Shown here piece by piece: positions 1 to 64,000 of a stretch of 64,000 nucleotides of DNA. Made by a program: the position numbers and the translations under genes. The stretch is from Bacteroidia bacterium (GTDB lineage: Bacteria > Bacteroidota > Bacteroidia > Bacteroidales > UBA7960): contig REEA01000095.1 in assembly GCA_007695305.1 (NCBI GenBank), positions 126-64,125 on the forward strand, in the 5' to 3' direction. Position 1 is the first letter of the stretch. Every line of letters starts with the position of its first letter. The notes beneath the pieces are model-generated. The model made no database searches, was not told the DNA's origin, and saw nothing but the letters and a program-made list of their open reading frames with translations.

Positions 1-137
1 ATGATTTGCGAGAGTCACACAAATAAAAGCCTGATTTTGTTTGCGTTAGGTCAGATTTGATAGTTAAGCGGTAAGTTTATATACTTCGGTTGTGCATAAC
101 ATTTGTATCTTTACCAGGAGTTTAATAATGCTTTTAA

Positions 138-1535
138 ATGGTATTGATCCAATCAATTTCGGGAATCAGGGGCACAATAGGTGGACGGCCGGGAGAGGGA
201 CTGTCGCCGGTTGATGTGATGACATTTGCCGGTGCCTATGGCATGTGGCTGAAAAACAGAAATCCGGACACTCAGCTCAAGGTGGTCATCGGCAGGGATG
301 CCAGACTATCCGGTCCTGTGATCACACATATTGTTACAGCTACCTTGCAGGCCATGGGTATAGATGTGATAGACCTGGGACTATCAACAACACCCACTGT
401 GGAATTGGGGGTAAAGCACCATACAAGCCACGGGGGCATTGTTATAACAGCCAGCCACAACCCCAAAAACTGGAACGCGCTCAAACTGCTCAACGAAAAG
501 GGTGAGTTTATGACCAAAGAGGAGGGAGAAGCCATGCAAGTGTTTGCTGAACCGCTTGCTTTTTCTTTTGTTCCATCAGACATGCTTGGCCGTTACATTA
601 CCGATGAAAAAATGCTTGAAAGACATATTGATATGATCAGAAATTTGCCGCTGGTTGATACGGAAGCGATAGCTGCTGCAAATTTCCATATCGTTGTTGA
701 TGGGATCAATTCATCCGGAGGGGTTGCCGTTCCGGCTCTGCTCAGGGCCCTGGGTGTGCAAAAAATCACGGGGCTGCATTGTGAACCTACGGGACTGTTT
801 CAGCACAATCCTGAACCTTTACCGGAGCACCTCCATAGTTTGTCAGCCGAGGTTGAAAGCACAAGTGCGCATCTTGGCATTGCTGTTGATCCCGATGTGG
901 ATCGACTCGCCATGGTGTGTGAAAATGGTGATATGTTTGGAGAAGAATACACACTTGTAGCAGTGGCTGATTATGTGCTGTCCAAAACCCCTGGTAATAC
1001 CGTCAGCAACCTGTCATCCAGCCAGGCCCTGGCAGAAGTGACCAAAAAACACGGCGGTTTACATTTCTATTCACCTGTTGGTGAGGCCCACGTAGTGGAA
1101 GCCATGAAAAAACACCATGCCGTCATTGGTGGGGAAGGAAATGGCGGTGTAATATATCCCGCATTGCATTATGGAAGAGATGCCCTCGCCGGTATTGCCC
1201 TGTTCCTGTCCGCACTGGCACTCCGCGGGATTTCTGCAAGCCGCCTGAAAAATACATTGCCGCAATTCCATATCTCAAAGAATAAAATTGAACTACCCGA
1301 AGGGGTTGATATCGGAAGCATTATCGGCGAGCTGGCCCGGAAATACCGTGAACAGCCACAGGAAACCATTGATGGGTTAAAGATTTGGTTTGACAATCAG
1401 TGGGTACACTTGCGTGCTTCAAACACAGAACCCATCATCCGTATGTATACGGAAAGTGACAGCATGGTGAAGGCTGAAAAGTTGGCAAAGCTTATACAAT
1501 CCGACATCAGCGGGGTGATAAGAACGATGAGATGA
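138..1535 (+). CDS. glmM: phosphoglucosamine mutase (alpha-D-phosphohexomutase family)
   Basis: 465-aa ORF with ATG start. Phosphoserine loop TASHNPKNWNALKL, metal-binding DPDVDR, and the N-terminal SISGIRGTIGG typical of Bacteroidota GlmM. Confidence 0.85.
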   Translation: MVLIQSISGIRGTIGGRPGEGLSPVDVMTFAGAYGMWLKNRNPDTQLKVVIGRDARLSGPVITHIVTATLQAMGIDVIDLGLSTTPTVELGVKHHTSHGGIVITASHNPKNWNALKLLNEKGEFMTKEEGEAMQVFAEPLAFSFVPSDMLGRYITDEKMLERHIDMIRNLPLVDTEAIAAANFHIVVDGINSSGGVAVPALLRALGVQKITGLHCEPTGLFQHNPEPLPEHLHSLSAEVESTSAHLGIAVDPDVDRLAMVCENGDMFGEEYTLVAVADYVLSKTPGNTVSNLSSSQALAEVTKKHGGLHFYSPVGEAHVVEAMKKHHAVIGGEGNGGVIYPALHYGRDALAGIALFLSALALRGISASRLKNTLPQFHISKNKIELPEGVDIGSIIGELARKYREQPQETIDGLKIWFDNQWVHLRASNTEPIIRMYTESDSMVKAEKLAKLIQSDISGVIRTMR

Positions 1536-4500
1536 TGTCCAACGCCTCATCGATGCCTGTTACCTGCTCAATGTTCATGGCCAGCTGGTCATTTACCTCC
1601 CTTATGCGGGTGCGCTTTGGATGCCTCTTTGCATAGTCGAGCATATTGCCGAAAGTCGCACCCCCATAATAATCCGTCATTTCACTACCCGGCAAATAAC
1701 CAATCAGCTTGCCTGCTTTTAAAATGATTTTTTCGAAACCTGCTTCTTGTGCATACTTTCTCAGACGCACTGCCTGTAATAATCCTTTCACGGACTCAGG
1801 CAGCGGGCCGAAGCGATCAATCATTTTTTGCGCAAATGTATCCAGCTTAGCCGTATCCGTGATGCTGTCAAGTTCCTTGTAGAGGTTTAAACGCTCTTCA
1901 ATATTCCACACATAATCCGTGGGGATCATTAACCCAAGGTCTGTCTCCAGGTGGCAGCGAATCGACTGCAGTCGTGTCTCAGCACTTTCATCCTTAAAAA
2001 CATCCCGGAATTCCTGCTCCTTTAATTCGGCAATGGCCTCATCCAATATTTTGTGATAGGTTTCAAGGCCCACCTCGGAAATAAAACCGCTCTGTTCTGC
2101 TCCCAGGAGATTTCCTGCACCGCGAATGTCAAGATCCCGCATGGCAATATTAAAGCCGCTTCCCAATTCAGAAAACTCTTCAATGGACTTCAAACGTTTT
2201 CTTGCTTCATCGGTGAGTGCACTCATGGGTGGCGACAAGAGGTAGCAAAATGCTTTCTTATTGGTACGACCCACCCGGCCGCGCATCTGATGCAGGTCGC
2301 TCAACCCGAAATGATGTGCATTATTGATGATGATTGTATTGGCATTGGGAATATCAAGTCCTGATTCAATGATGGTGGTAGAAACCAGCACATCATACTC
2401 ACCATGGATAAAATCCACCATGATTTTTTCCAGCCGCGTACCTTCCAGCTGTCCGTGACCCACTGCCACACTCACTTGCGGGCAAACCCGCTGCACGATA
2501 GCCGCCACATCCTGAATGTTTTGCACGCGGTTATGCACGAAATATACCTGCCCGCCCCTCGATATCTCAAATTCGATCGCTTCCCTGATCAATTCTTCAT
2601 TGAAAACATGTACTTCGGTGATGATAGGATACCTGTTTGGCGGAGGGGTGTTCAGAAATGAAAGATCCCTGGCCCCCAGGAGAGAAAACTGAAGCGTGCG
2701 CGGTATCGGGGTAGCTGTCAGCGTTAATGTGTCCACATTGATACGAAGCTGCTTCAGCTTTTCTTTGGAAGCAACACCGAACTTTTGCTCTTCATCTATG
2801 ATCAGCAATCCAAGGTCTTTAAAGGCAATGTCTTTGCTGAGCAAACGGTGTGTCCCGATCAGGATGTCCACCTGTCCTTCCCTTGCCCCGTCCAGGGCTT
2901 TTTTTCGCTCCTTCGTTGACCTGAAACGGCTGATATAATCCACCGTGCAGGGGAAGTCTTTCAGCCTGTCGGTAAAGGTATAGTAATGCTGCAGGGCAAG
3001 AATGGTTGTGGGAACCAGCACCGCAACCTGCTTGGAATCATTAACGGCCTTGAATGCCGCCCGAATGGCTACCTCTGTTTTGCCAAATCCCACATCACCG
3101 CAAATCAACCGGTCCATTGGTGTTGGTGATTCCATATCAGACTTAACTGCTGCGGTGGATTTCTCCTGATCAGGGGTGTCTTCAAAAATAAATGAAGCTT
3201 CCAATTCATGCTGTAAATATGTATCAGGAGAAAAGGCAAATCCTTGTTGCGCCTTTCGTTTGGCATACAGGCTGATCAAGTCCTTGGCAATATCCTTGAC
3301 CTTGTTCTTGGTTTTGTTTTTGAGTCGTGACCACGCATTGGAACCAAGCCTGTGAAGCGTAGGTGCCGTGCCTTCTTTTCCCGTGTATTTGGAAACCCTG
3401 TGAAGGCTGTGAATACTTACATACAGGATGTCATTGTTTTTATATACCAGACGGATCGCCTCCTGTATCCGGCCCATCACTTCTATTTTTTCCAGACCGC
3501 TGTATATGCCGATGCCATGGTCAATATGTGTCACATAATCTCCCGGTTTGAGATTCCGGAGTGCTTTTAATGTCATCAGCTGTTTGCCGGCGAATTTGTC
3601 CCGGATACGATACCGGTGATACCTGCCGAAAATCTGATGGTCTGTATAGCAGGCAATTTCATTGTCATGGTCAATAAAACCTTCGTGAAGGGTTAACAGC
3701 ATCCCTTCATGACGGAAATCAATATCGTCTTTATCATCTTCTGCAATGGTTTCAAATATGCTCTCTATTCTCCTGATTTGCTTTGGACTATCATATAATA
3801 TAATGTTTTTTATTCCTTGCCTGGTGTTTTGGCGTAGGTTACTGATAAGCAAGTCAAAATGTTTGTTGAAGTTTGGCTGAGGTGCATGGGAAAAGGTAAT
3901 CCTTGTATCGGAGTCCTTAGCGATCAGTTTTCTCCGGAATTCAACCAGACGATGTTTTTGCAGACCCGACAAAAACTCCACATAGCTGATGTAGTCCGTG
4001 GTGTTAAAATGGTCTTCTTCCATACCATTGCGGATGATTTCTCCGCAAAAGGCCGTGTCTTCCGACCAAATAACGGTATTACCGGGCAAGGCTTCAAGGA
4101 TACATTCCGTCAGGTTTGCTTCTTGCTGCATTGCCCGGATGTCGGGCAAAATACTGATCTTTTCCTGAATGGCAACAGAAAGTTGTGTTTCTGTATCAAA
4201 GGTCCTGAGGCTTTCCGTTCGGTCCCCCATAATTTCAATACGAAAAGGAAAATCGTTTGAAAATGAATATACATCCACAATACCCCCTCTTACAGAAAAC
4301 TGCCCCGGTTCAACCACGAAATCCACATGCTCAAACCCATATTCTATCAGAACATCCATCAAAAATTCCACGCTGAGGTTTTCGCCGTTTCTTAAGGTGA
4401 GGATGTTTTTCTTAATGATATCGCCTGCCACCACTTTTTCGGCATAAGCTTCGGGGTAGGTAACAATGATGGTTTGGCCGGTTTCGGCGCTCAAGCGGTT

Positions 4501-4857
4501 CAATACTTCGGCGCGCAGCAGAACACCGGCTTTGTCTTCTTCTTTTGAATGAAGGGGTTTTTTATAGGAAGAGGGGAAAAAGAAAACATGCCTGTCCTCA
4601 TAGCTTTTGTCCTTTTCACCCATGAGGATTTCCAGGTCATTGAAAAAATAAGCAGCTGTTTCTTTGTTGGAAAGGATAAACAGAAAAGACTTTTTTGTTT
4701 TCTGTATAGATGCCGCCGCAATCACAGCCGCCGACGATCCTGCCAGCCCGCTGACGAAAGCCACGTCGGGGCGGTCGGACTCGCCTGTGAAAGCTTCCAG
4801 GTCATGAAAACCTTTGCTGCTGGTAAAAAGGGCAGGAAATTTTTCTGTTCGCGACAC
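1507..4857 (-). CDS. mfd: transcription-repair coupling factor
   Basis: 1116 aa. Helicase Walker A GFGKTEVA, motif II DEEQKFG, a CarD-like RNAP-interaction region and a TRCF C-terminal domain. The start is GTG with no nearby ATG. Its 3' end overlaps glmM by 29 nt in convergent orientation. Confidence 0.92.
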   Translation of the reverse strand: MSRTEKFPALFTSSKGFHDLEAFTGESDRPDVAFVSGLAGSSAAVIAAASIQKTKKSFLFILSNKETAAYFFNDLEILMGEKDKSYEDRHVFFFPSSYKKPLHSKEEDKAGVLLRAEVLNRLSAETGQTIIVTYPEAYAEKVVAGDIIKKNILTLRNGENLSVEFLMDVLIEYGFEHVDFVVEPGQFSVRGGIVDVYSFSNDFPFRIEIMGDRTESLRTFDTETQLSVAIQEKISILPDIRAMQQEANLTECILEALPGNTVIWSEDTAFCGEIIRNGMEEDHFNTTDYISYVEFLSGLQKHRLVEFRRKLIAKDSDTRITFSHAPQPNFNKHFDLLISNLRQNTRQGIKNIILYDSPKQIRRIESIFETIAEDDKDDIDFRHEGMLLTLHEGFIDHDNEIACYTDHQIFGRYHRYRIRDKFAGKQLMTLKALRNLKPGDYVTHIDHGIGIYSGLEKIEVMGRIQEAIRLVYKNNDILYVSIHSLHRVSKYTGKEGTAPTLHRLGSNAWSRLKNKTKNKVKDIAKDLISLYAKRKAQQGFAFSPDTYLQHELEASFIFEDTPDQEKSTAAVKSDMESPTPMDRLICGDVGFGKTEVAIRAAFKAVNDSKQVAVLVPTTILALQHYYTFTDRLKDFPCTVDYISRFRSTKERKKALDGAREGQVDILIGTHRLLSKDIAFKDLGLLIIDEEQKFGVASKEKLKQLRINVDTLTLTATPIPRTLQFSLLGARDLSFLNTPPPNRYPIITEVHVFNEELIREAIEFEISRGGQVYFVHNRVQNIQDVAAIVQRVCPQVSVAVGHGQLEGTRLEKIMVDFIHGEYDVLVSTTIIESGLDIPNANTIIINNAHHFGLSDLHQMRGRVGRTNKKAFCYLLSPPMSALTDEARKRLKSIEEFSELGSGFNIAMRDLDIRGAGNLLGAEQSGFISEVGLETYHKILDEAIAELKEQEFRDVFKDESAETRLQSIRCHLETDLGLMIPTDYVWNIEERLNLYKELDSITDTAKLDTFAQKMIDRFGPLPESVKGLLQAVRLRKYAQEAGFEKIILKAGKLIGYLPGSEMTDYYGGATFGNMLDYAKRHPKRTRIREVNDQLAMNIEQVTGIDEALDIISSFLSPR

Positions 4858-4869
4858 GCCGGTAAATAT

Positions 4870-5883
4870 TTATGCGTATTCTTTCATGAAGGCCTCCACC
4901 TTTTCCACCATATTCTTCGGTCCCACAAAAAACGGTGAACGTTGGTGCAATGTTTCCGGGTCAATCTCCGTGATTCGCCGGTATCCGTCACTGGCTTTGC
5001 CACCTGCTTGTTCAGCTATGAAAGCGATTGGACTGCATTCATATAACAGACGAAGTTTTCCGTTGGGTTGCACGGTGGTTCCCGGGTACATAAAAATGCC
5101 TCCTTTAATGAGATTCCGGTGAAAGTCGGCTACCAAAGAGCCAATATAACGTGATGTATAAGGCCTGTTTGTCTCCTTATCGATTTCCTGACAATATTTT
5201 ATATATCTTTTCACGCCCTCGGGAAAATAAATGTAGTTCCCTTCATTGATAGAGTAAATAGTCTCCTTTTCCGGATAGTGCATGTCCGGGTGTGAAAGGC
5301 AAAAAATACCTACAGAGGGGTCAAGTGTAAACCCGTTGACACCTTTTCCTGTGGTGTACACAAGCATGGTGGAAGAACCATAGATGATATAACCGGCAGC
5401 CGTCAGGTTCAGTCCCGGCTGTAAAAGGTCTTCCTGTGTTCCACCTCCTGCATCGCTGACGCGCCGGTAAATGGAAAAGATGGTGCCAATGGAAACGTTG
5501 GATTCTATATTGCTGCTGCCGTCCAGGGGATCCATGGCAATCACATATTTGCCCAATCCGGAAAACTCGTTGCTGAATGAAATCACTTTTTCATTCTCTT
5601 CCGAGGCAATGGCGCAACACTCGCCACCGCCTTTCAGGGCTGTGATGAACATTTCGTTGGCAAATACGTCCAGCTTTTTTTGGGTTTCACCCTGTACATT
5701 TTCTTTGCCAACCGTTCCCAGTATATCCACAAGTCCGGCTGCATTGATCTCGCGGTTAACTATCTTAGCTGCCGTGGCTATGTCGTTGAGCAAACGTGTA
5801 AGTGCCCCTTTGGCATGCGGGTATTCTGACTGGCGTTGAATGATAAATTCTGTGAGTGTTGTGATTCTGCTGCGGTGTACCAT
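4870..5883 (-). CDS. fbp: fructose-1,6-bisphosphatase class 1
   Basis: Motifs [11 protein letters not shown] and [21 protein letters not shown]. The ORF-track start at 5904 is TTG, so I prefer the ATG at 5883 ([15 protein letters not shown]), which matches family N-termini. Confidence 0.88.
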
Positions 5884-5936
5884 TTTTATTGTTTTGATAT
5901 GCAAGAAACAAATAAATTTTCAGATAAAAAAGTCCA

Positions 5937-7178
5937 CTAAGATTCATTGATTAACTCCCTCAGCATTGCGAGGGCGGCATTGGAAGCCCGTATGATGTTT
6001 CTCTCCCTGTTATCGCCAAACTGGTATTTGTGACTGAATGTTTTATTTTGGGAAGAGACAGCGATCCAGGTTGTCCCGACGGGTTTTTCCTCTGAGCCGC
6101 CGTCAGGGCCTGCGATCCCTGTTACCCCGACAGCATAATCGCTGTTCATCAGTTTCAGAACTGATTCGGCCATGTTCTCTGCTGTCTCCTTGCTTACTGC
6201 GCCAAATGATTCCAACAGATCCTGCGGGATGTGAAGCAAACCGGTTTTGATTTGATTGCCGTAGGCTACAATGCTTCCCGAAAAATATGCTGAACTGCCC
6301 GGAATGGAAGTGATTCTGTGGGCAATATAACCACCGGTGCAGCTTTCAGCAGTGCAAACGGTTTTTCCACGCTCCCGAAGTAAACTTCCCACAACACCTT
6401 CCAGTGTATCACTATCAAAACCCCAGATATACTCAGGAATGATCCTTTTTAGCGCCTCCACTTCCCTGTCAATGATCTCCCGCAGCCTTTCTTCATTTTT
6501 TCCTTTGGCGGAGAGCCTCAGTTTCACGATGCCAACAGAAGGCAGGTAGGCAAGCTGAATCTCTTCGGGCAGGTTGTTTTCCCAATCCCCGATCAAATCC
6601 ACCAGGTATGATTCTCCAATTCCATGGGTCAATACACTTTTGTGAACAATGTATTTTTCTCTTTCTTTTTCAAGAAGGGCCGGTAAAACGTGTTTGCTTA
6701 CCATTTCCTTCATTTCGTAAGGCACACCCGGCATGGCGATAAATGATTTGCCGGCTTGAGTAAACCAGAATCCCGGTGCAGTGCCATAGGGGTTCCTGAT
6801 GATCCTGGCTTTATCGGGTACCATGGCCTGGTTTCGGTTAATATCGGTAATCGTCCGTCCCCGCTGTTTGAAAAAAACAGTGATGTCGTCAAGCACCTGC
6901 CGGTTCATTACCAGCTCTGCATCAAAAAATGTACACAAAACATCCCTCGTTACATCATCCCTGGTAGGCCCCAGGCCACCGGTGATAAGCACCAGGTCTG
7001 CCCTGTCAGCAGCTGCCTTCAATGTGTCCAGAATTTCCTCATGCCGGTCCGTGATCACCCTGATCTCTTTCACTTCAATGCCGGCTGTGTTGAGCTGTGC
7101 AGCCATCCATGCTGCATTGGTATTAATGGTTTGTCCAATCAGCAATTCTTCACCAATAGATATGATAAATGCATCCAT
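5937..7178 (-). CDS. cinA: CinA-family competence/damage-inducible protein (MoCF-like domain plus NMN amidohydrolase domain)
   Basis: N-terminal ITGGLGPTRDD (MoCF biosynthesis fold) and C-terminal TAESCTGG (CinA/PncC). The track start at 7196 is TTG, and the ATG at 7178 gives the family-typical MDAFIISIGEELL. Confidence 0.85.
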   Translation of the reverse strand: MDAFIISIGEELLIGQTINTNAAWMAAQLNTAGIEVKEIRVITDRHEEILDTLKAAADRADLVLITGGLGPTRDDVTRDVLCTFFDAELVMNRQVLDDITVFFKQRGRTITDINRNQAMVPDKARIIRNPYGTAPGFWFTQAGKSFIAMPGVPYEMKEMVSKHVLPALLEKEREKYIVHKSVLTHGIGESYLVDLIGDWENNLPEEIQLAYLPSVGIVKLRLSAKGKNEERLREIIDREVEALKRIIPEYIWGFDSDTLEGVVGSLLRERGKTVCTAESCTGGYIAHRITSIPGSSAYFSGSIVAYGNQIKTGLLHIPQDLLESFGAVSKETAENMAESVLKLMNSDYAVGVTGIAGPDGGSEEKPVGTTWIAVSSQNKTFSHKYQFGDNRERNIIRASNAALAMLRELINES

Positions 7179-7252
7179 AGTGCCATTTTTTTTCAAAAAT
7201 AAGCATTATACTTTCAGTGCAAGATATATTAGGTAATTATTTTAATTATTGA

Positions 7253-7260
7253 TATTTTTG
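7253..7260 (+). promoter_or_regulatory. candidate Bacteroidota sigma-A -7 box (TAnnTTTG)
   Basis: TATTTTTG lies 35 nt upstream of the ATG at 7295, in the divergent gap between cinA and the phosphorylase gene. Confidence 0.35.
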
Positions 7261-7294
7261 CCGCTTTTACTGCAAAAAGGAAAGGATTCATGTT

Positions 7295-8164
7295 ATGAGA
7301 AAGTTCAAAGAGTCAGAGCTGATCATTAACCCCGACGGCAGCATATACCATCTCAACCTGCAACCTGAACAAGTCGCCGGAAAAGTGATACTGGTCGGAG
7401 ACCAGGGAAGGGTACCAATGGTATCGGCACATTTTGATAAAATTGACCATAAAGCGCACAACAGGGAGTTTGTTACCCACACCGGCATCTATAAAAATCA
7501 GGCTGTTACCGTTCTTTCAACAGGTATCGGCACCGACAATATTGACATCGTGCTGAATGAACTCGATGCCCTGGTAAACATCGATTTTGGAAGCAGAACA
7601 ACCAGGGATCAGCTTACATCGCTGGAAATTATTCGGCTGGGGACATCGGGAGCCATGCAAAAAGATATTCCCGTTGACACGCTTGTAGCCTCCTCCCACG
7701 GACTGGGTTTCGACGGGCTCTTGCATTTTTATGACTATGACAGCCGGTTGCTGGCAAATGAACTGACAGAAGCTTTCGTCAATTACACCTCGTGGAACGA
7801 AAAACTGCCCTATCCATATATCATTCCTGCCAATGACAAATTACTGAAAAGCATTGCTCACGATATGACCTCCGGTATTACAGCTACTGCCAACGGTTTC
7901 TTCGGGCCGCAGGGGCGTGAGTTGAGAATACCACTGGCATATCCCGATCTGAACCAAAGAATTGAAAGCTTTCGATTCCAAAACCATCGCATCACAAACT
8001 TCGAAATGGAAACCTCCGCGCTCTATGCCCTGGGCACATTATTGGGACACAAAACCCTGACAGTTTGCAGCATTATCGCCAACAGAGCAAGAAAAGAGTA
8101 CAGCGCCGACTACAAAAAAACCGTGGAGGAAATGATCGCCCGGGTTTTGGACAGGTTTGTATAA
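7295..8164 (+). CDS. nucleoside phosphorylase (PNP/UDP family, uridine-phosphorylase-like)
   Basis: 289 aa. Contains the VLSTGIGTDNIDIVLNEL, RLGTSGA and FEMETSALY blocks typical of the PNP_UDP_1 fold. Confidence 0.7.
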   Translation: MRKFKESELIINPDGSIYHLNLQPEQVAGKVILVGDQGRVPMVSAHFDKIDHKAHNREFVTHTGIYKNQAVTVLSTGIGTDNIDIVLNELDALVNIDFGSRTTRDQLTSLEIIRLGTSGAMQKDIPVDTLVASSHGLGFDGLLHFYDYDSRLLANELTEAFVNYTSWNEKLPYPYIIPANDKLLKSIAHDMTSGITATANGFFGPQGRELRIPLAYPDLNQRIESFRFQNHRITNFEMETSALYALGTLLGHKTLTVCSIIANRARKEYSADYKKTVEEMIARVLDRFV

Positions 8165-8342
8165 AAGGAACAACACACCCATTCGTTTCGGCAAAAAGGT
8201 CTGATTGCCAATTGTTTTCCAATCAGCCTTATTGTTATCAGGATCTGAAAACCGGCCTCAATCTTACATTGAAGCATGATCAATTTGATTACTTTTGTTC
8301 TTAATTGTGAATATCTGGTCAACACTTCTAAACCCGGTTAAC

Positions 8343-9233
8343 ATGGCAGATCACAAAAAAAAGCGTAGCATCAGGGCATTGGTTAGTATGCTGGATGAAC
8401 CGGACCCCCTTGTTTTTCGTGATATTTCCGATAAAATCCTGCATTTTGGAGAAGAAGCCATCCCCTTTCTGGAAGCGGGTTCACATGGTGCAGATAATGA
8501 TAACCTCCGGAAACGCTTTGATAACCTTATCCGCACCATACAGCGCGAGGCCGTTTTTGAAGGACTTAGCCGCTGGGCGGAAGATGATGCCGGCAATGAT
8601 CTTTTATCGGCATGGCTGCTTGTCACAAAATTACACTATCCCAATGTGAATAATGAAGACATTGGAAATGAGATCAGTACCATCCGCCGGGATGTATGGA
8701 TGGAGATGAATGAAAACCTCACCGCCCTTGAAAAGGTAAAGGTTTTTAACCATGTGTTTTATAAGATACATCAATTTCATGCCAACCTGGAAAATTACCA
8801 TGATCCGGATAATTCATTTGTGAACAGGGTTTTACAAACCCGAACCGGCAATCCCCTGAGTATTGGTATCCTGTATATGCTGGTCGCGCAAAGCCTTGAT
8901 ATGCCCATCGCGGGAATCAATCTCCCTGAACATTTTGCCCTTGCTTACCTGGGCGAAACCATTGATCCCCAAAGCATGCAAATGAAAAAGAATATGCCCC
9001 TGTTTTATATCAACGCTTTCAGTAATGGCGAAGCTTTTTCCGCAAAGGAAATCAATGATTTTTTGATTAAACTGGATCTTGAACCACTTCCTTCTTTTTT
9101 TCAACCATGCACAAATAAAGACATCATCATGCGTATGGTGAACAACCTGGTATTTGCCTATACACAAAGCAATCAGGAAGACAGAAAAATGGATATGGAA
9201 ATATTGCGCGACCGTTTAAAGAAAACCTTCTGA
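8343..9233 (+). CDS. transglutaminase-like / SirB1 (UPF0162)-like protein
   Basis: The block RTGNPLSIGILYMLVAQSLDMPIAGINLPEHF resembles the SirB1 N-terminal/transglutaminase-core2 family. The track start at 8295 is TTG, so the ATG at 8343 is preferred. Confidence 0.45.
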   Translation: MADHKKKRSIRALVSMLDEPDPLVFRDISDKILHFGEEAIPFLEAGSHGADNDNLRKRFDNLIRTIQREAVFEGLSRWAEDDAGNDLLSAWLLVTKLHYPNVNNEDIGNEISTIRRDVWMEMNENLTALEKVKVFNHVFYKIHQFHANLENYHDPDNSFVNRVLQTRTGNPLSIGILYMLVAQSLDMPIAGINLPEHFALAYLGETIDPQSMQMKKNMPLFYINAFSNGEAFSAKEINDFLIKLDLEPLPSFFQPCTNKDIIMRMVNNLVFAYTQSNQEDRKMDMEILRDRLKKTF

Positions 9234-9260
9234 CCGGTGTTTGACCGCACCGGATTTTTT
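9234..9260 (+). terminator. candidate intrinsic terminator
   Basis: CCGGTG (9234-9239) pairs with CACCGG (9248-9253) across an 8-nt loop, followed by ATTTTTTG. It sits directly after the stop codon at 9233. Confidence 0.45.
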
Positions 9261-9353
9261 GCCAAAATTATACAGGTTATTTTTCCATAGATTTTACCCC
9301 TGAATTTCAATAATAAATTCCCGTTCCGGCTATTAAATGTAAATGGTTTCCAT

Positions 9354-9361
9354 TACCTTTG
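9354..9361 (+). promoter_or_regulatory. candidate -7 box (TAnnTTTG) for the aminomutase operon
   Basis: TACCTTTG lies 64 nt upstream of the ATG at 9425. Confidence 0.4.
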
Positions 9362-9424
9362 CATGCAGATGGACAAGATTTGAATTTTTCTCAACATATT
9401 GTATAACAACAAAATAAAAGTCAA

Positions 9425-11056
9425 ATGTCTCATACCCACACATTGAATCCGTCAATTGAAGAACAGCGTCAGGAGTTTGTGCCCGCTAAAAAGCTGCACA
9501 TCGGCCTGAAAGACATCCGGAACATCATGGATCGCTATCGTTATACAGAGGATATTAAGTCTGTAATTGATCGTGAGCACCTGCTGCCCGCGGGCTTGCT
9601 TACACGGCTCCATTCGGCATATCCGCAATATTCCGGCATCATGGAATCAACCCCTTTCTTATTTACCGACAAAGAAAGATATGCAGGTATGCGCGGCTTC
9701 AGGGAAATTGTCGACATACTGGAAAAGAACGGTATCCATATCGGCCACATCAAAGAACGGGAGTTGTTTGTGGATGTATATCGTTTTTTGGCCACCAAGC
9801 ATGTCCTCAATAAAATCAACTGGAGCAATTTTGAAAAGGACTCCCTGTTTCAGCTGGTCTTTCCACAACCCGGCATGATCAGGGGCGATGTGGTTGAAGC
9901 CTACAAAGAAGCCTCTACAGACGAAGAAAAGCGCAGGATTGTCAAAGATTACCAGAAAAAAACAAATCCACATGATGGCAAACAATTGTTAAACAAACCT
10001 TGGTTTGTGAATGAGGACGGTGAGTTGGAGATACTGAGAGGCAGCCAGCATAAATATCCACAGTGCCAGCTCATTTTTGACAAAACCACACAAAACTGTT
10101 TTACATTTTGCACCTATTGCTTCCGTCATGCCCAGGTGCGCGGTGACGAAGATATGTTTGTGCAGGAGGATATTGAACAAGTGCTGGGTTATATTCGCAA
10201 ACACAAAGAGATTACCGACATGCTCATTACCGGGGGTGATGCAGGATATATCACCTTTGACCGGTTCGAAAAATACGTGCGTCCTTTTATTGAAGACGAC
10301 GAACTATTACATGTCAAAAACCTCCGTTTGGGAACAAGGGTGCTTACCTACCATCCGGAGATGATCCTAAGCAGTGATTACAACCCCTTCCTTGAATTGT
10401 ACCGCGAACTCACAGACCATGGGATCCAGGTTGTGATGATGGCACATTTTTCCACACCGAGGGAGGTGCTCAATCCATCTGCCGTGGCAGCCATTCGGCG
10501 CTTGAAATCCTATGGCGTCACCATAAAGAGCCAGAGTCCTGTGATGCATCACATCAGCCTTTTCTCCGACGAGAACGGGAAAATTGATGTTGACCGATCG
10601 GCCCGGAATTGGATCGATCTCGGAAACATACTCTCTATGCTGGGCGTGGGCTTTCACTCCATGTACTGCGCCAGGCCCACAGGAGAGCATCATTATTTCA
10701 CCGCACCGCTGGCTGATATCAACAAGGTTTTCAGCAAAGTTTACCGCACACTTCCGTCCATCAGCCGTCCATCAAGATATATCACCATGACATCCTCGGC
10801 AGGAAAAGTTTCTCTGCTTGGCACACTGGAGATAAAAGGTGAAAAATTATTTGCATTGAAGTTCAATGAAGGCCGCAATATGGAGTGGCTCGATAAAGTA
10901 TATCTGGCCAGGTACGACGAAAAGGAAAACACCATCGAGAAGCTCAAACCTTACGATGCTGACAAGTATTTCTATGAGGATGAACTGGCCGGGATAGAGC
11001 GCACCCTTGAGGAAAATCTGCAGAAGCGGATTGATGAAGAGGAAGCATCATCCTAA
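9425..11056 (+). CDS. KamA-family radical-SAM, PLP-dependent amino-acid 2,3-aminomutase-like enzyme (atypical, 543 aa)
   Basis: CX3CX2C cluster C225-FTF-C229-TY-C232 follows HKYPQCQLIFDKT (compare KamA THRYPDRVLLLITDMC). Also has a GGD SAM-binding block (ITGGDAG) and a PLP-lysine block SSAGK461 (compare KamA GGGGK337). Confidence 0.8.
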   Translation: MSHTHTLNPSIEEQRQEFVPAKKLHIGLKDIRNIMDRYRYTEDIKSVIDREHLLPAGLLTRLHSAYPQYSGIMESTPFLFTDKERYAGMRGFREIVDILEKNGIHIGHIKERELFVDVYRFLATKHVLNKINWSNFEKDSLFQLVFPQPGMIRGDVVEAYKEASTDEEKRRIVKDYQKKTNPHDGKQLLNKPWFVNEDGELEILRGSQHKYPQCQLIFDKTTQNCFTFCTYCFRHAQVRGDEDMFVQEDIEQVLGYIRKHKEITDMLITGGDAGYITFDRFEKYVRPFIEDDELLHVKNLRLGTRVLTYHPEMILSSDYNPFLELYRELTDHGIQVVMMAHFSTPREVLNPSAVAAIRRLKSYGVTIKSQSPVMHHISLFSDENGKIDVDRSARNWIDLGNILSMLGVGFHSMYCARPTGEHHYFTAPLADINKVFSKVYRTLPSISRPSRYITMTSSAGKVSLLGTLEIKGEKLFALKFNEGRNMEWLDKVYLARYDEKENTIEKLKPYDADKYFYEDELAGIERTLEENLQKRIDEEEASS

Positions 11057-11153
11057 AGGAATTATTGTCCACCGCCTGACTGGTAAATTGTTTTAAAGCC
11101 CGGGGATGTGTTGCATCCGTTTTCGGGCATATGACACATTCAAATATCCATTC

Positions 11154-11867
11154 ATGATAAACAAAATTATTCAAACACCGGCAGAGGCAGTTGCAGATGT
11201 TTTTGATGGTGCAACCGTTATGATCAGTGGCTTTGGTGAAGCCGGCAGTCCCATTGAGCTGATCCATGCTCTGATCGACAAGGGTGCGCGTGACCTTGTG
11301 GTAATCAGCAACAACACCGGCAGTGGTCATGTAGGGCTTGCCGCACTCATCGAAAACAGGCAGGTGCGTAAAATGATCTGTTCTTTTCCGCGGAGCACAA
11401 ATTCAAAGGTTTTTCCTGAGTTATACAAGCGTGGCGAAATCGAGCTGGAGCTTGTGCCCCAGGGTACTTTGGCGGAACGAATCCGGGCCGGCGGGGCAGG
11501 CATACCTGCTTTCTTTACCCCAACATCGGTAGGAACACCCCTGGCCGAAGGGAAAGAGGTACGGGAGTTTAACGGTCAGCTGTTTGTGATGGAGCATGCC
11601 ATTCGTGCAGATTTTGCCCTGGTGAAATGCCGCGCAGCCGATCGTTATGGCAATCTTGTGTACAATAAAACAGCCCGTAACTTTGGTCCGGTGATGTGTA
11701 CCGCCGCCGTAACAACCATTGTTCAGGCCAGAAAAATAGTGGAGCCCGGTCAGTTAGACCCGGAAACGGTGGTTACACCGGGGATATTTGTAAAGCGGGT
11801 GGTGGAAGTATCTAACCCGGCTGATGAGTCTAAACTTGTAGCAGAAGAGAGGAGGTATCCATGGTAA
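11154..11867 (+). CDS. 3-oxoacid CoA-transferase subunit A (ScoA/PcaI/AtoD family)
   Basis: MINKIIQTPAEAV..., SGFG, ISNN, CSFPR and VPQGTLAERIRAGGAGIPAFFTP are all family blocks. I chose the ATG at 11154 over the upstream track start. Confidence 0.88.
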   Translation: MINKIIQTPAEAVADVFDGATVMISGFGEAGSPIELIHALIDKGARDLVVISNNTGSGHVGLAALIENRQVRKMICSFPRSTNSKVFPELYKRGEIELELVPQGTLAERIRAGGAGIPAFFTPTSVGTPLAEGKEVREFNGQLFVMEHAIRADFALVKCRAADRYGNLVYNKTARNFGPVMCTAAVTTIVQARKIVEPGQLDPETVVTPGIFVKRVVEVSNPADESKLVAEERRYPW

Positions 11868-12520
11868 GCAATGCAGAAAAAATTGGCTGGGATGTTCAGG
11901 AAATGGCCCGAAAGGTAGCACTGGATATCCCTGATGGTGCCTATGTAAACCTGGGGATAGGTATTCCCGAAATGGTTTCGGGGCTTGTGCCCGAAGGCCG
12001 CGAGGTAATATACCACACCGAAAATGGCCTGCTTGGCATGGGCCCCCTGCCACCGGCCGGCGAGGAGGACCCGGAATTGATCAACGCCGGAAAAAAATGT
12101 GTCACCGCCATTCCCGGGGCCTGCTACTTCCATCACGCCGACAGCTTTACCATGATTCGCGGGAAGCATATCGACATTTGCGTGCTGGGTGCATTGCAGA
12201 TTTCCGAATCCGGTGACCTGGCAAACTGGTCAACGGGAGACGAAAAAGCCATTCCCGCCGTTGGTGGAGCCATGGACCTCGTTGCAGGCGTCAAAACCAT
12301 TTATGTCATCAGCAAACATGTCACAAAGACCGGTGAGCCCAAAATCGTGAAATCATGCACATATCCGCTAACAGGGAAAGCCGTGGTGGACCGCATCTAT
12401 ACCGATCTGGCCATCATTGATGTGACTCCTAAGGGATTATTTGTCAGGGAGATGGCGCCCGGTGTCACCATGAATTACCTTCAGGAGCGAACAGAAGCCA
12501 CCTTGCACCAGTATGAATAG
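11861..12520 (+). CDS. 3-oxoacid CoA-transferase subunit B (ScoB/PcaJ/AtoA family)
   Basis: Catalytic Glu motif YHTENGLLGMGP ((S/T)ENG). Its start overlaps the subunit A stop (ATGGTAA), and an AGAGGAGG stretch lies just upstream. Confidence 0.88.
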   Translation: MVSNAEKIGWDVQEMARKVALDIPDGAYVNLGIGIPEMVSGLVPEGREVIYHTENGLLGMGPLPPAGEEDPELINAGKKCVTAIPGACYFHHADSFTMIRGKHIDICVLGALQISESGDLANWSTGDEKAIPAVGGAMDLVAGVKTIYVISKHVTKTGEPKIVKSCTYPLTGKAVVDRIYTDLAIIDVTPKGLFVREMAPGVTMNYLQERTEATLHQYE

Positions 12521-12634
12521 CACAGATTGTTTCCCGGCCGACCGTCCATTATAAGATGACGTAAACACACCGGTTGAATCAGCCCCGGAAGCACAGGATT
12601 TTTTACTGTTTTTCAATATTTATTTTCCGAAGAC

Positions 12635-14002
12635 ATGGATATTCAAGCACTAGATTCTATCACACAAAAGAGCGCAGGCGAGGCGTTATACCGCGAAGCC
12701 TGTGAGTATATCACCGGCGGGGTAAGCCGCAACACGGTTTTCAGAAGGCCCCATCCATTTTATGCGGCCAGCGCCTCCGGTTGCTATGTTACGGATGTTG
12801 ATGGCATTCAAAGGCTGGATTTTGCCAACAATATGGCATCACTGATCCACGGGCATGCACACCCTGCTATCGTATCTGCCGTTGTGGAACAGCTGCACCG
12901 CGGTACCGCCTATACCATGGCCACTGAAGCAGAACTTGCTTTTGCCAAACTGCTCTGCCATCGTGTGCCCGGCTTCGAAAAGGTCAGATTTGTGAATTCT
13001 GGCACAGAGGCCGTTATGACAATGATCAAGGCATCACGTGCCTACACCGGAAGACCAAAGATCGCCAAAACAGAAGGAGCATATCACGGCACGTACGACT
13101 TTGCGGAAATCAGTCAAACATCCAAACCGGATCAATGGGGTGATATCAATAAACCAAACAGCGTTCCCCTGGCCTATGGCACTCCGCAGGGTGTTCTGGA
13201 TGATGTGATCATCTTTCCTTTCAACGACATTGAAAAGACCCTGAATATCCTGGATGCCCAGGCTGATCAGATTGCCTGCGTGATCATCGATCCGGTGCCG
13301 CACCGCGTTGGACTTGTGCCCGGTACGGATGCCTTCATCGAAGCATTGTACGACTGGACACGCAGGAACAATGCATTGCTGGTATTCGATGAAGTGGTTA
13401 CCTTGCGCGTTAACTACGGCGGAGCACAGGCAAGATATACTGTCAAGCCCGATATGACGGCACTCGGCAAGATCATCGGGGGAGGTTTCCCGGTTGGTGC
13501 CATAGCCGGCCGCACAGAAGTGATGCGCGTACTGGACCCGCGCGAAAAGAAAATTCTTTTCCCCCATTCGGGAACATTCTCGGCAAACCCTATCACCACA
13601 ACCGCAGGCCGCGTTGCCATGGAGCTATTCGACAAGGATGCCGTAAGCAGGTTGAACGACCTCACAAGAAAAGCCATGGACCAGATAGAAGAAGCCATCA
13701 AAATTGCTGATGTCCCTGTCTCCCTCACAGGCGCCGGCTCCATGTTCAGGATTCACCTGCGGGCAACACCTCCGCAAACATACAGGGAAGCCTATCAACC
13801 CAGGGAAGTGGTGGCGCTTATCGATGAAATACTGGATTATCTTTATCTGAATGAAAATATTATGATGATCAACACCTGCGCGTGTATGTTCTCCACACCA
13901 ATGACGCAAAAGGAAGTGGACATCCTCGCTCAGGCAATGCTCAATGTTTTCAGGCACATCAAACCAACACTGGAAAAAGTACACAAAGAGGTATATGAAT
14001 AA
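12635..14002 (+). CDS. class-III (GSAM-like) PLP aminotransferase, not a typical HemL
   Basis: PLP-lysine block ALGKIIGGGFPVGA, plus NSGTEAVMTMIKASRAYTG and FDEVVT. The N-terminal GGVSRN replaces the HemL GGVNSPVRAF. Length is 455 aa. Confidence 0.8.
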   Translation: MDIQALDSITQKSAGEALYREACEYITGGVSRNTVFRRPHPFYAASASGCYVTDVDGIQRLDFANNMASLIHGHAHPAIVSAVVEQLHRGTAYTMATEAELAFAKLLCHRVPGFEKVRFVNSGTEAVMTMIKASRAYTGRPKIAKTEGAYHGTYDFAEISQTSKPDQWGDINKPNSVPLAYGTPQGVLDDVIIFPFNDIEKTLNILDAQADQIACVIIDPVPHRVGLVPGTDAFIEALYDWTRRNNALLVFDEVVTLRVNYGGAQARYTVKPDMTALGKIIGGGFPVGAIAGRTEVMRVLDPREKKILFPHSGTFSANPITTTAGRVAMELFDKDAVSRLNDLTRKAMDQIEEAIKIADVPVSLTGAGSMFRIHLRATPPQTYREAYQPREVVALIDEILDYLYLNENIMMINTCACMFSTPMTQKEVDILAQAMLNVFRHIKPTLEKVHKEVYE

Positions 14003-15206
14003 TACAAGAGATGTTTTTATTTGTGATGCCGTGCGCACACCCGTAGGTCGTTACGGGGGCAGCCTGTCGGCCGTTCGCGCCGACGATCTGGCCGCGATCC
14101 CCGTCAAGGCCCTGACAGAAAGAAATCCCAATGTTGACTGGCTGGCACTGGATGATGTAATCCTCGGATGTGCCAACCAGGCCGGGGAAGATAACCGCAA
14201 TGTTGCCCGTATGGCACTGCTGCTGGCAGGGCTTTCGGAAACTATTCCCGGGGTTACCACAAACAGGTTGTGCGGCTCCGGCATGGATGCCCTGGGAACG
14301 GCAGCAAGAGCCATCAAAGCCGGCGAAGCAGAGTTGATCATTGCAGGAGGCGTGGAAAGCATGTCGCGTGCGCCATTTGTCATGGAGAAATCAGACAAAG
14401 CTTTTTCCAGATCAGTCAATATGTACGACACAACCATCGGTTGGCGCTTTGTCAACAAAAAAATGGATAAGCTATACGGTACAGATGCAATGATTGAAAC
14501 GGCCGAAAATATTGTTGATGATTTGAAGATCAGCCGCGAAGATCAGGACAAGTTTGCTTTTTGGAGCCAGGAAAAGGCCCACCGGGCTCAGCAAAATGGC
14601 CATCTGGCAATGGAGATTGTTCCCGTAACCATACCTCAGCGAAAGGGCGACCCCATTGTGGTTGATACGGATGAGCACCCAAGGCGAACATCACCGGAAA
14701 AGCTGGCTTCTCTGAAACCAATAGCCAGAGCAGATGGAACTGTGACTGCCGGTAACGCTTCAGGTGTTAACGACGGCGCCGCTGCCCTGCTCATAGCATC
14801 AGCCGATGCGGTTAAACGGTTCAACCTCACACCCCTGGTCAAAATATCAGGCATGTCGGTGGCTGGTGTGTTGCCAGGGATCATGGGCATGGGGCCTGTA
14901 CCGGCTACGGAAAAATTGCTGAAGCGTCTTTCCCTTCAGCTTCATGACATCGATATCATTGAGCTCAATGAAGCTTTTGCTGCGCAAGCATTGGGCTGCA
15001 CACGCACCTTTGGACTCGATGACGATGACCCGCGCATCAACCCGTGGGGTGGTGCTATCGCACTCGGCCATCCGCTGGGGATGAGCGGCGCCAGACTCGT
15101 TACTACCGCAGCGCATCAGCTGCAGCAGGGCAACGGCAAAATCGCACTGTGCACCATGTGCATCGGAGTAGGGCAGGGGATCGCCATGGTTATTGAAAAG
15201 GTTTGA
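13995..15206 (+). CDS. thiolase, PaaJ/PcaF (3-oxoadipyl-CoA thiolase)-like
   Basis: [50 protein letters not shown] (Cys nucleophile), [36 protein letters not shown] and CIGVGQG. The ATG at 13995 overlaps the upstream stop by 8 nt (ATGAATAA). Confidence 0.9.
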
Positions 15207-15321
15207 TGCTTCATGCTATAGCGTGCAAAACATTGCTATTTGCAGCCGGATCCGTAATTGATGATTGCAAAATGCAGACAAACAATGAGATAAAATCATC
15301 AAAACACAGGGTGCGAAGTCA

Positions 15322-15361
15322 GGGGAAGTAAGAAATAGATAGTAGGTAGTAGGTAGTCAGG
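15322..15361 (+). repeat. short purine-rich intergenic element (copy 1 of a GGGAAGT...GTAG...GTAGTCAGG family)
   Basis: AGGGGAAGTAAGAAATAGATAGTAGGTAGTAGGTAGTCAGG. It shares GGGAAGT at the start and GTAGTCA-GG at the end with 60297-60321, and GGGAAG..GTAAGAAGTAG with 43729-43750. Confidence 0.55.
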
Positions 15362-15372
15362 CCAGCAAGATT

Positions 15373-16494
15373 TCATCTGCTGAACCGGTGAATACTCCCC
15401 CCAATTGTGTCAGACCTCGCACCTGTTACGGATGAGAGGCAGTTAGGTAATCCCTCCATACATAACAGACCTAGGAAAGCAAAAACCAGTGCCTCCTTGA
15501 ATTCAATCAGCATTTTATGGGGAATACATATCTCTGATTTGCCGGAAACGGATGCTTTAAGCCTTTCCATAAAAAACGTATTGTATGCACCACCTCCGGT
15601 GACCAATACTCTTTTGCCCGGAGCTCCGGAAATGATGCCTGAGATTTGTGAAACAACATGGATAGTGAAAGTGTGGAGTATGTCGGGCAGAGGTATGGAT
15701 TCGGTTATCAATGGCCAAATCATTGCCTTCACCCATTCTTCACCCAGGCTTTTGGGCCCCGCCAGCTTGTAATAAGAAAGGTTGTCAAGTGCTTGCAGCA
15801 ATTCGGGGATCAGTTTTCCCGAACGTGCGATAATACCCTGAGGATCATAATCAAGGAAGCCTTCTGTTCCGGATATTTCGCCGGGATTCATGTATTGGCC
15901 GGCCGGGATCTTTGCCTGCCTGACCAGCCGGTTGATCACAAAGTTTGCCGGACAGATATCGAATGCCAGCCTTTCTCCGTCCTCTTCAAAGGAGATATTG
16001 GCAAATCCGCCAATGTTGAGGCAGTAATCATATTCGGGAAACAACAACCTGTCGCCCATCGGGACGAGGGGGGCACCCTGACCGCCATTGGCCACATCCA
16101 TGCTTCGCAAATCACTGACCACCGTCGCTCGTGCCGATGCGGCAATGGCTGCTCCATGACCGAGCTGAAAGGTGTATCCGTTGGCCGGTTCATGGAAAAC
16201 GGTGTGGCCATGACTGGAAATTAGGATATCTTGCTTAAGGTCGTTTTTTTCCCTGAAAGACCGGGCTATTTTCCCTAAGTGGTGGCCATAATCCAGGTGC
16301 AGCTTTATCAGGTCGCGTCCTCCGAGGCTTGGTGCTGATTGAAGGTGTGAAATCCAGTTAGGACTGTAGGGGGTGGTTTCTGCTGCCAGGATATCATAAG
16401 ACCACTCGCCCTCATGGCATTTGAAAGAGCAAGCTGCCAGGTCAAGACCATCAAGGGATGTCCCAGACATTAAGCCAATTACCTGGTGTGCCAT
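15373..16494 (-). CDS. anmK: anhydro-N-acetylmuramic acid kinase
   Basis: N-terminal GLMSGTSLDGLD, length 373 aa, and an ASKHA-fold pattern. Confidence 0.88.
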   Translation of the reverse strand: MAHQVIGLMSGTSLDGLDLAACSFKCHEGEWSYDILAAETTPYSPNWISHLQSAPSLGGRDLIKLHLDYGHHLGKIARSFREKNDLKQDILISSHGHTVFHEPANGYTFQLGHGAAIAASARATVVSDLRSMDVANGGQGAPLVPMGDRLLFPEYDYCLNIGGFANISFEEDGERLAFDICPANFVINRLVRQAKIPAGQYMNPGEISGTEGFLDYDPQGIIARSGKLIPELLQALDNLSYYKLAGPKSLGEEWVKAMIWPLITESIPLPDILHTFTIHVVSQISGIISGAPGKRVLVTGGGAYNTFFMERLKASVSGKSEICIPHKMLIEFKEALVFAFLGLLCMEGLPNCLSSVTGARSDTIGGSIHRFSR

Positions 16495-16579
16495 GTTTTC
16501 GTGATTGATTAATTAAAGAAACGCCTGCCGGTTAATCCTTGCTTTGTGCAGTTCTCATCCTGCATGTTTGATTCTACGC

Positions 16580-17908
16580 TTACAAAATCCGGAGCAAGCT
16601 TTCCATCATGATACCGCGCGAACCTTTGATCAATATTCTGTAGCCTTTCAAAGGATTGTTTTCCAACCACTCAGCAGCCTGATTGACATCGGGGAACACC
16701 ATTGTTTGTTTATCAGGCTTGCAAACACCCATGAAGTGTTTTCCCACAAAAATTTGAATTGGGAAACCTGATTTTTTGACCTTATTCACAATTTCAGTAT
16801 GCTCTGCCTCGGCCACACTACCCAGCTCAAGCATATCGCCCAGCATAACGGCAAGCTTTGTATCCCTGTAATTGCTGAAATTGTCCAGTGCTGCTGCCAT
16901 GCTTGTGGGGTTGGCATTGTAAGCATCCATCACGATAAAATTATCTGCTGTTTCTATCAGCTGAGAGCGATGATTAACCGGGCGGTAGGCTTCAATTGCT
17001 GCGATAATTTTTTCCACGGGCACACCAAAGTATACACCCACCGTTACCGCAGCCATCACATTTTCAAAATTATAGCTTCCCGTCAGATGTGTGTTGATCT
17101 CTCCGGTTACAGCTTGCCGGGTTTTGCCCAATGCTCCTGAAGTATTGAATCGTATGTGCAACGTTGGGAAGGAGTTGATAATGGAACCAAAACAATGATT
17201 GGTGGATTTTTTGCCGTAAGAGATGCATGCTAATTCACCGGTGAGTGCAAGCAGGCGCGGATCATCATGGTTTGCAAAGATCACTCCCTGATTGTTTTTC
17301 AGATAATCGAACAATTCCCCTTTTGCTTTGGCGATGTTTTCCACACTGCCGAATCCTTCCAGGTGCGCTTTGCCGATATTTGTGATCAACCCGTGTGTTG
17401 GCGTGGCAATCTCACAAAGAGCGGCGATCTCACCCGGATGATTGGCACCCATTTCAACCACCGCAATTTCCGTTTGTTCTTTTATGGACAGCAGTGTAAC
17501 TGGAACACCGATGTGATTATTCAGATTTCCTTTTGTGGCCATCGAGCGGAAATGTGATGACAGAACTGCCTGAACGAGTTCCTTGGTGGTCGTTTTTCCG
17601 TTGCTGCCTGTGATGGCTATATGTGGGATGTTGATCTGCCCACGGTGAATTTTTGCCAATTGTTGCAAGGTGGATAATGCATCGTCAACAACCAGGTATT
17701 TGTTGTTTTCGGCAAAGGCGGCATTATCGATCACGGCAAGTACACAACCTGCCTCAATAGCGGCTTTTGCATATTGATTGCCATCAAAACGTTCTCCCTT
17801 CAAGGCGAAAAAGAGATCACCCTTTTTTGCCAGTCTGCTGTCGGTACAAATATTTCCGTTTGTTTGCCGGAGCTCCCGGAGTATTTTCTCATTCATGTTG
17901 GGATGCAT
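16580..17908 (-). CDS. murF: UDP-N-acetylmuramoyl-tripeptide--D-alanyl-D-alanine ligase
   Basis: Mur-ligase P-loop TGSNGKTTTKE, CTDSR near the N-terminus, and DAYNANP. Confidence 0.9.
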   Translation of the reverse strand: MHPNMNEKILRELRQTNGNICTDSRLAKKGDLFFALKGERFDGNQYAKAAIEAGCVLAVIDNAAFAENNKYLVVDDALSTLQQLAKIHRGQINIPHIAITGSNGKTTTKELVQAVLSSHFRSMATKGNLNNHIGVPVTLLSIKEQTEIAVVEMGANHPGEIAALCEIATPTHGLITNIGKAHLEGFGSVENIAKAKGELFDYLKNNQGVIFANHDDPRLLALTGELACISYGKKSTNHCFGSIINSFPTLHIRFNTSGALGKTRQAVTGEINTHLTGSYNFENVMAAVTVGVYFGVPVEKIIAAIEAYRPVNHRSQLIETADNFIVMDAYNANPTSMAAALDNFSNYRDTKLAVMLGDMLELGSVAEAEHTEIVNKVKKSGFPIQIFVGKHFMGVCKPDKQTMVFPDVNQAAEWLENNPLKGYRILIKGSRGIMMESLLRIL

Positions 17909-17991
17909 CTTGCACGAGCTATTGTTTTAAACCAAAAAGCCCCATTTGCCTGAGAAATGGGGCTTTGATGATGTTATCAAAACATATTTTT

Positions 17992-19452
17992 TTATCTTGG
18001 AGCTGCTCCGATCAGGTCCATGGCACATCTGAAGCCGATGTCGTTGGTGGCCTGATTTTCGTCGAGAAATCTGCGTGTACCCGGTGAAAGCCAGTATGAG
18101 CGGTCTTTCCAGCTCCCCCCTTTGTAAACCCTTGCAAAGTCGTTGATAAGTGTTGCGCCTTCGGGATACACTTCAAAGCCCTCAGCAATGGCGGATGCCT
18201 GATCGCCATCACGGTGCCCGATATAATCGGCCCTGCGGTAATTGAGCCTGGTTTGGTTGTCTTCTTCCCGGACAGGTTCCATCATCATCTGACCGTTTTC
18301 GTCAAACATGATGTTGCCGTCTGCATCGCGCATGGGGGTTTGAAAGATATTGCCCCTGAATGGTCTGTAGTCTGCCACCACTTCAAACGAAAGGGGGCGG
18401 TAAACATCTTTTACCCATTCATTTACGTTTCCTGCCATATCATAGAGCCCATAATCGTTTGGCCAGAATGATTTCACCGGCATGGTTATTTCACCGCCGG
18501 GATTTTGAAAGCCGGCAACGCCGGTATAATCGCCGGGGCCGCGCTGAAAGTTTGCTTTAAACTGTCCTCTGCTCCTGCGCTGGTCACTTCTCAGGTGACG
18601 GCCTTCCCACGGATATGTCCTTCGGTCGGTAATTCTCTCATCCACTGTTCCGCCAATAAGTCCGAGGGCTGCATATTCCCATTCGGCCTCGGTGGGCAGC
18701 CTGTAGCGCGGCAGGAGCAAACCATCTTCCCATCTTACACGTCTTGTGCCATCACCCCTGGGATCCAGGTCTTCCAGGTTGCGGCGCACAAGGCCTTCAT
18801 ACTGTCCTTCCAGGTAGGCCCTGGTAGTAAAGTGATTGCCTCCTTCCTGCTGGTCAAGATTCCAGTCGAGTATCCCCTCACGCACAAGGATCATTTCGTT
18901 AACACGGTCGGTGCGCCAACGCGCATAATCCATTGCCTGAACCCAGCTGACACCCACAACAGGATAATTATGGTATGCAGGATGACGGAGATAATTTTCC
19001 ACAAAAGGTTCGTTGTAAGCCAGCGGGTCACGCCATACCAGGGTGTCGGGCAGCGCATCAAAATATTTTTGCGGGTTGGTTTGCCTGAATATCCTGCTGG
19101 TCCAGAATAAATACTCCAGGTAGTCAACGTTCCTGATTTCTGTTTCATCCATAAAGAAAGATGAAACAGTAACGCGACGGGGTATATTGTTCCACTCAAA
19201 CATGATATCCTGTTCCGTCCCACCCATTACAAAAGTGCCACCTTCAACAAAAACCAGTCCGGGCCCTTTTTCCTGCAACGTATGGCTGGAAACTGCAAAA
19301 CCACCGGTTTCAGGATCATTGTATCTCCATCCGGTAGTTTGTGAGGTCTCTCTCTGGACTAAACCGCAGGCACTGAAAAACACCGTGCTTGCAAGAACTG
19401 TGAGTAAGATCGGAATGCTTCGCTTGATCTGCTTTGCCATTTGCATATGCAT
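17992..19452 (-). CDS. gldJ: gliding-motility/T9SS lipoprotein GldJ (FGE-sulfatase fold)
   Basis: Lipobox FFSAC. TGWRYNDPETGGF and GPGLVFVEGGTFVMG are GldJ-type blocks rather than GldK-type. A SUMF1-like YKGGSW is present. The gene sits next to murF, porU and porV, as I recall for Flavobacterium johnsoniae. Confidence 0.72.
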   Translation of the reverse strand: MHMQMAKQIKRSIPILLTVLASTVFFSACGLVQRETSQTTGWRYNDPETGGFAVSSHTLQEKGPGLVFVEGGTFVMGGTEQDIMFEWNNIPRRVTVSSFFMDETEIRNVDYLEYLFWTSRIFRQTNPQKYFDALPDTLVWRDPLAYNEPFVENYLRHPAYHNYPVVGVSWVQAMDYARWRTDRVNEMILVREGILDWNLDQQEGGNHFTTRAYLEGQYEGLVRRNLEDLDPRGDGTRRVRWEDGLLLPRYRLPTEAEWEYAALGLIGGTVDERITDRRTYPWEGRHLRSDQRRSRGQFKANFQRGPGDYTGVAGFQNPGGEITMPVKSFWPNDYGLYDMAGNVNEWVKDVYRPLSFEVVADYRPFRGNIFQTPMRDADGNIMFDENGQMMMEPVREEDNQTRLNYRRADYIGHRDGDQASAIAEGFEVYPEGATLINDFARVYKGGSWKDRSYWLSPGTRRFLDENQATNDIGFRCAMDLIGAAPR

Positions 19453-19477
19453 TTTAAAAATTTGGTCACAAAAATAA

Positions 19478-20449
19478 CTAAAATCTTGGATAGTTTATTA
19501 TATGCCTGCCAATATTTCTTTGCGGGCAATTGAAACGAAACGCGACACTTAGCTCATGGGTGGCATGCATTACATCGGAAAAACCCGACAAGGAATAATC
19601 ATAGCTATAGCCAATGCGGTATTCACCCATGTTGATGCCCAGCAGAAACACAATGGTATTGTTGGCTGCTGCAGGTGTTTCAATCCAGTGCCGGTACCAA
19701 ACCCCGAGCATCAAAGGCTTCGCACCTGTGTAAATCCCTCCGCTAATGTGAGAATGGGTGCCCTGGTGCTGAAAAACAATGTTTGGAGAAAAATAATAAG
19801 ACCTGCCCCGGTCGGCTCCAAACCCGGTCTGTGATCTTTCAAAATACAAACCCGCATGCGCAGTATATTTTATCGGAAGAATCGATTGCGCATCATTAAA
19901 CAAACTCATGTTGGGTTCGTTCAAATGATGGGCAGAAACACCTCCATAAAATTTTTGTGAGAAAAATAATACGCCGGCAGCCAAATCCAAACCATGCTTG
20001 TAATCGTTTTTAGGTGGCGTTTCGCCCGGATCCGCAAAATCAAATCGGTCCCAACGTGAATCATTACGGACATAACCCGCCTGTACAGCAAAATGCACAA
20101 AATGATCACCGGTAATCCTTAAATGATAGGAATAAGTTCCTGAAATCGTGTGTCGCATCATATACATGTTCGGATGATCACTGGTGATCATCAACCCAAC
20201 ACCACCCTGAAGGGCTTCAACATATTTGTCGAAGGAAAAGTTGATGGTGTGAAAATTTTCTATTGACCTTAACTGTCTGTAATTAAGAGCTATACGAGAG
20301 CATCCGGTGGAGCCGGCGAACGCCGGATTTAAGTATATGGGGGCAGCATAAAACTGGGAAAAAACAGGATCCTGTGCTAACACCATCGCAGACCGGCCAA
20401 ATGGCTGCATCATCAATAATAAGATAATTATAAGGGTGATTGGTCTCAT
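19478..20449 (-). CDS. PorP/SprF-family type IX secretion membrane protein
   Basis: The signal peptide is followed by QDPVFSQFYAAPIYLNPAFAG, the family-defining N-terminal block. The remainder is beta-barrel-like. Confidence 0.85.
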   Translation of the reverse strand: MRPITLIIILLLMMQPFGRSAMVLAQDPVFSQFYAAPIYLNPAFAGSTGCSRIALNYRQLRSIENFHTINFSFDKYVEALQGGVGLMITSDHPNMYMMRHTISGTYSYHLRITGDHFVHFAVQAGYVRNDSRWDRFDFADPGETPPKNDYKHGLDLAAGVLFFSQKFYGGVSAHHLNEPNMSLFNDAQSILPIKYTAHAGLYFERSQTGFGADRGRSYYFSPNIVFQHQGTHSHISGGIYTGAKPLMLGVWYRHWIETPAAANNTIVFLLGINMGEYRIGYSYDYSLSGFSDVMHATHELSVAFRFNCPQRNIGRHIINYPRF

Positions 20450-20687
20450 ACCTGTCTTTTCAAAAGAAAAAGCTGTATGCGTTTAAGAACGCAGATTATG
20501 CAAAAACAAATATACAATGTTTTAACTTTATTTAATTTTGATGAGGATTTGCTCGGACAGGGCATACAATGATATATACTATCACCCTGAATTGGGCGTT
20601 ATAAAATCAATTAAACTTTAGGGTCATAAATATTGTTGGTATTAGTGAAAACCTTTTGATCCTGATCTCTAAATCACAGAATCTAAG

Positions 20688-23600
20688 ATGTTCAGAAACT
20701 TACTAAAGTACTACAAAGCGTATTTTGGCTTATTTGGATTCATCATATACTCCCTGACGGCCTCTGCCGCTGTAACCGGCAGGGAAATTACCTGGCGCAA
20801 CCCGGTTCCAAACTACATCAATGAAGAAGAATACCTGGAGTCCATCTATTTTGACGGTGCCTATTATACCGATACACTGCATCACATTCCCGTTTACAGG
20901 TATCGCGTACACAACCCGGTTCCCCATTTTTCTCATCAAATTACATTAGACAACAAGGATTTTATTCCGGTTACAGGTAAGGAAGATGCCATTTTGCGGC
21001 TTTACAACTTTCACCGCGAAGAGATCATCCTGCATCATGAAATACAAAGTGCCCGCAAGAAATCATATTCTGTGGCCACTTTCTATCCTTTTGTTTATGA
21101 TTCGGCCACCGATACTTTCAAAAAACTGATTTCTTTTGATCTTTCGGCCGAACAGGTTTTTGACCATTCGCTCCAATTTATGCCCGGTGCTGATTTTGCT
21201 GAAAACTCTGTGCTTGCCAATGGCAGCTGGTACAAGATTTGTGTTGAGGAAACCGGTATTTATCGTCTGGGTTATAATGATCTTGAAGCTTTGGGCATAA
21301 ATCCCGGATCAGTACAAAAACAAAATATCCGTTTGTTTGGGAATGGCGGCGGTATGTTACCGGAGGCCAATGCAGCATTTGAGTTTAGCGACCTGAAGGA
21401 AAATGCCGTTTATGTTTCAGGTTCTGCCACCGGAACCTTTGGGCAAAATGACTACATCCTGTTCTATGGTCTCTCCCCCAATACCTGGCATGCTGAATTT
21501 TTCCCGGAAAACGATGAAAACAACGGCGAAGATGATGAGCCTTCCGGCAGATGGCTGTTCCGGCACAATGTTCACCTTTATGCCACCGAATCGTGTTACT
21601 TTATAACAACGGATCAGGGCCAGGGCAAACGAATTGAATCTGCGGGCAGTGTTCAGGATACACCGACGCACCAGGTCAGTACTTTCCGTGATTACGCATT
21701 TCATCAGCAAGATTTGGATAATCTCCTTGGTTCCGGCCGTGTATGGTTTGGTGAGGTCTTCGACGCGACCCTAAACCGGCAATTTCCGTTTGACTTTCCA
21801 AACCTGGCATCAGACGCACCAGCCACTCTGGAGGCATACCTTGCAGCCCGGGCACCTGTTGGCAGCAGCTTTACGGTGAGTGCGGGCGGTCAGCAACAAC
21901 AATTCCCCATCTTGCCCATCAATCCGGCCGATTATAACGGTTACTATGTAAGGGTAAACAACGGGTTCATGAACTTTAACCCTAATCAGCCTGACCGGGT
22001 GACGGTTAACCTGACCTATAACAGACCCGGGGCAGGCACAAGGGGTTATTTGAATTACCTGTCAGTCAACGCCGACAGGAATCTCCGCTTCTCCGGAGGC
22101 CAGATGCCATTTCGGCAGGTTGACCACATCGGCCCCGGCAAAATCGTGGAATATGTGTTGTCCGACTTTGGGCCTAACGTCACCGTGTGGGATGTTACCG
22201 ACCGATTCCATATAAAAGAGCAGCAAGTTACGCAGCAGGGTAACACCCGTCGTTTTACCCAGCCTGCCGGCAATATACGTGAGTTTATTGCTTTCGACGG
22301 CAGCACCTATCTCAGTGCGAACCTGGTGGGTCAGATCCCTAACCAGAACCTGCATGCCATGGAATCATCAGATTTGATCATTGTGAGCCCCGAAAAACTG
22401 ATTCCAGCTGCAGAGCGACTTGCCCAATACAGAAGAGATAATAACGGACTGACCGTGACCATCGTAACTACCGATCAGGTTTATCATGAGTTTTCTTCAG
22501 GAAGCCCCGACATTTCTGCCATCAGAAACTTCCTGCGTATGTTTTACGAAAGGGCCGGCACACCCGACCAGATGCCCGCATATTTGCTGTTGTTTGGCAA
22601 TGGAACATACGATAACAAGGACCTCCTCGGGTTTGGCGGCAATCTGATTCCAACCTACCAGAGTTACGCATCCATTTCCTTTCGCGCCTCATACATGACT
22701 GATGATTACTTCGGGCTGCTCGGTGAAAACGAAGGCCAGGATGCCGCTGGTGTTGTGGATATCGGCATCGGTCGTTTTCCCGTGCGCACACTGGAACAGG
22801 CCGAAATGCTCGTGGATAAAACCATTCGCTATGAAAAACGGATTCCGGGTATGGAGCCCGGCGAAGATAACCTGGACTTTACAGGTGTAGTGTCTAATTA
22901 TGCAGACTGGCGAAACAATGTGGTTTTTGTGGCTGACGACGGTGATAACAACACACATTTTTTGCATGCAGAGGAATTTGCTGACGAACTGCAGGCAAAC
23001 CATCCTCAATATAACATTCAGAAAATTTATCTCGACGCTTATCAGCAGGTTACGCTGGCCGGTGGACTACGTTACCCGGATGTGAACCGTGCCATCAACG
23101 AAGCAGTAAACAGAGGTGTCTTACTCATTAATTATATCGGACATGGAGGCAAACGTGGTTTGGCACAACAGAGGGTGTTGACGTTTGAAGACATTGCCGG
23201 ATGGAACAATAAGTACAATATGCCGGTATTTATGACCGCCACCTGTGAATTCAGCAGCTTCGACCATCCTGATCCGGACGATCTTTATGCAGGTGTACGC
23301 ATCGTTCTGAAACCGATAGGCGGTACCGTTGCCTTGTTTACAACCACACGACTTGCTTGGTCAGGAAACAATAAAACCCTGAATGCTAACTTCATGGAGA
23401 CCATGTTCTCTGCAGATGCTGACGGCAATAACTACCGGATGGGCGATCTTATCCGCATCGCAAAAGAGAAAAGCAGCGGGGTGAGCCTGCCTATGCAGTT
23501 GCGTAACTTTGTGCTCCTTGGTGACCCTTCCATGCAAATGGCTTTTCCCGAACACCGCGTTGTTACGGAGCACATGCCCGATACCTTAAGGGCCTTCCAG

Positions 23601-24602
23601 GAAGTAACCGTGTCGGGTTATGTGACAGATATTTATGGAAACAAACTCCAGAACTATAACGGTGTCCTTTTTCCAACCATTTACGATAAAGAAGAAACCT
23701 TCAGGACGCTGGGCAACAACCAGGGAAGCCATCCCAGAGACTTTAACATGCGTAATTCCGTTTTATACAGGGGAAAGGCAAGCATTCATGATGGTGAGTT
23801 TTCCTTCACATTTATGGTACCGCGCGACATTGCCTACAATTATGGCAGCGGCAGGATCAGCTATTATATGGACGATGGACAAGCGGATGGCCATGGGTTT
23901 TATGAAAACTTCATCATCGGTGGCACCCTCGACAATTTTACACCCGATCATGAAGGCCCGGTTATCGACCTGTACATGAATGACACCACTTTTGTGTCGG
24001 GCGACTATACCAATGAAAACCCCATATTGCTTGCCTTCCTTTATGATGAAAGTGGCATCAATATGACCGGTAGCATTGGCCATGACATTGTTGCCTATCT
24101 CAACAATTCAGGCGATCCCATCAGGTTGACCAATTACTATGAAGCCGCTATGGACACCTACAAAAGCGGGAGGGTTGTTTATCCTTTCTTTAACCTGGAA
24201 GATGGTCATCACACACTGCTCATGCGTGCATGGGATATCCATAACAATCCATCAACGGCCAGTATAGACTTTGTGGTGAGTAGTGCCGGTCGTATTGTAC
24301 TCGGGGATCTGATGAATTATCCGAATCCGTTTTCATACGATACCTGGTTCACTTTCAAACACAACCAGGCTTTCAATGAACTGGACGTACGCATCGATAT
24401 TTATGATTTACAGGGTCGCCTTGTAAACACCATTAAAGAACGTGTTTCTTCGGCTGGCTTTCAGTCTGCACCCATCCACTGGGACGGAGTGAGCAACGAC
24501 GGTCGTCTGCTTGGTAATGGTATTTATCTATACAGGCTGACGCTGAGAACCCCTTCCGGGGAAAGAAGCAGGCAAACCGAAAAACTGGTTATTTTCCGCT
24601 GA
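20688..24602 (+). CDS. porU: type IX secretion system sortase PorU (C25-like peptidase with CTD)
   Basis: 1304 aa. Gingipain-like His/Cys region (INYIGHGG ... FMTATCEFSSF) and a C-terminal T9SS sorting domain (NYPNPFS...IYLYRLTL...). Confidence 0.9.
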   Translation: MFRNLLKYYKAYFGLFGFIIYSLTASAAVTGREITWRNPVPNYINEEEYLESIYFDGAYYTDTLHHIPVYRYRVHNPVPHFSHQITLDNKDFIPVTGKEDAILRLYNFHREEIILHHEIQSARKKSYSVATFYPFVYDSATDTFKKLISFDLSAEQVFDHSLQFMPGADFAENSVLANGSWYKICVEETGIYRLGYNDLEALGINPGSVQKQNIRLFGNGGGMLPEANAAFEFSDLKENAVYVSGSATGTFGQNDYILFYGLSPNTWHAEFFPENDENNGEDDEPSGRWLFRHNVHLYATESCYFITTDQGQGKRIESAGSVQDTPTHQVSTFRDYAFHQQDLDNLLGSGRVWFGEVFDATLNRQFPFDFPNLASDAPATLEAYLAARAPVGSSFTVSAGGQQQQFPILPINPADYNGYYVRVNNGFMNFNPNQPDRVTVNLTYNRPGAGTRGYLNYLSVNADRNLRFSGGQMPFRQVDHIGPGKIVEYVLSDFGPNVTVWDVTDRFHIKEQQVTQQGNTRRFTQPAGNIREFIAFDGSTYLSANLVGQIPNQNLHAMESSDLIIVSPEKLIPAAERLAQYRRDNNGLTVTIVTTDQVYHEFSSGSPDISAIRNFLRMFYERAGTPDQMPAYLLLFGNGTYDNKDLLGFGGNLIPTYQSYASISFRASYMTDDYFGLLGENEGQDAAGVVDIGIGRFPVRTLEQAEMLVDKTIRYEKRIPGMEPGEDNLDFTGVVSNYADWRNNVVFVADDGDNNTHFLHAEEFADELQANHPQYNIQKIYLDAYQQVTLAGGLRYPDVNRAINEAVNRGVLLINYIGHGGKRGLAQQRVLTFEDIAGWNNKYNMPVFMTATCEFSSFDHPDPDDLYAGVRIVLKPIGGTVALFTTTRLAWSGNNKTLNANFMETMFSADADGNNYRMGDLIRIAKEKSSGVSLPMQLRNFVLLGDPSMQMAFPEHRVVTEHMPDTLRAFQEVTVSGYVTDIYGNKLQNYNGVLFPTIYDKEETFRTLGNNQGSHPRDFNMRNSVLYRGKASIHDGEFSFTFMVPRDIAYNYGSGRISYYMDDGQADGHGFYENFIIGGTLDNFTPDHEGPVIDLYMNDTTFVSGDYTNENPILLAFLYDESGINMTGSIGHDIVAYLNNSGDPIRLTNYYEAAMDTYKSGRVVYPFFNLEDGHHTLLMRAWDIHNNPSTASIDFVVSSAGRIVLGDLMNYPNPFSYDTWFTFKHNQAFNELDVRIDIYDLQGRLVNTIKERVSSAGFQSAPIHWDGVSNDGRLLGNGIYLYRLTLRTPSGERSRQTEKLVIFR

Positions 24603-24717
24603 TGGCGGCAACCAAAACAGATATATGAATGTGAACAATGTCTATAGAATATACAGACCACCATCGCAGATAAAATTTTATGGAAGCGTTGGTGCAATAT
24701 GGTATTTTAAAATTCGT

Positions 24718-24725
24718 TATATTTG
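24718..24725 (+). promoter_or_regulatory. candidate -7 box (TAnnTTTG) upstream of porV
   Basis: TATATTTG lies about 90 nt upstream of the ATG at 24815. Confidence 0.35.
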
Positions 24726-24814
24726 CGGTCTTTTAAAAAACTCCTCATGCAATTATTTGCATTACAAATTGTTTCTGGTTCGTTTCTTAACAAATCAATC
24801 TAAATAATCGATCA

Positions 24815-26029
24815 ATGAGAGCTGTTTATTCTTTAATTTTTGCTTTGGTATTGTTGATAACCTGTCCTGGTGTGGTGTTTTCCCAGGGAGACGTTGACTA
24901 TGGTGACCTTCTTGGGCAACGAGCGCTGAACCCCATCACCACCGCCGTACCCTTTTTGTTGATTGCTCCCGATGCCCGCGGAGGAGCTCTGGGTGATGCC
25001 GGTGTATCATCTTCACCGGATATCAACTCCATGCACTGGAACCCTGCAAAATATGCATTTATGGAGCAGGATATGGGTTTTGCAGTAAGCTATACGCCCT
25101 GGCTGCGTACACTGGTACCCGACATCAACCTTGGTTATCTTACGGGATACCGTCGGCTGGATCCGCTGCAAACCATTGCCTTTTCTTTAAAATACTTCAC
25201 CCTCGGTGATGTGAACTTTACTGACGATGTGGGGAATTATATGGGAACCGTGAGGCCCAATGAGTTCTCATTCGATGTGGCTTACGCCAGATTGCTTGGT
25301 GACAACCTGTCGGGAGCCATAGCAGCCAGGTTCATTTACAGTGACCTTACTCAAGGTCAAATGGCCGGTGGGATGGAAACACAGGCGGGTGTATCGCTTG
25401 CAGCAGATGTAGCTGCCTATTACCAGCGAGACCTGACCTGGGATACCCCCACAAAATTTGCCGCCGGTGTAAATATTTCAAATATGGGAAACAAAATTTC
25501 CTACACGGATAGAATCAACGCCGACTTTATTCCCATAAACCTCCGCTTTGGCCCATCGCTGACTTTTGAATTGGACGATTTTAACGAGATTGCCGTGATG
25601 GTGGATTTCAATAAACTGCTTGTGCCAACACCCCCTATCTACGCCCGTGATGAGAACGGCCAACTGATCCCAACTGATGATGGCTGGGAAATTGCTGAAG
25701 GACGTGATCCCAACCGCTCCGTGGTGGCCGGAATGCTCGGTTCTTTTTCCGATGCTCCGGGTGGTTTCCAGGAAGAACTCAACGAATTTACAATCTCAGC
25801 CGGTATCGAATATTGGTACGACAGACAGTTTGCATTGAGAGCAGGATACTTCCATGAGCATGAGAGCAAAGGAAACCGTAAGTATTTCACAGTGGGCGTG
25901 GGATTGAAATACAATGTGTTCGGACTGGACTTTGCTTACCTTGTTCCTGTAGCTCAGCGCAGCCCGCTGGAGAATGTTCTCAGGTTCTCCCTGTCATTTG
26001 ATTTGGAAGCATTGCAGGCCGGTAATTAA
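24815..26029 (+). CDS. porV: type IX secretion outer-membrane shuttle protein PorV (LptO)
   Basis: 404 aa with a signal peptide and a FadL-like barrel. It lies immediately downstream of porU, and the N-terminal ITTAVPFLLIAPDARGGALGDAG block is typical of PorV. Confidence 0.85.
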   Translation: MRAVYSLIFALVLLITCPGVVFSQGDVDYGDLLGQRALNPITTAVPFLLIAPDARGGALGDAGVSSSPDINSMHWNPAKYAFMEQDMGFAVSYTPWLRTLVPDINLGYLTGYRRLDPLQTIAFSLKYFTLGDVNFTDDVGNYMGTVRPNEFSFDVAYARLLGDNLSGAIAARFIYSDLTQGQMAGGMETQAGVSLAADVAAYYQRDLTWDTPTKFAAGVNISNMGNKISYTDRINADFIPINLRFGPSLTFELDDFNEIAVMVDFNKLLVPTPPIYARDENGQLIPTDDGWEIAEGRDPNRSVVAGMLGSFSDAPGGFQEELNEFTISAGIEYWYDRQFALRAGYFHEHESKGNRKYFTVGVGLKYNVFGLDFAYLVPVAQRSPLENVLRFSLSFDLEALQAGN

Positions 26030-26041
26030 ACTGCTGGCATT

Positions 26042-26527
26042 ATGCGTATTGGATTTGGTCATGATGTTCATGCCCTGGCACCCGGTCGCCCACTGGTGAT
26101 CGGCGGTGTGATGATCCCTTTTCATAAAGGCCCGGCAGGCCATTCTGATGCCGACGTCCTCATTCATGCCATCATGGATGCACTGCTGGGAGCAGCTGCA
26201 CTGAGAGATATCGGAACCCACTTCCCCGACAACGACGAACGCTATAGAAACGCTGACAGCAAATGGCTCCTCCAACAAGTTATGCGGTTAGTTACAGAAA
26301 TGGGCTACCGCGTATCCAATGTGGATGCCACCGTATGCCTGCAAACACCCACCATTACCCATTATGTTCCCGAAATGCAAAAGATACTGGCTGATCTGAT
26401 GCGGATTGATCCCGGACAGGTCTCTGTGAAGGCAACCACAACAGAACACCTGGGTTTTATCGGGCGCGGAGAAGGTATTTCAGCCTATGCAGTGGCGTTG
26501 CTGATATCCTCAGACTTTTCGCGATAG
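26042..26527 (+). CDS. ispF: 2-C-methyl-D-erythritol 2,4-cyclodiphosphate synthase
   Basis: MRIGFGHDVHAL and GHSDADVLIHAIMDALLGA zinc-site motifs. Length 161 aa. Confidence 0.93.
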   Translation: MRIGFGHDVHALAPGRPLVIGGVMIPFHKGPAGHSDADVLIHAIMDALLGAAALRDIGTHFPDNDERYRNADSKWLLQQVMRLVTEMGYRVSNVDATVCLQTPTITHYVPEMQKILADLMRIDPGQVSVKATTTEHLGFIGRGEGISAYAVALLISSDFSR

Positions 26528-26566
26528 TAAATCGGAAAGATAAGTCGCAGAAATGGTTCATGTGGG

Positions 26567-27292
26567 TTAGCGTCGCAACTGAAAACTTTCACCCAGGTAT
26601 AGTTTACGCACTTCTTTGTCGCCGGCCAGATCTTCGGATGTACCTGCCTTCAGGATCGATCCTTCAAATAAAAGATAAGCCCGGTCTGTAATTGTCAAAG
26701 TTTCATGCACATTATGGTCGGTGATGAGCACGCCAATGTTTTTTTCTTTCAATGTGGACACGATATTTTGTATGTCCTCCACGGCGATGGGATCAACACC
26801 AGCAAAGGGTTCATCCAGCAAAATAAATTTGGGGTCGGTAGCCAGCGAACGGGCAATCTCCGTGCGGCGTCTCTCCCCGCCGGATAAAGTGATCCCTTTA
26901 CTTTTCCTGATATACTGAAGCCCAAACTCATCCAGCAGACTTTCCAGTTTCTCTTTTTGCTCCTCTTTGCTTTTATTGGTGAATTCCAGCACCGCCCTGA
27001 TATTGTCTTCAACACTAAGGTTACGAAAAACGCTGGCCTCCTGTGCCAGGTAACCGATGCCACGCTTAGCCCTTTTGTACATAGGCTCCCTGGTAATTTC
27101 TTCTTTGTCAAGATGGATCGTTCCCATGTTAGGTTTGATCAGGCCTACAATCATGTAAAACGTGGTGGTCTTGCCTGCACCATTGGGTCCAAGCAAGCCC
27201 ACGATCTCTCCCTGGTTCACCTCAACGGAAACGTGGTTGACAACCACTCTTTTTTTATATTTTTTGACCAGATCTTTGGTGTACAATTTCAT
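26567..27292 (-). CDS. lptB: LPS export ABC transporter ATP-binding protein
   Basis: Walker [10 protein letters not shown], signature LSGGERRR and Walker B ILLDEPF. Length 241 aa, adjacent to kdsD. Confidence 0.88.
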
Positions 27293-27351
27293 TGCTTCCT
27301 CGATTAACTAAACTCCTCGTTTCTGTTTTTCTCCATCCATCCTGCCCAAAA

Positions 27352-28317
27352 TCAGATAATCCCTTCTCTGAGGATGTCATGGAGGTGCACAACACCTTTG
27401 TATTCCTCGTTATCCAATACCAGGAGCTGAGTAATATTGTTTTGCCGCATGATTTGTAACGCATCTACGGCAAGTGTTTTACCCGGAATGGTTTTTGGGT
27501 TTTTTGTCATGATGTCTTTTGCCTTCAGCTTTGAGATATCATGACCTTTTTCCAGCATTCGCCTGAGGTCACCGTCGGTAATGATACCAATCACACGGTT
27601 GTTTTCAAGTACTGCGGTAACGCCCAATCGTTTACCGGAAATTTCAACGATCAGCGAGCGGATATCTGCATCGGGCGAAACAGCGGGTCGCTCATTGGCG
27701 GGATATAGGTTTTCTGCTTTCAGATAAAGCTGTTTTCCCAAAGAGCCACCGGGGTGATAACGGGCAAAATCCTGCGCTGAGAAGCCGCGGCAGTGTAAAA
27801 CAGCCATGGCCAGGGCGTCTCCCATCACAAGTTGCGCGGTTGTACTGCATGTGGGCGCAGGATTGCCGGGAGTAGCTTCCTGTTCTACAGTCGTGTTTAT
27901 GACAATGTCGGACTGGCTTGCCAGGTAAGATTGCTTGTTGCCCACCATTCCAATGAGCAAGGCACCAAGGGTTTTCAGCATGGGCGTCAGCACTTTGATT
28001 TCCGGTGTGTTGCCGCTGTTACTCAGGCATATTGCTATGTCTTCCCGTTGTATGATGCCAAGATCCCCATGAATGGCATCGGCAGCGTGTAAAAATATGG
28101 CCGGAGTACCTGTGGAGTTAAAAGTGGCAACAATTTTCCCTGCAATAATGGCGCTTTTACCAATGCCGGTGATTACGATTCGGCCACGGCAGTGCAAAAT
28201 TTGCTCAACTGCCTGAACAAAAGCATCATCAATATAGTTTTCTAATTGTTTTATGGCAATATATTCATCCTTTATGGTGGACAAGGCGATCTGCTTTATC
28301 TCTTCGGGTGTATTCAC
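27352..28317 (-). CDS. kdsD: arabinose-5-phosphate isomerase (KpsF/GutQ family; SIS plus two CBS domains)
   Basis: SIS block VITGIGKSAIIA, followed by tandem CBS domains. The start is GTG with no nearby ATG. Confidence 0.85.
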   Translation of the reverse strand: MNTPEEIKQIALSTIKDEYIAIKQLENYIDDAFVQAVEQILHCRGRIVITGIGKSAIIAGKIVATFNSTGTPAIFLHAADAIHGDLGIIQREDIAICLSNSGNTPEIKVLTPMLKTLGALLIGMVGNKQSYLASQSDIVINTTVEQEATPGNPAPTCSTTAQLVMGDALAMAVLHCRGFSAQDFARYHPGGSLGKQLYLKAENLYPANERPAVSPDADIRSLIVEISGKRLGVTAVLENNRVIGIITDGDLRRMLEKGHDISKLKAKDIMTKNPKTIPGKTLAVDALQIMRQNNITQLLVLDNEEYKGVVHLHDILREGII

Positions 28318-28487
28318 TGAATAAAATTTGAAAAACTATTGTGTAAATAGGTTTTTAATATTAAATTTACACTACAAACCTACATGATTTTTCCCAATAA
28401 CGGTAAAATCTTTCTGATGTTGCAACAAATATACACAATTGCCTGTTTAATAGGTGTTTTAAAATGTAATATCTTTATTTTGCAAAT

Positions 28488-30686
28488 ATGGAGGTCAACA
28501 GCAGTGTATCTCTGCGTGAGCTGCTAAAGCAGATTTTTGGTTACGGTGCTTTCAAGGGCGACCAGGAAGCCATCGTAAAAAGTTTGCTGGATGGAAATGA
28601 TACTTTTGTCATTATGCCAACCGGTGGTGGTAAGTCTATGTGTTATCAGCTTCCCGCATTGATAGGTGAGGGCACGGCCATCATTGTTTCGCCACTGATT
28701 GCCTTGATGAAAAACCAGGTGGATGCCATCCGGAACTTTGCCTCCTACGATGGCATTGCACACGTTCTCAATTCATCATTATCCAGGGCTGAGGTAACCC
28801 AGGTAAAAAGCGACCTGACCAGCGGGCTGACAAAGCTGCTATATGTTGCCCCCGAATCGCTGACCAAGGAAGAGAACGTCGGGTTTCTCAAGTCAATTCC
28901 CATCTCCTTCTTTGCTGTTGACGAAGCACATTGTATATCGGAATGGGGTCATGATTTTCGTCCTGAGTATCGGCGGCTACGGCCTATCATTGATGCTTTG
29001 GACAAAAGAGTGCCCGTGATTGCACTCACCGCCACTGCCACACCAAAAGTACAGCAGGATATCCAAAAAAACCTGCAAATGATGGAATCCCAGCGGTTTA
29101 TATCATCCTTCAACAGACCCAATCTGTATTATGAAATACGTCCGAAAACAAAAAATATAACACGGGATATCATCAGGTATGTGAAGGCCCAGGAAGGGAA
29201 ATCCGGTATCATTTATTGTTTGAGCCGGAAAAAAGTGGAAGAGCTGGCAGCCACCTTACAGGTAAATGGCATCAGAGCCTTGCCCTATCATGCCGGCCTC
29301 GATACAGCCATACGAGTTTCAAACCAGGATCAGTTTCTGATGGAAGATGCCGATGTGATCGTTGCCACCATTGCTTTTGGTATGGGTATCGACAAGCCGG
29401 ATGTCCGTTATGTCATTCACCATGATTTTCCAAAAAGCCTTGAAGCTTACTACCAGGAAACAGGCAGGTCGGGCCGCGACGAAGGGGAAGGCAATTGCAT
29501 TGCCTTCTATACCTATGAAGATATCCATAAAATGGAAAAGTTTCTCAAAGGCAAACCTGTTGCCGAGCAGGAAATCGGGATGCAACTGCTCATGGAAACA
29601 GTCGCTTATGCCGAATCTTCCATCTGCAGAAGGAAAACCCTGTTGAACTATTTTGGCGAGATTTATGAGAAGGAAACTTGTGGCTCCTGCGATAATTGTT
29701 TAAATCCCAAAGAAAAATTTGAAGGAAAAGAATATATTTGCCTGTTCTTGGAAACCGTTCTGGCGGTAAAAGAACTGTTTAAACCAAAACACGTAATCAA
29801 TGTTATTATGGGCAAAAACACCGCTACCGTAAAATCCTGCAAGCACAACAAACTGGAAGTGTTCGGGAAAGGTGCCGACCAGGATGAAAAATTTTGGTTC
29901 GCCGTATTGCGAAAAAGCCTTATTGAACGTTTGCTGGAAAAAGATATAGAAGATTATGGCACCCTCAAGGTAACCGATGCAGGGAAAGTTTTTCTTGAAA
30001 ACCCCGAATCTGTCATGATGAGCAAAGATCATGACTATGACAATCCGGATGAGGCAGATAATCTGACAGGTATGGCGCAAAAAACCAGTGCAACCGACAA
30101 GGTTCTTTTTTCTCTGTTAAAGGATCTGCGAAAGCAGATCGCCCGAAAGCATAATCTGCCTCCCTTTGTCATTTTCCAGGATCCCTCACTGGAAGATATG
30201 GCCATTCAGTATCCCATCAAGCTGGATGAGCTGAAACAGATCACGGGAGTCGGTTCGGGCAAAGCGGAGCGATTCGGCCGCCCTTTTGTTGAACTGATCG
30301 CAAGGTATGTGAATGAAAATGAGATCGAGCGCCCCATGGATATGGTGGTAAAATCAGTCGTCAATAAATCGGGGTTAAAAGTGTACCTCATTAAAAATAT
30401 TGACCGTAAAGTATCCCTCGAAGACCTGGCAGACGCAAAAGGTCTTGATTTTGACGAATTGCTTGCCGAACTGGAAAGCATAGTGGCCTCGGGCACCAAA
30501 ATTGACATCCGGTATTATATCAATGAAGTAATTGACATTGACAAACAGGAGGAGATATTTGATTATTTTAAAACGGCCGAAACTGATTCATATACGGTAG
30601 CACTTGCTGAACTCGGTGAAGACGATTTTACCGACGAAGAAGTACGCCTGATGCGAATCCGCTTCCTCTCGGAAATGGGCAATTGA
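28488..30686 (+). CDS. recQ: ATP-dependent DNA helicase RecQ
   Basis: MPTGGGKS, DEAHCISEWGHDFRPEY, the zinc-binding CRRKTLLNYFGE...CGSCDNC, and C-terminal RQC and HRDC regions. Length 732 aa. Confidence 0.93.
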   Translation: MEVNSSVSLRELLKQIFGYGAFKGDQEAIVKSLLDGNDTFVIMPTGGGKSMCYQLPALIGEGTAIIVSPLIALMKNQVDAIRNFASYDGIAHVLNSSLSRAEVTQVKSDLTSGLTKLLYVAPESLTKEENVGFLKSIPISFFAVDEAHCISEWGHDFRPEYRRLRPIIDALDKRVPVIALTATATPKVQQDIQKNLQMMESQRFISSFNRPNLYYEIRPKTKNITRDIIRYVKAQEGKSGIIYCLSRKKVEELAATLQVNGIRALPYHAGLDTAIRVSNQDQFLMEDADVIVATIAFGMGIDKPDVRYVIHHDFPKSLEAYYQETGRSGRDEGEGNCIAFYTYEDIHKMEKFLKGKPVAEQEIGMQLLMETVAYAESSICRRKTLLNYFGEIYEKETCGSCDNCLNPKEKFEGKEYICLFLETVLAVKELFKPKHVINVIMGKNTATVKSCKHNKLEVFGKGADQDEKFWFAVLRKSLIERLLEKDIEDYGTLKVTDAGKVFLENPESVMMSKDHDYDNPDEADNLTGMAQKTSATDKVLFSLLKDLRKQIARKHNLPPFVIFQDPSLEDMAIQYPIKLDELKQITGVGSGKAERFGRPFVELIARYVNENEIERPMDMVVKSVVNKSGLKVYLIKNIDRKVSLEDLADAKGLDFDELLAELESIVASGTKIDIRYYINEVIDIDKQEEIFDYFKTAETDSYTVALAELGEDDFTDEEVRLMRIRFLSEMGN

Positions 30687-30739
30687 TGTCATTACCCTTT
30701 CATAAGGCTTTAATGGTCAACACAGCACACAATCAGATG

Positions 30740-31231
30740 TTACTGGTTTCGGTACTGTAACACTTCATCTGTGAAGTATTCAAGCTCTACACCTGCATCG
30801 GCAAACATTATTTCTGATTCTTCACCGGCGTGATATTTTTTCTCACAAACCACCCGCTTTATGCCGCAGTTGATGATCAACATGGCACATACCCTGCAGG
30901 GTGTCATTCGGCAATACAGGGTTGACCCGGCAATGCTGATGCCGAGCCTGGCTGCCTGGCAGATGGCATTCTGTTCTGCATGTACGGTGCGTACACAGTG
31001 CATGGTCGTATGGCCCTGTTCATGCATTACTTTTTTCATCTGGTGACCAATATCGTCGCAGTGCGGCAAACCCACAGGCGACCCCACATATCCCGTGACC
31101 AGTATCTGACGGTCGCGGGCAATCACACAACCGCTGCGACCACGGTCACAGGTGGCCCTTTTACTTACTGTGTGCGCAATCTCCATGAAATATTCATCCC
31201 ACGAAGGCCTTTTATAAGCAGATGTTTTCAT
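30740..31231 (-). CDS. deoxycytidylate (dCMP) deaminase
   Basis: Zinc motifs HAEQNAI and PCRVCAMLI. Length 163 aa. Confidence 0.85.
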   Translation of the reverse strand: MKTSAYKRPSWDEYFMEIAHTVSKRATCDRGRSGCVIARDRQILVTGYVGSPVGLPHCDDIGHQMKKVMHEQGHTTMHCVRTVHAEQNAICQAARLGISIAGSTLYCRMTPCRVCAMLIINCGIKRVVCEKKYHAGEESEIMFADAGVELEYFTDEVLQYRNQ

Positions 31232-31803
31232 TGACTTTGGAAACCGATTTGGGTTAAAAATGCTTCTGTTTGTTCATTTAACTGCAAAATGCTACCGTTG
31301 TTCATGATTACAAAGTCGGCCTGCTTGATACAAGCCGCCAAATGCTGGTGAAATGGATTGGTGGAATGCATTTCACGTTCTTCATTTTCCAGAAATACCC
31401 TGAAGGATATCTGATCTGTTTCTGAATTTCTCTTTCTGATGCGCTGGTATCTGACCCTCGGATCGGCATCTACCGCGAGCAGGAAAAACTGATCATTCTT
31501 TCGCAACGATTCTATTTCACCCGGGGTTCTTATACTTTCAATCACGCTGTGACTGTCACATTCACGGGCTTTAAGAAATAGCTGCTCTATGATGTATGAT
31601 GTCCCGTGTTTCACCCGTAAGGTATTGGCAATGGCCGTGAGTGTATCCCTGTTTACGGGCATCTCCCTTTTTTCCAACTCTTCCCGCAAAAAATCCCTCA
31701 CCGAAAAATGGCAGAACCCTTTCTCCCGAACCAGGTATTCAACCACTGTCCCTTTTCCGGCTCCCAAGGTGCCTGTTATCCCGATAATAAACTTTTGCAT
31801 CAT
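31228..31803 (-). CDS. P-loop nucleotide kinase (CoaE/dNMP-kinase-like)
   Basis: Walker A GITGTLGAGKGT near the N-terminus. Length 191 aa. Its stop overlaps the dCMP deaminase start (ATGA). Confidence 0.5.
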   Translation of the reverse strand: MMQKFIIGITGTLGAGKGTVVEYLVREKGFCHFSVRDFLREELEKREMPVNRDTLTAIANTLRVKHGTSYIIEQLFLKARECDSHSVIESIRTPGEIESLRKNDQFFLLAVDADPRVRYQRIRKRNSETDQISFRVFLENEEREMHSTNPFHQHLAACIKQADFVIMNNGSILQLNEQTEAFLTQIGFQSQ

Positions 31804-32050
31804 ATCTCCGGTTTTTCTTATACGTTCTTTTTATTGCCCTGATCCATTGGATAAACTCTTGTGTTTGTTTTGATAATTACTTTCTGTGAATGCTAAAAGT
31901 TAAAGATAATAAAATGTCGGCAGCTCAAGAACGCTCAATCATCTAAATACTGAAAACACCTGCCAGTCCCTTATTTCTGACGTTGTTAAAACATTTCCTG
32001 CATATGCTTTACAATACCGGAATTTGACCGATTTAGTGTGCAGCCGATTC

Positions 32051-32083
32051 AAAAAAAAAGCTCCGTTGATGTTTTAACGGAGC
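32051..32083 (-). terminator. intrinsic terminator of the cold-shock gene
   Basis: On the minus strand, GCTCCGTT - 8-nt loop - AACGGAGC is followed by a run of nine T. It sits about 30 nt downstream of the csp stop. Confidence 0.8.
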
Positions 32084-32114
32084 CTTTAAGCGCTCATGCA
32101 TCATTAAAGGGTAA

Positions 32115-32306
32115 TCAAGCTTTTTTTACGTTTACAGCCTTTTTTCCTCTTTCATCCTCCGAGATTTCAAAAGTAACTTTGTCTTCGTTGGAGATTGGAT
32201 CTAAAAGGCCCGTGTGGTGAACAAAAACATCCTTTTCTGTTTTGTCGTCAACAATAAATCCATAACCCTTTTTTTCATTAAAAAATTTAACGGTACCGGT
32301 TTCCAT
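32115..32306 (-). CDS. cold-shock protein (CspA family)
   Basis: 63 aa with RNP1 KGYGFI and RNP2 VFVHH. Confidence 0.93.
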   Translation of the reverse strand: METGTVKFFNEKKGYGFIVDDKTEKDVFVHHTGLLDPISNEDKVTFEISEDERGKKAVNVKKA

Positions 32307-32343
32307 AACAAGCAGGTTTAGTGGTAAAAAAATGGTGAACTAT

Positions 32344-32351
32344 CAAAAATA
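32344..32351 (-). promoter_or_regulatory. candidate -7 box (TAnnTTTG on minus strand) for csp
   Basis: The plus strand reads CAAAAATA, which is minus-strand TATTTTTG, 38 nt upstream of the csp ATG. Confidence 0.35.
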
Positions 32352-32442
32352 CGACATTTTTCCACATTTACAACGCTTTTTTAAAAAAAATAAAAGTAAT
32401 GGATTACTTTCCTGATTTAACGGCATAAAATGGCTGGTTTAG

Positions 32443-32518
32443 AAAAAACCGGCAGACATTCACCCGTGAACTTCAGTTGCAAGCAGAGAGGTTTAGGTCA
32501 GGTGAAAAAATCTGCCGG
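32443..32518 (-). terminator. candidate long-hairpin terminator after the pckA-fusion ORF
   Basis: On the minus strand, CCGGCAGA...CACC pairs with GGTG...TCTGCCGG (8+4 bp arms, roughly 36-nt apical region) and is followed by TTTTTT. It begins 22 nt after the stop. Confidence 0.45.
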
Positions 32519-32540
32519 TATTGCAAAGATAATATGATTA

Positions 32541-34823
32541 TCAGAAATAGTTGATTTCCTGCATAAGCTGAGCGGGGTCTTTGAGCAATGATGGATTTTT
32601 ATCAATGTGGATCATGGAGGAAATGGGCAGATTCAATGCACGAATGAGCGATTGACCTGCCGGGTCTGTGGTTTTAACCACCAGCAAAGAGCCTGCCTTG
32701 ATAAGGAAGGCCGGAATATCGACGGTGATTCTCAGCAACTCCCGGCTTATTTCTTCCACCTCATTGTTATTACATGCTTTTCCATTAAAGCAGCTGCCGA
32801 TATCACCGATCAGTTCATTCAGCCGGTCCATGGAAATATCATCCTTGGATTTTGTCATGTACTCGTTGACACCACTGCTGCTGGCATCATGGGAGCAGAA
32901 CTGGAAACCCGCTGTGTCCATCAGTTTGATTACGGCATCATGACATTCGTTGATCCTGCCTGGCTCCTCTGTGCTGAAATAGGATACAACAGGTACATGC
33001 CTTTTGAGGGGTCTGTTTTTATAATCGGTATTGATGGAGTTGAATGAAATGTATTCATTAAAAGAATTTTGCAAAATATAGATCTGGTCTTTGAGCCGGC
33101 TGATTTCTGCGGCATGCCTTTGTTCAAGCCTGTTGATTTTTCGTTCATAATATTGGTAGTATTGTTTCATGAACTTGTTCTGAGGGCCTGCGGCGACCAG
33201 ACGTTGACCTTCCTCAGTGTCAGTGAACTTGTTAAAGTTTTCGATGAACTTTCCTGCCAGTTCTTCAGCCTGCTTCATATAGGCTGTATCATATTTCCAG
33301 GTGTTTTTTGGATTCAGGATGGTGGGGTCTACTCCCCTTACTTCCCTGGGAATCATCAGTCCGAAAGGTGCAAGTTCTTCTACTTCTGTATTGTCGAGGG
33401 AGCCGTCAAGGATGGCATGGATTATTTTGCGAGTGCTGTCGATATCTATACGTTGACCAATGCCATAGGGGCCGCCAATCCATCCCGTGTTTACAAGATA
33501 GGCTGTTGCACCATGTGCCTTCATTTTTCTTGCCAGTTCCTGGGCGTAGATCGTTGGATGCAACATCAGGAATGCTGCACCGAAAGCAGAGGAGAAGGTG
33601 GGAAGGGGCTCTTTGACCCCTCTTTCGGTACCGGCCAGTTTGGCCGTATAGCCACTCAAAAAATAATACATTGCCTGGTCACGGTTTAAACGGGCAACCG
33701 GCGGCAGAATGCCAAATGCATCCGCAGTCAGAAAGATCACTTTTTTAGGGTGTCCCCCTTTGGAAACGGGCCTTACAATGTTTTGGATGTGGTAAAGGGG
33801 ATAGGAAACGCGCGTGTTTTCTGTCTTTCTGGTGTCGGCAAAGTCAATCTCGCCTGTGTTGGTATCATAAACCACATTTTCCAGCAATGCATCCCTTTTA
33901 ATAGCATGGTAAATATCCGGCTCTTTTTCTTTGCTCAGATTGATACATTTGGCATAACAACCCCCTTCAAAATTAAAAATGCCGTCATCGTCCCATCCAT
34001 GCTCATCATCGCCAATCAAGTAACGGTCAGGATCGGCTGACAATGTCGTTTTTCCGGTTCCCGAAAGCCCGAAAAAGATGGCTGTATCTCCATTTTTACC
34101 CATATTGGCAGAACAATGCATCGCTGCGATCCCTTTCGTTGGCAGGTAATAGTTCATGATGGAAAAGAAACCCTTTTTGATCTCGCCTCCATACCATGTG
34201 CCGCCAACAACGGCCCTACGTTCTTTCAGGTTAAAAGCCACATATACATCTGAGTTCAGGTCATGCTCCACCCAATGTTCGTTCACTGTTTTACAGGCAT
34301 TAAGCATCACAAAGTCCGGTTCGAAATTCACAAGCTCCTCTTCCGACGGGCGAATAAACATATTTTTCACAAAATGAGCCATCCATGCAACTTCCGTGAT
34401 TACCCGGATTTTTATCCGGGTGTTTTCGTTGGCACCGCAAAAGGCATCCATCACATACAACTTCTTGCCATGAAACTGGTTGAGTGTCGTTTCTTTGAGA
34501 GATGCCCATACTTCTTCTGAAATGGGTTTGTTGTCAGAACGGTTTTTTCCATCGGCCCACCAAATATTATGTTTGGATGTTTCCTCCCTGACAATATATT
34601 TGTCTTTCGGGGACCTTCCGGTAAAAATGCCGGTGTCGACGGCAACAGCACCGGTATTGGTAACAAAACCCTTTTCATACCCTTCCAGGGCAGGATCTGT
34701 TTCGTGTTGGAACAATTCATCGAATGACAAATTGTAATAGACTTTCTGTACGTCTTTGATCCCATATTGTGCAAGATCGGGAGGCGTCAGGCTTGTTTTT
34801 TGCTGGGATACTGGCTCTTGCAT
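32541..34823 (-). CDS. pckA: phosphoenolpyruvate carboxykinase (ATP) with an in-frame 212-aa C-terminal extension of unknown function
   Basis: Residues 1-548 are a full-length PckA ([19 protein letters not shown], and an ending ...LVAAGPQ where the E. coli enzyme, as recalled, ends AAGPKL). The ORF continues [14 protein letters not shown]... to 760 aa with no stop. Confidence 0.85.
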
Positions 34824-34848
34824 GTTATTGTACTTTGCGTGAAACTGT

Positions 34849-34876
34849 AAAAAAAATCACCCCGCGGGAGGGTGAT
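34849..34876 (-). terminator. intrinsic terminator of the efflux operon
   Basis: On the minus strand, a TCACCC/GGGTGA hairpin (34857-34875) is followed by eight T (34849-34856). It sits 40 nt after the RND stop. Confidence 0.7.
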
Positions 34877-34915
34877 CCAAAATTAAGAAAAAACCTTCAG
34901 GATGTTCAAAAAGCC

Positions 34916-37900
34916 TTAGAAATTTTTCATCCGCCAATTGTGCACCTTTCGGCGGGTTGCCAGGATGATTTGGTACATGGAGGGTACAATCACCAATGTG
35001 AGGAATGTTGCCACCGAGAGTCCAAAGATGACAGTCCACGACATGGGACCCCAGAACATGGCATTATCACCTCCGAAATAAACCTGGGGGTTGAAGTTGG
35101 TTAACAATGTTACAAAGTTGATATTTAATCCAATGGCCAGGGGGAAAAGGCCAAGCACAGTGGTAATGGCTGTAAGTACAACCGGTCTGAAACGGGTTCT
35201 TCCGGCCTGCTCTATCAACTCCAGACTGGTATCCGGGGGGAGAAACTCTTCCTCCGGTGTATCAAGGGCGGTCCTTCTCCTGTGGTGCAGGTAATCGGTA
35301 TAGTCAATCAGTACAATGGCATTGTTTACAACAACTCCCGCCAGGCTGACTATGCCAACACCCATCATGATGATGATAAAGTCCATGTTGAACAGGGCTA
35401 ACCCGAAAAATACCCCTGCCGTACTAAAGATCACACTGCCAATGATGATAAAGGGTTTAAACACAGAATTGAACTGGGTGACAAGAATGAGTGCGATCAG
35501 TGAGACAGCGATCAGCAATGCACGGATCAGGAACTCCATGGATTCCTGCTGTTCCTGCTGTTCACCGGTAAATGCGTAGTTATAGCCTTCGGGCATATCC
35601 AGGTTTTCCATCACCTGCATAATTTGCTGGTTGATCCTGTTGGCGTTGAATCCGGGTAAAACATTGGAGCTTAAGGTAACAACCCTGTTTCTGTCGATGC
35701 GGTTGATGGCGCCATAGGTCTTGCTGTATTCCACTTTTGCCACGGCCGAAATGGGGACCTGCATAATCCGTCCGCTGCTTTGGCTTCTGAATGTGATACG
35801 CTGATTCATCAATGCGGAAAGATTGTGACGGGACTCTTCCTGAAGCCTCAACTGAATGGGGTATTCTTCTTCGCCCACTTTAAAGGTGGACACTTCCAGT
35901 CCGAACAAGGCTGTGCGGATTGTATTGGCAATGGCATATGTAGAAACCCCAAAACGTCGTGCTGCGTCTCTGTCTATATGGATCAGGATTTCGGGGTTAT
36001 CGGCGGCCAGGTCTGTGTTTAGTCCCTCAATTCCTTCAATCCCGGCTTGTGCAATACGGTTTTTTATGGTATCGGCCAGCATCATGAGCCTTTCCAGATC
36101 CTGCCCGCTCACTTCAAGATTGATGGGCCGCCCCGATGGTGGCCCTGCCATATTTTTTTCGATCATGAACTCGATACCCGGATATTGTCCCACCAGCGCA
36201 TCGCTGAGCTTGGACATAATATCGTTGGTGTTGATACCGCCCCTGTCTTCAAATTCAACGAAGGTAACGGTGATCAGTCCGCGATGGGGAGTCTCACCCG
36301 CGTTCATTTCCATTTCACCCACAGCACCCCGGCCAACAGTTGTCAAAACAGACTTTACTATATCACGGTAAGGAAGGATCACTTCTTCAACCTTTCGTTC
36401 CACCTCCCGGATGCGCGCATCTGTTTCATGGATATCCGTACCCACCGGCAGCTCCGCCATTATGTTTATAAACCGCGGCTCATTGTCAGGAAAAAAAAGT
36501 ACGTTTGGGCTGCGAAAACCAAAGAAAATAATGGCCACGATTAAAAACAGAACGGTACCGCCAACAAAGGTATAAGGGTTTTTACCCCTGAGGGCAAAAC
36601 GAAGGGTGTTGGCGTAGAGTTGTTCCAGAAAGGGCAGCAATGTGTTCTGAAACCATACGGCCAGCCTGCTCAGCACGAAATAGCCCAGCGCGGATAATAG
36701 GGCAACCAGGATCAGCAGGTTGCCGCCAAGGGTGAACCCTGCTAAATGAAACAACCCGCCGGCAATCAACAAAACACCGATAACCAGCAATTTGCGCTTT
36801 AACTTCTCCCTGCTTGTCAGGTCTGACCGGTCTGTCTTTTGTCCCTTTTTCCGGAAAAATGTGTAGGAAAATACAGGGATGATGATCAGTGCTACAAACA
36901 ATGACGAGGACAGGACAATGATCAAAGTGAGTGGAAGATATTTCATGAACTCTCCGGTAATACCCGTCCAAAACGCCAGTGGGAGAAATGCCGATAATGT
37001 GGTTGCTGTAGATGTGATAATGGGCAGGGCGATTTCTCCAATTGCCCTTTTGGCGGCATCCATGATGGAGTAATCCTTTTCCACAAAGCGGAAAATGTTA
37101 TCCACCGCCACAATGGCATTGTCCACCAATAATCCCAGTGCCAGGATCAACGAGAAAAGGACGATCATATTGATCTGAATTGCCGCGATACCGAAAACCA
37201 TGAATGAGATCAGCATGGACAAGGGAATGGCAATCCCGACAAACAGGGCATTCTTCAGGCCGAGAAAAAGAAAAAGCACCAAAACCACCAGAATAACAGC
37301 CATAATCACACTGTTCTCCAGGTTGGTAAGCTGGTTTCGGATGTCTTCTGACTGGTCGTTGGTAATGGTAATGGTGAGCTCCGGTGGGAGATTGCCGTTT
37401 TGCCTGTGAATGTCCAACACCCGGAATATATTTTCGGTGGCAGAAAGCAGGTTGGCACCGGCTTTTTTGATCACCTGCAGTGACACCACCGGCTGGTCGT
37501 CAAGTCGGGCAAAGCTGGTTGGGTCGGCATAGGTGTCGGCCACTTCGGCCACATCCCGCAAATATACGATCTGCTGATCTTCATATTTGATGATGATGTC
37601 TTCAATTTGCCTGATATCGGTGAATTCACCAATTGTGCGAACAGCCCATCGCGTATTGTCTGCAAAACGAAGCGAACCACCGGCAATGGAAACATTTTCG
37701 GCACTGATGGCGTTGGCAATGTCATCAAAACTAAGCTCATACAATTCCAGCTTCAGGGGGTCTGCATTGATCTGTATCTCACGTTCTTCGATGCCCGTTA
37801 CCTCCACTTTAGAGATTTCCGGAATATCTTCAATTTCCTCTTCCAGGAAATCTGCAAACCGTTTTAGCTCGTTGAGGGAAAAATCGCCCGACAGGTTAAT

Positions 37901-38362
37901 ATTAATAATGGGGAACTCCGAAAAGTCAATATCCATTACCATGGGGTCGGAGGGAAGGTCACCGGGTAAATCTCCTTTGGCCCTGTCAACGGCATCTTTT
38001 ACATCTTGCAAGGCATCCTTGATGTTGATGCCGGTCTCGAACTCAACAAAAATATCAGAGTTGTCCTGAGAAGAGGTAGACCGAAGTTCGCGTATTCCTG
38101 TAATGGTGTTGATTTCGTTTTCCAGTGGCCTGGTAACCAGGTTTTCCATGTCGGCCGGCGGGTTACCCGGGTAAACCGTTTTAACGAGAACGGTGGGTAT
38201 CTCCACTTCGGGGAATAACTCCTTAGGAAGCGTCCTGTAGGACAAAATTCCGAAAACCGCCACAATAAAGGTGAGCAGGAAAATAGTATTCTTGTTTTTC
38301 AGCGCGACGGTGGTTGGTTTAAATTCGCGTGCCACCTTTTTGTCTAAGCTCTGTTCATCCAT
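34916..38362 (-). CDS. efflux RND transporter permease (AcrB/HAE family)
   Basis: 1148 aa with two large periplasmic loops and conserved VDNAIV blocks in both halves. It is the last gene of a tolC-MFP-RND operon. Confidence 0.9.
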   Translation of the reverse strand: MDEQSLDKKVAREFKPTTVALKNKNTIFLLTFIVAVFGILSYRTLPKELFPEVEIPTVLVKTVYPGNPPADMENLVTRPLENEINTITGIRELRSTSSQDNSDIFVEFETGINIKDALQDVKDAVDRAKGDLPGDLPSDPMVMDIDFSEFPIININLSGDFSLNELKRFADFLEEEIEDIPEISKVEVTGIEEREIQINADPLKLELYELSFDDIANAISAENVSIAGGSLRFADNTRWAVRTIGEFTDIRQIEDIIIKYEDQQIVYLRDVAEVADTYADPTSFARLDDQPVVSLQVIKKAGANLLSATENIFRVLDIHRQNGNLPPELTITITNDQSEDIRNQLTNLENSVIMAVILVVLVLFLFLGLKNALFVGIAIPLSMLISFMVFGIAAIQINMIVLFSLILALGLLVDNAIVAVDNIFRFVEKDYSIMDAAKRAIGEIALPIITSTATTLSAFLPLAFWTGITGEFMKYLPLTLIIVLSSSLFVALIIIPVFSYTFFRKKGQKTDRSDLTSREKLKRKLLVIGVLLIAGGLFHLAGFTLGGNLLILVALLSALGYFVLSRLAVWFQNTLLPFLEQLYANTLRFALRGKNPYTFVGGTVLFLIVAIIFFGFRSPNVLFFPDNEPRFINIMAELPVGTDIHETDARIREVERKVEEVILPYRDIVKSVLTTVGRGAVGEMEMNAGETPHRGLITVTFVEFEDRGGINTNDIMSKLSDALVGQYPGIEFMIEKNMAGPPSGRPINLEVSGQDLERLMMLADTIKNRIAQAGIEGIEGLNTDLAADNPEILIHIDRDAARRFGVSTYAIANTIRTALFGLEVSTFKVGEEEYPIQLRLQEESRHNLSALMNQRITFRSQSSGRIMQVPISAVAKVEYSKTYGAINRIDRNRVVTLSSNVLPGFNANRINQQIMQVMENLDMPEGYNYAFTGEQQEQQESMEFLIRALLIAVSLIALILVTQFNSVFKPFIIIGSVIFSTAGVFFGLALFNMDFIIIMMGVGIVSLAGVVVNNAIVLIDYTDYLHHRRRTALDTPEEEFLPPDTSLELIEQAGRTRFRPVVLTAITTVLGLFPLAIGLNINFVTLLTNFNPQVYFGGDNAMFWGPMSWTVIFGLSVATFLTLVIVPSMYQIILATRRKVHNWRMKNF

Positions 38363-38368
38363 GGTATT

Positions 38369-39595
38369 TTATCTATGGGCTGTTATCACTTCACTCTCTC
38401 CGTTTTCAATGATGCGGATCGGGTCGCCGTTTGAAACCCTGTGGTGGCCCCGCACTATCAGTTTATCACCCGGCGCAAGGCCGCTTTTGACCTGCGTTTT
38501 GCCTTCCGCGTCGGGCCCTCTCTCTATATAGGTTTTATGTGCCACCATGATGCCGTTACGTTCCCCGGCAGTATATACATAATGCCCCTGGGTGTCGAAT
38601 CCGATCAGCATGGAGGGGATAACCACTGCATCTTCTACACCAAAGGTGGCAATGCTTACATTGGCCATCATGTTTGGCTTGAAACGCTCATCCTGGTTCG
38701 CAATACGCAACTGCATCCTGAATGATCTGTTTTCGGGATTGATCACATGGCCTATCCTGTGTATGGGTGTTTCCATGATTTCATCCGGAAAGGCCGGGAA
38801 ACGCAGTGTGACCATTTTGCCTCTCTCCACAAATGATAAATTGGCTTCGGAAACATCAGAGTTTATGTATAATTCATCAAGGTTGATGACCTTCATAATC
38901 GGGGTGCCCGGCATGGCGAGCTCACCCTCTTTGATATTGGTTTCGTCCACATAGCCCGCTATGGGTGAGCGCAATACCGACATTTCAAGCTGCGATTGCA
39001 GGGTAGCCAGACGGCTGCGCAGTGATTCCACATTATTGCGCGCCTCCAGATACTGGATCTCACTGCCTATTTCCTGTGCCCATAGCCTTTTCTGCCGTTC
39101 GTAAACTGTTTCTGCAAGGCGCAGGCTGGTTTTCACCTCCTCCACATTGCCTTCCAAAACATCCGTTGACAAACGGGCAACAATTTGCCCCCGGCTAACC
39201 TGATCACCCTTGTTTACGTAGATTTGTGTTACATGGCCACTTGTTTCAGGACTGATTACCGCTGTATTGACTGCTTCGACAGTGCCGCTGACCCTGAAAA
39301 AATTTTGAAATAACCCGGGTGTTATGGTATCCACAGAAACCGGTGTTTGCACATTGCGGGCCATTTGCTCACCACGCGCAATCAATGAACGCTCCATTTC
39401 GTTCACTTTTACCGTGAGTTCGTTGATCTCCTTGCGGTATTCTGTTATTTGCCTGCGAATGACATCCGGATGATCCTCTTCTTTTTCTGATTGACGGTCG
39501 CCACATGCAACAAAAAATATAGACATGATTGCCATTGTCAGCAATCCAATGGTCCTTGGCATTGATTTTCGTTTAATGGGGGTGTTCTGTATCAT
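38369..39595 (-). CDS. efflux RND periplasmic adaptor (membrane-fusion protein)
   Basis: Lipobox FFVAC, a coiled-coil hairpin, and barrel-sandwich and beta-barrel blocks. The track start at 39613 is TTG, so the ATG at 39595 is preferred. Confidence 0.88.
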   Translation of the reverse strand: MIQNTPIKRKSMPRTIGLLTMAIMSIFFVACGDRQSEKEEDHPDVIRRQITEYRKEINELTVKVNEMERSLIARGEQMARNVQTPVSVDTITPGLFQNFFRVSGTVEAVNTAVISPETSGHVTQIYVNKGDQVSRGQIVARLSTDVLEGNVEEVKTSLRLAETVYERQKRLWAQEIGSEIQYLEARNNVESLRSRLATLQSQLEMSVLRSPIAGYVDETNIKEGELAMPGTPIMKVINLDELYINSDVSEANLSFVERGKMVTLRFPAFPDEIMETPIHRIGHVINPENRSFRMQLRIANQDERFKPNMMANVSIATFGVEDAVVIPSMLIGFDTQGHYVYTAGERNGIMVAHKTYIERGPDAEGKTQVKSGLAPGDKLIVRGHHRVSNGDPIRIIENGESEVITAHR

Positions 39596-39654
39596 ATTGT
39601 CTCCTTTTATCAAAGTATGTTTATCTATGCTTTAATGATGATGATGCAACAGAT

Positions 39655-41019
39655 TTATCTGCCAAGTGCCCTTTCCACGTTATTTGTGGCATTGAGCAAC
39701 TCAAACATTGATTGATAATAATTTGCCTGGGTAGTTAAAAGCTGATCATTTGCCTGTGTGAGTTCCAGACTGGTTGCCATACCCTCCCTGAACATGATGC
39801 TTGTTCTGTGAAATATTCGTTCAGCCAAGGTTTTGTTTTCCTGTGCGTTCAGAAATGTTTCACGGGCTGTGCGGAAGTCGGCCAGTGCATCGTCCATCCT
39901 CAACATAAGGGCTTCGCTGACTTCTTCACGCTCCAGGCGGGCTTTTTCAAGTTCAAGGCGTGCCTGCTGTACCATGGATGAACGCATCCCACTTGAAAAA
40001 ATGGGAATATTCAGATTAACGGCAAAGTAAGTACTCGGGAACCAGGAACGGTCGCTTTCAAAAAAGCTGAACTCATTGCGCATGGCCATTTCCTGCCTCA
40101 CAAATGAAGCAGTCAAACTGGGCAAATAAGCTGTTTGCTCCCTGCGCAACACCATCAGGCTCATTTCTTCCCGCGAACGAGTAATCCTGTATTCAATGTG
40201 GTTTTCCAGATCAAACCCGGGGTCGAGGCTTATCTCACCCAGGAGTCTGTCGTGTAGTGTCTCAAGCTGATCTGTCAGTTCAATATGGGTAGCCTGATCA
40301 ATACCGGTCTGGAACTTCAGCAGATTGGTGACCATTTTTTCCTGGCGCTGAAGAGAAGCGATATTGTTTTCTATATTGGAAACCGTCAGTTGCAGCTGAT
40401 CCACATTGATGGGGTCGGTGAAGCCTTCCTCCAGCAGTATCCTGGTTTCGTCAAGCATTTTTTGCATATTTACCAGGTTTTGCCTTGTTATTTTCAGATT
40501 TTCCCGGGCGAGCAAAACCAGTATATAGGTCTCAGTAACAGTATTCCGGATATCAAGCCGCGACCTTTCCAGGTTTTCACCGGCCAGGTTGCGAAATATC
40601 CTTGATGCCCGGAGCCCTACAATATATTGACCGTCAAAAAGCAACTGCTCAATGGATGCGGTCGCGGTTAAACTGTGTGGTGTTCCAAATTGTATTTCTT
40701 CAAAATCACCCGGGGTTCCTCCGAAAAATTCGGCAGGCACAAGCGACGTCGGAATGTCAATAAAATAATTGTATCCCACCGATGCGGAAATTTGTGGCAG
40801 ACCGATGGCAGTGGTTTCCCAAATCTGTTGCTCTGCAATCCGCAGGTCGGCCTTCGCTTTCCTGATTGTGTAACTGTGTTCCACGGCGTATTCACGCGCA
40901 TCCATCAGGCTCAATTTCAGGACTTGCCGTTCTGCATCGGCCGGGTCTCCGGCATAAGAGGTAAATACCTTTAGAAATAAGAAATAGCCGAGAATCTGAT
41001 AGGTAGTCAATAACCGCAT
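39655..41019 (-). CDS. TolC-family outer-membrane efflux protein
   Basis: 454 aa with a signal peptide and the two-repeat OEP architecture. It is the first gene of the efflux operon. Confidence 0.85.
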   Translation of the reverse strand: MRLLTTYQILGYFLFLKVFTSYAGDPADAERQVLKLSLMDAREYAVEHSYTIRKAKADLRIAEQQIWETTAIGLPQISASVGYNYFIDIPTSLVPAEFFGGTPGDFEEIQFGTPHSLTATASIEQLLFDGQYIVGLRASRIFRNLAGENLERSRLDIRNTVTETYILVLLARENLKITRQNLVNMQKMLDETRILLEEGFTDPINVDQLQLTVSNIENNIASLQRQEKMVTNLLKFQTGIDQATHIELTDQLETLHDRLLGEISLDPGFDLENHIEYRITRSREEMSLMVLRREQTAYLPSLTASFVRQEMAMRNEFSFFESDRSWFPSTYFAVNLNIPIFSSGMRSSMVQQARLELEKARLEREEVSEALMLRMDDALADFRTARETFLNAQENKTLAERIFHRTSIMFREGMATSLELTQANDQLLTTQANYYQSMFELLNATNNVERALGR

Positions 41020-41157
41020 ATTTTGTCTGTATAATCGGTAAATAATGATATCAAACTAACCGATAATGCGGTTGTTTGTTCATGATAACATGCCAATGGT
41101 TAAACTATTTTTTTATGGAGAGATTCCCGGAAAACATGCTTTTAAAAACACTTTGAT

Positions 41158-41829
41158 TCACAACTGTTTCCTGTCGCCAAAGATGGCGCTGCCTACCCTA
41201 ACCATCGTGCTTCCTTCACCGATACCCAATTGGTAGTCATCCGACATCCCCATGGAAACTTCCCGGAAAGCATCTTTGCCGGCAAAATATTGCTGCTTGA
41301 TTGCATCAAAATATTTCTTCAGCTGCCGAAATTCATTCCTGACTTTTTCGTGGTCGTCAGTAAAAGTAGCCATACCCATTAAACCTTTCACTTCCACATG
41401 TTTCATGTCGCGAAATGCTTCGCTTTCAAGCAGCCGGCAGCACTCTTCATAATCCATTCCGAATTTGGTGCCCTCATCGGCAATATGCATCTGTAATAGA
41501 CAGGATACAATCCGGTCATTCTTTCTGCCTTCCTTGTTGATCACTTTGAGGAGCTTTAAACTGTCCACCGAGTGGATCAATGCTACGAAAGGTGCAATAT
41601 ATTTTACTTTGTTGGTTTGAAGGTGTCCAACCATGTGCCACTCAATGTCTTTTGGCAAGGCTTCATGTTTGGGCAATAGCTCCTGGGCCTTACTCTCACC
41701 AAAAACCCGGTGTCCTGCATTATACGCTTCCATGATTTCACCAGGGCTTTTTGTTTTTGAAACTGCTACCAGCTTTACACTTTCAGGAAGTGATTGTTTG
41801 AATGCAATGATGTTTGTTTTTATGTCCAT
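41158..41829 (-). CDS. yggS: YggS-family PLP homeostasis protein
   Basis: Contains VAVSKTK (PLP lysine) and an alanine-racemase N-terminal-like fold. Length 223 aa. Confidence 0.88.
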   Translation of the reverse strand: MDIKTNIIAFKQSLPESVKLVAVSKTKSPGEIMEAYNAGHRVFGESKAQELLPKHEALPKDIEWHMVGHLQTNKVKYIAPFVALIHSVDSLKLLKVINKEGRKNDRIVSCLLQMHIADEGTKFGMDYEECCRLLESEAFRDMKHVEVKGLMGMATFTDDHEKVRNEFRQLKKYFDAIKQQYFAGKDAFREVSMGMSDDYQLGIGEGSTMVRVGSAIFGDRKQL

Positions 41830-42033
41830 ATGTTTTCTGTGGTTATTATTGGAGGTAATGCATCTGCATTTTTTTTCTGATCAGGAAATGATTGTGCCGG
41901 TGGATACTGCCATGATTTCAATGTCAATGATAAAAGCAAGAATCCCATGTTTCCATCCTGTATGCAAAAATAATGAATAAGAAAAACTTTGGCTGATTTC
42001 TTTTTGGCATGTCAAAATAAAGGATGAACTGAT

Positions 42034-42041
42034 TATCTTTG
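42034..42041 (+). promoter_or_regulatory. candidate -7 box (TAnnTTTG) abutting the guaA start
   Basis: TATCTTTG ends 4 nt before the ATG at 42046 and 13 nt before the ATG at 42055. Confidence 0.35.
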
Positions 42042-42045
42042 CATT

Positions 42046-43575
42046 ATGCAAGAAATGATTTTGGTGCTGGATTTTGGATCTCAATACACACAATTGATAG
42101 CCAGGAGAGTAAGAGAGCTGGATGTTTATTGTGAAATACATCCTTACCATTATCGGCCGGAGCAAACCGGCCACATCCGCGGTGTTATTTTATCGGGCAG
42201 TCCTTTTAGTGTGCGGGATAGTGAGTCCCCCCGTCCGGATCTCAATTGGATAGGAGGGGAGACCCCGGTGCTGGGTATTTGTTTTGGTGCGCAATTGATT
42301 ACCATGATGCATGGGGGTGAGGTGCAGGCATCCTCTACCAGGGAGTACGGACGGGCGTTGTTGTCTTATGTAGCACCCGGTGAGCCATTGTTTGCCCATG
42401 TTGAGGAACAGGCGCAGGTGTGGATGTCACACGCTGATACCATTACCCGGTTGCCGGACAAATATTGCCTGATCGCGCGTACCAATGATATTGGTGTGGC
42501 GGCATTCCGTTCGCCCGACAGTAAGGTTTTCGGATTGCAGTTTCATCCGGAGGTTTACCATACTCCCCGTGGCAAAGAATTACTGAAGAATTTTGTTGTT
42601 GATATTTGTGGTTGCAGCCAGAGCTGGACGCCGGAGTCTTTTATTTCTGCAACTGTGGAGGAACTAAGAAGGCGCATCGGTACCGACCGCGTGGTGCTTG
42701 GCTTATCGGGAGGGGTAGATTCCAGCGTTGCTGCAACATTGCTTCACAAGGCCATTGGGAAACAGCTGCATTGCATATTTGTTGACAACGGATTATTGCG
42801 TAAAAACGAGTTTGAGGAAGTCTTGTTGTCATACGCAGATATGGGTTTGAATGTCAGCGGAGTGCGTTCGTCCCGATACTTTTTGGATGCCCTGAAAGGG
42901 ATAACCGAGCCGGAGGCCAAAAGGAAGGCCATTGGCCGCGTGTTTATAGAGGTGTTTGAAAGAGAGGCCAAAAAGATCAGGGAAGTACACTGGCTGGCAC
43001 AGGGTACCATTTATCCCGATGTAATAGAATCAGTGTCAGTAAAAGGCCCGTCCGTTACCATTAAGTCGCATCACAACGTTGGCGGCTTACCTGATATTAT
43101 GAACCTGAAAGTTGTTGAGCCCCTCAATTCCTTGTTTAAGGACGAGGTGAGAAAAGTCGGGCGCAGCCTGGGGATCCCGGCACGCATTCTGGACAGGCAC
43201 CCTTTCCCCGGTCCCGGACTGGGTATTCGCATTTTGGGAGAGGTAACCGGCGAAAAGGTAAAAGCTTTGCAGGAAGTGGATCATTTGTTTATCGGTGCGT
43301 TGAAATCGTCGGGCTGGTATCATAAAGTATGGCAGGCAGCTGCCATTTTGCTGCCCGTTCAATCGGTGGGCGTAATGGGTGATGAGAGAACCTACGAAAA
43401 TACCGTTGTGCTGCGTGCTGTTGAGTCAACCGATGGTATGACAGCTGACTGGGTGCATCTGCCCTATGGCTTGCTTGCTGATGTCAGTAACAAAATCATC
43501 AATAATGTCAAAGGCGTTAACCGCGTAGTTTATGATATCAGTTCAAAACCACCGGCAACCATAGAATGGGAATAG
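42046..43575 (+). CDS. guaA: GMP synthase (glutamine-hydrolysing)
   Basis: GATase Cys block [11 protein letters not shown]-loop SGGVDSSV, and the C-terminal dimerisation domain ending PPATIEWE. The true start may be 42055 ([11 protein letters not shown]). Confidence 0.93.
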
Positions 43576-43654
43576 TTATCCACACTTGTACTTTTTGCCT
43601 GTATTTGTCGTATTATTATGAGATGAAAGGTCCATGAACAGATTTTGACACACA

Positions 43655-43758
43655 GGGGGATGGTTGTGGGAGATGAGAGCTGGGAGCTGAGAGCTGAGGG
43701 ATGAGACTTAAGGGACTTCAGAGACTTAAGGGAAGAGTAAGAAGTAGGCAGTAAGCAG
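43655..43758 (+). repeat. purine-rich degenerate tandem repeat (about 14-18-nt period, GGG-phased)
   Basis: GGGAGATGAGAGCT / GGGAGCTGAGAGCT / GAGGGATGAGACTT / AAGGGACTTCAGAGACTT / AAGGGAAGAGTAAG / AAGTAGGCAGTAAG. GGG runs start at 43655, 43668, 43682, 43698, 43712 and 43730. Confidence 0.7.
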
Positions 43759-43860
43759 TTTTGCTTTGCGGGCTTATCTTTTTTTTGCGGGCTTTGCGTG
43801 AATCATTTTATTCCTCGCAAAGGCCGCAAAAGTTAAATCACGCAAAAAGCGCAAAGAAAG
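43758..43860. repeat. TTTGCG / CGCAAA palindrome cluster with a strong central hairpin
   Basis: Four direct TTTGCG-type units are followed by four inverted CGCAAA-type units. The central hairpin pairs 43783-43800 (TTTTGCGGGCTTTGCGTG) with 43814-43831 (CTCGCAAAGGCCGCAAAA), giving 16 of 18 bp and a 13-nt loop. Confidence 0.7.
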
Positions 43861-44081
43861 GCTGTATTATACATTCGCAGCAGCTAAGAGGGGATTCGCG
43901 GTGTTAAACAGAACGCCCTGAAATGGCAGCTTAAAAAATAGTCACAAAAAGATAAAAAACACATAGTTGCATAACTATTAATACAATTTCACATTGGTTC
44001 AGCCATACAAAGCGTATGCGAAAGGAGCCTGACCGGTTAGCGGTCTGATTGGGTTTGTCGCATCGAAAAATGATTGTACAC

Positions 44082-46214
44082 ATGAACAGAATAGTTTTTT
44101 TGATGATTTTGATGGTATGCTCTTCGTTGCTCATGCTTGCGCAGGAGACAACCGAACAAACGTCAACCATCGTGAATCGTTCCACCATACCACAAACGGT
44201 GGATGGTGAGCAATACTATTTTCATGCCGTTTTGCGTGGTCAAACCCTCTATTCGATAGCCAGGGCGTATGGAGTGGATGAGGAAGTGATCATAGAGACC
44301 AATCCGGATATCCGTGATGGTTTGCGCTATGACCAGATCATTCGGATTCCGGTTACCGAACAGACATATGTAGATCCGGAAAAACTAAGGGAGCTTCCGG
44401 AAGAAGCAGCACCTGCCCTTGACGGTGATTTCGTGGAGCATGAAGTAAAAAGGCATGAAACGCTTTTCGGCCTGTCACGTAAATACGGTGTATCGCAGGA
44501 AACCATTCTTTTTTACAACCCGCAGGCCAGGGATGTGTTGCGGGTTGGCCAGATTTTGCGCATTCCCCTTCCCGAAGATGAGGCTTTACCACGGGGCTAC
44601 CGCCTCTATACTGTGGCACCGGGAGAAACCAGATTCGGGATATCCAGGCGATTTGGCATCAGTGAAGACGAACTCCTGCGTCTCAATCCGGAAATCGAAG
44701 ATGGCCTCCGGGCAGGCCAGGAGCTGATTGTCCCTAAAGAGGAAACAGCACAGGATGAACCGGAACCTCCCGGCGGATATATTTTCCTGCCCCCTGAACC
44801 GCCTGTTGCCCGCGCACCGGATATCGATCCCTATTGTTTGAACCCTGTGACCAAAGACACTTACCAGGTGGCTCTTCTTATACCATTGTATCTGGAGGAG
44901 GTTGAGTTTCCCGAAGACATCAAGCAATATATCATTGATGCACCGGTAGCTCCCCGGGTTGATACCACCGGTGCAGTTGTAAGTCCCCTTGGCCCCGGGC
45001 CCACCTTCCCCCGGCTGCCACCCGGCCATAAGGCTTTCAGTTTTTTGCCCTACTATCATGGAGTACTCATAGCCCTTGACTCTATCAGGCAGCAGGGCGC
45101 CAACTTCAAATTGCACGTTTTTGATGTCTGCCAGGATATCTCCAAGGCAAGACGCGTTACCGGTCAGCCAGGTTTCTCCGGAATGGATCTGATTATCGGG
45201 CCCTTTCACAGGCAGCCATTGAACCATGTAACCACTTATGCCAGACAGCATGGTATACCTGTTGTTTCTCCTTTGCTGTCGGAAAGAGACCAGCTAAACG
45301 GTTATGACAACCTTTTTAAGGCCACACCCTCACTGGAAGAAATGCTTCAGCAGGTGGCCGGTCACGTGGCTCAACGCTATCCCGGGCAAAACATACTTGT
45401 GGTTCACAACGGTCAGCCTGGAGCGGCACACATCATAGGTGAGTTTAGAGATAGTTTGCTTACCCGTGTAGCAAGGGTGAACCATCATTATGACAGCTTG
45501 CACCTGTCGAGGGTCAATGGTTATTATTTTGACGGAACCTTCGTGGGAAACCGGCGAACCAATGTCCTGGTGATGCCTGATGGCTCAACGCGACAGCCTG
45601 CCACCGGACAGATATCTGGCGTAAGGGTTCTCCCGCGGCCCAACAATGTGCGGGAGGTGATATACCGAAATGTGGGTATGCAAGGACTAATCCCGATGTT
45701 GAGACAAGATAAAAACAATGTTTTGATCACACTCATTGGCGGTGAACCATTCTTGTCAGACTATCTGCGTCAACTCCATGAGCTTCGCCATGATTATCAT
45801 ATCACGGTTTTTGGCATACCTCAATGGCAGGATTATGCCAGTATCGAAATCAATTATCTCCAGAATCTAAGGGTGCATTATTTTACGCCTGATTTCTATG
45901 ATTATACCGATCCACATATAAGGGATTTTGTGCTGAGGTATCGGGAGCTTTTCCAAACAGAGCCTGACCATGACGCCATCAAGGGAGCCAGAACAGCCTA
46001 TTTCTTTCTCCAGGCACTTCATGAATTTGGTGCGGGATTTCAACAATGTATGCCGCTGCTGAACCGGCAGGGGCACCACAGTCCTTTTGATTTTGGCAGA
46101 CCTTTCGGCCGGACGGGCGGATGGGAGAACAGGCATACCTTCATTTACCGTATCCAGAATTATCAAACAGTAGATGTCAATAAACCTGTGGAGATCACCA
46201 TTACAACTCCGTAA
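44082..46214 (+). CDS. secreted 3xLysM protein with a C-terminal type-1 periplasmic-binding-protein-like domain
   Basis: Signal peptide MNRIVFLMILMVCSSLLMLAQ. Three LysM repeats (YYFHAVLRGQTLYSIARAYGV..., HEVKRHETLFGLSRKYGV..., YTVAPGETRFGISRRFGI...). The remaining roughly 450 aa resembles the Leu/Ile/Val-binding-protein fold. The ATG at 44082 is preferred over the TTG at 44049. Confidence 0.7.
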   Translation: MNRIVFLMILMVCSSLLMLAQETTEQTSTIVNRSTIPQTVDGEQYYFHAVLRGQTLYSIARAYGVDEEVIIETNPDIRDGLRYDQIIRIPVTEQTYVDPEKLRELPEEAAPALDGDFVEHEVKRHETLFGLSRKYGVSQETILFYNPQARDVLRVGQILRIPLPEDEALPRGYRLYTVAPGETRFGISRRFGISEDELLRLNPEIEDGLRAGQELIVPKEETAQDEPEPPGGYIFLPPEPPVARAPDIDPYCLNPVTKDTYQVALLIPLYLEEVEFPEDIKQYIIDAPVAPRVDTTGAVVSPLGPGPTFPRLPPGHKAFSFLPYYHGVLIALDSIRQQGANFKLHVFDVCQDISKARRVTGQPGFSGMDLIIGPFHRQPLNHVTTYARQHGIPVVSPLLSERDQLNGYDNLFKATPSLEEMLQQVAGHVAQRYPGQNILVVHNGQPGAAHIIGEFRDSLLTRVARVNHHYDSLHLSRVNGYYFDGTFVGNRRTNVLVMPDGSTRQPATGQISGVRVLPRPNNVREVIYRNVGMQGLIPMLRQDKNNVLITLIGGEPFLSDYLRQLHELRHDYHITVFGIPQWQDYASIEINYLQNLRVHYFTPDFYDYTDPHIRDFVLRYRELFQTEPDHDAIKGARTAYFFLQALHEFGAGFQQCMPLLNRQGHHSPFDFGRPFGRTGGWENRHTFIYRIQNYQTVDVNKPVEITITTP

Positions 46215-46220
46215 GTCATT

Positions 46221-46880
46221 TTATCGCAGGTCAACCACCTCGATTCCCGGATGATCTTCCGGGCGAAATTCAAACCTGGACACTGGGATTTCTTTACCGG
46301 GTTTATACTCCGTAACTACATACCGGTAAATGCCACCCTGCCTGTCATGGGCTTCGGAGTAATATATCTGAAAGTCATCTTCACCGAGTGCTATCCTGTA
46401 TTTGAAAAAAACTTCCGGTTCAACCGGCACCAGGTCAATAATATGCACCTGTGTGCCTTCGATCAATTCGCTGCGCATCCATTTTGACCGGTAATCCCTG
46501 GCAAAATTTTCCAGAAGCGATGTGGGTGTAATGGCACCTTCAGTATCTTCAGCCAGGCTGATATGTACTTCATTGATACCTTCCATAAAAACCCATACAT
46601 ATTCGCCGTTGGAGATAAAATGATTGCCGCCTGTTTCCATATAATATTTGTCGCCTGTTGTATAGAGTTTTCCTTCCATTTCCTGATCAATATACCCATC
46701 CGAATCCAGAACCTGGTAATTAAAGCTGATAAACAGGCTTTCATGGCCTTTCAGGATCTCACTTGCACTGGAGAGGATCTGTTCCGCTTTGTCTTCATAT
46801 ATCCTCGGTGGGTCCTGTGTTGCATTGGCAGCAACATTTGCGGCAAACAACAGAAGTGTGAGTTTTAAAAGATAAGTCAT
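46221..46880 (-). CDS. lolA: LolA-like outer-membrane lipoprotein carrier protein
   Basis: 219 aa with a signal peptide and the LolA-like pattern (...GKLYTTGDKYYMETGGNHFISNGEYVWVFMEGINEV...). It follows ftsK in the arrangement conserved across Bacteroidota. Confidence 0.7.
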   Translation of the reverse strand: MTYLLKLTLLLFAANVAANATQDPPRIYEDKAEQILSSASEILKGHESLFISFNYQVLDSDGYIDQEMEGKLYTTGDKYYMETGGNHFISNGEYVWVFMEGINEVHISLAEDTEGAITPTSLLENFARDYRSKWMRSELIEGTQVHIIDLVPVEPEVFFKYRIALGEDDFQIYYSEAHDRQGGIYRYVVTEYKPGKEIPVSRFEFRPEDHPGIEVVDLR

Positions 46881-46913
46881 GATAAGATTTTTTTGAGAAA
46901 GTTTTGCCTATGC

Positions 46914-49439
46914 TTACTCCTGTTGTCTCAAAATTTGTTCCAAAGTAATTTCGTCTTTAATTTTCACTTCACGGGCTTTGCTTCCTTCGAAAGGTCCTAC
47001 GATACCTGCTGCTTCCAGTTGATCGATAATTCTGCCGGCACGGTTGTATCCAAGTTTTAGCTTTCTCTGAATCAGCGATGTTGAGCCTTGTTGGGTTGCG
47101 ACGATAATTCTTGCTGCATCTGCAAAGAGTTCATCTCTTTCGGAAGGATCCATGTTTTCGGGGATTGACGAGTCGTCATCAAAATACTCCGGCAGGTTAA
47201 AGGCGTCGGGGTATGCTCTTTGGGAACCGATAAATTCAGTAATTCGTTCGATCTCATGTGTGTCGATAAAGGCACATTGCAGCCTGATGAGGTCGCTGCC
47301 GGTGGACAGCAGCATGTCGCCCCGGCCGACGAGCTGGTCTGCGCCCCCGCTGTCCAGGATTGTCCGGGAATCAACTTTGGCGGTAACCCTGAACGCGATA
47401 CGGGCGGGAAAATTGGCTTTGATGGTTCCGGTAATGATGTTTACCGACGGACGCTGTGTGGCAATCACAAGGTGCAGGCCTACGGCTCTTGCCAGCTGGG
47501 CAAGGCGTGCGATTGGCAATTCAATCTCCTTGCCGGCGGTCATGATCAGGTCTGCAAATTCATCAATAAAGAGAATGATGTATGGGAGAAAACGGTGACC
47601 TTCGTTTGGATTCAGCTTTCTTGCTATGAATTTTGTGTTGTATTCCTTGATGTTTCGTGCCTGGGCATCTTTGAGCAGGTCATAGCGATTGTCCATTTCC
47701 ACACACAAAGAGTTAATTGTCCTAACCACCTGCCGGGTTTCAGTTACGATAGCTTCTTCTGCATCAGGCAGCTTGGCCAGATAGTGTCGTTCAATCTTTG
47801 AAAAAAGATTGAGCTCTACTTTCTTGGGGTCAACCAGTACAAATTTGACGTAAGCAGGATGCTTTTTATATAAAATGGAAGTAAGAATTGCGTTGAGGCC
47901 CACTGATTTCCCCTGTCCTGTTGCACCGGCCATCAAAAGGTGTGGCATTTTAGTGAGGTCGGCGATGAATGTTTCGTTGGCAATGGTTTTTCCCAGTCCG
48001 ATGGGCAGATCAAAGCCGGAATTGCGAAAACGTTCGCTGCCGAGGATGGATTTCATGGATACTATTTCCGGGTTGCTGTTGGGAACCTCTATGCCGATGG
48101 TACCACGCCCGGGGATAGGTGCAATAATCCGGATGCCAAGAGCCGACAAGCTTAATGCAATGTCGTTTTCCAGGTTCTTTATTTTTGAAATGCGTATACC
48201 CGGGGCAGGCACTATTTCATATAAAGTAACAGTCGGGCCAACCGTGGCTTTGATCCGGTCTATTTCGATGGCATAATTTCTCAGGGTTTCTATGATCCTG
48301 TTTTTGTTGTCTTCCAGCTCCTGCTTGTTTATCTGGATGTTGCCACTACCGCGGTCGTCGAGCAGACTCAGATCCGGCAAGCGGTAACGGGGCAAATCAA
48401 GGGTTGGGTCGTATTCACCAAGCTGATTCATATCCTGTTCGCCATTGCTGTCCGATTGGAAGGGTTCCCTGATCTCCTGGTAGTCGCTACCGGTGATCTT
48501 CCCGTTGGCAATTTCAATTTCCAGCTCAGGGTCTTCTGTTTCTGACCGGGCACCGGTATCAATGGTTTCGGTTCCCGGATCGTCACTCAATGCCCCTTCT
48601 GCCCGGTGTGTAGTGAGCGGGTTGTCATATGGCTGATCATCCGGTTGTCCTTCATGATGGTCTTCTTCCTTCCGGAGATCGCCGGTTTCTTCCTCTTCTT
48701 GCGAACTTATCGCCATCCCGTTGTTTTCCGGCTGATCTTCTGCTTCAGGTTTTGACTTCCCGGGAAACAGGCCTTTGATACGTAAAGGGAGCATCTTATT
48801 CAGCGCACGGAGGCTCGGATCAAAAGCAATGATCACAAAGGTGCCCATGGTGAACAGCAAAATAATGGCGGTTCCCGCCTTCCCTGACAGCCCGTTGAGG
48901 AACCGGGCAGCTTCATACCCAAATGTGCCCCCAAGTATCAGTAAGTCACCCGCTGATATGATATAACCAAAGAATACTGACGTCCAGATCAATATAAATA
49001 ATGAGATGGCCAATGTTCTACCCAGGTGCAACAATCTTATGTTTGTCAGCAACCTGAAACCCCACAGAAAAAATATCAATAAAAACAGGAAAGAAGAAAT
49101 GCCAAACCATTGTTTGATAAAAAGGTGAGACATAATGGCACCGAGCCTTCCCATCATGTTATCTGCCTGCACCGATGTGTCTGTCAGCAATTCCCAGTTG
49201 AGTGCCCTTCCGTTGAGGATAGCATCATCAGCTTTCCAGCTAAAGAGGTAAGAACTGAATGCCAGTAACAGGAAAATACTCAGCAACAAAAAAAACAGGC
49301 CAATCGCTTTTTGCAAACGGCGGTTTTTGAAAAAATCCCCCAGGGACGACCATGTTATATCCCTCCCTTCAATATCGCCGGTCTGTTTATTATTCTGCGG
49401 CTTAAAAGTGTTTCTTCTGTTGGTTGCGTTTTTGGGCAT
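46914..49439 (-). CDS. ftsK: DNA translocase FtsK
   Basis: N-terminal TM segments and an acidic/Pro-rich linker. Walker A GATGQGKSV, Walker B LFIDEFADL, and a gamma winged-helix STSLIQRKLKLGYNRAGRIIDQLE. Confidence 0.93.
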   Translation of the reverse strand: MPKNATNRRNTFKPQNNKQTGDIEGRDITWSSLGDFFKNRRLQKAIGLFFLLLSIFLLLAFSSYLFSWKADDAILNGRALNWELLTDTSVQADNMMGRLGAIMSHLFIKQWFGISSFLFLLIFFLWGFRLLTNIRLLHLGRTLAISLFILIWTSVFFGYIISAGDLLILGGTFGYEAARFLNGLSGKAGTAIILLFTMGTFVIIAFDPSLRALNKMLPLRIKGLFPGKSKPEAEDQPENNGMAISSQEEEETGDLRKEEDHHEGQPDDQPYDNPLTTHRAEGALSDDPGTETIDTGARSETEDPELEIEIANGKITGSDYQEIREPFQSDSNGEQDMNQLGEYDPTLDLPRYRLPDLSLLDDRGSGNIQINKQELEDNKNRIIETLRNYAIEIDRIKATVGPTVTLYEIVPAPGIRISKIKNLENDIALSLSALGIRIIAPIPGRGTIGIEVPNSNPEIVSMKSILGSERFRNSGFDLPIGLGKTIANETFIADLTKMPHLLMAGATGQGKSVGLNAILTSILYKKHPAYVKFVLVDPKKVELNLFSKIERHYLAKLPDAEEAIVTETRQVVRTINSLCVEMDNRYDLLKDAQARNIKEYNTKFIARKLNPNEGHRFLPYIILFIDEFADLIMTAGKEIELPIARLAQLARAVGLHLVIATQRPSVNIITGTIKANFPARIAFRVTAKVDSRTILDSGGADQLVGRGDMLLSTGSDLIRLQCAFIDTHEIERITEFIGSQRAYPDAFNLPEYFDDDSSIPENMDPSERDELFADAARIIVATQQGSTSLIQRKLKLGYNRAGRIIDQLEAAGIVGPFEGSKAREVKIKDEITLEQILRQQE

Positions 49440-49485
49440 GGTGATTCCTGTGGTTTAAAAGAAGTCAAAGGTACAAAATCAGGCC

Positions 49486-50883
49486 CTAAAAACCGAGGGT
49501 TTTCAACATGGACTTATAGCTCTGTTCTTTAGCAAACAGCTTTGTATTGTATTCTCCTTCCTCGTCCCTGTCGATGATCACCAGTTTCGGAGCAGGTATC
49601 AGGCAATGTTGCAGCCCACCGAAACCACCCAGTGTTTCCTGATAGGCTCCCGTATGGAACATACCAATGTACTGTGTAAGGCCTTCTTTTATCTTTGGAA
49701 GGAAAACGGCGTTTGCATGCGACTCGGCATTATAATAATCCTGGCTGTCACAGGTGAGCCCTCCCAGGTTCACCCGCTCGTATTCTTCATCCCAGTTGTT
49801 AAGCGCCAGTAGTATAAACCTTTGTTTGCTTGCCCAAATGTCCGGCAGGGTGGTCATAAAACTGCTGTCAATCATGTTCCATCTCTCTCTGTCATTCTGC
49901 TGTTTTTGATCCAGAACAGAGTACAGCACGGCGCCGCTTTCTCCAACTGTAAACGCACCAAACTCCGTAAAAATATCAGGGTCGGGAACACCATGCTGAC
50001 GGCAAATCATTTTAATCTGCGCAATGATCTCTTCGGTCATGTATTCATAATCATACTCAAAAGCCAGTGAGTTTTTAACCGGAAATCCCCCACCGATATT
50101 CAAGCTGTCCAACTCAGGACAAATTTTCTTCAATTCGCAATACACATTCACACACTTGGATAACTCATTCCAGTAATATGCATTGTCCTTAATACCTGTA
50201 TTGATGAAGAAATGGAGCATTTTCAGTTCAAAACGAGGATCATTTTTAATATGTGACTCATAATAAGGCACGATATCGTTATACCTGATTCCCAGTCTGG
50301 ACGTATAAAATTCGAACATGGGTTCTTCTTCAGCGGCAATCCGTATTCCGAGCTTGCATTTTCTGTCTTTGCGGATCAGTTGATGATAGATATGTATTTC
50401 ATTTTTGTTATCGATGACCGGGATGGTATTTTCAAAGCCGTTGTTTATCAAATCACTGATTTTCTCTGTATAGAGCGGACGCTTGAAACCGTTACAGACA
50501 ATATATCTTGATTTGTCGATCAGCCCCAGGTTCAGCAGTTCTTCCACAATAAAAATGTCAAAAGCGGAGGACGTTTCAATATGAATGTCATTTTTTAAAG
50601 CTTCTTCCAGAACAAAAATAAAATGGGAACTTTTCGTACAATAGCAATAGTGATACTCACCGCTATAGTCAACCCTGGCCATTGCAACATTGAACATCCT
50701 TTTTGCTTTCTGAATTTGTTGACTGATTTTGGGCAGATAACTAATTTTCAGTGGCGTGCCATATTGCTTAACCAGGTCCATCATGCAGATGTCGTGAAAA
50801 TATAATTCATTATCAATCACTTTGAATTCTTCCTGGGGGAAGTCAAAGGTTTGTTCAATCAGGTCAATGTATTTGTTTTTCAT
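49486..50883 (-). CDS. type-III-fold PLP decarboxylase, short arginine-decarboxylase-like (Orn/DAP/Arg decarboxylase family)
   Basis: 465 aa. YGTPLKISYLP, YCYCTKSSHF, HIETSSAFD and NIGGGFPV match the approximately 465-aa arginine decarboxylase class I recall from Flavobacteria. Confidence 0.65.
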   Translation of the reverse strand: MKNKYIDLIEQTFDFPQEEFKVIDNELYFHDICMMDLVKQYGTPLKISYLPKISQQIQKAKRMFNVAMARVDYSGEYHYCYCTKSSHFIFVLEEALKNDIHIETSSAFDIFIVEELLNLGLIDKSRYIVCNGFKRPLYTEKISDLINNGFENTIPVIDNKNEIHIYHQLIRKDRKCKLGIRIAAEEEPMFEFYTSRLGIRYNDIVPYYESHIKNDPRFELKMLHFFINTGIKDNAYYWNELSKCVNVYCELKKICPELDSLNIGGGFPVKNSLAFEYDYEYMTEEIIAQIKMICRQHGVPDPDIFTEFGAFTVGESGAVLYSVLDQKQQNDRERWNMIDSSFMTTLPDIWASKQRFILLALNNWDEEYERVNLGGLTCDSQDYYNAESHANAVFLPKIKEGLTQYIGMFHTGAYQETLGGFGGLQHCLIPAPKLVIIDRDEEGEYNTKLFAKEQSYKSMLKTLGF

Positions 50884-51133
50884 TTATTTTCCCTTTTTTT
50901 TAGCTGCACAGTTTTTATGGTTGGATGTTCCTGTGTGAAAAAGCGGATGACATTTCTTTGTGATAACGAAAAAAACAATCAAATGGTTTTAAGTAAGTGA
51001 AATGGATGGTCTTTTTTTGAGCAATCCGCGTCACTTACATTGTGATATAAAGAAAAAGCAAATATAAAATAAATGCGTATACAGACTTTGATTTTATTCA
51101 ATTAGTTGCTTGTTTATGCTGCGGTGATCAAAG

Positions 51134-51526
51134 TTACCTGTTGAGGTTTTTTGCCTGATTGTTTTGGATTTTGTTTTTAATCCATAATCCCAATGAGATA
51201 ATGAGGGCAAAAAGCCATCCTGCCAATGTAATTACATCGGCGGTTTGTGCGGAGATGTTGATTGCCAGGAGGCGATTGAGAATATACTGTACGTAGGATA
51301 CAGGAAGTCCGGTTTTACCCAGTTCATCGAGGACTTTCCAGTGCCAGTCGGTGATCGGGCAATAGCCTATGCCGTAAAAAATGCCCAGCAGAAACCATGA
51401 TGCGCCGGTTAGCAGTACCACGATGAGATGGGCGGGTCTGAGTTTTGGTATCAGCCACCCGCTTAAAATAAAGATAATGAGCAAGGAGTGGAATACCACA
51501 AAAAATATATCCAGTACGTACAGCAT
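51134..51526 (-). CDS. small integral membrane protein (DUF2784-like)
   Basis: 130 aa with four hydrophobic segments. The GYCPITDWHWKV block resembles DUF2784. Confidence 0.5.
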   Translation of the reverse strand: MLYVLDIFFVVFHSLLIIFILSGWLIPKLRPAHLIVVLLTGASWFLLGIFYGIGYCPITDWHWKVLDELGKTGLPVSYVQYILNRLLAINISAQTADVITLAGWLFALIISLGLWIKNKIQNNQAKNLNR

Positions 51527-51562
51527 ACAAGGTGTAATTGATACTTATTGTCAGAATACTTT

Positions 51563-53056
51563 TTACCGGATCACCCTGAGGCTTTTATCAAAGCGGATAT
51601 TTGCGGGGAAACCCCTTTCGGGAGAAAGAGAAAGCCATACAAACATTGCCCTTCCCACAACATGGTCTTCCGGTACAAAACCCCAGAATCTTGAATCGGC
51701 CGAATTGTGCCGGTTGTCGCCTACCATCCAGTAGTAATCCATTTCAAAAGTATAGGTGGTACGCTCTTCTCCATTTATGAGTATCCTGTCTTCTTCTATT
51801 TTCAGGTCATTTCCTTCATAGACATTGATGATCCGTTCATAAAGCACGATGTTTTCTTTATTGATTTCCACCGTTGCACCTTTTTGAGGGATATACAGGG
51901 GGCCGAAATTGTCTTCGTTCCAGGGGAATGCAGGATCATGGGGGAAAATGTGGCGCTCTCCCCGGCCGTGTTCGCGCACAATTCTTTCCATGCTGGTTAC
52001 GAGATCCAGGTTATGGATTTCGGCAGCAGCGTCCGGTGTCATGGAAAGGATATAATGGTTTGGCCCCATTTGTCTCCATTCGGTGATGTTGAATCTGTTA
52101 AGTATACGTTGCGAGACTGGTCTCCCGTCGGTTTGCAGCCGGTAATTATGCTGCACATTTTCGGGGTCGGGGAGGGGATTTCCGTTAATAAATATGGCAG
52201 CGTCACGCATTTCAAAAGTATCGCCCGGGATGGCGACGCAACGTTTGATGTAGTTTTCTCTTTTGTCAACCGGTCTGCTGATCACATCATAGTGTTGCCA
52301 AACGGTTTCTCTTCCCAATTCCTGAACCAACCTGTAGTAAGAGATATGCTGGTCCTGCAGGGCCACCGTATCTCCTTCCGGATAATGAAACACCACAACA
52401 TGGTTGTTGTCGATGCTGCGCAAAGCCGGGAATCTGTAGTGGGGCAGGCTGATCCATTCGAGATAGGATCGGGTATGCTCCGTGGTTGGCAGGGTGTGAT
52501 GGGCAAACGGAAAGGCAATGGGGGTTCTCGGGACTTTGGGCCCGTAACTGATCTTGCTCACAAACAGGTAATCACCCACGAGCAATGATTTTTCCATGGA
52601 GGAAGTAGGGATGGTATAGGCTTCCAGCATGAATGTCCTGATGAATGTGGCTGCGATAACAGCAAAGATGATGGCGTCGGCCCATTCGCGAAGTCCGGAT
52701 TTTTTAATCACCGGCAGTTTCGAAGGATGGGTGTATTTTTCATTAGGGGAGAAGCCAAGCAGGGGCAAAAATATAAACGGGAAAAGCACGCCTAGGGCTT
52801 GTTCACCAAGGCCATCCCGTCTGAAGCACTTCAGCGTTTCCACCACCATGAGCAATATGGTAAATACATTGATAAATGGTATCAGGATAAACAGAAACCA
52901 CCATAATGGTTTATCGATGACCTTTAACCAGATATAAAAATTATACAGTGGAATAAATGCTTCCCATCCCCGGTATCCGGCTTTCAAAAAGATCTTATAT
53001 AATCCGGCAATGGAAGCCAGGAAAAACAGGATGGTAAGAATCATATACATACTCAT
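51563..53056 (-). CDS. lepB: signal peptidase I
   Basis: Catalytic Ser box SSMEKSLLVGDYLFVSK, Lys box YIKRCVAIPGD, and GDNRHNSADSRFWGFVPEDHVVGRA. It is the long Bacteroidota form (497 aa). Confidence 0.9.
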   Translation of the reverse strand: MSMYMILTILFFLASIAGLYKIFLKAGYRGWEAFIPLYNFYIWLKVIDKPLWWFLFILIPFINVFTILLMVVETLKCFRRDGLGEQALGVLFPFIFLPLLGFSPNEKYTHPSKLPVIKKSGLREWADAIIFAVIAATFIRTFMLEAYTIPTSSMEKSLLVGDYLFVSKISYGPKVPRTPIAFPFAHHTLPTTEHTRSYLEWISLPHYRFPALRSIDNNHVVVFHYPEGDTVALQDQHISYYRLVQELGRETVWQHYDVISRPVDKRENYIKRCVAIPGDTFEMRDAAIFINGNPLPDPENVQHNYRLQTDGRPVSQRILNRFNITEWRQMGPNHYILSMTPDAAAEIHNLDLVTSMERIVREHGRGERHIFPHDPAFPWNEDNFGPLYIPQKGATVEINKENIVLYERIINVYEGNDLKIEEDRILINGEERTTYTFEMDYYWMVGDNRHNSADSRFWGFVPEDHVVGRAMFVWLSLSPERGFPANIRFDKSLRVIR

Positions 53057-53068
53057 TGTCTTGCTATT

Positions 53069-53803
53069 TTATATGTTCAACATATCTTTCATGGTGAAAA
53101 CCCCCTCTCTGTTGTATACCCATTCGGCTGCGAGCATGGCGCCTTCGGCAAATCCTGACCTGTCGTGGGAGCTATGTTTGATTTCGATGGTATCGATTTT
53201 CGACTCGTACAATACCACATGGGTTCCGGTTACGTCATCCAGGCGATATGATTTAACGGGCAAAAGGTCTTCCTGTCCTGCATATTCGTCGGCGTTGATC
53301 CATTTAGCCAGGTTATCCCTGCCTGCTACGATATCATTTGCAAGGGCGATGGCTGTACCGCTGGGCGCATCCAGTTTTTGGGAGTGGTGGCTTTCGACGA
53401 TCCGTGGGCGGTATCCTTTCATATCTGCCAGCATTGCGCCAAGCTGCCGGTTCAATGCAAAGAAGATGTTTACACCGATGCTGAAATTCGCAGCGTGGAA
53501 GAGGCAGCGACGATTTTCCTCACAGCTTCTGATGATGGCTGGCAGTTGGTTGTACCAACCTGTGGTGCCAGAAATGACCGGGATATCCATTTCGAAGCAG
53601 CGCCTGATGTTTTCCGGTGCTGTTTCGGGCGTGGTAAATTCGATGGCTGCGTCACAACCGGCCAGCTGTTCCCGTGAAGTCAGCCATTGTTCTTCATTGT
53701 CAATAACAGCGCCAACGGTATGTTTCCTTCTGAGGGCCATTATTTCGACGGCCTTTCCCATTTTTCCATAACCTATGATGGCGATCTTTAATTTTTTTTC
53801 CAT
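53069..53803 (-). CDS. dapB: 4-hydroxy-tetrahydrodipicolinate reductase
   Basis: KIAIIGYGKMGK dinucleotide fold and the signature ESHHSQKLDAPSGTA. The ATG at 53803 lies 4 nt after the upstream gene stop and is preferred over the track start at 53920. Confidence 0.9.
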   Translation of the reverse strand: MEKKLKIAIIGYGKMGKAVEIMALRRKHTVGAVIDNEEQWLTSREQLAGCDAAIEFTTPETAPENIRRCFEMDIPVISGTTGWYNQLPAIIRSCEENRRCLFHAANFSIGVNIFFALNRQLGAMLADMKGYRPRIVESHHSQKLDAPSGTAIALANDIVAGRDNLAKWINADEYAGQEDLLPVKSYRLDDVTGTHVVLYESKIDTIEIKHSSHDRSGFAEGAMLAAEWVYNREGVFTMKDMLNI

Positions 53804-53807
53804 AATG

Positions 53808-54443
53808 CTAAAACCTGATTCTAAAAGATATTTGTGCACTTGCTTTGGTGCGTCCTTCATATAGTGATGCCGGATGCAGAAAGGGTTCCAGTCCCAGGCT
53901 GAGGTCTTCGCCCACATCAAAATTCATCAGGTGGGCATCAACACTGGCATCCAGGATGTTCAGCAGGTAAAGGGCGGCAGTCAGTATGTAGGTCACTTCC
54001 AGGTTGCGCCGGTAGCCATTCATGAGCCACTCAAGCCTGTCGGTGGAGTAAAGGGGATAATCATCGACAGTATTGGGATTACCGTCAACACGGGCAATCC
54101 AGGCTTCACGCCACTTCCTGTATTCGGTATTGTTGAAATCGATGAAGTAGGCCAGCGTGCCAAAACCGGCATAGATAATGGGGATTTTCCAGTATTTTCT
54201 GTTATACACTTGTCCGAGCCCCGGAAATGTTGCCGACAACATGGCTGCTTTTGCCGGTGAGGGTGCCATGAGCTCGGTATCATGTATAACGGGCGATGTC
54301 CGGTTATTATTGATCTGGGCGGATGCTTTAACCGGAGCAATCAGCAAAATGAGAAAGAGCAAAACGAACAGGTGACAGGGAAAGCGGGTTTTTCCCCGTC
54401 TGCAAAAGAATCTTGCCGGCTTATGTTGTTTATGTATGATCAC
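53808..54443 (-). CDS. DUF5683-like membrane protein
   Basis: The block AAMLSATFPGLGQVYNRKYWKIPIIYAGFG, together with its position between parB and dapB, is typical of Bacteroidota. The start codon is uncertain: the track start is GTG and there is no ATG in the leader. Confidence 0.6.
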   Translation of the reverse strand: MIIHKQHKPARFFCRRGKTRFPCHLFVLLFLILLIAPVKASAQINNNRTSPVIHDTELMAPSPAKAAMLSATFPGLGQVYNRKYWKIPIIYAGFGTLAYFIDFNNTEYRKWREAWIARVDGNPNTVDDYPLYSTDRLEWLMNGYRRNLEVTYILTAALYLLNILDASVDAHLMNFDVGEDLSLGLEPFLHPASLYEGRTKASAQISFRIRF

Positions 54444-54460
54444 CAGGGTTTATTTGCAGA

Positions 54461-55369
54461 CTATTTTTTTAAGAGGGAAGCAATGCGTTCAAATTCGCCG
54501 GGTGATTTAAATCCAATGACAATGGAACCTTTCCCTTTTTTGTTGTTTTTGATTGTAACGGCGGTACTGAATATTTCCTCCAGTTCTTTCTGAAAGGTAA
54601 TTTGAGCTTCGGTTGGACCCGGTCGCGATGTTTTCTTAAGTTCCGGCTTTTCTTCCTGCTGATCCAGGTCTTCCAGGTTTTTTATAATTTCTTCGACCTC
54701 CCTTACGGACAGATGTTGATCCAGGATGTCCTGGTATAGGTCATTGAGTGTTTGCAGGTCACGAACGGCCAGTAAAGCCTTGGCATGTCCCATGCTGATG
54801 AGTTCCTGTCGCAATCCGATCTGTATTTCACCCGGTAAATTGAGCAGTCGCAGGTGGTTGCTGATGGATGGCCGGCTTTTTCCCAGTCTTTCGCTGAGTT
54901 TTTCCTGTGTGAGTCCGTGATCTTCAATGAGCTGTTTATAACCAAGTGCGATTTCGACGGGGTTTAGGTTTTCCCTTTGGATATTTTCTACGATGGCTAT
55001 CTCAAGCATTGCCCGGTCTTCTGCAATCACAATATAAGCAGGGATATCAGCCAGTCCGGCCATTTTTGCTGCTTTTAACCTGCGTTCACCCGAAACAAGC
55101 TGCAATGTATTATCTTCAGTTTTCCGAAGAGTGACCGGTTGAATAACGCCTTGTTCTTTGATGGAAGTTGCCAATTCGTTCATTGCTTCAGCATCGAAGT
55201 TGCTTCTTGGCTGGTAGGGGTTTGGCTCAATGATGTCGATGGGGACCTTGCCGACCGTACCTACGGCAAGCAGATCTTTGTTGACATCATAATAGCTTTT
55301 GTCTTCGAAGCCTGATCTGTCGAGCAATGCACTTAAGCCCTTTCCGAGGGCGCGTTTTTTGGCGTTCAT
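54461..55369 (-). CDS. parB: chromosome partitioning protein ParB/Spo0J
   Basis: IQPVTLR, the GERRLKAAKMAGL box and an HTH region. Its start overlaps the parA stop by 4 nt. Confidence 0.92.
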   Translation of the reverse strand: MNAKKRALGKGLSALLDRSGFEDKSYYDVNKDLLAVGTVGKVPIDIIEPNPYQPRSNFDAEAMNELATSIKEQGVIQPVTLRKTEDNTLQLVSGERRLKAAKMAGLADIPAYIVIAEDRAMLEIAIVENIQRENLNPVEIALGYKQLIEDHGLTQEKLSERLGKSRPSISNHLRLLNLPGEIQIGLRQELISMGHAKALLAVRDLQTLNDLYQDILDQHLSVREVEEIIKNLEDLDQQEEKPELKKTSRPGPTEAQITFQKELEEIFSTAVTIKNNKKGKGSIVIGFKSPGEFERIASLLKK

Positions 55370-56169
55370 ATTTCTATCTTTTTGGCTGCTTTGTCCATTT
55401 GTGTCAAGCCATTATTTTGCAGGATTTCACGCGCAAGGTTCAGGTGATTCAGGGAGCCCCTGCTTTCGGCATCGTGCATGATAATGGTTTCTCCAAAGCT
55501 GGGAGCTTCACCCAATTTGGTGTTGCGGTATATAATGGTTTCAAAAACCAGATCCCGGAAATGGGATTTCACTTCTTCAACCACCTGGTTGGCCAGCCTC
55601 AGCCTTGAGTCGTACATAGTTAATAAAATGCCCTCTATTTCCAGTGCTGTGTTGAGGCGGGTCTGTACGATTTTAATGGTGTTTAGCAACTTACCAAGAC
55701 CCTCCAGGGCAAAGTATTCGCATTGTACCGGGATGATAACCGAATCTGCAGCTGTAAGCGCATTTACGGTAATCAAACCAAGTGAGGGTGAGCAATCAAT
55801 GATCACAAAATCATATTGATTTTTGATTTTTTCGATTACCTTTCTCATCATTTTTTCCCTGTTGGGCAGGTTGATCATCTCTATTTCGGCCCCTACCAAA
55901 TCGATATGTGCCGGGATCAGATGCAGATTTGGGGTGCTTGTTTCAATAACGATGTCGGCGGGATAGACATCGTCAATGATACATTCGTAAATGCTTGTTT
56001 TTACGTGCTTTGGATCAATACCAACGCCGGATGTGGCATTGGACTGGGGGTCGGCATCAATCAAAAGGGTTTTGTATTCAAGTACGGACAGGCTGGCGGC
56101 CAGGTTGATCGCGGTGGTGGTTTTGCCCACGCCTCCCTTTTGATTTGCTATGGCGATAACTTTACTCAT
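55366..56169 (-). CDS. parA: chromosome partitioning ATPase ParA/Soj
   Basis: Deviant Walker A KGGVGKTTT. The ATG at 56169 (MSKVIAIANQKGG) is preferred. Confidence 0.92.
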   Translation of the reverse strand: MSKVIAIANQKGGVGKTTTAINLAASLSVLEYKTLLIDADPQSNATSGVGIDPKHVKTSIYECIIDDVYPADIVIETSTPNLHLIPAHIDLVGAEIEMINLPNREKMMRKVIEKIKNQYDFVIIDCSPSLGLITVNALTAADSVIIPVQCEYFALEGLGKLLNTIKIVQTRLNTALEIEGILLTMYDSRLRLANQVVEEVKSHFRDLVFETIIYRNTKLGEAPSFGETIIMHDAESRGSLNHLNLAREILQNNGLTQMDKAAKKIEI

Positions 56170-56330
56170 GGTATGTTTGGATGAAATAAATGGCTGTAAA
56201 AGCATCAATGGTTTTACAGCCTGAATTATACTATTTAGGTGCCCACATGCAAAATTACAATTTCTGCTTGCTTTCGGGTCACTATTTACAAAAAAAAACG
56301 AACACGACCTTTAAATAACTCTAGGTCAGA

Positions 56331-57128
56331 CTACTGCATGTTTTCCTGGGTCCAGTCAATTTCAGACCCAAACAAACTATGAGGGATAAGATATATCAGG
56401 AGCAAAACGATGGAGGCTACCAATACCCAGGTTCTGTGATAAGGATTTTTCCTGATCTTGAAAAATGCAATGATCCAAAAAATCAGCGAAAAGGCAGTTT
56501 TGTTATCGGTCAGGTCAGTACCAAACGGCCATCCTGTCCACCAATCGCCAAAGGCGTACTTCTGAACTATTGGTCCGAAGATGAGTCCTCCCAATACAAA
56601 TGTTGCCAGGGTCCATATAGTCAACCTGTAGGTGCGCTCTTTGAAAATTGCCGCAATTCCGGCCCGCATGCTAAAGAGCATGGCTGCGAACATAAGGATC
56701 ACGTGCGGGATCAAAGCCCAGGCCGGCACATCGTCGCGAAACCTGATAATAATGGGTTCTTCAGAGAGTTTTACCTTTTCCTCTCCTTTTTCCAGGATGA
56801 TCTGGTACATCACCTTTCCGGCGGCCGGTTGCTGCGGAATGTAGGCAATGAGATGGTCTTCGGCGCGCACCAGGGGAATGGTGTCCCATTTGTCAAAACT
56901 GGGATATCGCTTGTATCTGAAATATCCGTCAACATCCCTGTTTTCAACTTTTACCCTGGCCGGTGCATCGGTAGGCCGGGGAAAACTACGGATCAGCCTG
57001 ATGCTGATCTCCTCTCCGGCGATTTCCACACTTCCGCGATAAGGATGGGTTGGTCCGGTCATTCGCTGATATATGGCGCTTGACAATGTGATCACAATGG
57101 CAATGATCCAAAATAAAACATTTTTCAT
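56331..57128 (-). CDS. hypothetical integral membrane protein (N-terminal TM, roughly 120-aa extracytoplasmic domain, four C-terminal TMs)
   Basis: This call rests on hydrophobicity pattern only. No family motif was recognised. It starts 11 nt downstream of the GH3/beta-lactamase gene on the same strand. Confidence 0.5.
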   Translation of the reverse strand: MKNVLFWIIAIVITLSSAIYQRMTGPTHPYRGSVEIAGEEISIRLIRSFPRPTDAPARVKVENRDVDGYFRYKRYPSFDKWDTIPLVRAEDHLIAYIPQQPAAGKVMYQIILEKGEEKVKLSEEPIIIRFRDDVPAWALIPHVILMFAAMLFSMRAGIAAIFKERTYRLTIWTLATFVLGGLIFGPIVQKYAFGDWWTGWPFGTDLTDNKTAFSLIFWIIAFFKIRKNPYHRTWVLVASIVLLLIYLIPHSLFGSEIDWTQENMQ

Positions 57129-57139
57129 TAGCTGCTCAT

Positions 57140-60100
57140 TTAATTATGGTTTGTATCAAAAACTTCCTGATCATTTAAAAATTCCGGTATTTCTATGGAG
57201 AGATAATCCTTTCTTCGGGACAGATCAATGGCGTCATAAATAGCCTGTTGGATCCCCGTTCTGATGCTCAGTTCAATGATGCTTCTGTTGCTTTGCGACG
57301 GATATGTGCGATTGGAGAGGAATACATACACCAGGTTTTCTGCAGGATCGGCCCAGGCATAAGTGCCGGTAAAGCCGCTGTGACCGAAGCTCAGCGGAGA
57401 AGCACTTTTTGCAGCAGGGCTTTCTTTTCCTGGCTCAAGACCCGGTTTGTCAAAACCAAGTGCCCTGCGGTTTTTGTTATGGGCAAACTGCACGCTTGTA
57501 AATTCTTTGATGGTATTGGGCAGGAAAAACTGATCACCTCCGTAGTTCCCGTCGTTAAGCAACATATACTTTAATGCCGCCACATCCCTTGCGTTACCAA
57601 AAAGTCCGGCATGTGCACTGACGCCCCCCAGCATGGCAGCGGCCGGATCGTGAACGTAACCGTGCACTACCTGTTTTCTCCATAAGGTGTCGTGTTCCGT
57701 GGGAACAATCTGATGAATATCAAAACGGTTGAGCGGATTGAAGCCAATGGTGGTTAATCCCATGGGACTGTAAATAGATTCCTCCAGAAATGTATCAAAT
57801 GGCTGGCCTGTAACATTTTCAACAAGTTCAGCCAGCAGGATAAAACCCAGGTCACTGTACCTGTATTCGTTCTTTTCTCTCAGCTCAGAAGCCAGAATTT
57901 GTGAAAAAATGGTGTCGCGAAAATGTTTGTTGATATAGAGGTCTTTTGCAACTTTAACAGGGTATTCGATTGACCGTTGCTTGCTGTAGATGCCCGGTAT
58001 AAACTCTCCCTCATCCAATGTTGACAGGTAAAAGGGAATCCAGGGGGTTAGCCTTGCCTGGTGGGCAAGGACTTTTCTGAGTGTTAAAGCTTCCTTGTTA
58101 GTTTCTGAAATCCGGTGGATGTATTCAGCGATGGGGGCATCAAGCGAAACCCTTCCATCCTCTACAAGGCGCATCACGGCCATAGTCCCTGCAACGATCT
58201 TGGTCACGGATGCAAGGTCGTACACATCAGTTACATCTACGGGTCTGGACTCTTCGTCATAGGTATGCTTTCCGAAAGCTTTGTTATAAATCACTACCCC
58301 GTCTTTTATCACGGCGATCTGACATCCCGGATAAGCTTTCTGTTTAATTCCTTCCAGGGCAATGCTGTCGATCACAGCCAATAAGGCTGTGTTTACACCT
58401 GCCTCTTCGGCTCTTCCGAAACGTATTCGGGAAGGTTCCGGGCTAATAATGCCTGTATGAAGCGGAAAATGTTTGCCTACACTCACAGGTAATGTTCCGG
58501 TGGTTTGCAGTCCGCCAAAAATGGCGTTGGCTGCTGCCTCTTCATAGATAACACCGTCCTGATAGGCGATGATTACGGATTCCACATCCAGAATGGCATC
58601 GTCAAAAACCTTCAGGCTGTATGGGTTGGCAAAAATACTGAGAATAACATCATGCCTTTTTGCAATGGCACTGATCAATCCGACTGTTTTCCCATTGATA
58701 CCGTAGTTGTTTCTCGGAAAGAAACTGTTGTTGTGTACCGAAATAATCACCAGGTCATATTTACCCAGATCTTCCATGATTTGGGCTGCACGATAGGGAG
58801 AATGATATTTGTCGATGCCGTAACAGGAAACAGTGCCATAATTACCCAGCACTTGCTGAAAGCGGTTGTTGGTTGGAGCGCCAATGGAAAGTGCTGCAAT
58901 TTTTCGTTTTCCAAGGCCTGTGACCGGCACCAGGTTTTTTTCGTTACGTGCCAGCGTGATTGCTGCCTGCGCCAGTTGTTTCTGCAGAATTTCAGTTTCT
59001 ATGGTATTCAGATCTTCGATCAGGTTGTCAAGCTCAATATATTGAAAATTATCGAGGCCGGCTTTCTGTTTATAATACAGGATCTTCCTGGTTTTGGCAT
59101 TGACCATTTCTTCACTGATCGTTCCATCCAAAACAGCATTTTTGATGGTTTGGATGGCTGCCGGCACATCTTCCGGAAGTAACAATATATCATTACCTGC
59201 CATTAATGCCCGCAGTTCCAGTTCGCCTGACTGAAAATAATCGCTTACCCCCTGCATATCAAGGGCATCGGTGATGATCAACCCGTCAAATCCCATCTGA
59301 ATTTGCAGAAGGTTTGTAACGATATTGTGCGAAAGTGTGGACGCCAGCTTGGGTACCGGTTCCATGGAGGGCAGTTCAAGATGTGCGATCATCACACTGT
59401 GCAGCCCTTCGTTGATAAGCCTTTTGAATGGATACAAATGTATGGAGTCAACTTCCTCAAAGCTGTGTTTCAGCAGTGGCAGTGTATAGTGCGAATCGGC
59501 GTCGGTATCACCGTGTCCGGGAAAGTGTTTGGCGCAGGCAAACACTCCGGCATCCTGCAAGCCATGCATGTAGGCAAGGCCTTTCTCGGCAACCCTGTAT
59601 CGGTCTTCGCCAAAAGCCCGAAAGTTGATCACCGGGTTGTCGGGATTGTTATTGACATCCACAACCGGCGCGAAATTGATATGTACGCCCAGGCGTTTAA
59701 GCTGTCTTCCGACGTCAAGTCCCATCCGGTAGATGAGTTTTTCATCGTTGATGGCGCCCAGTGCCATTTGTCGCGGGAATGGAATCAGGCTGTCGAGTCG
59801 CATGGCCGGTCCCCATTCGGCATCCATGGAGACGAGCAATGGGGTTTTGGCCTGGCTTTGCAGGCGGTTTGTGTTGAGTACCTGCCGTTTTGGCCCCCCC
59901 CTGAAGAACGTGACACCGCCAACATTATAATTCATTACCAGCCGTGCGATGCTGTCGTAATAGTTTTCGACGCGGTCGGTATGTATCCTGATCATCAGGA
60001 GCTGGGCTATTCTTTCCTCCAAACTCAATGATGTAAATACCGAATCCACCCACGGTGTTGAAAACTGTGGATGCCCTTCCGGCCCGGCAAAGTGTTTATC

Positions 60101-60178
60101 GTTGGGTGTGGCAAATAATGGGAATATCAATAGCAAAATAACGGCAAAACAGAAAGCCTGAAGAAAAAAACTGCGCAT
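57140..60178 (-). CDS. GH3 beta-N-acetylhexosaminidase (NagZ-like) fused to a class-C beta-lactamase/PBP-like serine hydrolase
   Basis: Signal peptide. GH3 block KHFPGHGDTDADSH with an upstream D-rich loop. The C-terminal half carries SxxK (ASVTKIV), YSD (YRYSDLGF) and HSG (FGHSGFTG). Confidence 0.85.
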   Translation of the reverse strand: MRSFFLQAFCFAVILLLIFPLFATPNDKHFAGPEGHPQFSTPWVDSVFTSLSLEERIAQLLMIRIHTDRVENYYDSIARLVMNYNVGGVTFFRGGPKRQVLNTNRLQSQAKTPLLVSMDAEWGPAMRLDSLIPFPRQMALGAINDEKLIYRMGLDVGRQLKRLGVHINFAPVVDVNNNPDNPVINFRAFGEDRYRVAEKGLAYMHGLQDAGVFACAKHFPGHGDTDADSHYTLPLLKHSFEEVDSIHLYPFKRLINEGLHSVMIAHLELPSMEPVPKLASTLSHNIVTNLLQIQMGFDGLIITDALDMQGVSDYFQSGELELRALMAGNDILLLPEDVPAAIQTIKNAVLDGTISEEMVNAKTRKILYYKQKAGLDNFQYIELDNLIEDLNTIETEILQKQLAQAAITLARNEKNLVPVTGLGKRKIAALSIGAPTNNRFQQVLGNYGTVSCYGIDKYHSPYRAAQIMEDLGKYDLVIISVHNNSFFPRNNYGINGKTVGLISAIAKRHDVILSIFANPYSLKVFDDAILDVESVIIAYQDGVIYEEAAANAIFGGLQTTGTLPVSVGKHFPLHTGIISPEPSRIRFGRAEEAGVNTALLAVIDSIALEGIKQKAYPGCQIAVIKDGVVIYNKAFGKHTYDEESRPVDVTDVYDLASVTKIVAGTMAVMRLVEDGRVSLDAPIAEYIHRISETNKEALTLRKVLAHQARLTPWIPFYLSTLDEGEFIPGIYSKQRSIEYPVKVAKDLYINKHFRDTIFSQILASELREKNEYRYSDLGFILLAELVENVTGQPFDTFLEESIYSPMGLTTIGFNPLNRFDIHQIVPTEHDTLWRKQVVHGYVHDPAAAMLGGVSAHAGLFGNARDVAALKYMLLNDGNYGGDQFFLPNTIKEFTSVQFAHNKNRRALGFDKPGLEPGKESPAAKSASPLSFGHSGFTGTYAWADPAENLVYVFLSNRTYPSQSNRSIIELSIRTGIQQAIYDAIDLSRRKDYLSIEIPEFLNDQEVFDTNHN

Positions 60179-60269
60179 ATATTTTCGATCCTAAGTCCAA
60201 AACAAAAAATTATCAACGGTATCAGCTCCGGCCACTAACAGTCGCTTAACGGGCCACCCGAATTTTATG

Positions 60270-60277
60270 CAAATATA
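60270..60277 (-). promoter_or_regulatory. candidate -7 box (TAnnTTTG on minus strand) for the GH3 fusion gene
   Basis: The plus strand reads CAAATATA, which is minus-strand TATATTTG, about 92 nt upstream of the ATG at 60178. Confidence 0.35.
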
Positions 60278-60296
60278 TAATAATCTGTCTTATTAT

Positions 60297-60382
60297 GGGA
60301 AGTGAAAAGTAGTAGTCATGGTTTTTTAAATCAGCGTGTGCGAGAATAATGAGTAATCAGTATGCAGTATGCAGCAGTTAGA
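60297..60382 (+). repeat. short purine-rich intergenic element (copy 3), followed by a CAGTATG tandem
   Basis: GGGAAGTGAAAAGTAGTAGTCATGG (60297-60321), then GAGTAATCAGTATGCAGTATGCAGCAGTTAG. Compare GCAGTAAGCAGTT at 43748-43760. Confidence 0.5.
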
Positions 60383-60435
60383 TGGAAATGTTTGCAGTTT
60401 TTTTTATTTTTGGGAAAACGGAAAACAGCTTTGCC

Positions 60436-61812
60436 ATGGTGGTGTTTGTGATTATTTATCTGGGAATTACACTGTTGGTGGGATTGCTGGCTGCCCGGAT
60501 GGTACATAATACAGAAGACTATCTTCTTGCCGGTCGCAGATTGCCTTTGTATATTGCTACGGCGACTCTTTTTGCCACCTGGTTTGGGTCGGAGACCATT
60601 CTGGGTGCCGCAAGCGAGTTTGCGGAAGGCGGACTGATTGCCGTGGTAAGGGACCCTTTCGGGGCGGCGTTGTGTTTGTTATTGGTGGGGCTTTTTTTTG
60701 CCCGCCCTCTTTACAGGATGAAACTGCTCACATTCGGTGACTTTTATCGGCGAAGATATGGCAACCTGACAGAGTTCCTGGCGGGTATTTGCATCATGCT
60801 GACATATCTCGCCTGGATAGCTGCACAAATGGTGGCTTTTGGCGTGGTAGCCGCTTCGCTGACCGGTGTCGGGCTGGTTCAGGGCATTATCCTGGGATGC
60901 TTGCTGGTAACCTTATATACATTTATTGGGGGTATGTGGTCGGTATCCATTACCGATTTTATGCAACTGATATTTATCGTTGCCGGTTTGATCGTTGCCG
61001 GCTTAGAGATATTCAGCATCGTGAGTTTCCGTGAGGTCTTTGCCAATGCCCCTGAGGGCTTTTTCCGCTTTTACCCCGAACCCAATGCCGTGGATGGCCT
61101 GAATTATTTCGCTGCTTGGATTACCATCGGACTGGGATCTATTGCCGGTCAGGATATTTTTCAACGCGTAATGGCTTCCCGTTCTGAAAAGGTAGCTGTT
61201 CGTGCCTCCCTGATTGCCGGCACGATGTATCTTACCGTTGCCATGATTCCGTTGCTTTTGGCATTGGCAGCACGGACTCTGATGCCTGATTTTCTCAATA
61301 TTGCCGACGATTCACAGATGATCATACCGGCACTGATCAGTGGTTTTACGTCACCGGTGGTGCAGGTATTTCTGTTTGGTGCTCTTTTATCGGCCATCTT
61401 GAGTACGGCCAGCTCTGCCCTGCTCGCTCCTGCAGCTGTTCTGGGTGAAAACATCATCCGGCCGCGAATGAAAAAAGTTACTGACCGGCAATTGCTCCGG
61501 ATATCCAGGCTCTCTGTATTGGTGGTATCGGCAATTGCACTCTTTATGGCATTGCGCCGCGGGAATATTTATGAACTGGTTGGTGAAGCAGCATCTGTGG
61601 GACTGGTTTCCCTTTTTGTGCCGTTGGTTGCCGGGCTGTTCTGGGGAAAAGCCACCTCAACAGGTGCCATGGCCTCCATTGTCAGTGGTTTGGTTGTGTG
61701 GTTACTGGCATCATTGTTTAGTCCGGCAGTAGAACCTATCCTGTTTGGTCTTGCCGCCAGTGCAATAGCTATGATTGCCGGCAGCCTCCTCAGCCGCAAA
61801 AACAGACCCTGA
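60436..61812 (+). CDS. sodium:solute symporter family transporter
   Basis: Multi-TM protein with an SSF-type N-terminal block (YLLAGRRLPLYIATATLFATWFGSETILG). The start could be 60382 or 60436, and the latter gives a typical short N-terminus. Confidence 0.8.
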   Translation: MVVFVIIYLGITLLVGLLAARMVHNTEDYLLAGRRLPLYIATATLFATWFGSETILGAASEFAEGGLIAVVRDPFGAALCLLLVGLFFARPLYRMKLLTFGDFYRRRYGNLTEFLAGICIMLTYLAWIAAQMVAFGVVAASLTGVGLVQGIILGCLLVTLYTFIGGMWSVSITDFMQLIFIVAGLIVAGLEIFSIVSFREVFANAPEGFFRFYPEPNAVDGLNYFAAWITIGLGSIAGQDIFQRVMASRSEKVAVRASLIAGTMYLTVAMIPLLLALAARTLMPDFLNIADDSQMIIPALISGFTSPVVQVFLFGALLSAILSTASSALLAPAAVLGENIIRPRMKKVTDRQLLRISRLSVLVVSAIALFMALRRGNIYELVGEAASVGLVSLFVPLVAGLFWGKATSTGAMASIVSGLVVWLLASLFSPAVEPILFGLAASAIAMIAGSLLSRKNRP

Positions 61813-61817
61813 TCCTG

Positions 61818-63149
61818 TCAGAATTTATAAATTTTCCACTTGCCTGTGCGAAGATATGCCAATGATCCCAGGCCCATCATGGTAAAATAGATCACTTCCA
61901 CGGACCATACCAGGGCTGCAGGCCCTTTGAGCCATACGGCAATAATGAAGGCTGATACAAGGTAAAAGGTGATGCTGAAAATTTCGATGACCAGTGCAAC
62001 CAATGTTTTGCCGGTACCCGACAACCCGCTGAAAATGATCATGCCAAAAGCAAAGGCGAACAGGGCGAGAGAGATGACCCGCAGCAAAGGTATGGTGGCA
62101 TCGATCAGGTGTTGTTCATTGGTAAAGAATGAGGCAATGTGCCCGGGGATAAACAGGTTAACCTGAACGATCACGATGGTTGACAGCAGGGCAATCACCA
62201 GCACCTTTTTGATCAGGGGGATCACTTCATGGCTGCGGCCTTGCCCGATAATGTTGCTGACAAGGGTATTGGTAGCAGAACTCAATCCCCACACCGGAAT
62301 CATCAGGAGCATGTAGAAGCTTCTGGTGATGTTGGATGCGGCAAGAGCGGTTTCACCAATCTGTTCAATCACAAGAAAAAACACAAACCAGGCGGAGAAA
62401 GAGAAAAAGTACTGGAACATCACAGGTACGGCGACTTTTAGCAGTGGCTTATACTGAAGCCGGTTCGGTCTGTGGAACTGCAACAGGCGATAAGCGGGCA
62501 GGGTTTTATTTTTTATTGACCAAAGCAGAAAGAAGAGAAAAGTGCAGGCTTCCGCTATATTTGTGGCCATAGCTGCTCCTGCAATGCCCATGGCTGGAGC
62601 ACCAAAGTGACCAAAAATCAAAACATAGTCGAGTGCGATATTTATCGCTGCCATCAGGGAAGTGCTGGCGATCAGGATCCGCGTACGTGTAATTCCGACG
62701 TAAAAGCTGTTGAATATCAGTACCATGAACCCGAATAAAAAGCCAAAGCGCCGATAATCAAGGTAAATAAGGCTTTCTCTCAGAACCCCTTCCGACTTTA
62801 AGAACCACTGAAGAAAGCCCGGGGCAAGGTAGGTGAGTACCAAAAAAAGGAGTCCTGCAAGGGCGATAACGAAATACATGGCATGATCAAATATCAATCC
62901 GATGCTGGTTTTGTTACCTTCACCATTGCGGCGTCCGATCACGATTTGTACACCCACGGCAAAGCCGGCGCCCAGCATCACCAGGCAGAGATAGAAGATG
63001 CCACCAATGGCTGAAGCACCCAGGGTAATTTCGCCAAGCCTCCCCAGGAAGGCCGTGTCGATGACAACCATAAGATTTTGGGCCATCAATCCCACCACGA
63101 TGGGATAAGCTGTTTTCCAGATGCTGCGGTATGTGTTTTCTGCGCTCAT
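61818..63149 (-). CDS. MATE-family efflux transporter
   Basis: Twelve hydrophobic segments and the MATE N-terminal block (IWKTAYPIVVGLMAQNLMVVIDTAFLGRLG). The ATG at 63149 avoids the 20-nt overlap created by the TTG track start. Confidence 0.82.
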   Translation of the reverse strand: MSAENTYRSIWKTAYPIVVGLMAQNLMVVIDTAFLGRLGEITLGASAIGGIFYLCLVMLGAGFAVGVQIVIGRRNGEGNKTSIGLIFDHAMYFVIALAGLLFLVLTYLAPGFLQWFLKSEGVLRESLIYLDYRRFGFLFGFMVLIFNSFYVGITRTRILIASTSLMAAINIALDYVLIFGHFGAPAMGIAGAAMATNIAEACTFLFFLLWSIKNKTLPAYRLLQFHRPNRLQYKPLLKVAVPVMFQYFFSFSAWFVFFLVIEQIGETALAASNITRSFYMLLMIPVWGLSSATNTLVSNIIGQGRSHEVIPLIKKVLVIALLSTIVIVQVNLFIPGHIASFFTNEQHLIDATIPLLRVISLALFAFAFGMIIFSGLSGTGKTLVALVIEIFSITFYLVSAFIIAVWLKGPAALVWSVEVIYFTMMGLGSLAYLRTGKWKIYKF

Positions 63150-63156
63150 CGGAGAT

Positions 63157-64000
63157 TTAATCAACGGCCAGAACAAGTCCTTTCAGATAATGCCCCTCCG
63201 GATGGAACATATTGATGGGATGATCGGCTGGTTGGTGTAGCTGGTGCAGCACGCGCACGCGGCGACCGGCCAGTATTGCCGCAGATGTAACAGTGGCGTA
63301 AAACAGCCGCATGTCTACCACCTGAGAGCAGCTGAATGTAAAAATAACACCACCGGGTGCAACAGATTTTATGGCTTCCAGGTTGAGTCGTTTATATCCC
63401 TGAACAGCCTTGTGTTTCACATGCTGATGTTTGGCGTATGCAGGCGGATCCAGCACGATCACGTCGTATGTCTGATCCGTTGTCCGGAAATAGTCCATCA
63501 CGTCATCTGTTATGGCTCGATGCTTGTCCTGAAAGCCATTGAGCGCAACATTCCGGGAACAAAGGCTCATTGCCCGCGCCGAACTGTCAACCGAATCAAC
63601 AATGGTAGCCCCTGCTTCTAAAGCATAAACCGAAAAACCACCCGTATAGGCAAACGTATTGAGCACCCGTTTTCCATTTGCATAGCTCATCAGGTGCTTT
63701 CTGTTTTCGCGCTGATCAATGAAAAAACCGGTTTTCTGTCCTTTTTCAATGTCCACAAAAAACTTCAGGCCATTTTCAGTGACCTCCACGCTATCTGCTT
63801 CGCCATAAAAGAATTCTTTTGGTTTTTTGTCACTCCAGAAAGTGGCAGGCAGTGTTTCCCGGCTCTTGTCATAAATGCTTTTCAGCTGCCGACCGTAAAT
63901 AGTTTTCAGACTTTCAGCGATTTCATCAATGAAGCGGTACAAGCCCGTTGCATGGATCTGCAGCACAAGGTGCCCGTTGTAATGATCGATGATAATCCCC
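63157..64000 (-). CDS. class-I SAM-dependent rRNA methyltransferase, RlmI-like (N-terminus lies beyond the window)
   Basis: Motif I NTFAYTGGFS and motif IV VLDPPAYAK. The frame stays open upstream of the GTG at 63966 to the window edge (...GIIIDHYNGHLVLQ). Confidence 0.75.
   Translation of the reverse strand, partial: GIIIDHYNGHLVLQIHATGLYRFIDEIAESLKTIYGRQLKSIYDKSRETLPATFWSDKKPKEFFYGEADSVEVTENGLKFFVDIEKGQKTGFFIDQRENRKHLMSYANGKRVLNTFAYTGGFSVYALEAGATIVDSVDSSARAMSLCSRNVALNGFQDKHRAITDDVMDYFRTTDQTYDVIVLDPPAYAKHQHVKHKAVQGYKRLNLEAIKSVAPGGVIFTFSCSQVVDMRLFYATVTSAAILAGRRVRVLHQLHQPADHPINMFHPEGHYLKGLVLAVD

Follow-up and report, generated by a model that had tools for sequence, protein, structure and literature searches.

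A conserved five-gene operon of a Bacteroidia bacterium predicted to convert 2-aminoadipate via 3-oxoadipate to succinyl-CoA and acetyl-CoA

Introduction

In a 64 kb stretch of DNA from a Bacteroidia bacterium (64,000 nucleotides, here called the window), a gene for an aminomutase-like protein is followed by genes for a CoA-transferase, a class III aminotransferase and a thiolase, which raises the question of which amino acid these enzymes act on. A variant lysine fermentation pathway with the transaminase Kat also uses all four downstream enzyme types (PMC3149608). An initial annotation of the window had instead preferred a route from L-2-aminoadipate to 3-oxoadipate. In this study, we analyzed the operon structure, the individual proteins, the genes adjoining related loci and the non-coding elements. 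The operon probably converts 2-aminoadipate via 3-aminoadipate and 3-oxoadipate to succinyl-CoA and acetyl-CoA.

Operon structure and conservation

An ORF and translation check of the window recovered five co-directional ORFs at 9425–15206 with the coordinates given in the initial annotation (Table 1). Both start/stop overlaps described there were present in the sequence, namely ATGGTAA at 11861 between the two CoA-transferase genes and ATGAATAA at 13995 between the transaminase and thiolase genes. Also, the internal starts chosen at 11154 and 13995 were right, since residues 1–221 of CoA-transferase subunit A align with positions 1–221 of TIGR02429 and residue 5 of the thiolase aligns with position 1 of TIGR02430.

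Table 1. Features of the operon and its flanking region (positions in the window).
Feature	Position	Strand	Remarks
Terminator-like hairpin with T-run	9234..9253	+	closes the upstream gene and isolates the operon
TAccTTTG, Bacteroidota-type −7 promoter box	9354..9361	+	64 nt upstream of the first ATG
Aminomutase-like gene (gene 1)	9425..11056	+	543 aa; radical-SAM/PLP; KamA-related clade
Small hairpin between genes 1 and 2	11098..11128	+	centroid fold; doubtful significance
CoA-transferase subunit A, PcaI/ScoA family (gene 2)	11154..11867	+	TIGR02429
CoA-transferase subunit B, PcaJ/ScoB family (gene 3)	11861..12520	+	TIGR02428; start overlaps subunit A stop
Class III (GSAM-like) aminotransferase (gene 4)	12635..14002	+	neither HemL nor Kat
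3-Oxoadipyl-CoA thiolase, PcaF/PaaJ type (gene 5)	13995..15206	+	TIGR02430, NF006551; start overlaps transaminase stop

Synteny was compared in 40 related loci that extend 4.7 kb or more downstream. The first four genes were found in the same order and on the same strand in all 40 loci, and the thiolase gene followed in order in 33. These loci belong to Bacteroidota, Cloacimonadota, Acidobacteriota, Eisenbacteria, Ignavibacteria, Chlorobiota, Actinobacteria and Neomarinimicrobiota, and to a Deltaproteobacteria-labelled MAG, a Clostridia MAG and an Edwardsbacteria MAG. The five genes were thereby confirmed as a genuine conserved operon, and the gene order, whose conservation had been left to be checked, is kept across about ten bacterial phyla. 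The nearest non-orthologous relative, P0124 (41% identity), does not lie in this operon context.

CoA-transferase and thiolase

The assignment of genes 2 and 3 to a CoA-transferase was borne out by models of the PcaIJ/ScoAB family: subunit A reached 351.6 bits against TIGR02429 (cut-off 128.5) and subunit B 296.6 bits against TIGR02428 (cut-off 243.55). Their best solved relatives are succinyl-CoA:3-ketoacid CoA-transferases. The thiolase, which had been judged by eye to be closer to PcaF/PaaJ, passed the PcaF equivalog model TIGR02430 (680.9 bits, cut-off 597) and NF006551 (694.8 bits, cut-off 605) and did not pass the acetoacetyl-CoA thiolase models; its best solved relatives are the beta-ketoadipyl-CoA thiolase structures 6pca–6pcd. 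All four thiolase peptides quoted in the initial annotation were found in the translation. Judged by these families, genes 2, 3 and 5 are assigned to the classic lower beta-ketoadipate set. ScoAB and PcaF-like enzymes are promiscuous, and PcaF-/PaaJ-type thiolases and ScoAB-type transferases can take other 3-oxoacyl substrates.

Aminomutase-like protein

Gene 1 is part of a compact clade, with identities of 56% or more even between phyla, that is related to lysine 2,3-aminomutase (KamA). Its earlier label as a KamA-family enzyme was right as far as fold and motifs make it a relative of KamA but too tight with regard to curated thresholds: gene 1 stayed below the cut-off of every curated KamA-family aminomutase model, with 80.8 bits against TIGR00238 (cut-off 199), 60.6 bits against the lysine 2,3-aminomutase model (cut-off 525) and 64 bits against the glutamate 2,3-aminomutase equivalog (cut-off 650) in profile searches. 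The sole significant fold match was KamA 2a5h (E = 5e-11, 433 aligned columns). An AlphaFold model of gene 1 (pLDDT 73, pTM 0.78; low confidence in the active-site loops, residues 204–246 and 416–424) gave a TM-score of 0.58 against 2a5h, normalised to the length of KamA.

The CxxxCxxC motif is kept in gene 1 as CFTFCTYC. In a MAFFT alignment, R234 aligns with KamA R134, the alpha-carboxylate Arg, and K461, located in an SSAGK motif, with KamA K337, the PLP Lys; the CFTFCTYC, Arg and SSAGK motifs are nearly invariant among the 120 closest homologues. KamA binds the epsilon-amine of lysine via the Asp pair D293 and D330, whereas gene 1 has neither Asp and carries A416 and T454 at these positions; because the sequence/profile alignment of gene 1 to KamA ends at KamA residue 263, the D293, D330 and K337 equivalences come from a single MAFFT alignment bridged by a paralogue. 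The KamA sequence used, presumed to be correct, was checked solely by landmark numbering and by a by-eye match of residues 106–263. R417, the Arg beside the D293 position, is also common in non-orthologous paralogues and therefore does not point specifically to a distal carboxylate. From model and residues, gene 1 resembles a 2,3-aminomutase, though not one acting on lysine, and it is predicted to be a 2-aminoadipate 2,3-aminomutase.

Transaminase and comparison with Kat

As proposed before, the transaminase is a class III (GSAM-like) enzyme. It is not HemL, with 332 bits against the hemL model (cut-off 527). Among solved structures, the closest is 6k8h, a Sphaerobacter omega-transaminase acting on beta- and gamma-amino acids (389 bits). 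The sequence fits a free beta-amino acid as substrate, and the protein is predicted to be a 3-aminoadipate (beta-amino acid) transaminase.

Kat is likewise described as 'HemL-like' and, as in the operon, adjoins a thiolase. Together with the enzyme types shared by the two pathways, this would agree with a split lysine fermentation, with gene 1 as lysine 2,3-aminomutase and KamDE, Kdd and Kce encoded elsewhere in the genome. In this case, 3-aminobutyryl-CoA would be the substrate of the transaminase, as it is for Kat, activation of acetoacetate would fall to the CoA-transferase, and acetoacetyl-CoA would be split by the thiolase. For comparison, a Kat sequence was recovered from metagenomes with published primers. 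The transaminase shares only 28% identity with it (149 bits) and 72–74% with its own Cloacimonadota orthologues, so that identity with Kat was ruled out. The partner thiolase of Kat is only 40% identical to the operon thiolase, and a homologue of gene 1 is absent from the Kat locus. The missing Asp pair and low lysine-model score of gene 1 and the PcaF-type thiolase also argue against this reading. Domains of the KamDE, Kdd, Kce and Kal type, which had been reported as absent from the window, were indeed not found in the ORFs scanned with Pfam (about 40 of 45), and B12-binding, KamD and BKACE domains were found neither in these ORFs nor in seven Pfam-annotated related loci. Split lysine fermentation is thus very improbable.

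Neighbouring genes in related loci

Both in the window and among its closest relatives, the operon is surrounded by housekeeping genes, and there is no saccharopine or piperideine-6-carboxylate dehydrogenase gene within the 64 kb. Elsewhere, a gene for L-piperideine-6-carboxylate dehydrogenase (NF050084, 802 bits, cut-off 730) follows on the same strand after the thiolase in 13 loci (thiolase in view in 12 of them; gap of 31 bp in L023), with a saccharopine-dehydrogenase-family gene next to it. In the Cloacimonadota locus L013, genes for saccharopine dehydrogenase and a lysine-ketoglutarate-reductase-like protein (AlaDh_PNT family) lie immediately upstream. Homoaconitase (TIGR00139, 681 bits, cut-off 530) and homoisocitrate-dehydrogenase-like genes adjoin the operon in L042, L011 and L061, and an HGLS-family gene (PF07063; HglS) and a YdiJ-like gene are located downstream in L053 and L066. 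These different neighbour sets all point to the C6 compounds 2-aminoadipate and 2-oxoadipate, which they would make or consume, and support the preference for L-2-aminoadipate. The saccharopine association is mainly found in the order Marinilabiliales and in Cloacimonadota and represents a handful of independent events, not dozens.

The neighbours also bear on other substrates. A short route from lysine via beta-lysine and 3-oxo-6-aminohexanoate to its CoA ester, yielding acetyl-CoA and 4-aminobutyryl-CoA, would be self-contained and would agree with the KamA relationship of gene 1 and with the lysine-linked saccharopine dehydrogenases adjoining some operons. However, these neighbours turn lysine into 2-aminoadipate and would compete with such a route rather than feed it, the Asp positions are occupied by Ala and Thr, and the operon has a thiolase and a transferase of the dicarboxylate (PcaF/PcaIJ) type, which makes this route improbable. 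The chance of a glutamate shunt, leading via beta-glutamate, 3-oxoglutarate and 3-oxoglutaryl-CoA to malonyl-CoA and acetyl-CoA, is similarly slim. A radical-SAM glutamate 2,3-aminomutase exists, glutamate is abundant in protein-degrading anaerobes, and with a dicarboxylate substrate the absence of both Asp residues would make sense; but gene 1 falls far below the glutamate equivalog cut-off, the thiolase is PcaF at equivalog level, and the recurrent neighbours handle C6/C7 2-oxo or 2-amino acids and none malonyl-CoA or C5 compounds.

It is unlikely, though less so, that the same chemistry acts on another amino acid, such as 2-aminopimelate (to glutaryl-CoA and acetyl-CoA), leucine (via beta-leucine) or arginine, or that gene 1 catalyzes a different radical-SAM reaction, with an acetoacetate-like 3-oxoacid as substrate of the downstream enzymes. 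The sub-threshold scores of gene 1 and the promiscuity of ScoAB and PcaF-like enzymes would allow this, as would the Iso_dh neighbour genes, whose best matches are methanogen AksF-type enzymes, which act on longer homologues too. Against it, the piperideine-6-carboxylate dehydrogenase scores above the equivalog cut-off and has 2-aminoadipate as its specific product, gene 1 keeps the PLP Lys, the alpha-carboxylate Arg and the KamA fold, and the invariant position of the transaminase in the operon argues for an amino acid as intermediate.

Proposed pathway

In the preferred 2-aminoadipate route, the operon would turn L-2-aminoadipate, derived from lysine breakdown via saccharopine or piperideine-6-carboxylate, into central metabolites by a series of steps requiring neither oxygen nor an oxidative decarboxylation. 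The radical-SAM/PLP enzyme would form 3-aminoadipate by a C2-to-C3 shift of the amino group, which the class III transaminase would then transfer to a 2-oxo acid (probably 2-oxoglutarate, possibly 2-oxoadipate), giving 3-oxoadipate. Using succinyl-CoA as donor, the PcaIJ-type CoA-transferase would form 3-oxoadipyl-CoA, and the PcaF-type thiolase would split it into succinyl-CoA and acetyl-CoA, thereby regenerating the CoA donor. The net reaction would be 2-aminoadipate + 2-oxoglutarate + CoA → glutamate + succinate + acetyl-CoA. We infer all substrates, the flux direction and the placing of transamination before CoA transfer, the substrate being deduced from gene neighbourhood and downstream enzymes; CoA transfer could also precede transamination. 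No description of a route of this kind from 2-aminoadipate to 3-oxoadipate was found in the literature searched.

The reactions of thiolase, CoA-transferase, transaminase and aminomutase are reversible in principle, and the operon could thus form 2-aminoadipate from succinyl-CoA and acetyl-CoA via 3-oxoadipate and 3-aminoadipate for lysine or secondary metabolites. This direction is very improbable: the window encodes DapB of the diaminopimelate route, so that lysine synthesis does not depend on the operon, the piperideine-6-carboxylate dehydrogenase, saccharopine dehydrogenase, HGLS and YdiJ-like neighbours are catabolic, and the neighbouring homoaconitase and homoisocitrate dehydrogenase would already provide 2-oxoadipate.

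Non-coding elements

The hairpin reported between genes 1 and 2 appears in the centroid structure, without a T-run after it, but shuffled versions of the intergenic region fold about as well (z = −0.6). The promoter box described before the first ATG is present. As a motif alone, TAnnTTTG is not significant, with 64 copies in the window versus 47.5 expected; ATTAnnTTTGCA is kept, with unchanged spacing to the ATG, in five of six related upstream regions (L001–L005) and is not evident in the sixth (L033). The terminator-like hairpin that had been noted behind the upstream transglutaminase-like gene (8295–9233) was also seen, directly 3′ of its stop codon, with a 7-bp stem containing five GC pairs followed by ATTTTTTG.

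Operon structure and upstream region

All five same-strand open reading frames (ORFs) claimed by the initial annotation are present in the window. The internal starts chosen there for genes 2 and 5 are preferable to those of the longest ORFs, because residue 1 or 5 then aligns to position 1 of the family model; the MINK... start of gene 2 also occurs in its orthologs of other genomes. Both proposed start/stop overlaps were found, ATGGTAA at 11861 and ATGAATAA at 13995.

Positions of the operon genes, of non-coding elements in the window, and of the regulator gene in related loci of other genomes (L-numbers)
Feature	Position	Strand	Remarks
Terminator-like hairpin	9234-9253		followed by T-run
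TAccTTTG box	9354-9361
Gene 1 (radical-SAM/PLP aminomutase-like)	9425-11056	+	ORF, 543 aa
Hairpin between genes 1 and 2	11098-11128
Gene 2 (CoA-transferase A)	11154-11867	+	ORF
Gene 3 (CoA-transferase B)	11861-12520	+	ORF
Gene 4 (transaminase)	12635-14002	+	ORF
Gene 5 (thiolase)	13995-15206	+	ORF
PuuR-like regulator	L062:9415-9966	operon strand	HTH + cupin
PuuR-like regulator	L042:9440-9994	operon strand	HTH + cupin
PuuR-like regulator	L019:9408-9962	operon strand	HTH + cupin
PuuR-like regulator	L021:9371-9925	operon strand	HTH + cupin

The claimed terminator-like hairpin lies directly after the stop codon of the upstream gene, and the TAnnTTTG box described 64 nt before the ATG was located as well. 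The motif alone is not significant (64 copies in the window vs 47.5 expected). When six upstream regions were compared, the block ATTAnnTTTGCA was kept at equal spacing in five (loci L001-L005; not evident in L033), accompanied by a conserved block in the 5′-untranslated region (UTR). In the upstream regions from soda-lake Bacteroidales (window 9330-9420, L001-L005), a further conserved block, AATGTCAATGGATTC, lies just 5′ of the TAnnTTTG box, and a second one, AACAnATTGTAAAACAGCTAAAT, is found in the 5′ UTR. Both blocks could be operator or leader elements. The hairpin between genes 1 and 2 can form as described, but shuffled versions of this intergenic sequence fold equally well. An Rfam scan of 9000-15500 gave no family match at an E-value up to 1 and thus no known riboswitch, and a scan for sigma-70 promoters, a consensus irrelevant for Bacteroidota, yielded no enrichment (7 sites vs 7.8 expected).

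Conservation of gene order

Related loci were collected by a genome scan (52 loci) and by context look-ups (7 loci); 57 of them contain a gene-1 ortholog. Gene order was counted for the 40 loci in which 4.7 kb or more of sequence follows this ortholog. CoA-transferase A, CoA-transferase B, and transaminase genes follow in order on the gene-1 strand in all 40, and the thiolase gene is also present in order in 33 of them. The exceptions include L026 and L036 with the thiolase gene on the opposite side of the operon, and L063 with a split thiolase gene. L026, L036, L041, L043, L044, and L049 deviate in one of two ways. In Thermoanaerobaculia, the other-side thiolase is only 53% identical. Loci from Actinobacteria, Acidobacteriota, and Deltaproteobacteria-labelled genomes have no thiolase gene 3′ of the transaminase gene; a thiolase gene at another genomic site may provide the last step in such lineages.

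Carriers of the operon belong to Bacteroidota, Cloacimonadota, Acidobacteriota, Eisenbacteria, Ignavibacteria, Chlorobiota, Actinobacteria, Neomarinimicrobiota, and Edwardsbacteria, in addition to a Deltaproteobacteria-labelled metagenome-assembled genome (MAG) and a Clostridia MAG. Draconibacterium orientale DSM 25947, D. aestuarii, Maribellus luteus, and M. mangrovi are cultured carriers, which makes the proposal below testable in culture. The gene order is thus kept across phyla, as the initial annotation had asked of a real gene set, and the five genes almost certainly form a genuine, conserved functional operon.

Gene 1 has a predicted KamA-like fold and lies outside the curated KamA families

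The assignment of gene 1 to the family of KamA (lysine 2,3-aminomutase) stands with respect to the fold and the cluster motif, but gene 1 stays under every curated family cut-off. Matches to KamA-family models are weak and confined to residues 204-378. TIGR00238 (KamA family) gave 80.8 bits vs a cut-off of 199.2 with residues 205-378 aligned, and the lysine, glutamate, arginine, and EpmB equivalog models gave 54-64 bits vs cut-offs of 369-650, including TIGR03820 for lysine 2,3-aminomutase (60.6 vs 525.4) and TIGR04368 for glutamate 2,3-aminomutase (64.2 vs 650). In a Foldseek search with the AlphaFold model of gene 1 (pLDDT 73, pTM 0.78), the sole PDB match at E < 1e-3 was Clostridium subterminale KamA (2a5h, E = 5e-11), with 433 columns and a TM-score of 0.58 normalized to the length of KamA. 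This match spans essentially the whole KamA chain; the predicted structure of gene 1 therefore has a KamA-like overall fold.

The programs phmmer, hmmsearch, and hhalign align gene-1 residues 204-375 to KamA 106-263 only. The C-terminal active-site residues were placed by a MAFFT alignment bridged by a 431-aa paralog from a Draconibacterium genome (L051); the KamA sequence used in it was checked against the numbers of landmark residues and, by visual comparison, against residues 106-263 as printed by the tools. In this bridged alignment, the CxxxCxxC cluster motif shared by both proteins, CFTFCTYC at residues 225-232 of gene 1, falls on C125, C129, and C132, R234 falls on R134, and K461 of the invariant SSAGK falls on K337, beyond the end of the profiles at 263. 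In KamA, R134 binds the alpha-carboxylate and K337 is the PLP lysine, so that the carboxylate arginine and the Gly-Lys PLP motif would be common to both proteins. Of the 120 closest gene-1 homologs, 117 contain a motif of CxxxCxxC form, and the cluster and active-site motifs are almost invariant among the 120. The same bridged alignment places A416 and T454 on D293 and D330, which reportedly hold the epsilon-ammonium group of lysine in KamA, and it offers no counterparts in gene 1 for the Zn-site cysteines C268, C375, C377, and C380.

The predicted reaction type of gene 1, a 2,3 amino shift, is that of KamA. The two proteins are only about 18% identical, and gene 1 is longer (543 vs 416 aa), carries an extended helical region at its N-terminus, and has another type of beta-domain at its C-terminus; its operon partners are entirely unlike those of KamA. 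Glutamate 2,3-aminomutase of Clostridioides difficile (TIGR04368) is a KamA-family enzyme acting on an acidic amino acid, and both lysine-binding aspartates are reportedly replaced in it, as they are in the bridged alignment of gene 1; it differs from gene 1 in length and domains, and the C6 context of gene 1 is different, too. R417, next to A416, was considered as a binder of the distal carboxylate and dropped as specific evidence, because non-orthologous paralogs often have an arginine at this position.

The orthologous clade of gene 1 is tight. In the library clustered at 50% identity, matches above 41% identity are numerous short fragments and a single near-full-length representative, the homolog P0121. 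P0124, the relative that comes next (41% identity), lies in an unrelated context outside this operon, and past it begins a broad family of paralogs of about 420 aa, with lengths of about 410-470 aa. Members of this family share an INWSNFEKD...FPQ N-terminal motif and a C-terminal beta-domain, and all are under the KamA-family cut-offs. The Draconibacterium paralog (L051:9923-11218), 31% identical to gene 1, is located just 3′ of mreB-mreC-mrdA-rodA.

CoA-transferase and thiolase

Subunit A of the CoA-transferase passes TIGR02429 (PcaI/ScoA; 351.6 bits vs 128.5) and subunit B passes TIGR02428 (PcaJ/ScoB; 296.6 bits vs 243.55), an assignment to PcaIJ/ScoAB jointly, as the models do not separate the two. 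The AtoD model remained under its cut-off (201.8 bits vs 315), and the closest solved relatives are succinyl-CoA:3-ketoacid CoA-transferases. For gene 5, the reading as a thiolase of PcaF/PaaJ type is borne out by the PcaF equivalog TIGR02430 (680.9 bits vs 597) and the subfamily model NF006551 (694.8 bits vs 605), and the four peptides quoted for it are all present. Among its solved relatives, 8gqh ('Thiolase') ranks first, followed at ranks 2-4 by the beta-ketoadipyl-CoA thiolases 6pca-6pcd.

The transaminase is not an ortholog of Kat

Gene 4 encodes a class III transaminase that scores under the HemL equivalog TIGR00713 (332.3 bits vs 527.3). Among solved structures, 6k8h comes closest (389 bits), an omega-transaminase of Sphaerobacter thermophilus that has been applied to beta- and gamma-amino acids (PMC10589169), followed by ForI and then by structures of glutamate-1-semialdehyde aminomutases (GSAMs; 227 bits or less) and beta-phenylalanine transaminases. 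The omega-transaminases 6K8H, 2YKU (Mesorhizobium), and 4AO9 (Variovorax), which belong to the closest solved relatives of gene 4, act on free beta-amino acids (PMC10589169); they have been studied on aromatic and aliphatic substrates and have no known operon context, whereas the substrate predicted here is dicarboxylic.

The initial annotation had named a clear ortholog of Kat, the acyl-CoA beta-transaminase of variant lysine fermentation, as the outcome that would speak against its reading. In that pathway, a HemL-like class III transaminase takes the beta-amino group and a thiolase gene adjoins (Perret et al. 2011, PMC3149608); that pathway, like the one proposed here, is linked to lysine. 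Perret et al. gave cloning primers for Kat, gene CLOAM0809 (PMC3149608). The forward primer, used as a query against metagenome contigs, led to loci in which the reverse primer is present as well and which encode a Kat of 414 aa (MAEKLKLA...EVKKML). This protein is only 28% identical to the window transaminase (149 bits) vs 72-74% for the Cloacimonadota orthologs of the latter, which rules out orthology to CLOAM0809. Moreover, the thiolase of the Kat locus is 40% identical to that of the window, and no gene-1 homolog is found at this locus. Together, these low identities and the missing homolog argue that the operon is not the Kat branch of lysine fermentation. At the Kat locus of Cloacimonas-like digester bacteria (L056:1170-5590), the order is thiolase, Kat, and CTP synthase, and neither a CoA-transferase nor an aminomutase gene is adjacent.

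The intermediates of the Kat pathway differ from those proposed here, and kamDE, kdd, and kce were not found with the operon in the window or in related loci. The reported lack of KamDE-, Kdd-, Kce-, and Kal-like domains was confirmed by a Pfam scan of about 40 of the 45 ORFs of the 64-kb window. KamDE/Kdd/Kce-type domains are also absent from seven Pfam-annotated related loci, and no recurrent neighbor cluster of kamDE-kdd-kce type occurs among the 52 loci.

Neighboring genes in other lineages

All ORFs of the related loci were clustered and recurrent clusters were annotated. They fall into several different neighbor gene sets, each of which belongs to the metabolic node of 2-aminoadipate and 2-oxoadipate. 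A gene for L-piperideine-6-carboxylate (aminoadipate-semialdehyde) dehydrogenase, with 802 bits vs an equivalog cut-off of 730, was detected in 13 loci, mostly of Marinilabiliales. It follows the thiolase gene on the same strand in 12 of these (with a gap of 31 bp in L023), the 13th, L031, being a short contig with no thiolase gene in view. The next gene belongs to the saccharopine-dehydrogenase family, of which most such loci have a second copy upstream, and L025 has an additional AlaDh_PNT-type, lysine-ketoglutarate-reductase-like gene between the two. In the Cloacimonadota locus L013, a saccharopine dehydrogenase gene and an AlaDh_PNT-type gene are located immediately 5′ of gene 1 on the same strand.

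Homoaconitase-type and homoisocitrate-dehydrogenase-like genes adjoin the operon in three lineages. In Neomarinimicrobiota (L042; 3960-9141), a homoaconitase gene (TIGR00139, 681 bits vs 530) and a homoisocitrate-dehydrogenase-like gene are found upstream. In a Clostridia MAG (L011; 15719-20813) and an Edwardsbacteria MAG (L061; 15748-21563), the homoisocitrate-dehydrogenase-like gene lies 3′ of the operon, and the module continues with an HMG-CoA-lyase-like gene, a family III CoA-transferase gene, and genes for homoaconitase-type large and small subunits. The lyase-like protein and the CoA-transferase are fused to one 744-aa protein in L061. The fusion hints that CoA-transferase and lyase work as a pair on an acid resembling homocitrate, perhaps as a 'homocitryl-CoA lyase'. 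We know of no described activity of this type, and any role of the lyase/CoA-transferase module in the pathway is speculative.

In L053 (13278-18025) and L066 (16369-21112), the operon is followed by genes for a lipoate-protein ligase, a protein of the HGLS family (PF07063), and a 972-aa protein of FAD/Fe-S dehydrogenase type, the best match of which is D-2-hydroxyglutarate dehydrogenase YdiJ with a score below the cut-off. PF07063 is the family to which HglS, a 2-oxoadipate-converting enzyme, belongs. The HGLS/DUF1338-family protein of these two loci, which represent one lineage, is short (about 270 aa), and CstA follows the 972-aa protein. An O2-dependent enzyme of HglS type beside a radical-SAM operon is odd.

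A PuuR-like regulator of about 184 aa is encoded directly 5′ of the operon in four loci of several unrelated lineages (see table) and is absent from the window. It is a candidate sensor of the pathway substrate.

Proposed pathway

The most economical reading of the operon is a conversion of 2-aminoadipate via 3-aminoadipate and 3-oxoadipate to succinyl-CoA and acetyl-CoA, and we consider this specific chemistry moderately probable. Gene 1 as a radical-SAM/PLP aminomutase would convert L-2-aminoadipate to 3-aminoadipate, from which the beta-amino-acid transaminase would form 3-oxoadipate. The PcaIJ-type transferase would then use succinyl-CoA to produce 3-oxoadipyl-CoA, and PcaF would cleave the latter to succinyl-CoA and acetyl-CoA, thereby regenerating the CoA donor. 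The substrates of every step and the flux direction are inferred, as is the placing of transamination before CoA transfer. Along this route, no oxygen would be needed and no carbon lost, and it would finish lysine catabolism via saccharopine or piperideine-6-carboxylate in anaerobes. A biosynthetic role of the operon is unlikely, since DapB in the window shows that lysine synthesis follows the diaminopimelate route.

The lower beta-ketoadipate pathway (PcaIJ and PcaF) has the same succinyl-CoA loop as proposed here, and genes 2, 3, and 5 pass its models. There, 3-oxoadipate stems from aerobic cleavage of aromatic rings, whereas here it would be derived from an amino acid in anaerobes. Known routes from 2-aminoadipate/2-oxoadipate require either oxidative decarboxylation to glutaryl-CoA or the O2-dependent HglS. 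In lysine catabolism of Pseudomonas putida, 2-aminoadipate is converted via 2-oxoadipate to D-2-hydroxyglutarate by HglS and further to 2-oxoglutarate by YdiJ. This route has the same entry metabolite, and HGLS-family and YdiJ-like genes adjoin the operon in L053 and L066. In contrast to HglS, which depends on O2 and takes away one carbon, the proposed route would keep all six carbons and be O2-free.

For lineages with adjacent homoaconitase-type and homoisocitrate-dehydrogenase-like genes, one may speculate that the transaminase moves the amino group from 3-aminoadipate to 2-oxoadipate, and that the operon thus catalyzes a net shift of the carbonyl group of adipate from 2-oxo to 3-oxo. Equally speculatively, this shift combined with 2-oxoacid chain extension could bypass the step from 2-oxoglutarate to succinyl-CoA.

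Every enzyme family of the proposed route is known; novelty seems to lie in the class of substrate used by the aminomutase clade and in the architecture of the pathway. Searches of full texts, with subscription journals and patents outside their coverage, returned no paper on a 3-aminoadipate route, an aminoadipate aminomutase, or 3-aminoadipyl-CoA, and in this literature 3-aminoadipic acid occurred only in analytical or meteorite papers and in one citation misprint. We see an even chance that gene 1 is the first natural 2-aminoadipate 2,3-aminomutase, with 3-aminoadipate as a genuine metabolite of an undescribed oxygen-independent, carbon-conserving route for lysine and 2-aminoadipate. If so, the saccharopine pathway would be joined to the lower beta-ketoadipate pathway, and the small set of characterized radical-SAM aminomutases would gain a new substrate. 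In strict and facultative anaerobes with genes of the saccharopine pathway, the end of lysine catabolism is not obvious, and the operon would offer a complete answer. Labels among the listed homologs of gene 1 and the transaminase include 'lysine 2,3-aminomutase', 'hypothetical protein', and 'glutamate-1-semialdehyde aminomutase', and these widespread mis-annotations would be corrected. Natural enzymes linking amino-acid chemistry with that of adipate and 3-oxoadipate would also be of interest for bio-based C6 diacids.

Surroundings of the operon in the window

The window derives from an uncultured Bacteroidia bacterium; its gene 1 is 100% identical to the homolog P0002, which is annotated 'MAG: Bacteroidia bacterium'. 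In the window, the operon lies amid housekeeping genes. Phosphoglucomutase, Mfd, FBPase, CinA, uridine phosphorylase, and a transglutaminase-like gene are located 5′ of it, AnmK, MurF, GldJ, PorP, a C25 peptidase, and PorV 3′ of it, and RecQ, PEPCK, RND efflux genes, GuaA, FtsK, DapB, and ParAB farther 3′. The neighbors found in other lineages are absent, and tblastn detected neither saccharopine dehydrogenase nor piperideine-6-carboxylate dehydrogenase genes in the window, where the operon stands alone.

A type IX secretion/gliding cluster at 17992-26029, with gldJ, porP/sprF, a 1304-aa C25 (gingipain/PorU-like) peptidase gene, and porV, confirms the Bacteroidota origin of the DNA. The PEPCK ORF (32541-34823, minus strand) encodes 760 aa and is unusually long for an ATP-dependent PEPCK; the PEPCK_ATP domain spans residues 27-499 only, and about 260 C-terminal residues have no Pfam match. 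The minus strand at 57140-60178 encodes a protein of 1012 aa in which a GH3 (NagZ-like) domain is fused to one of beta-lactamase fold, which together with AnmK and MurF near the operon points to a part of the genome rich in cell-wall recycling genes.
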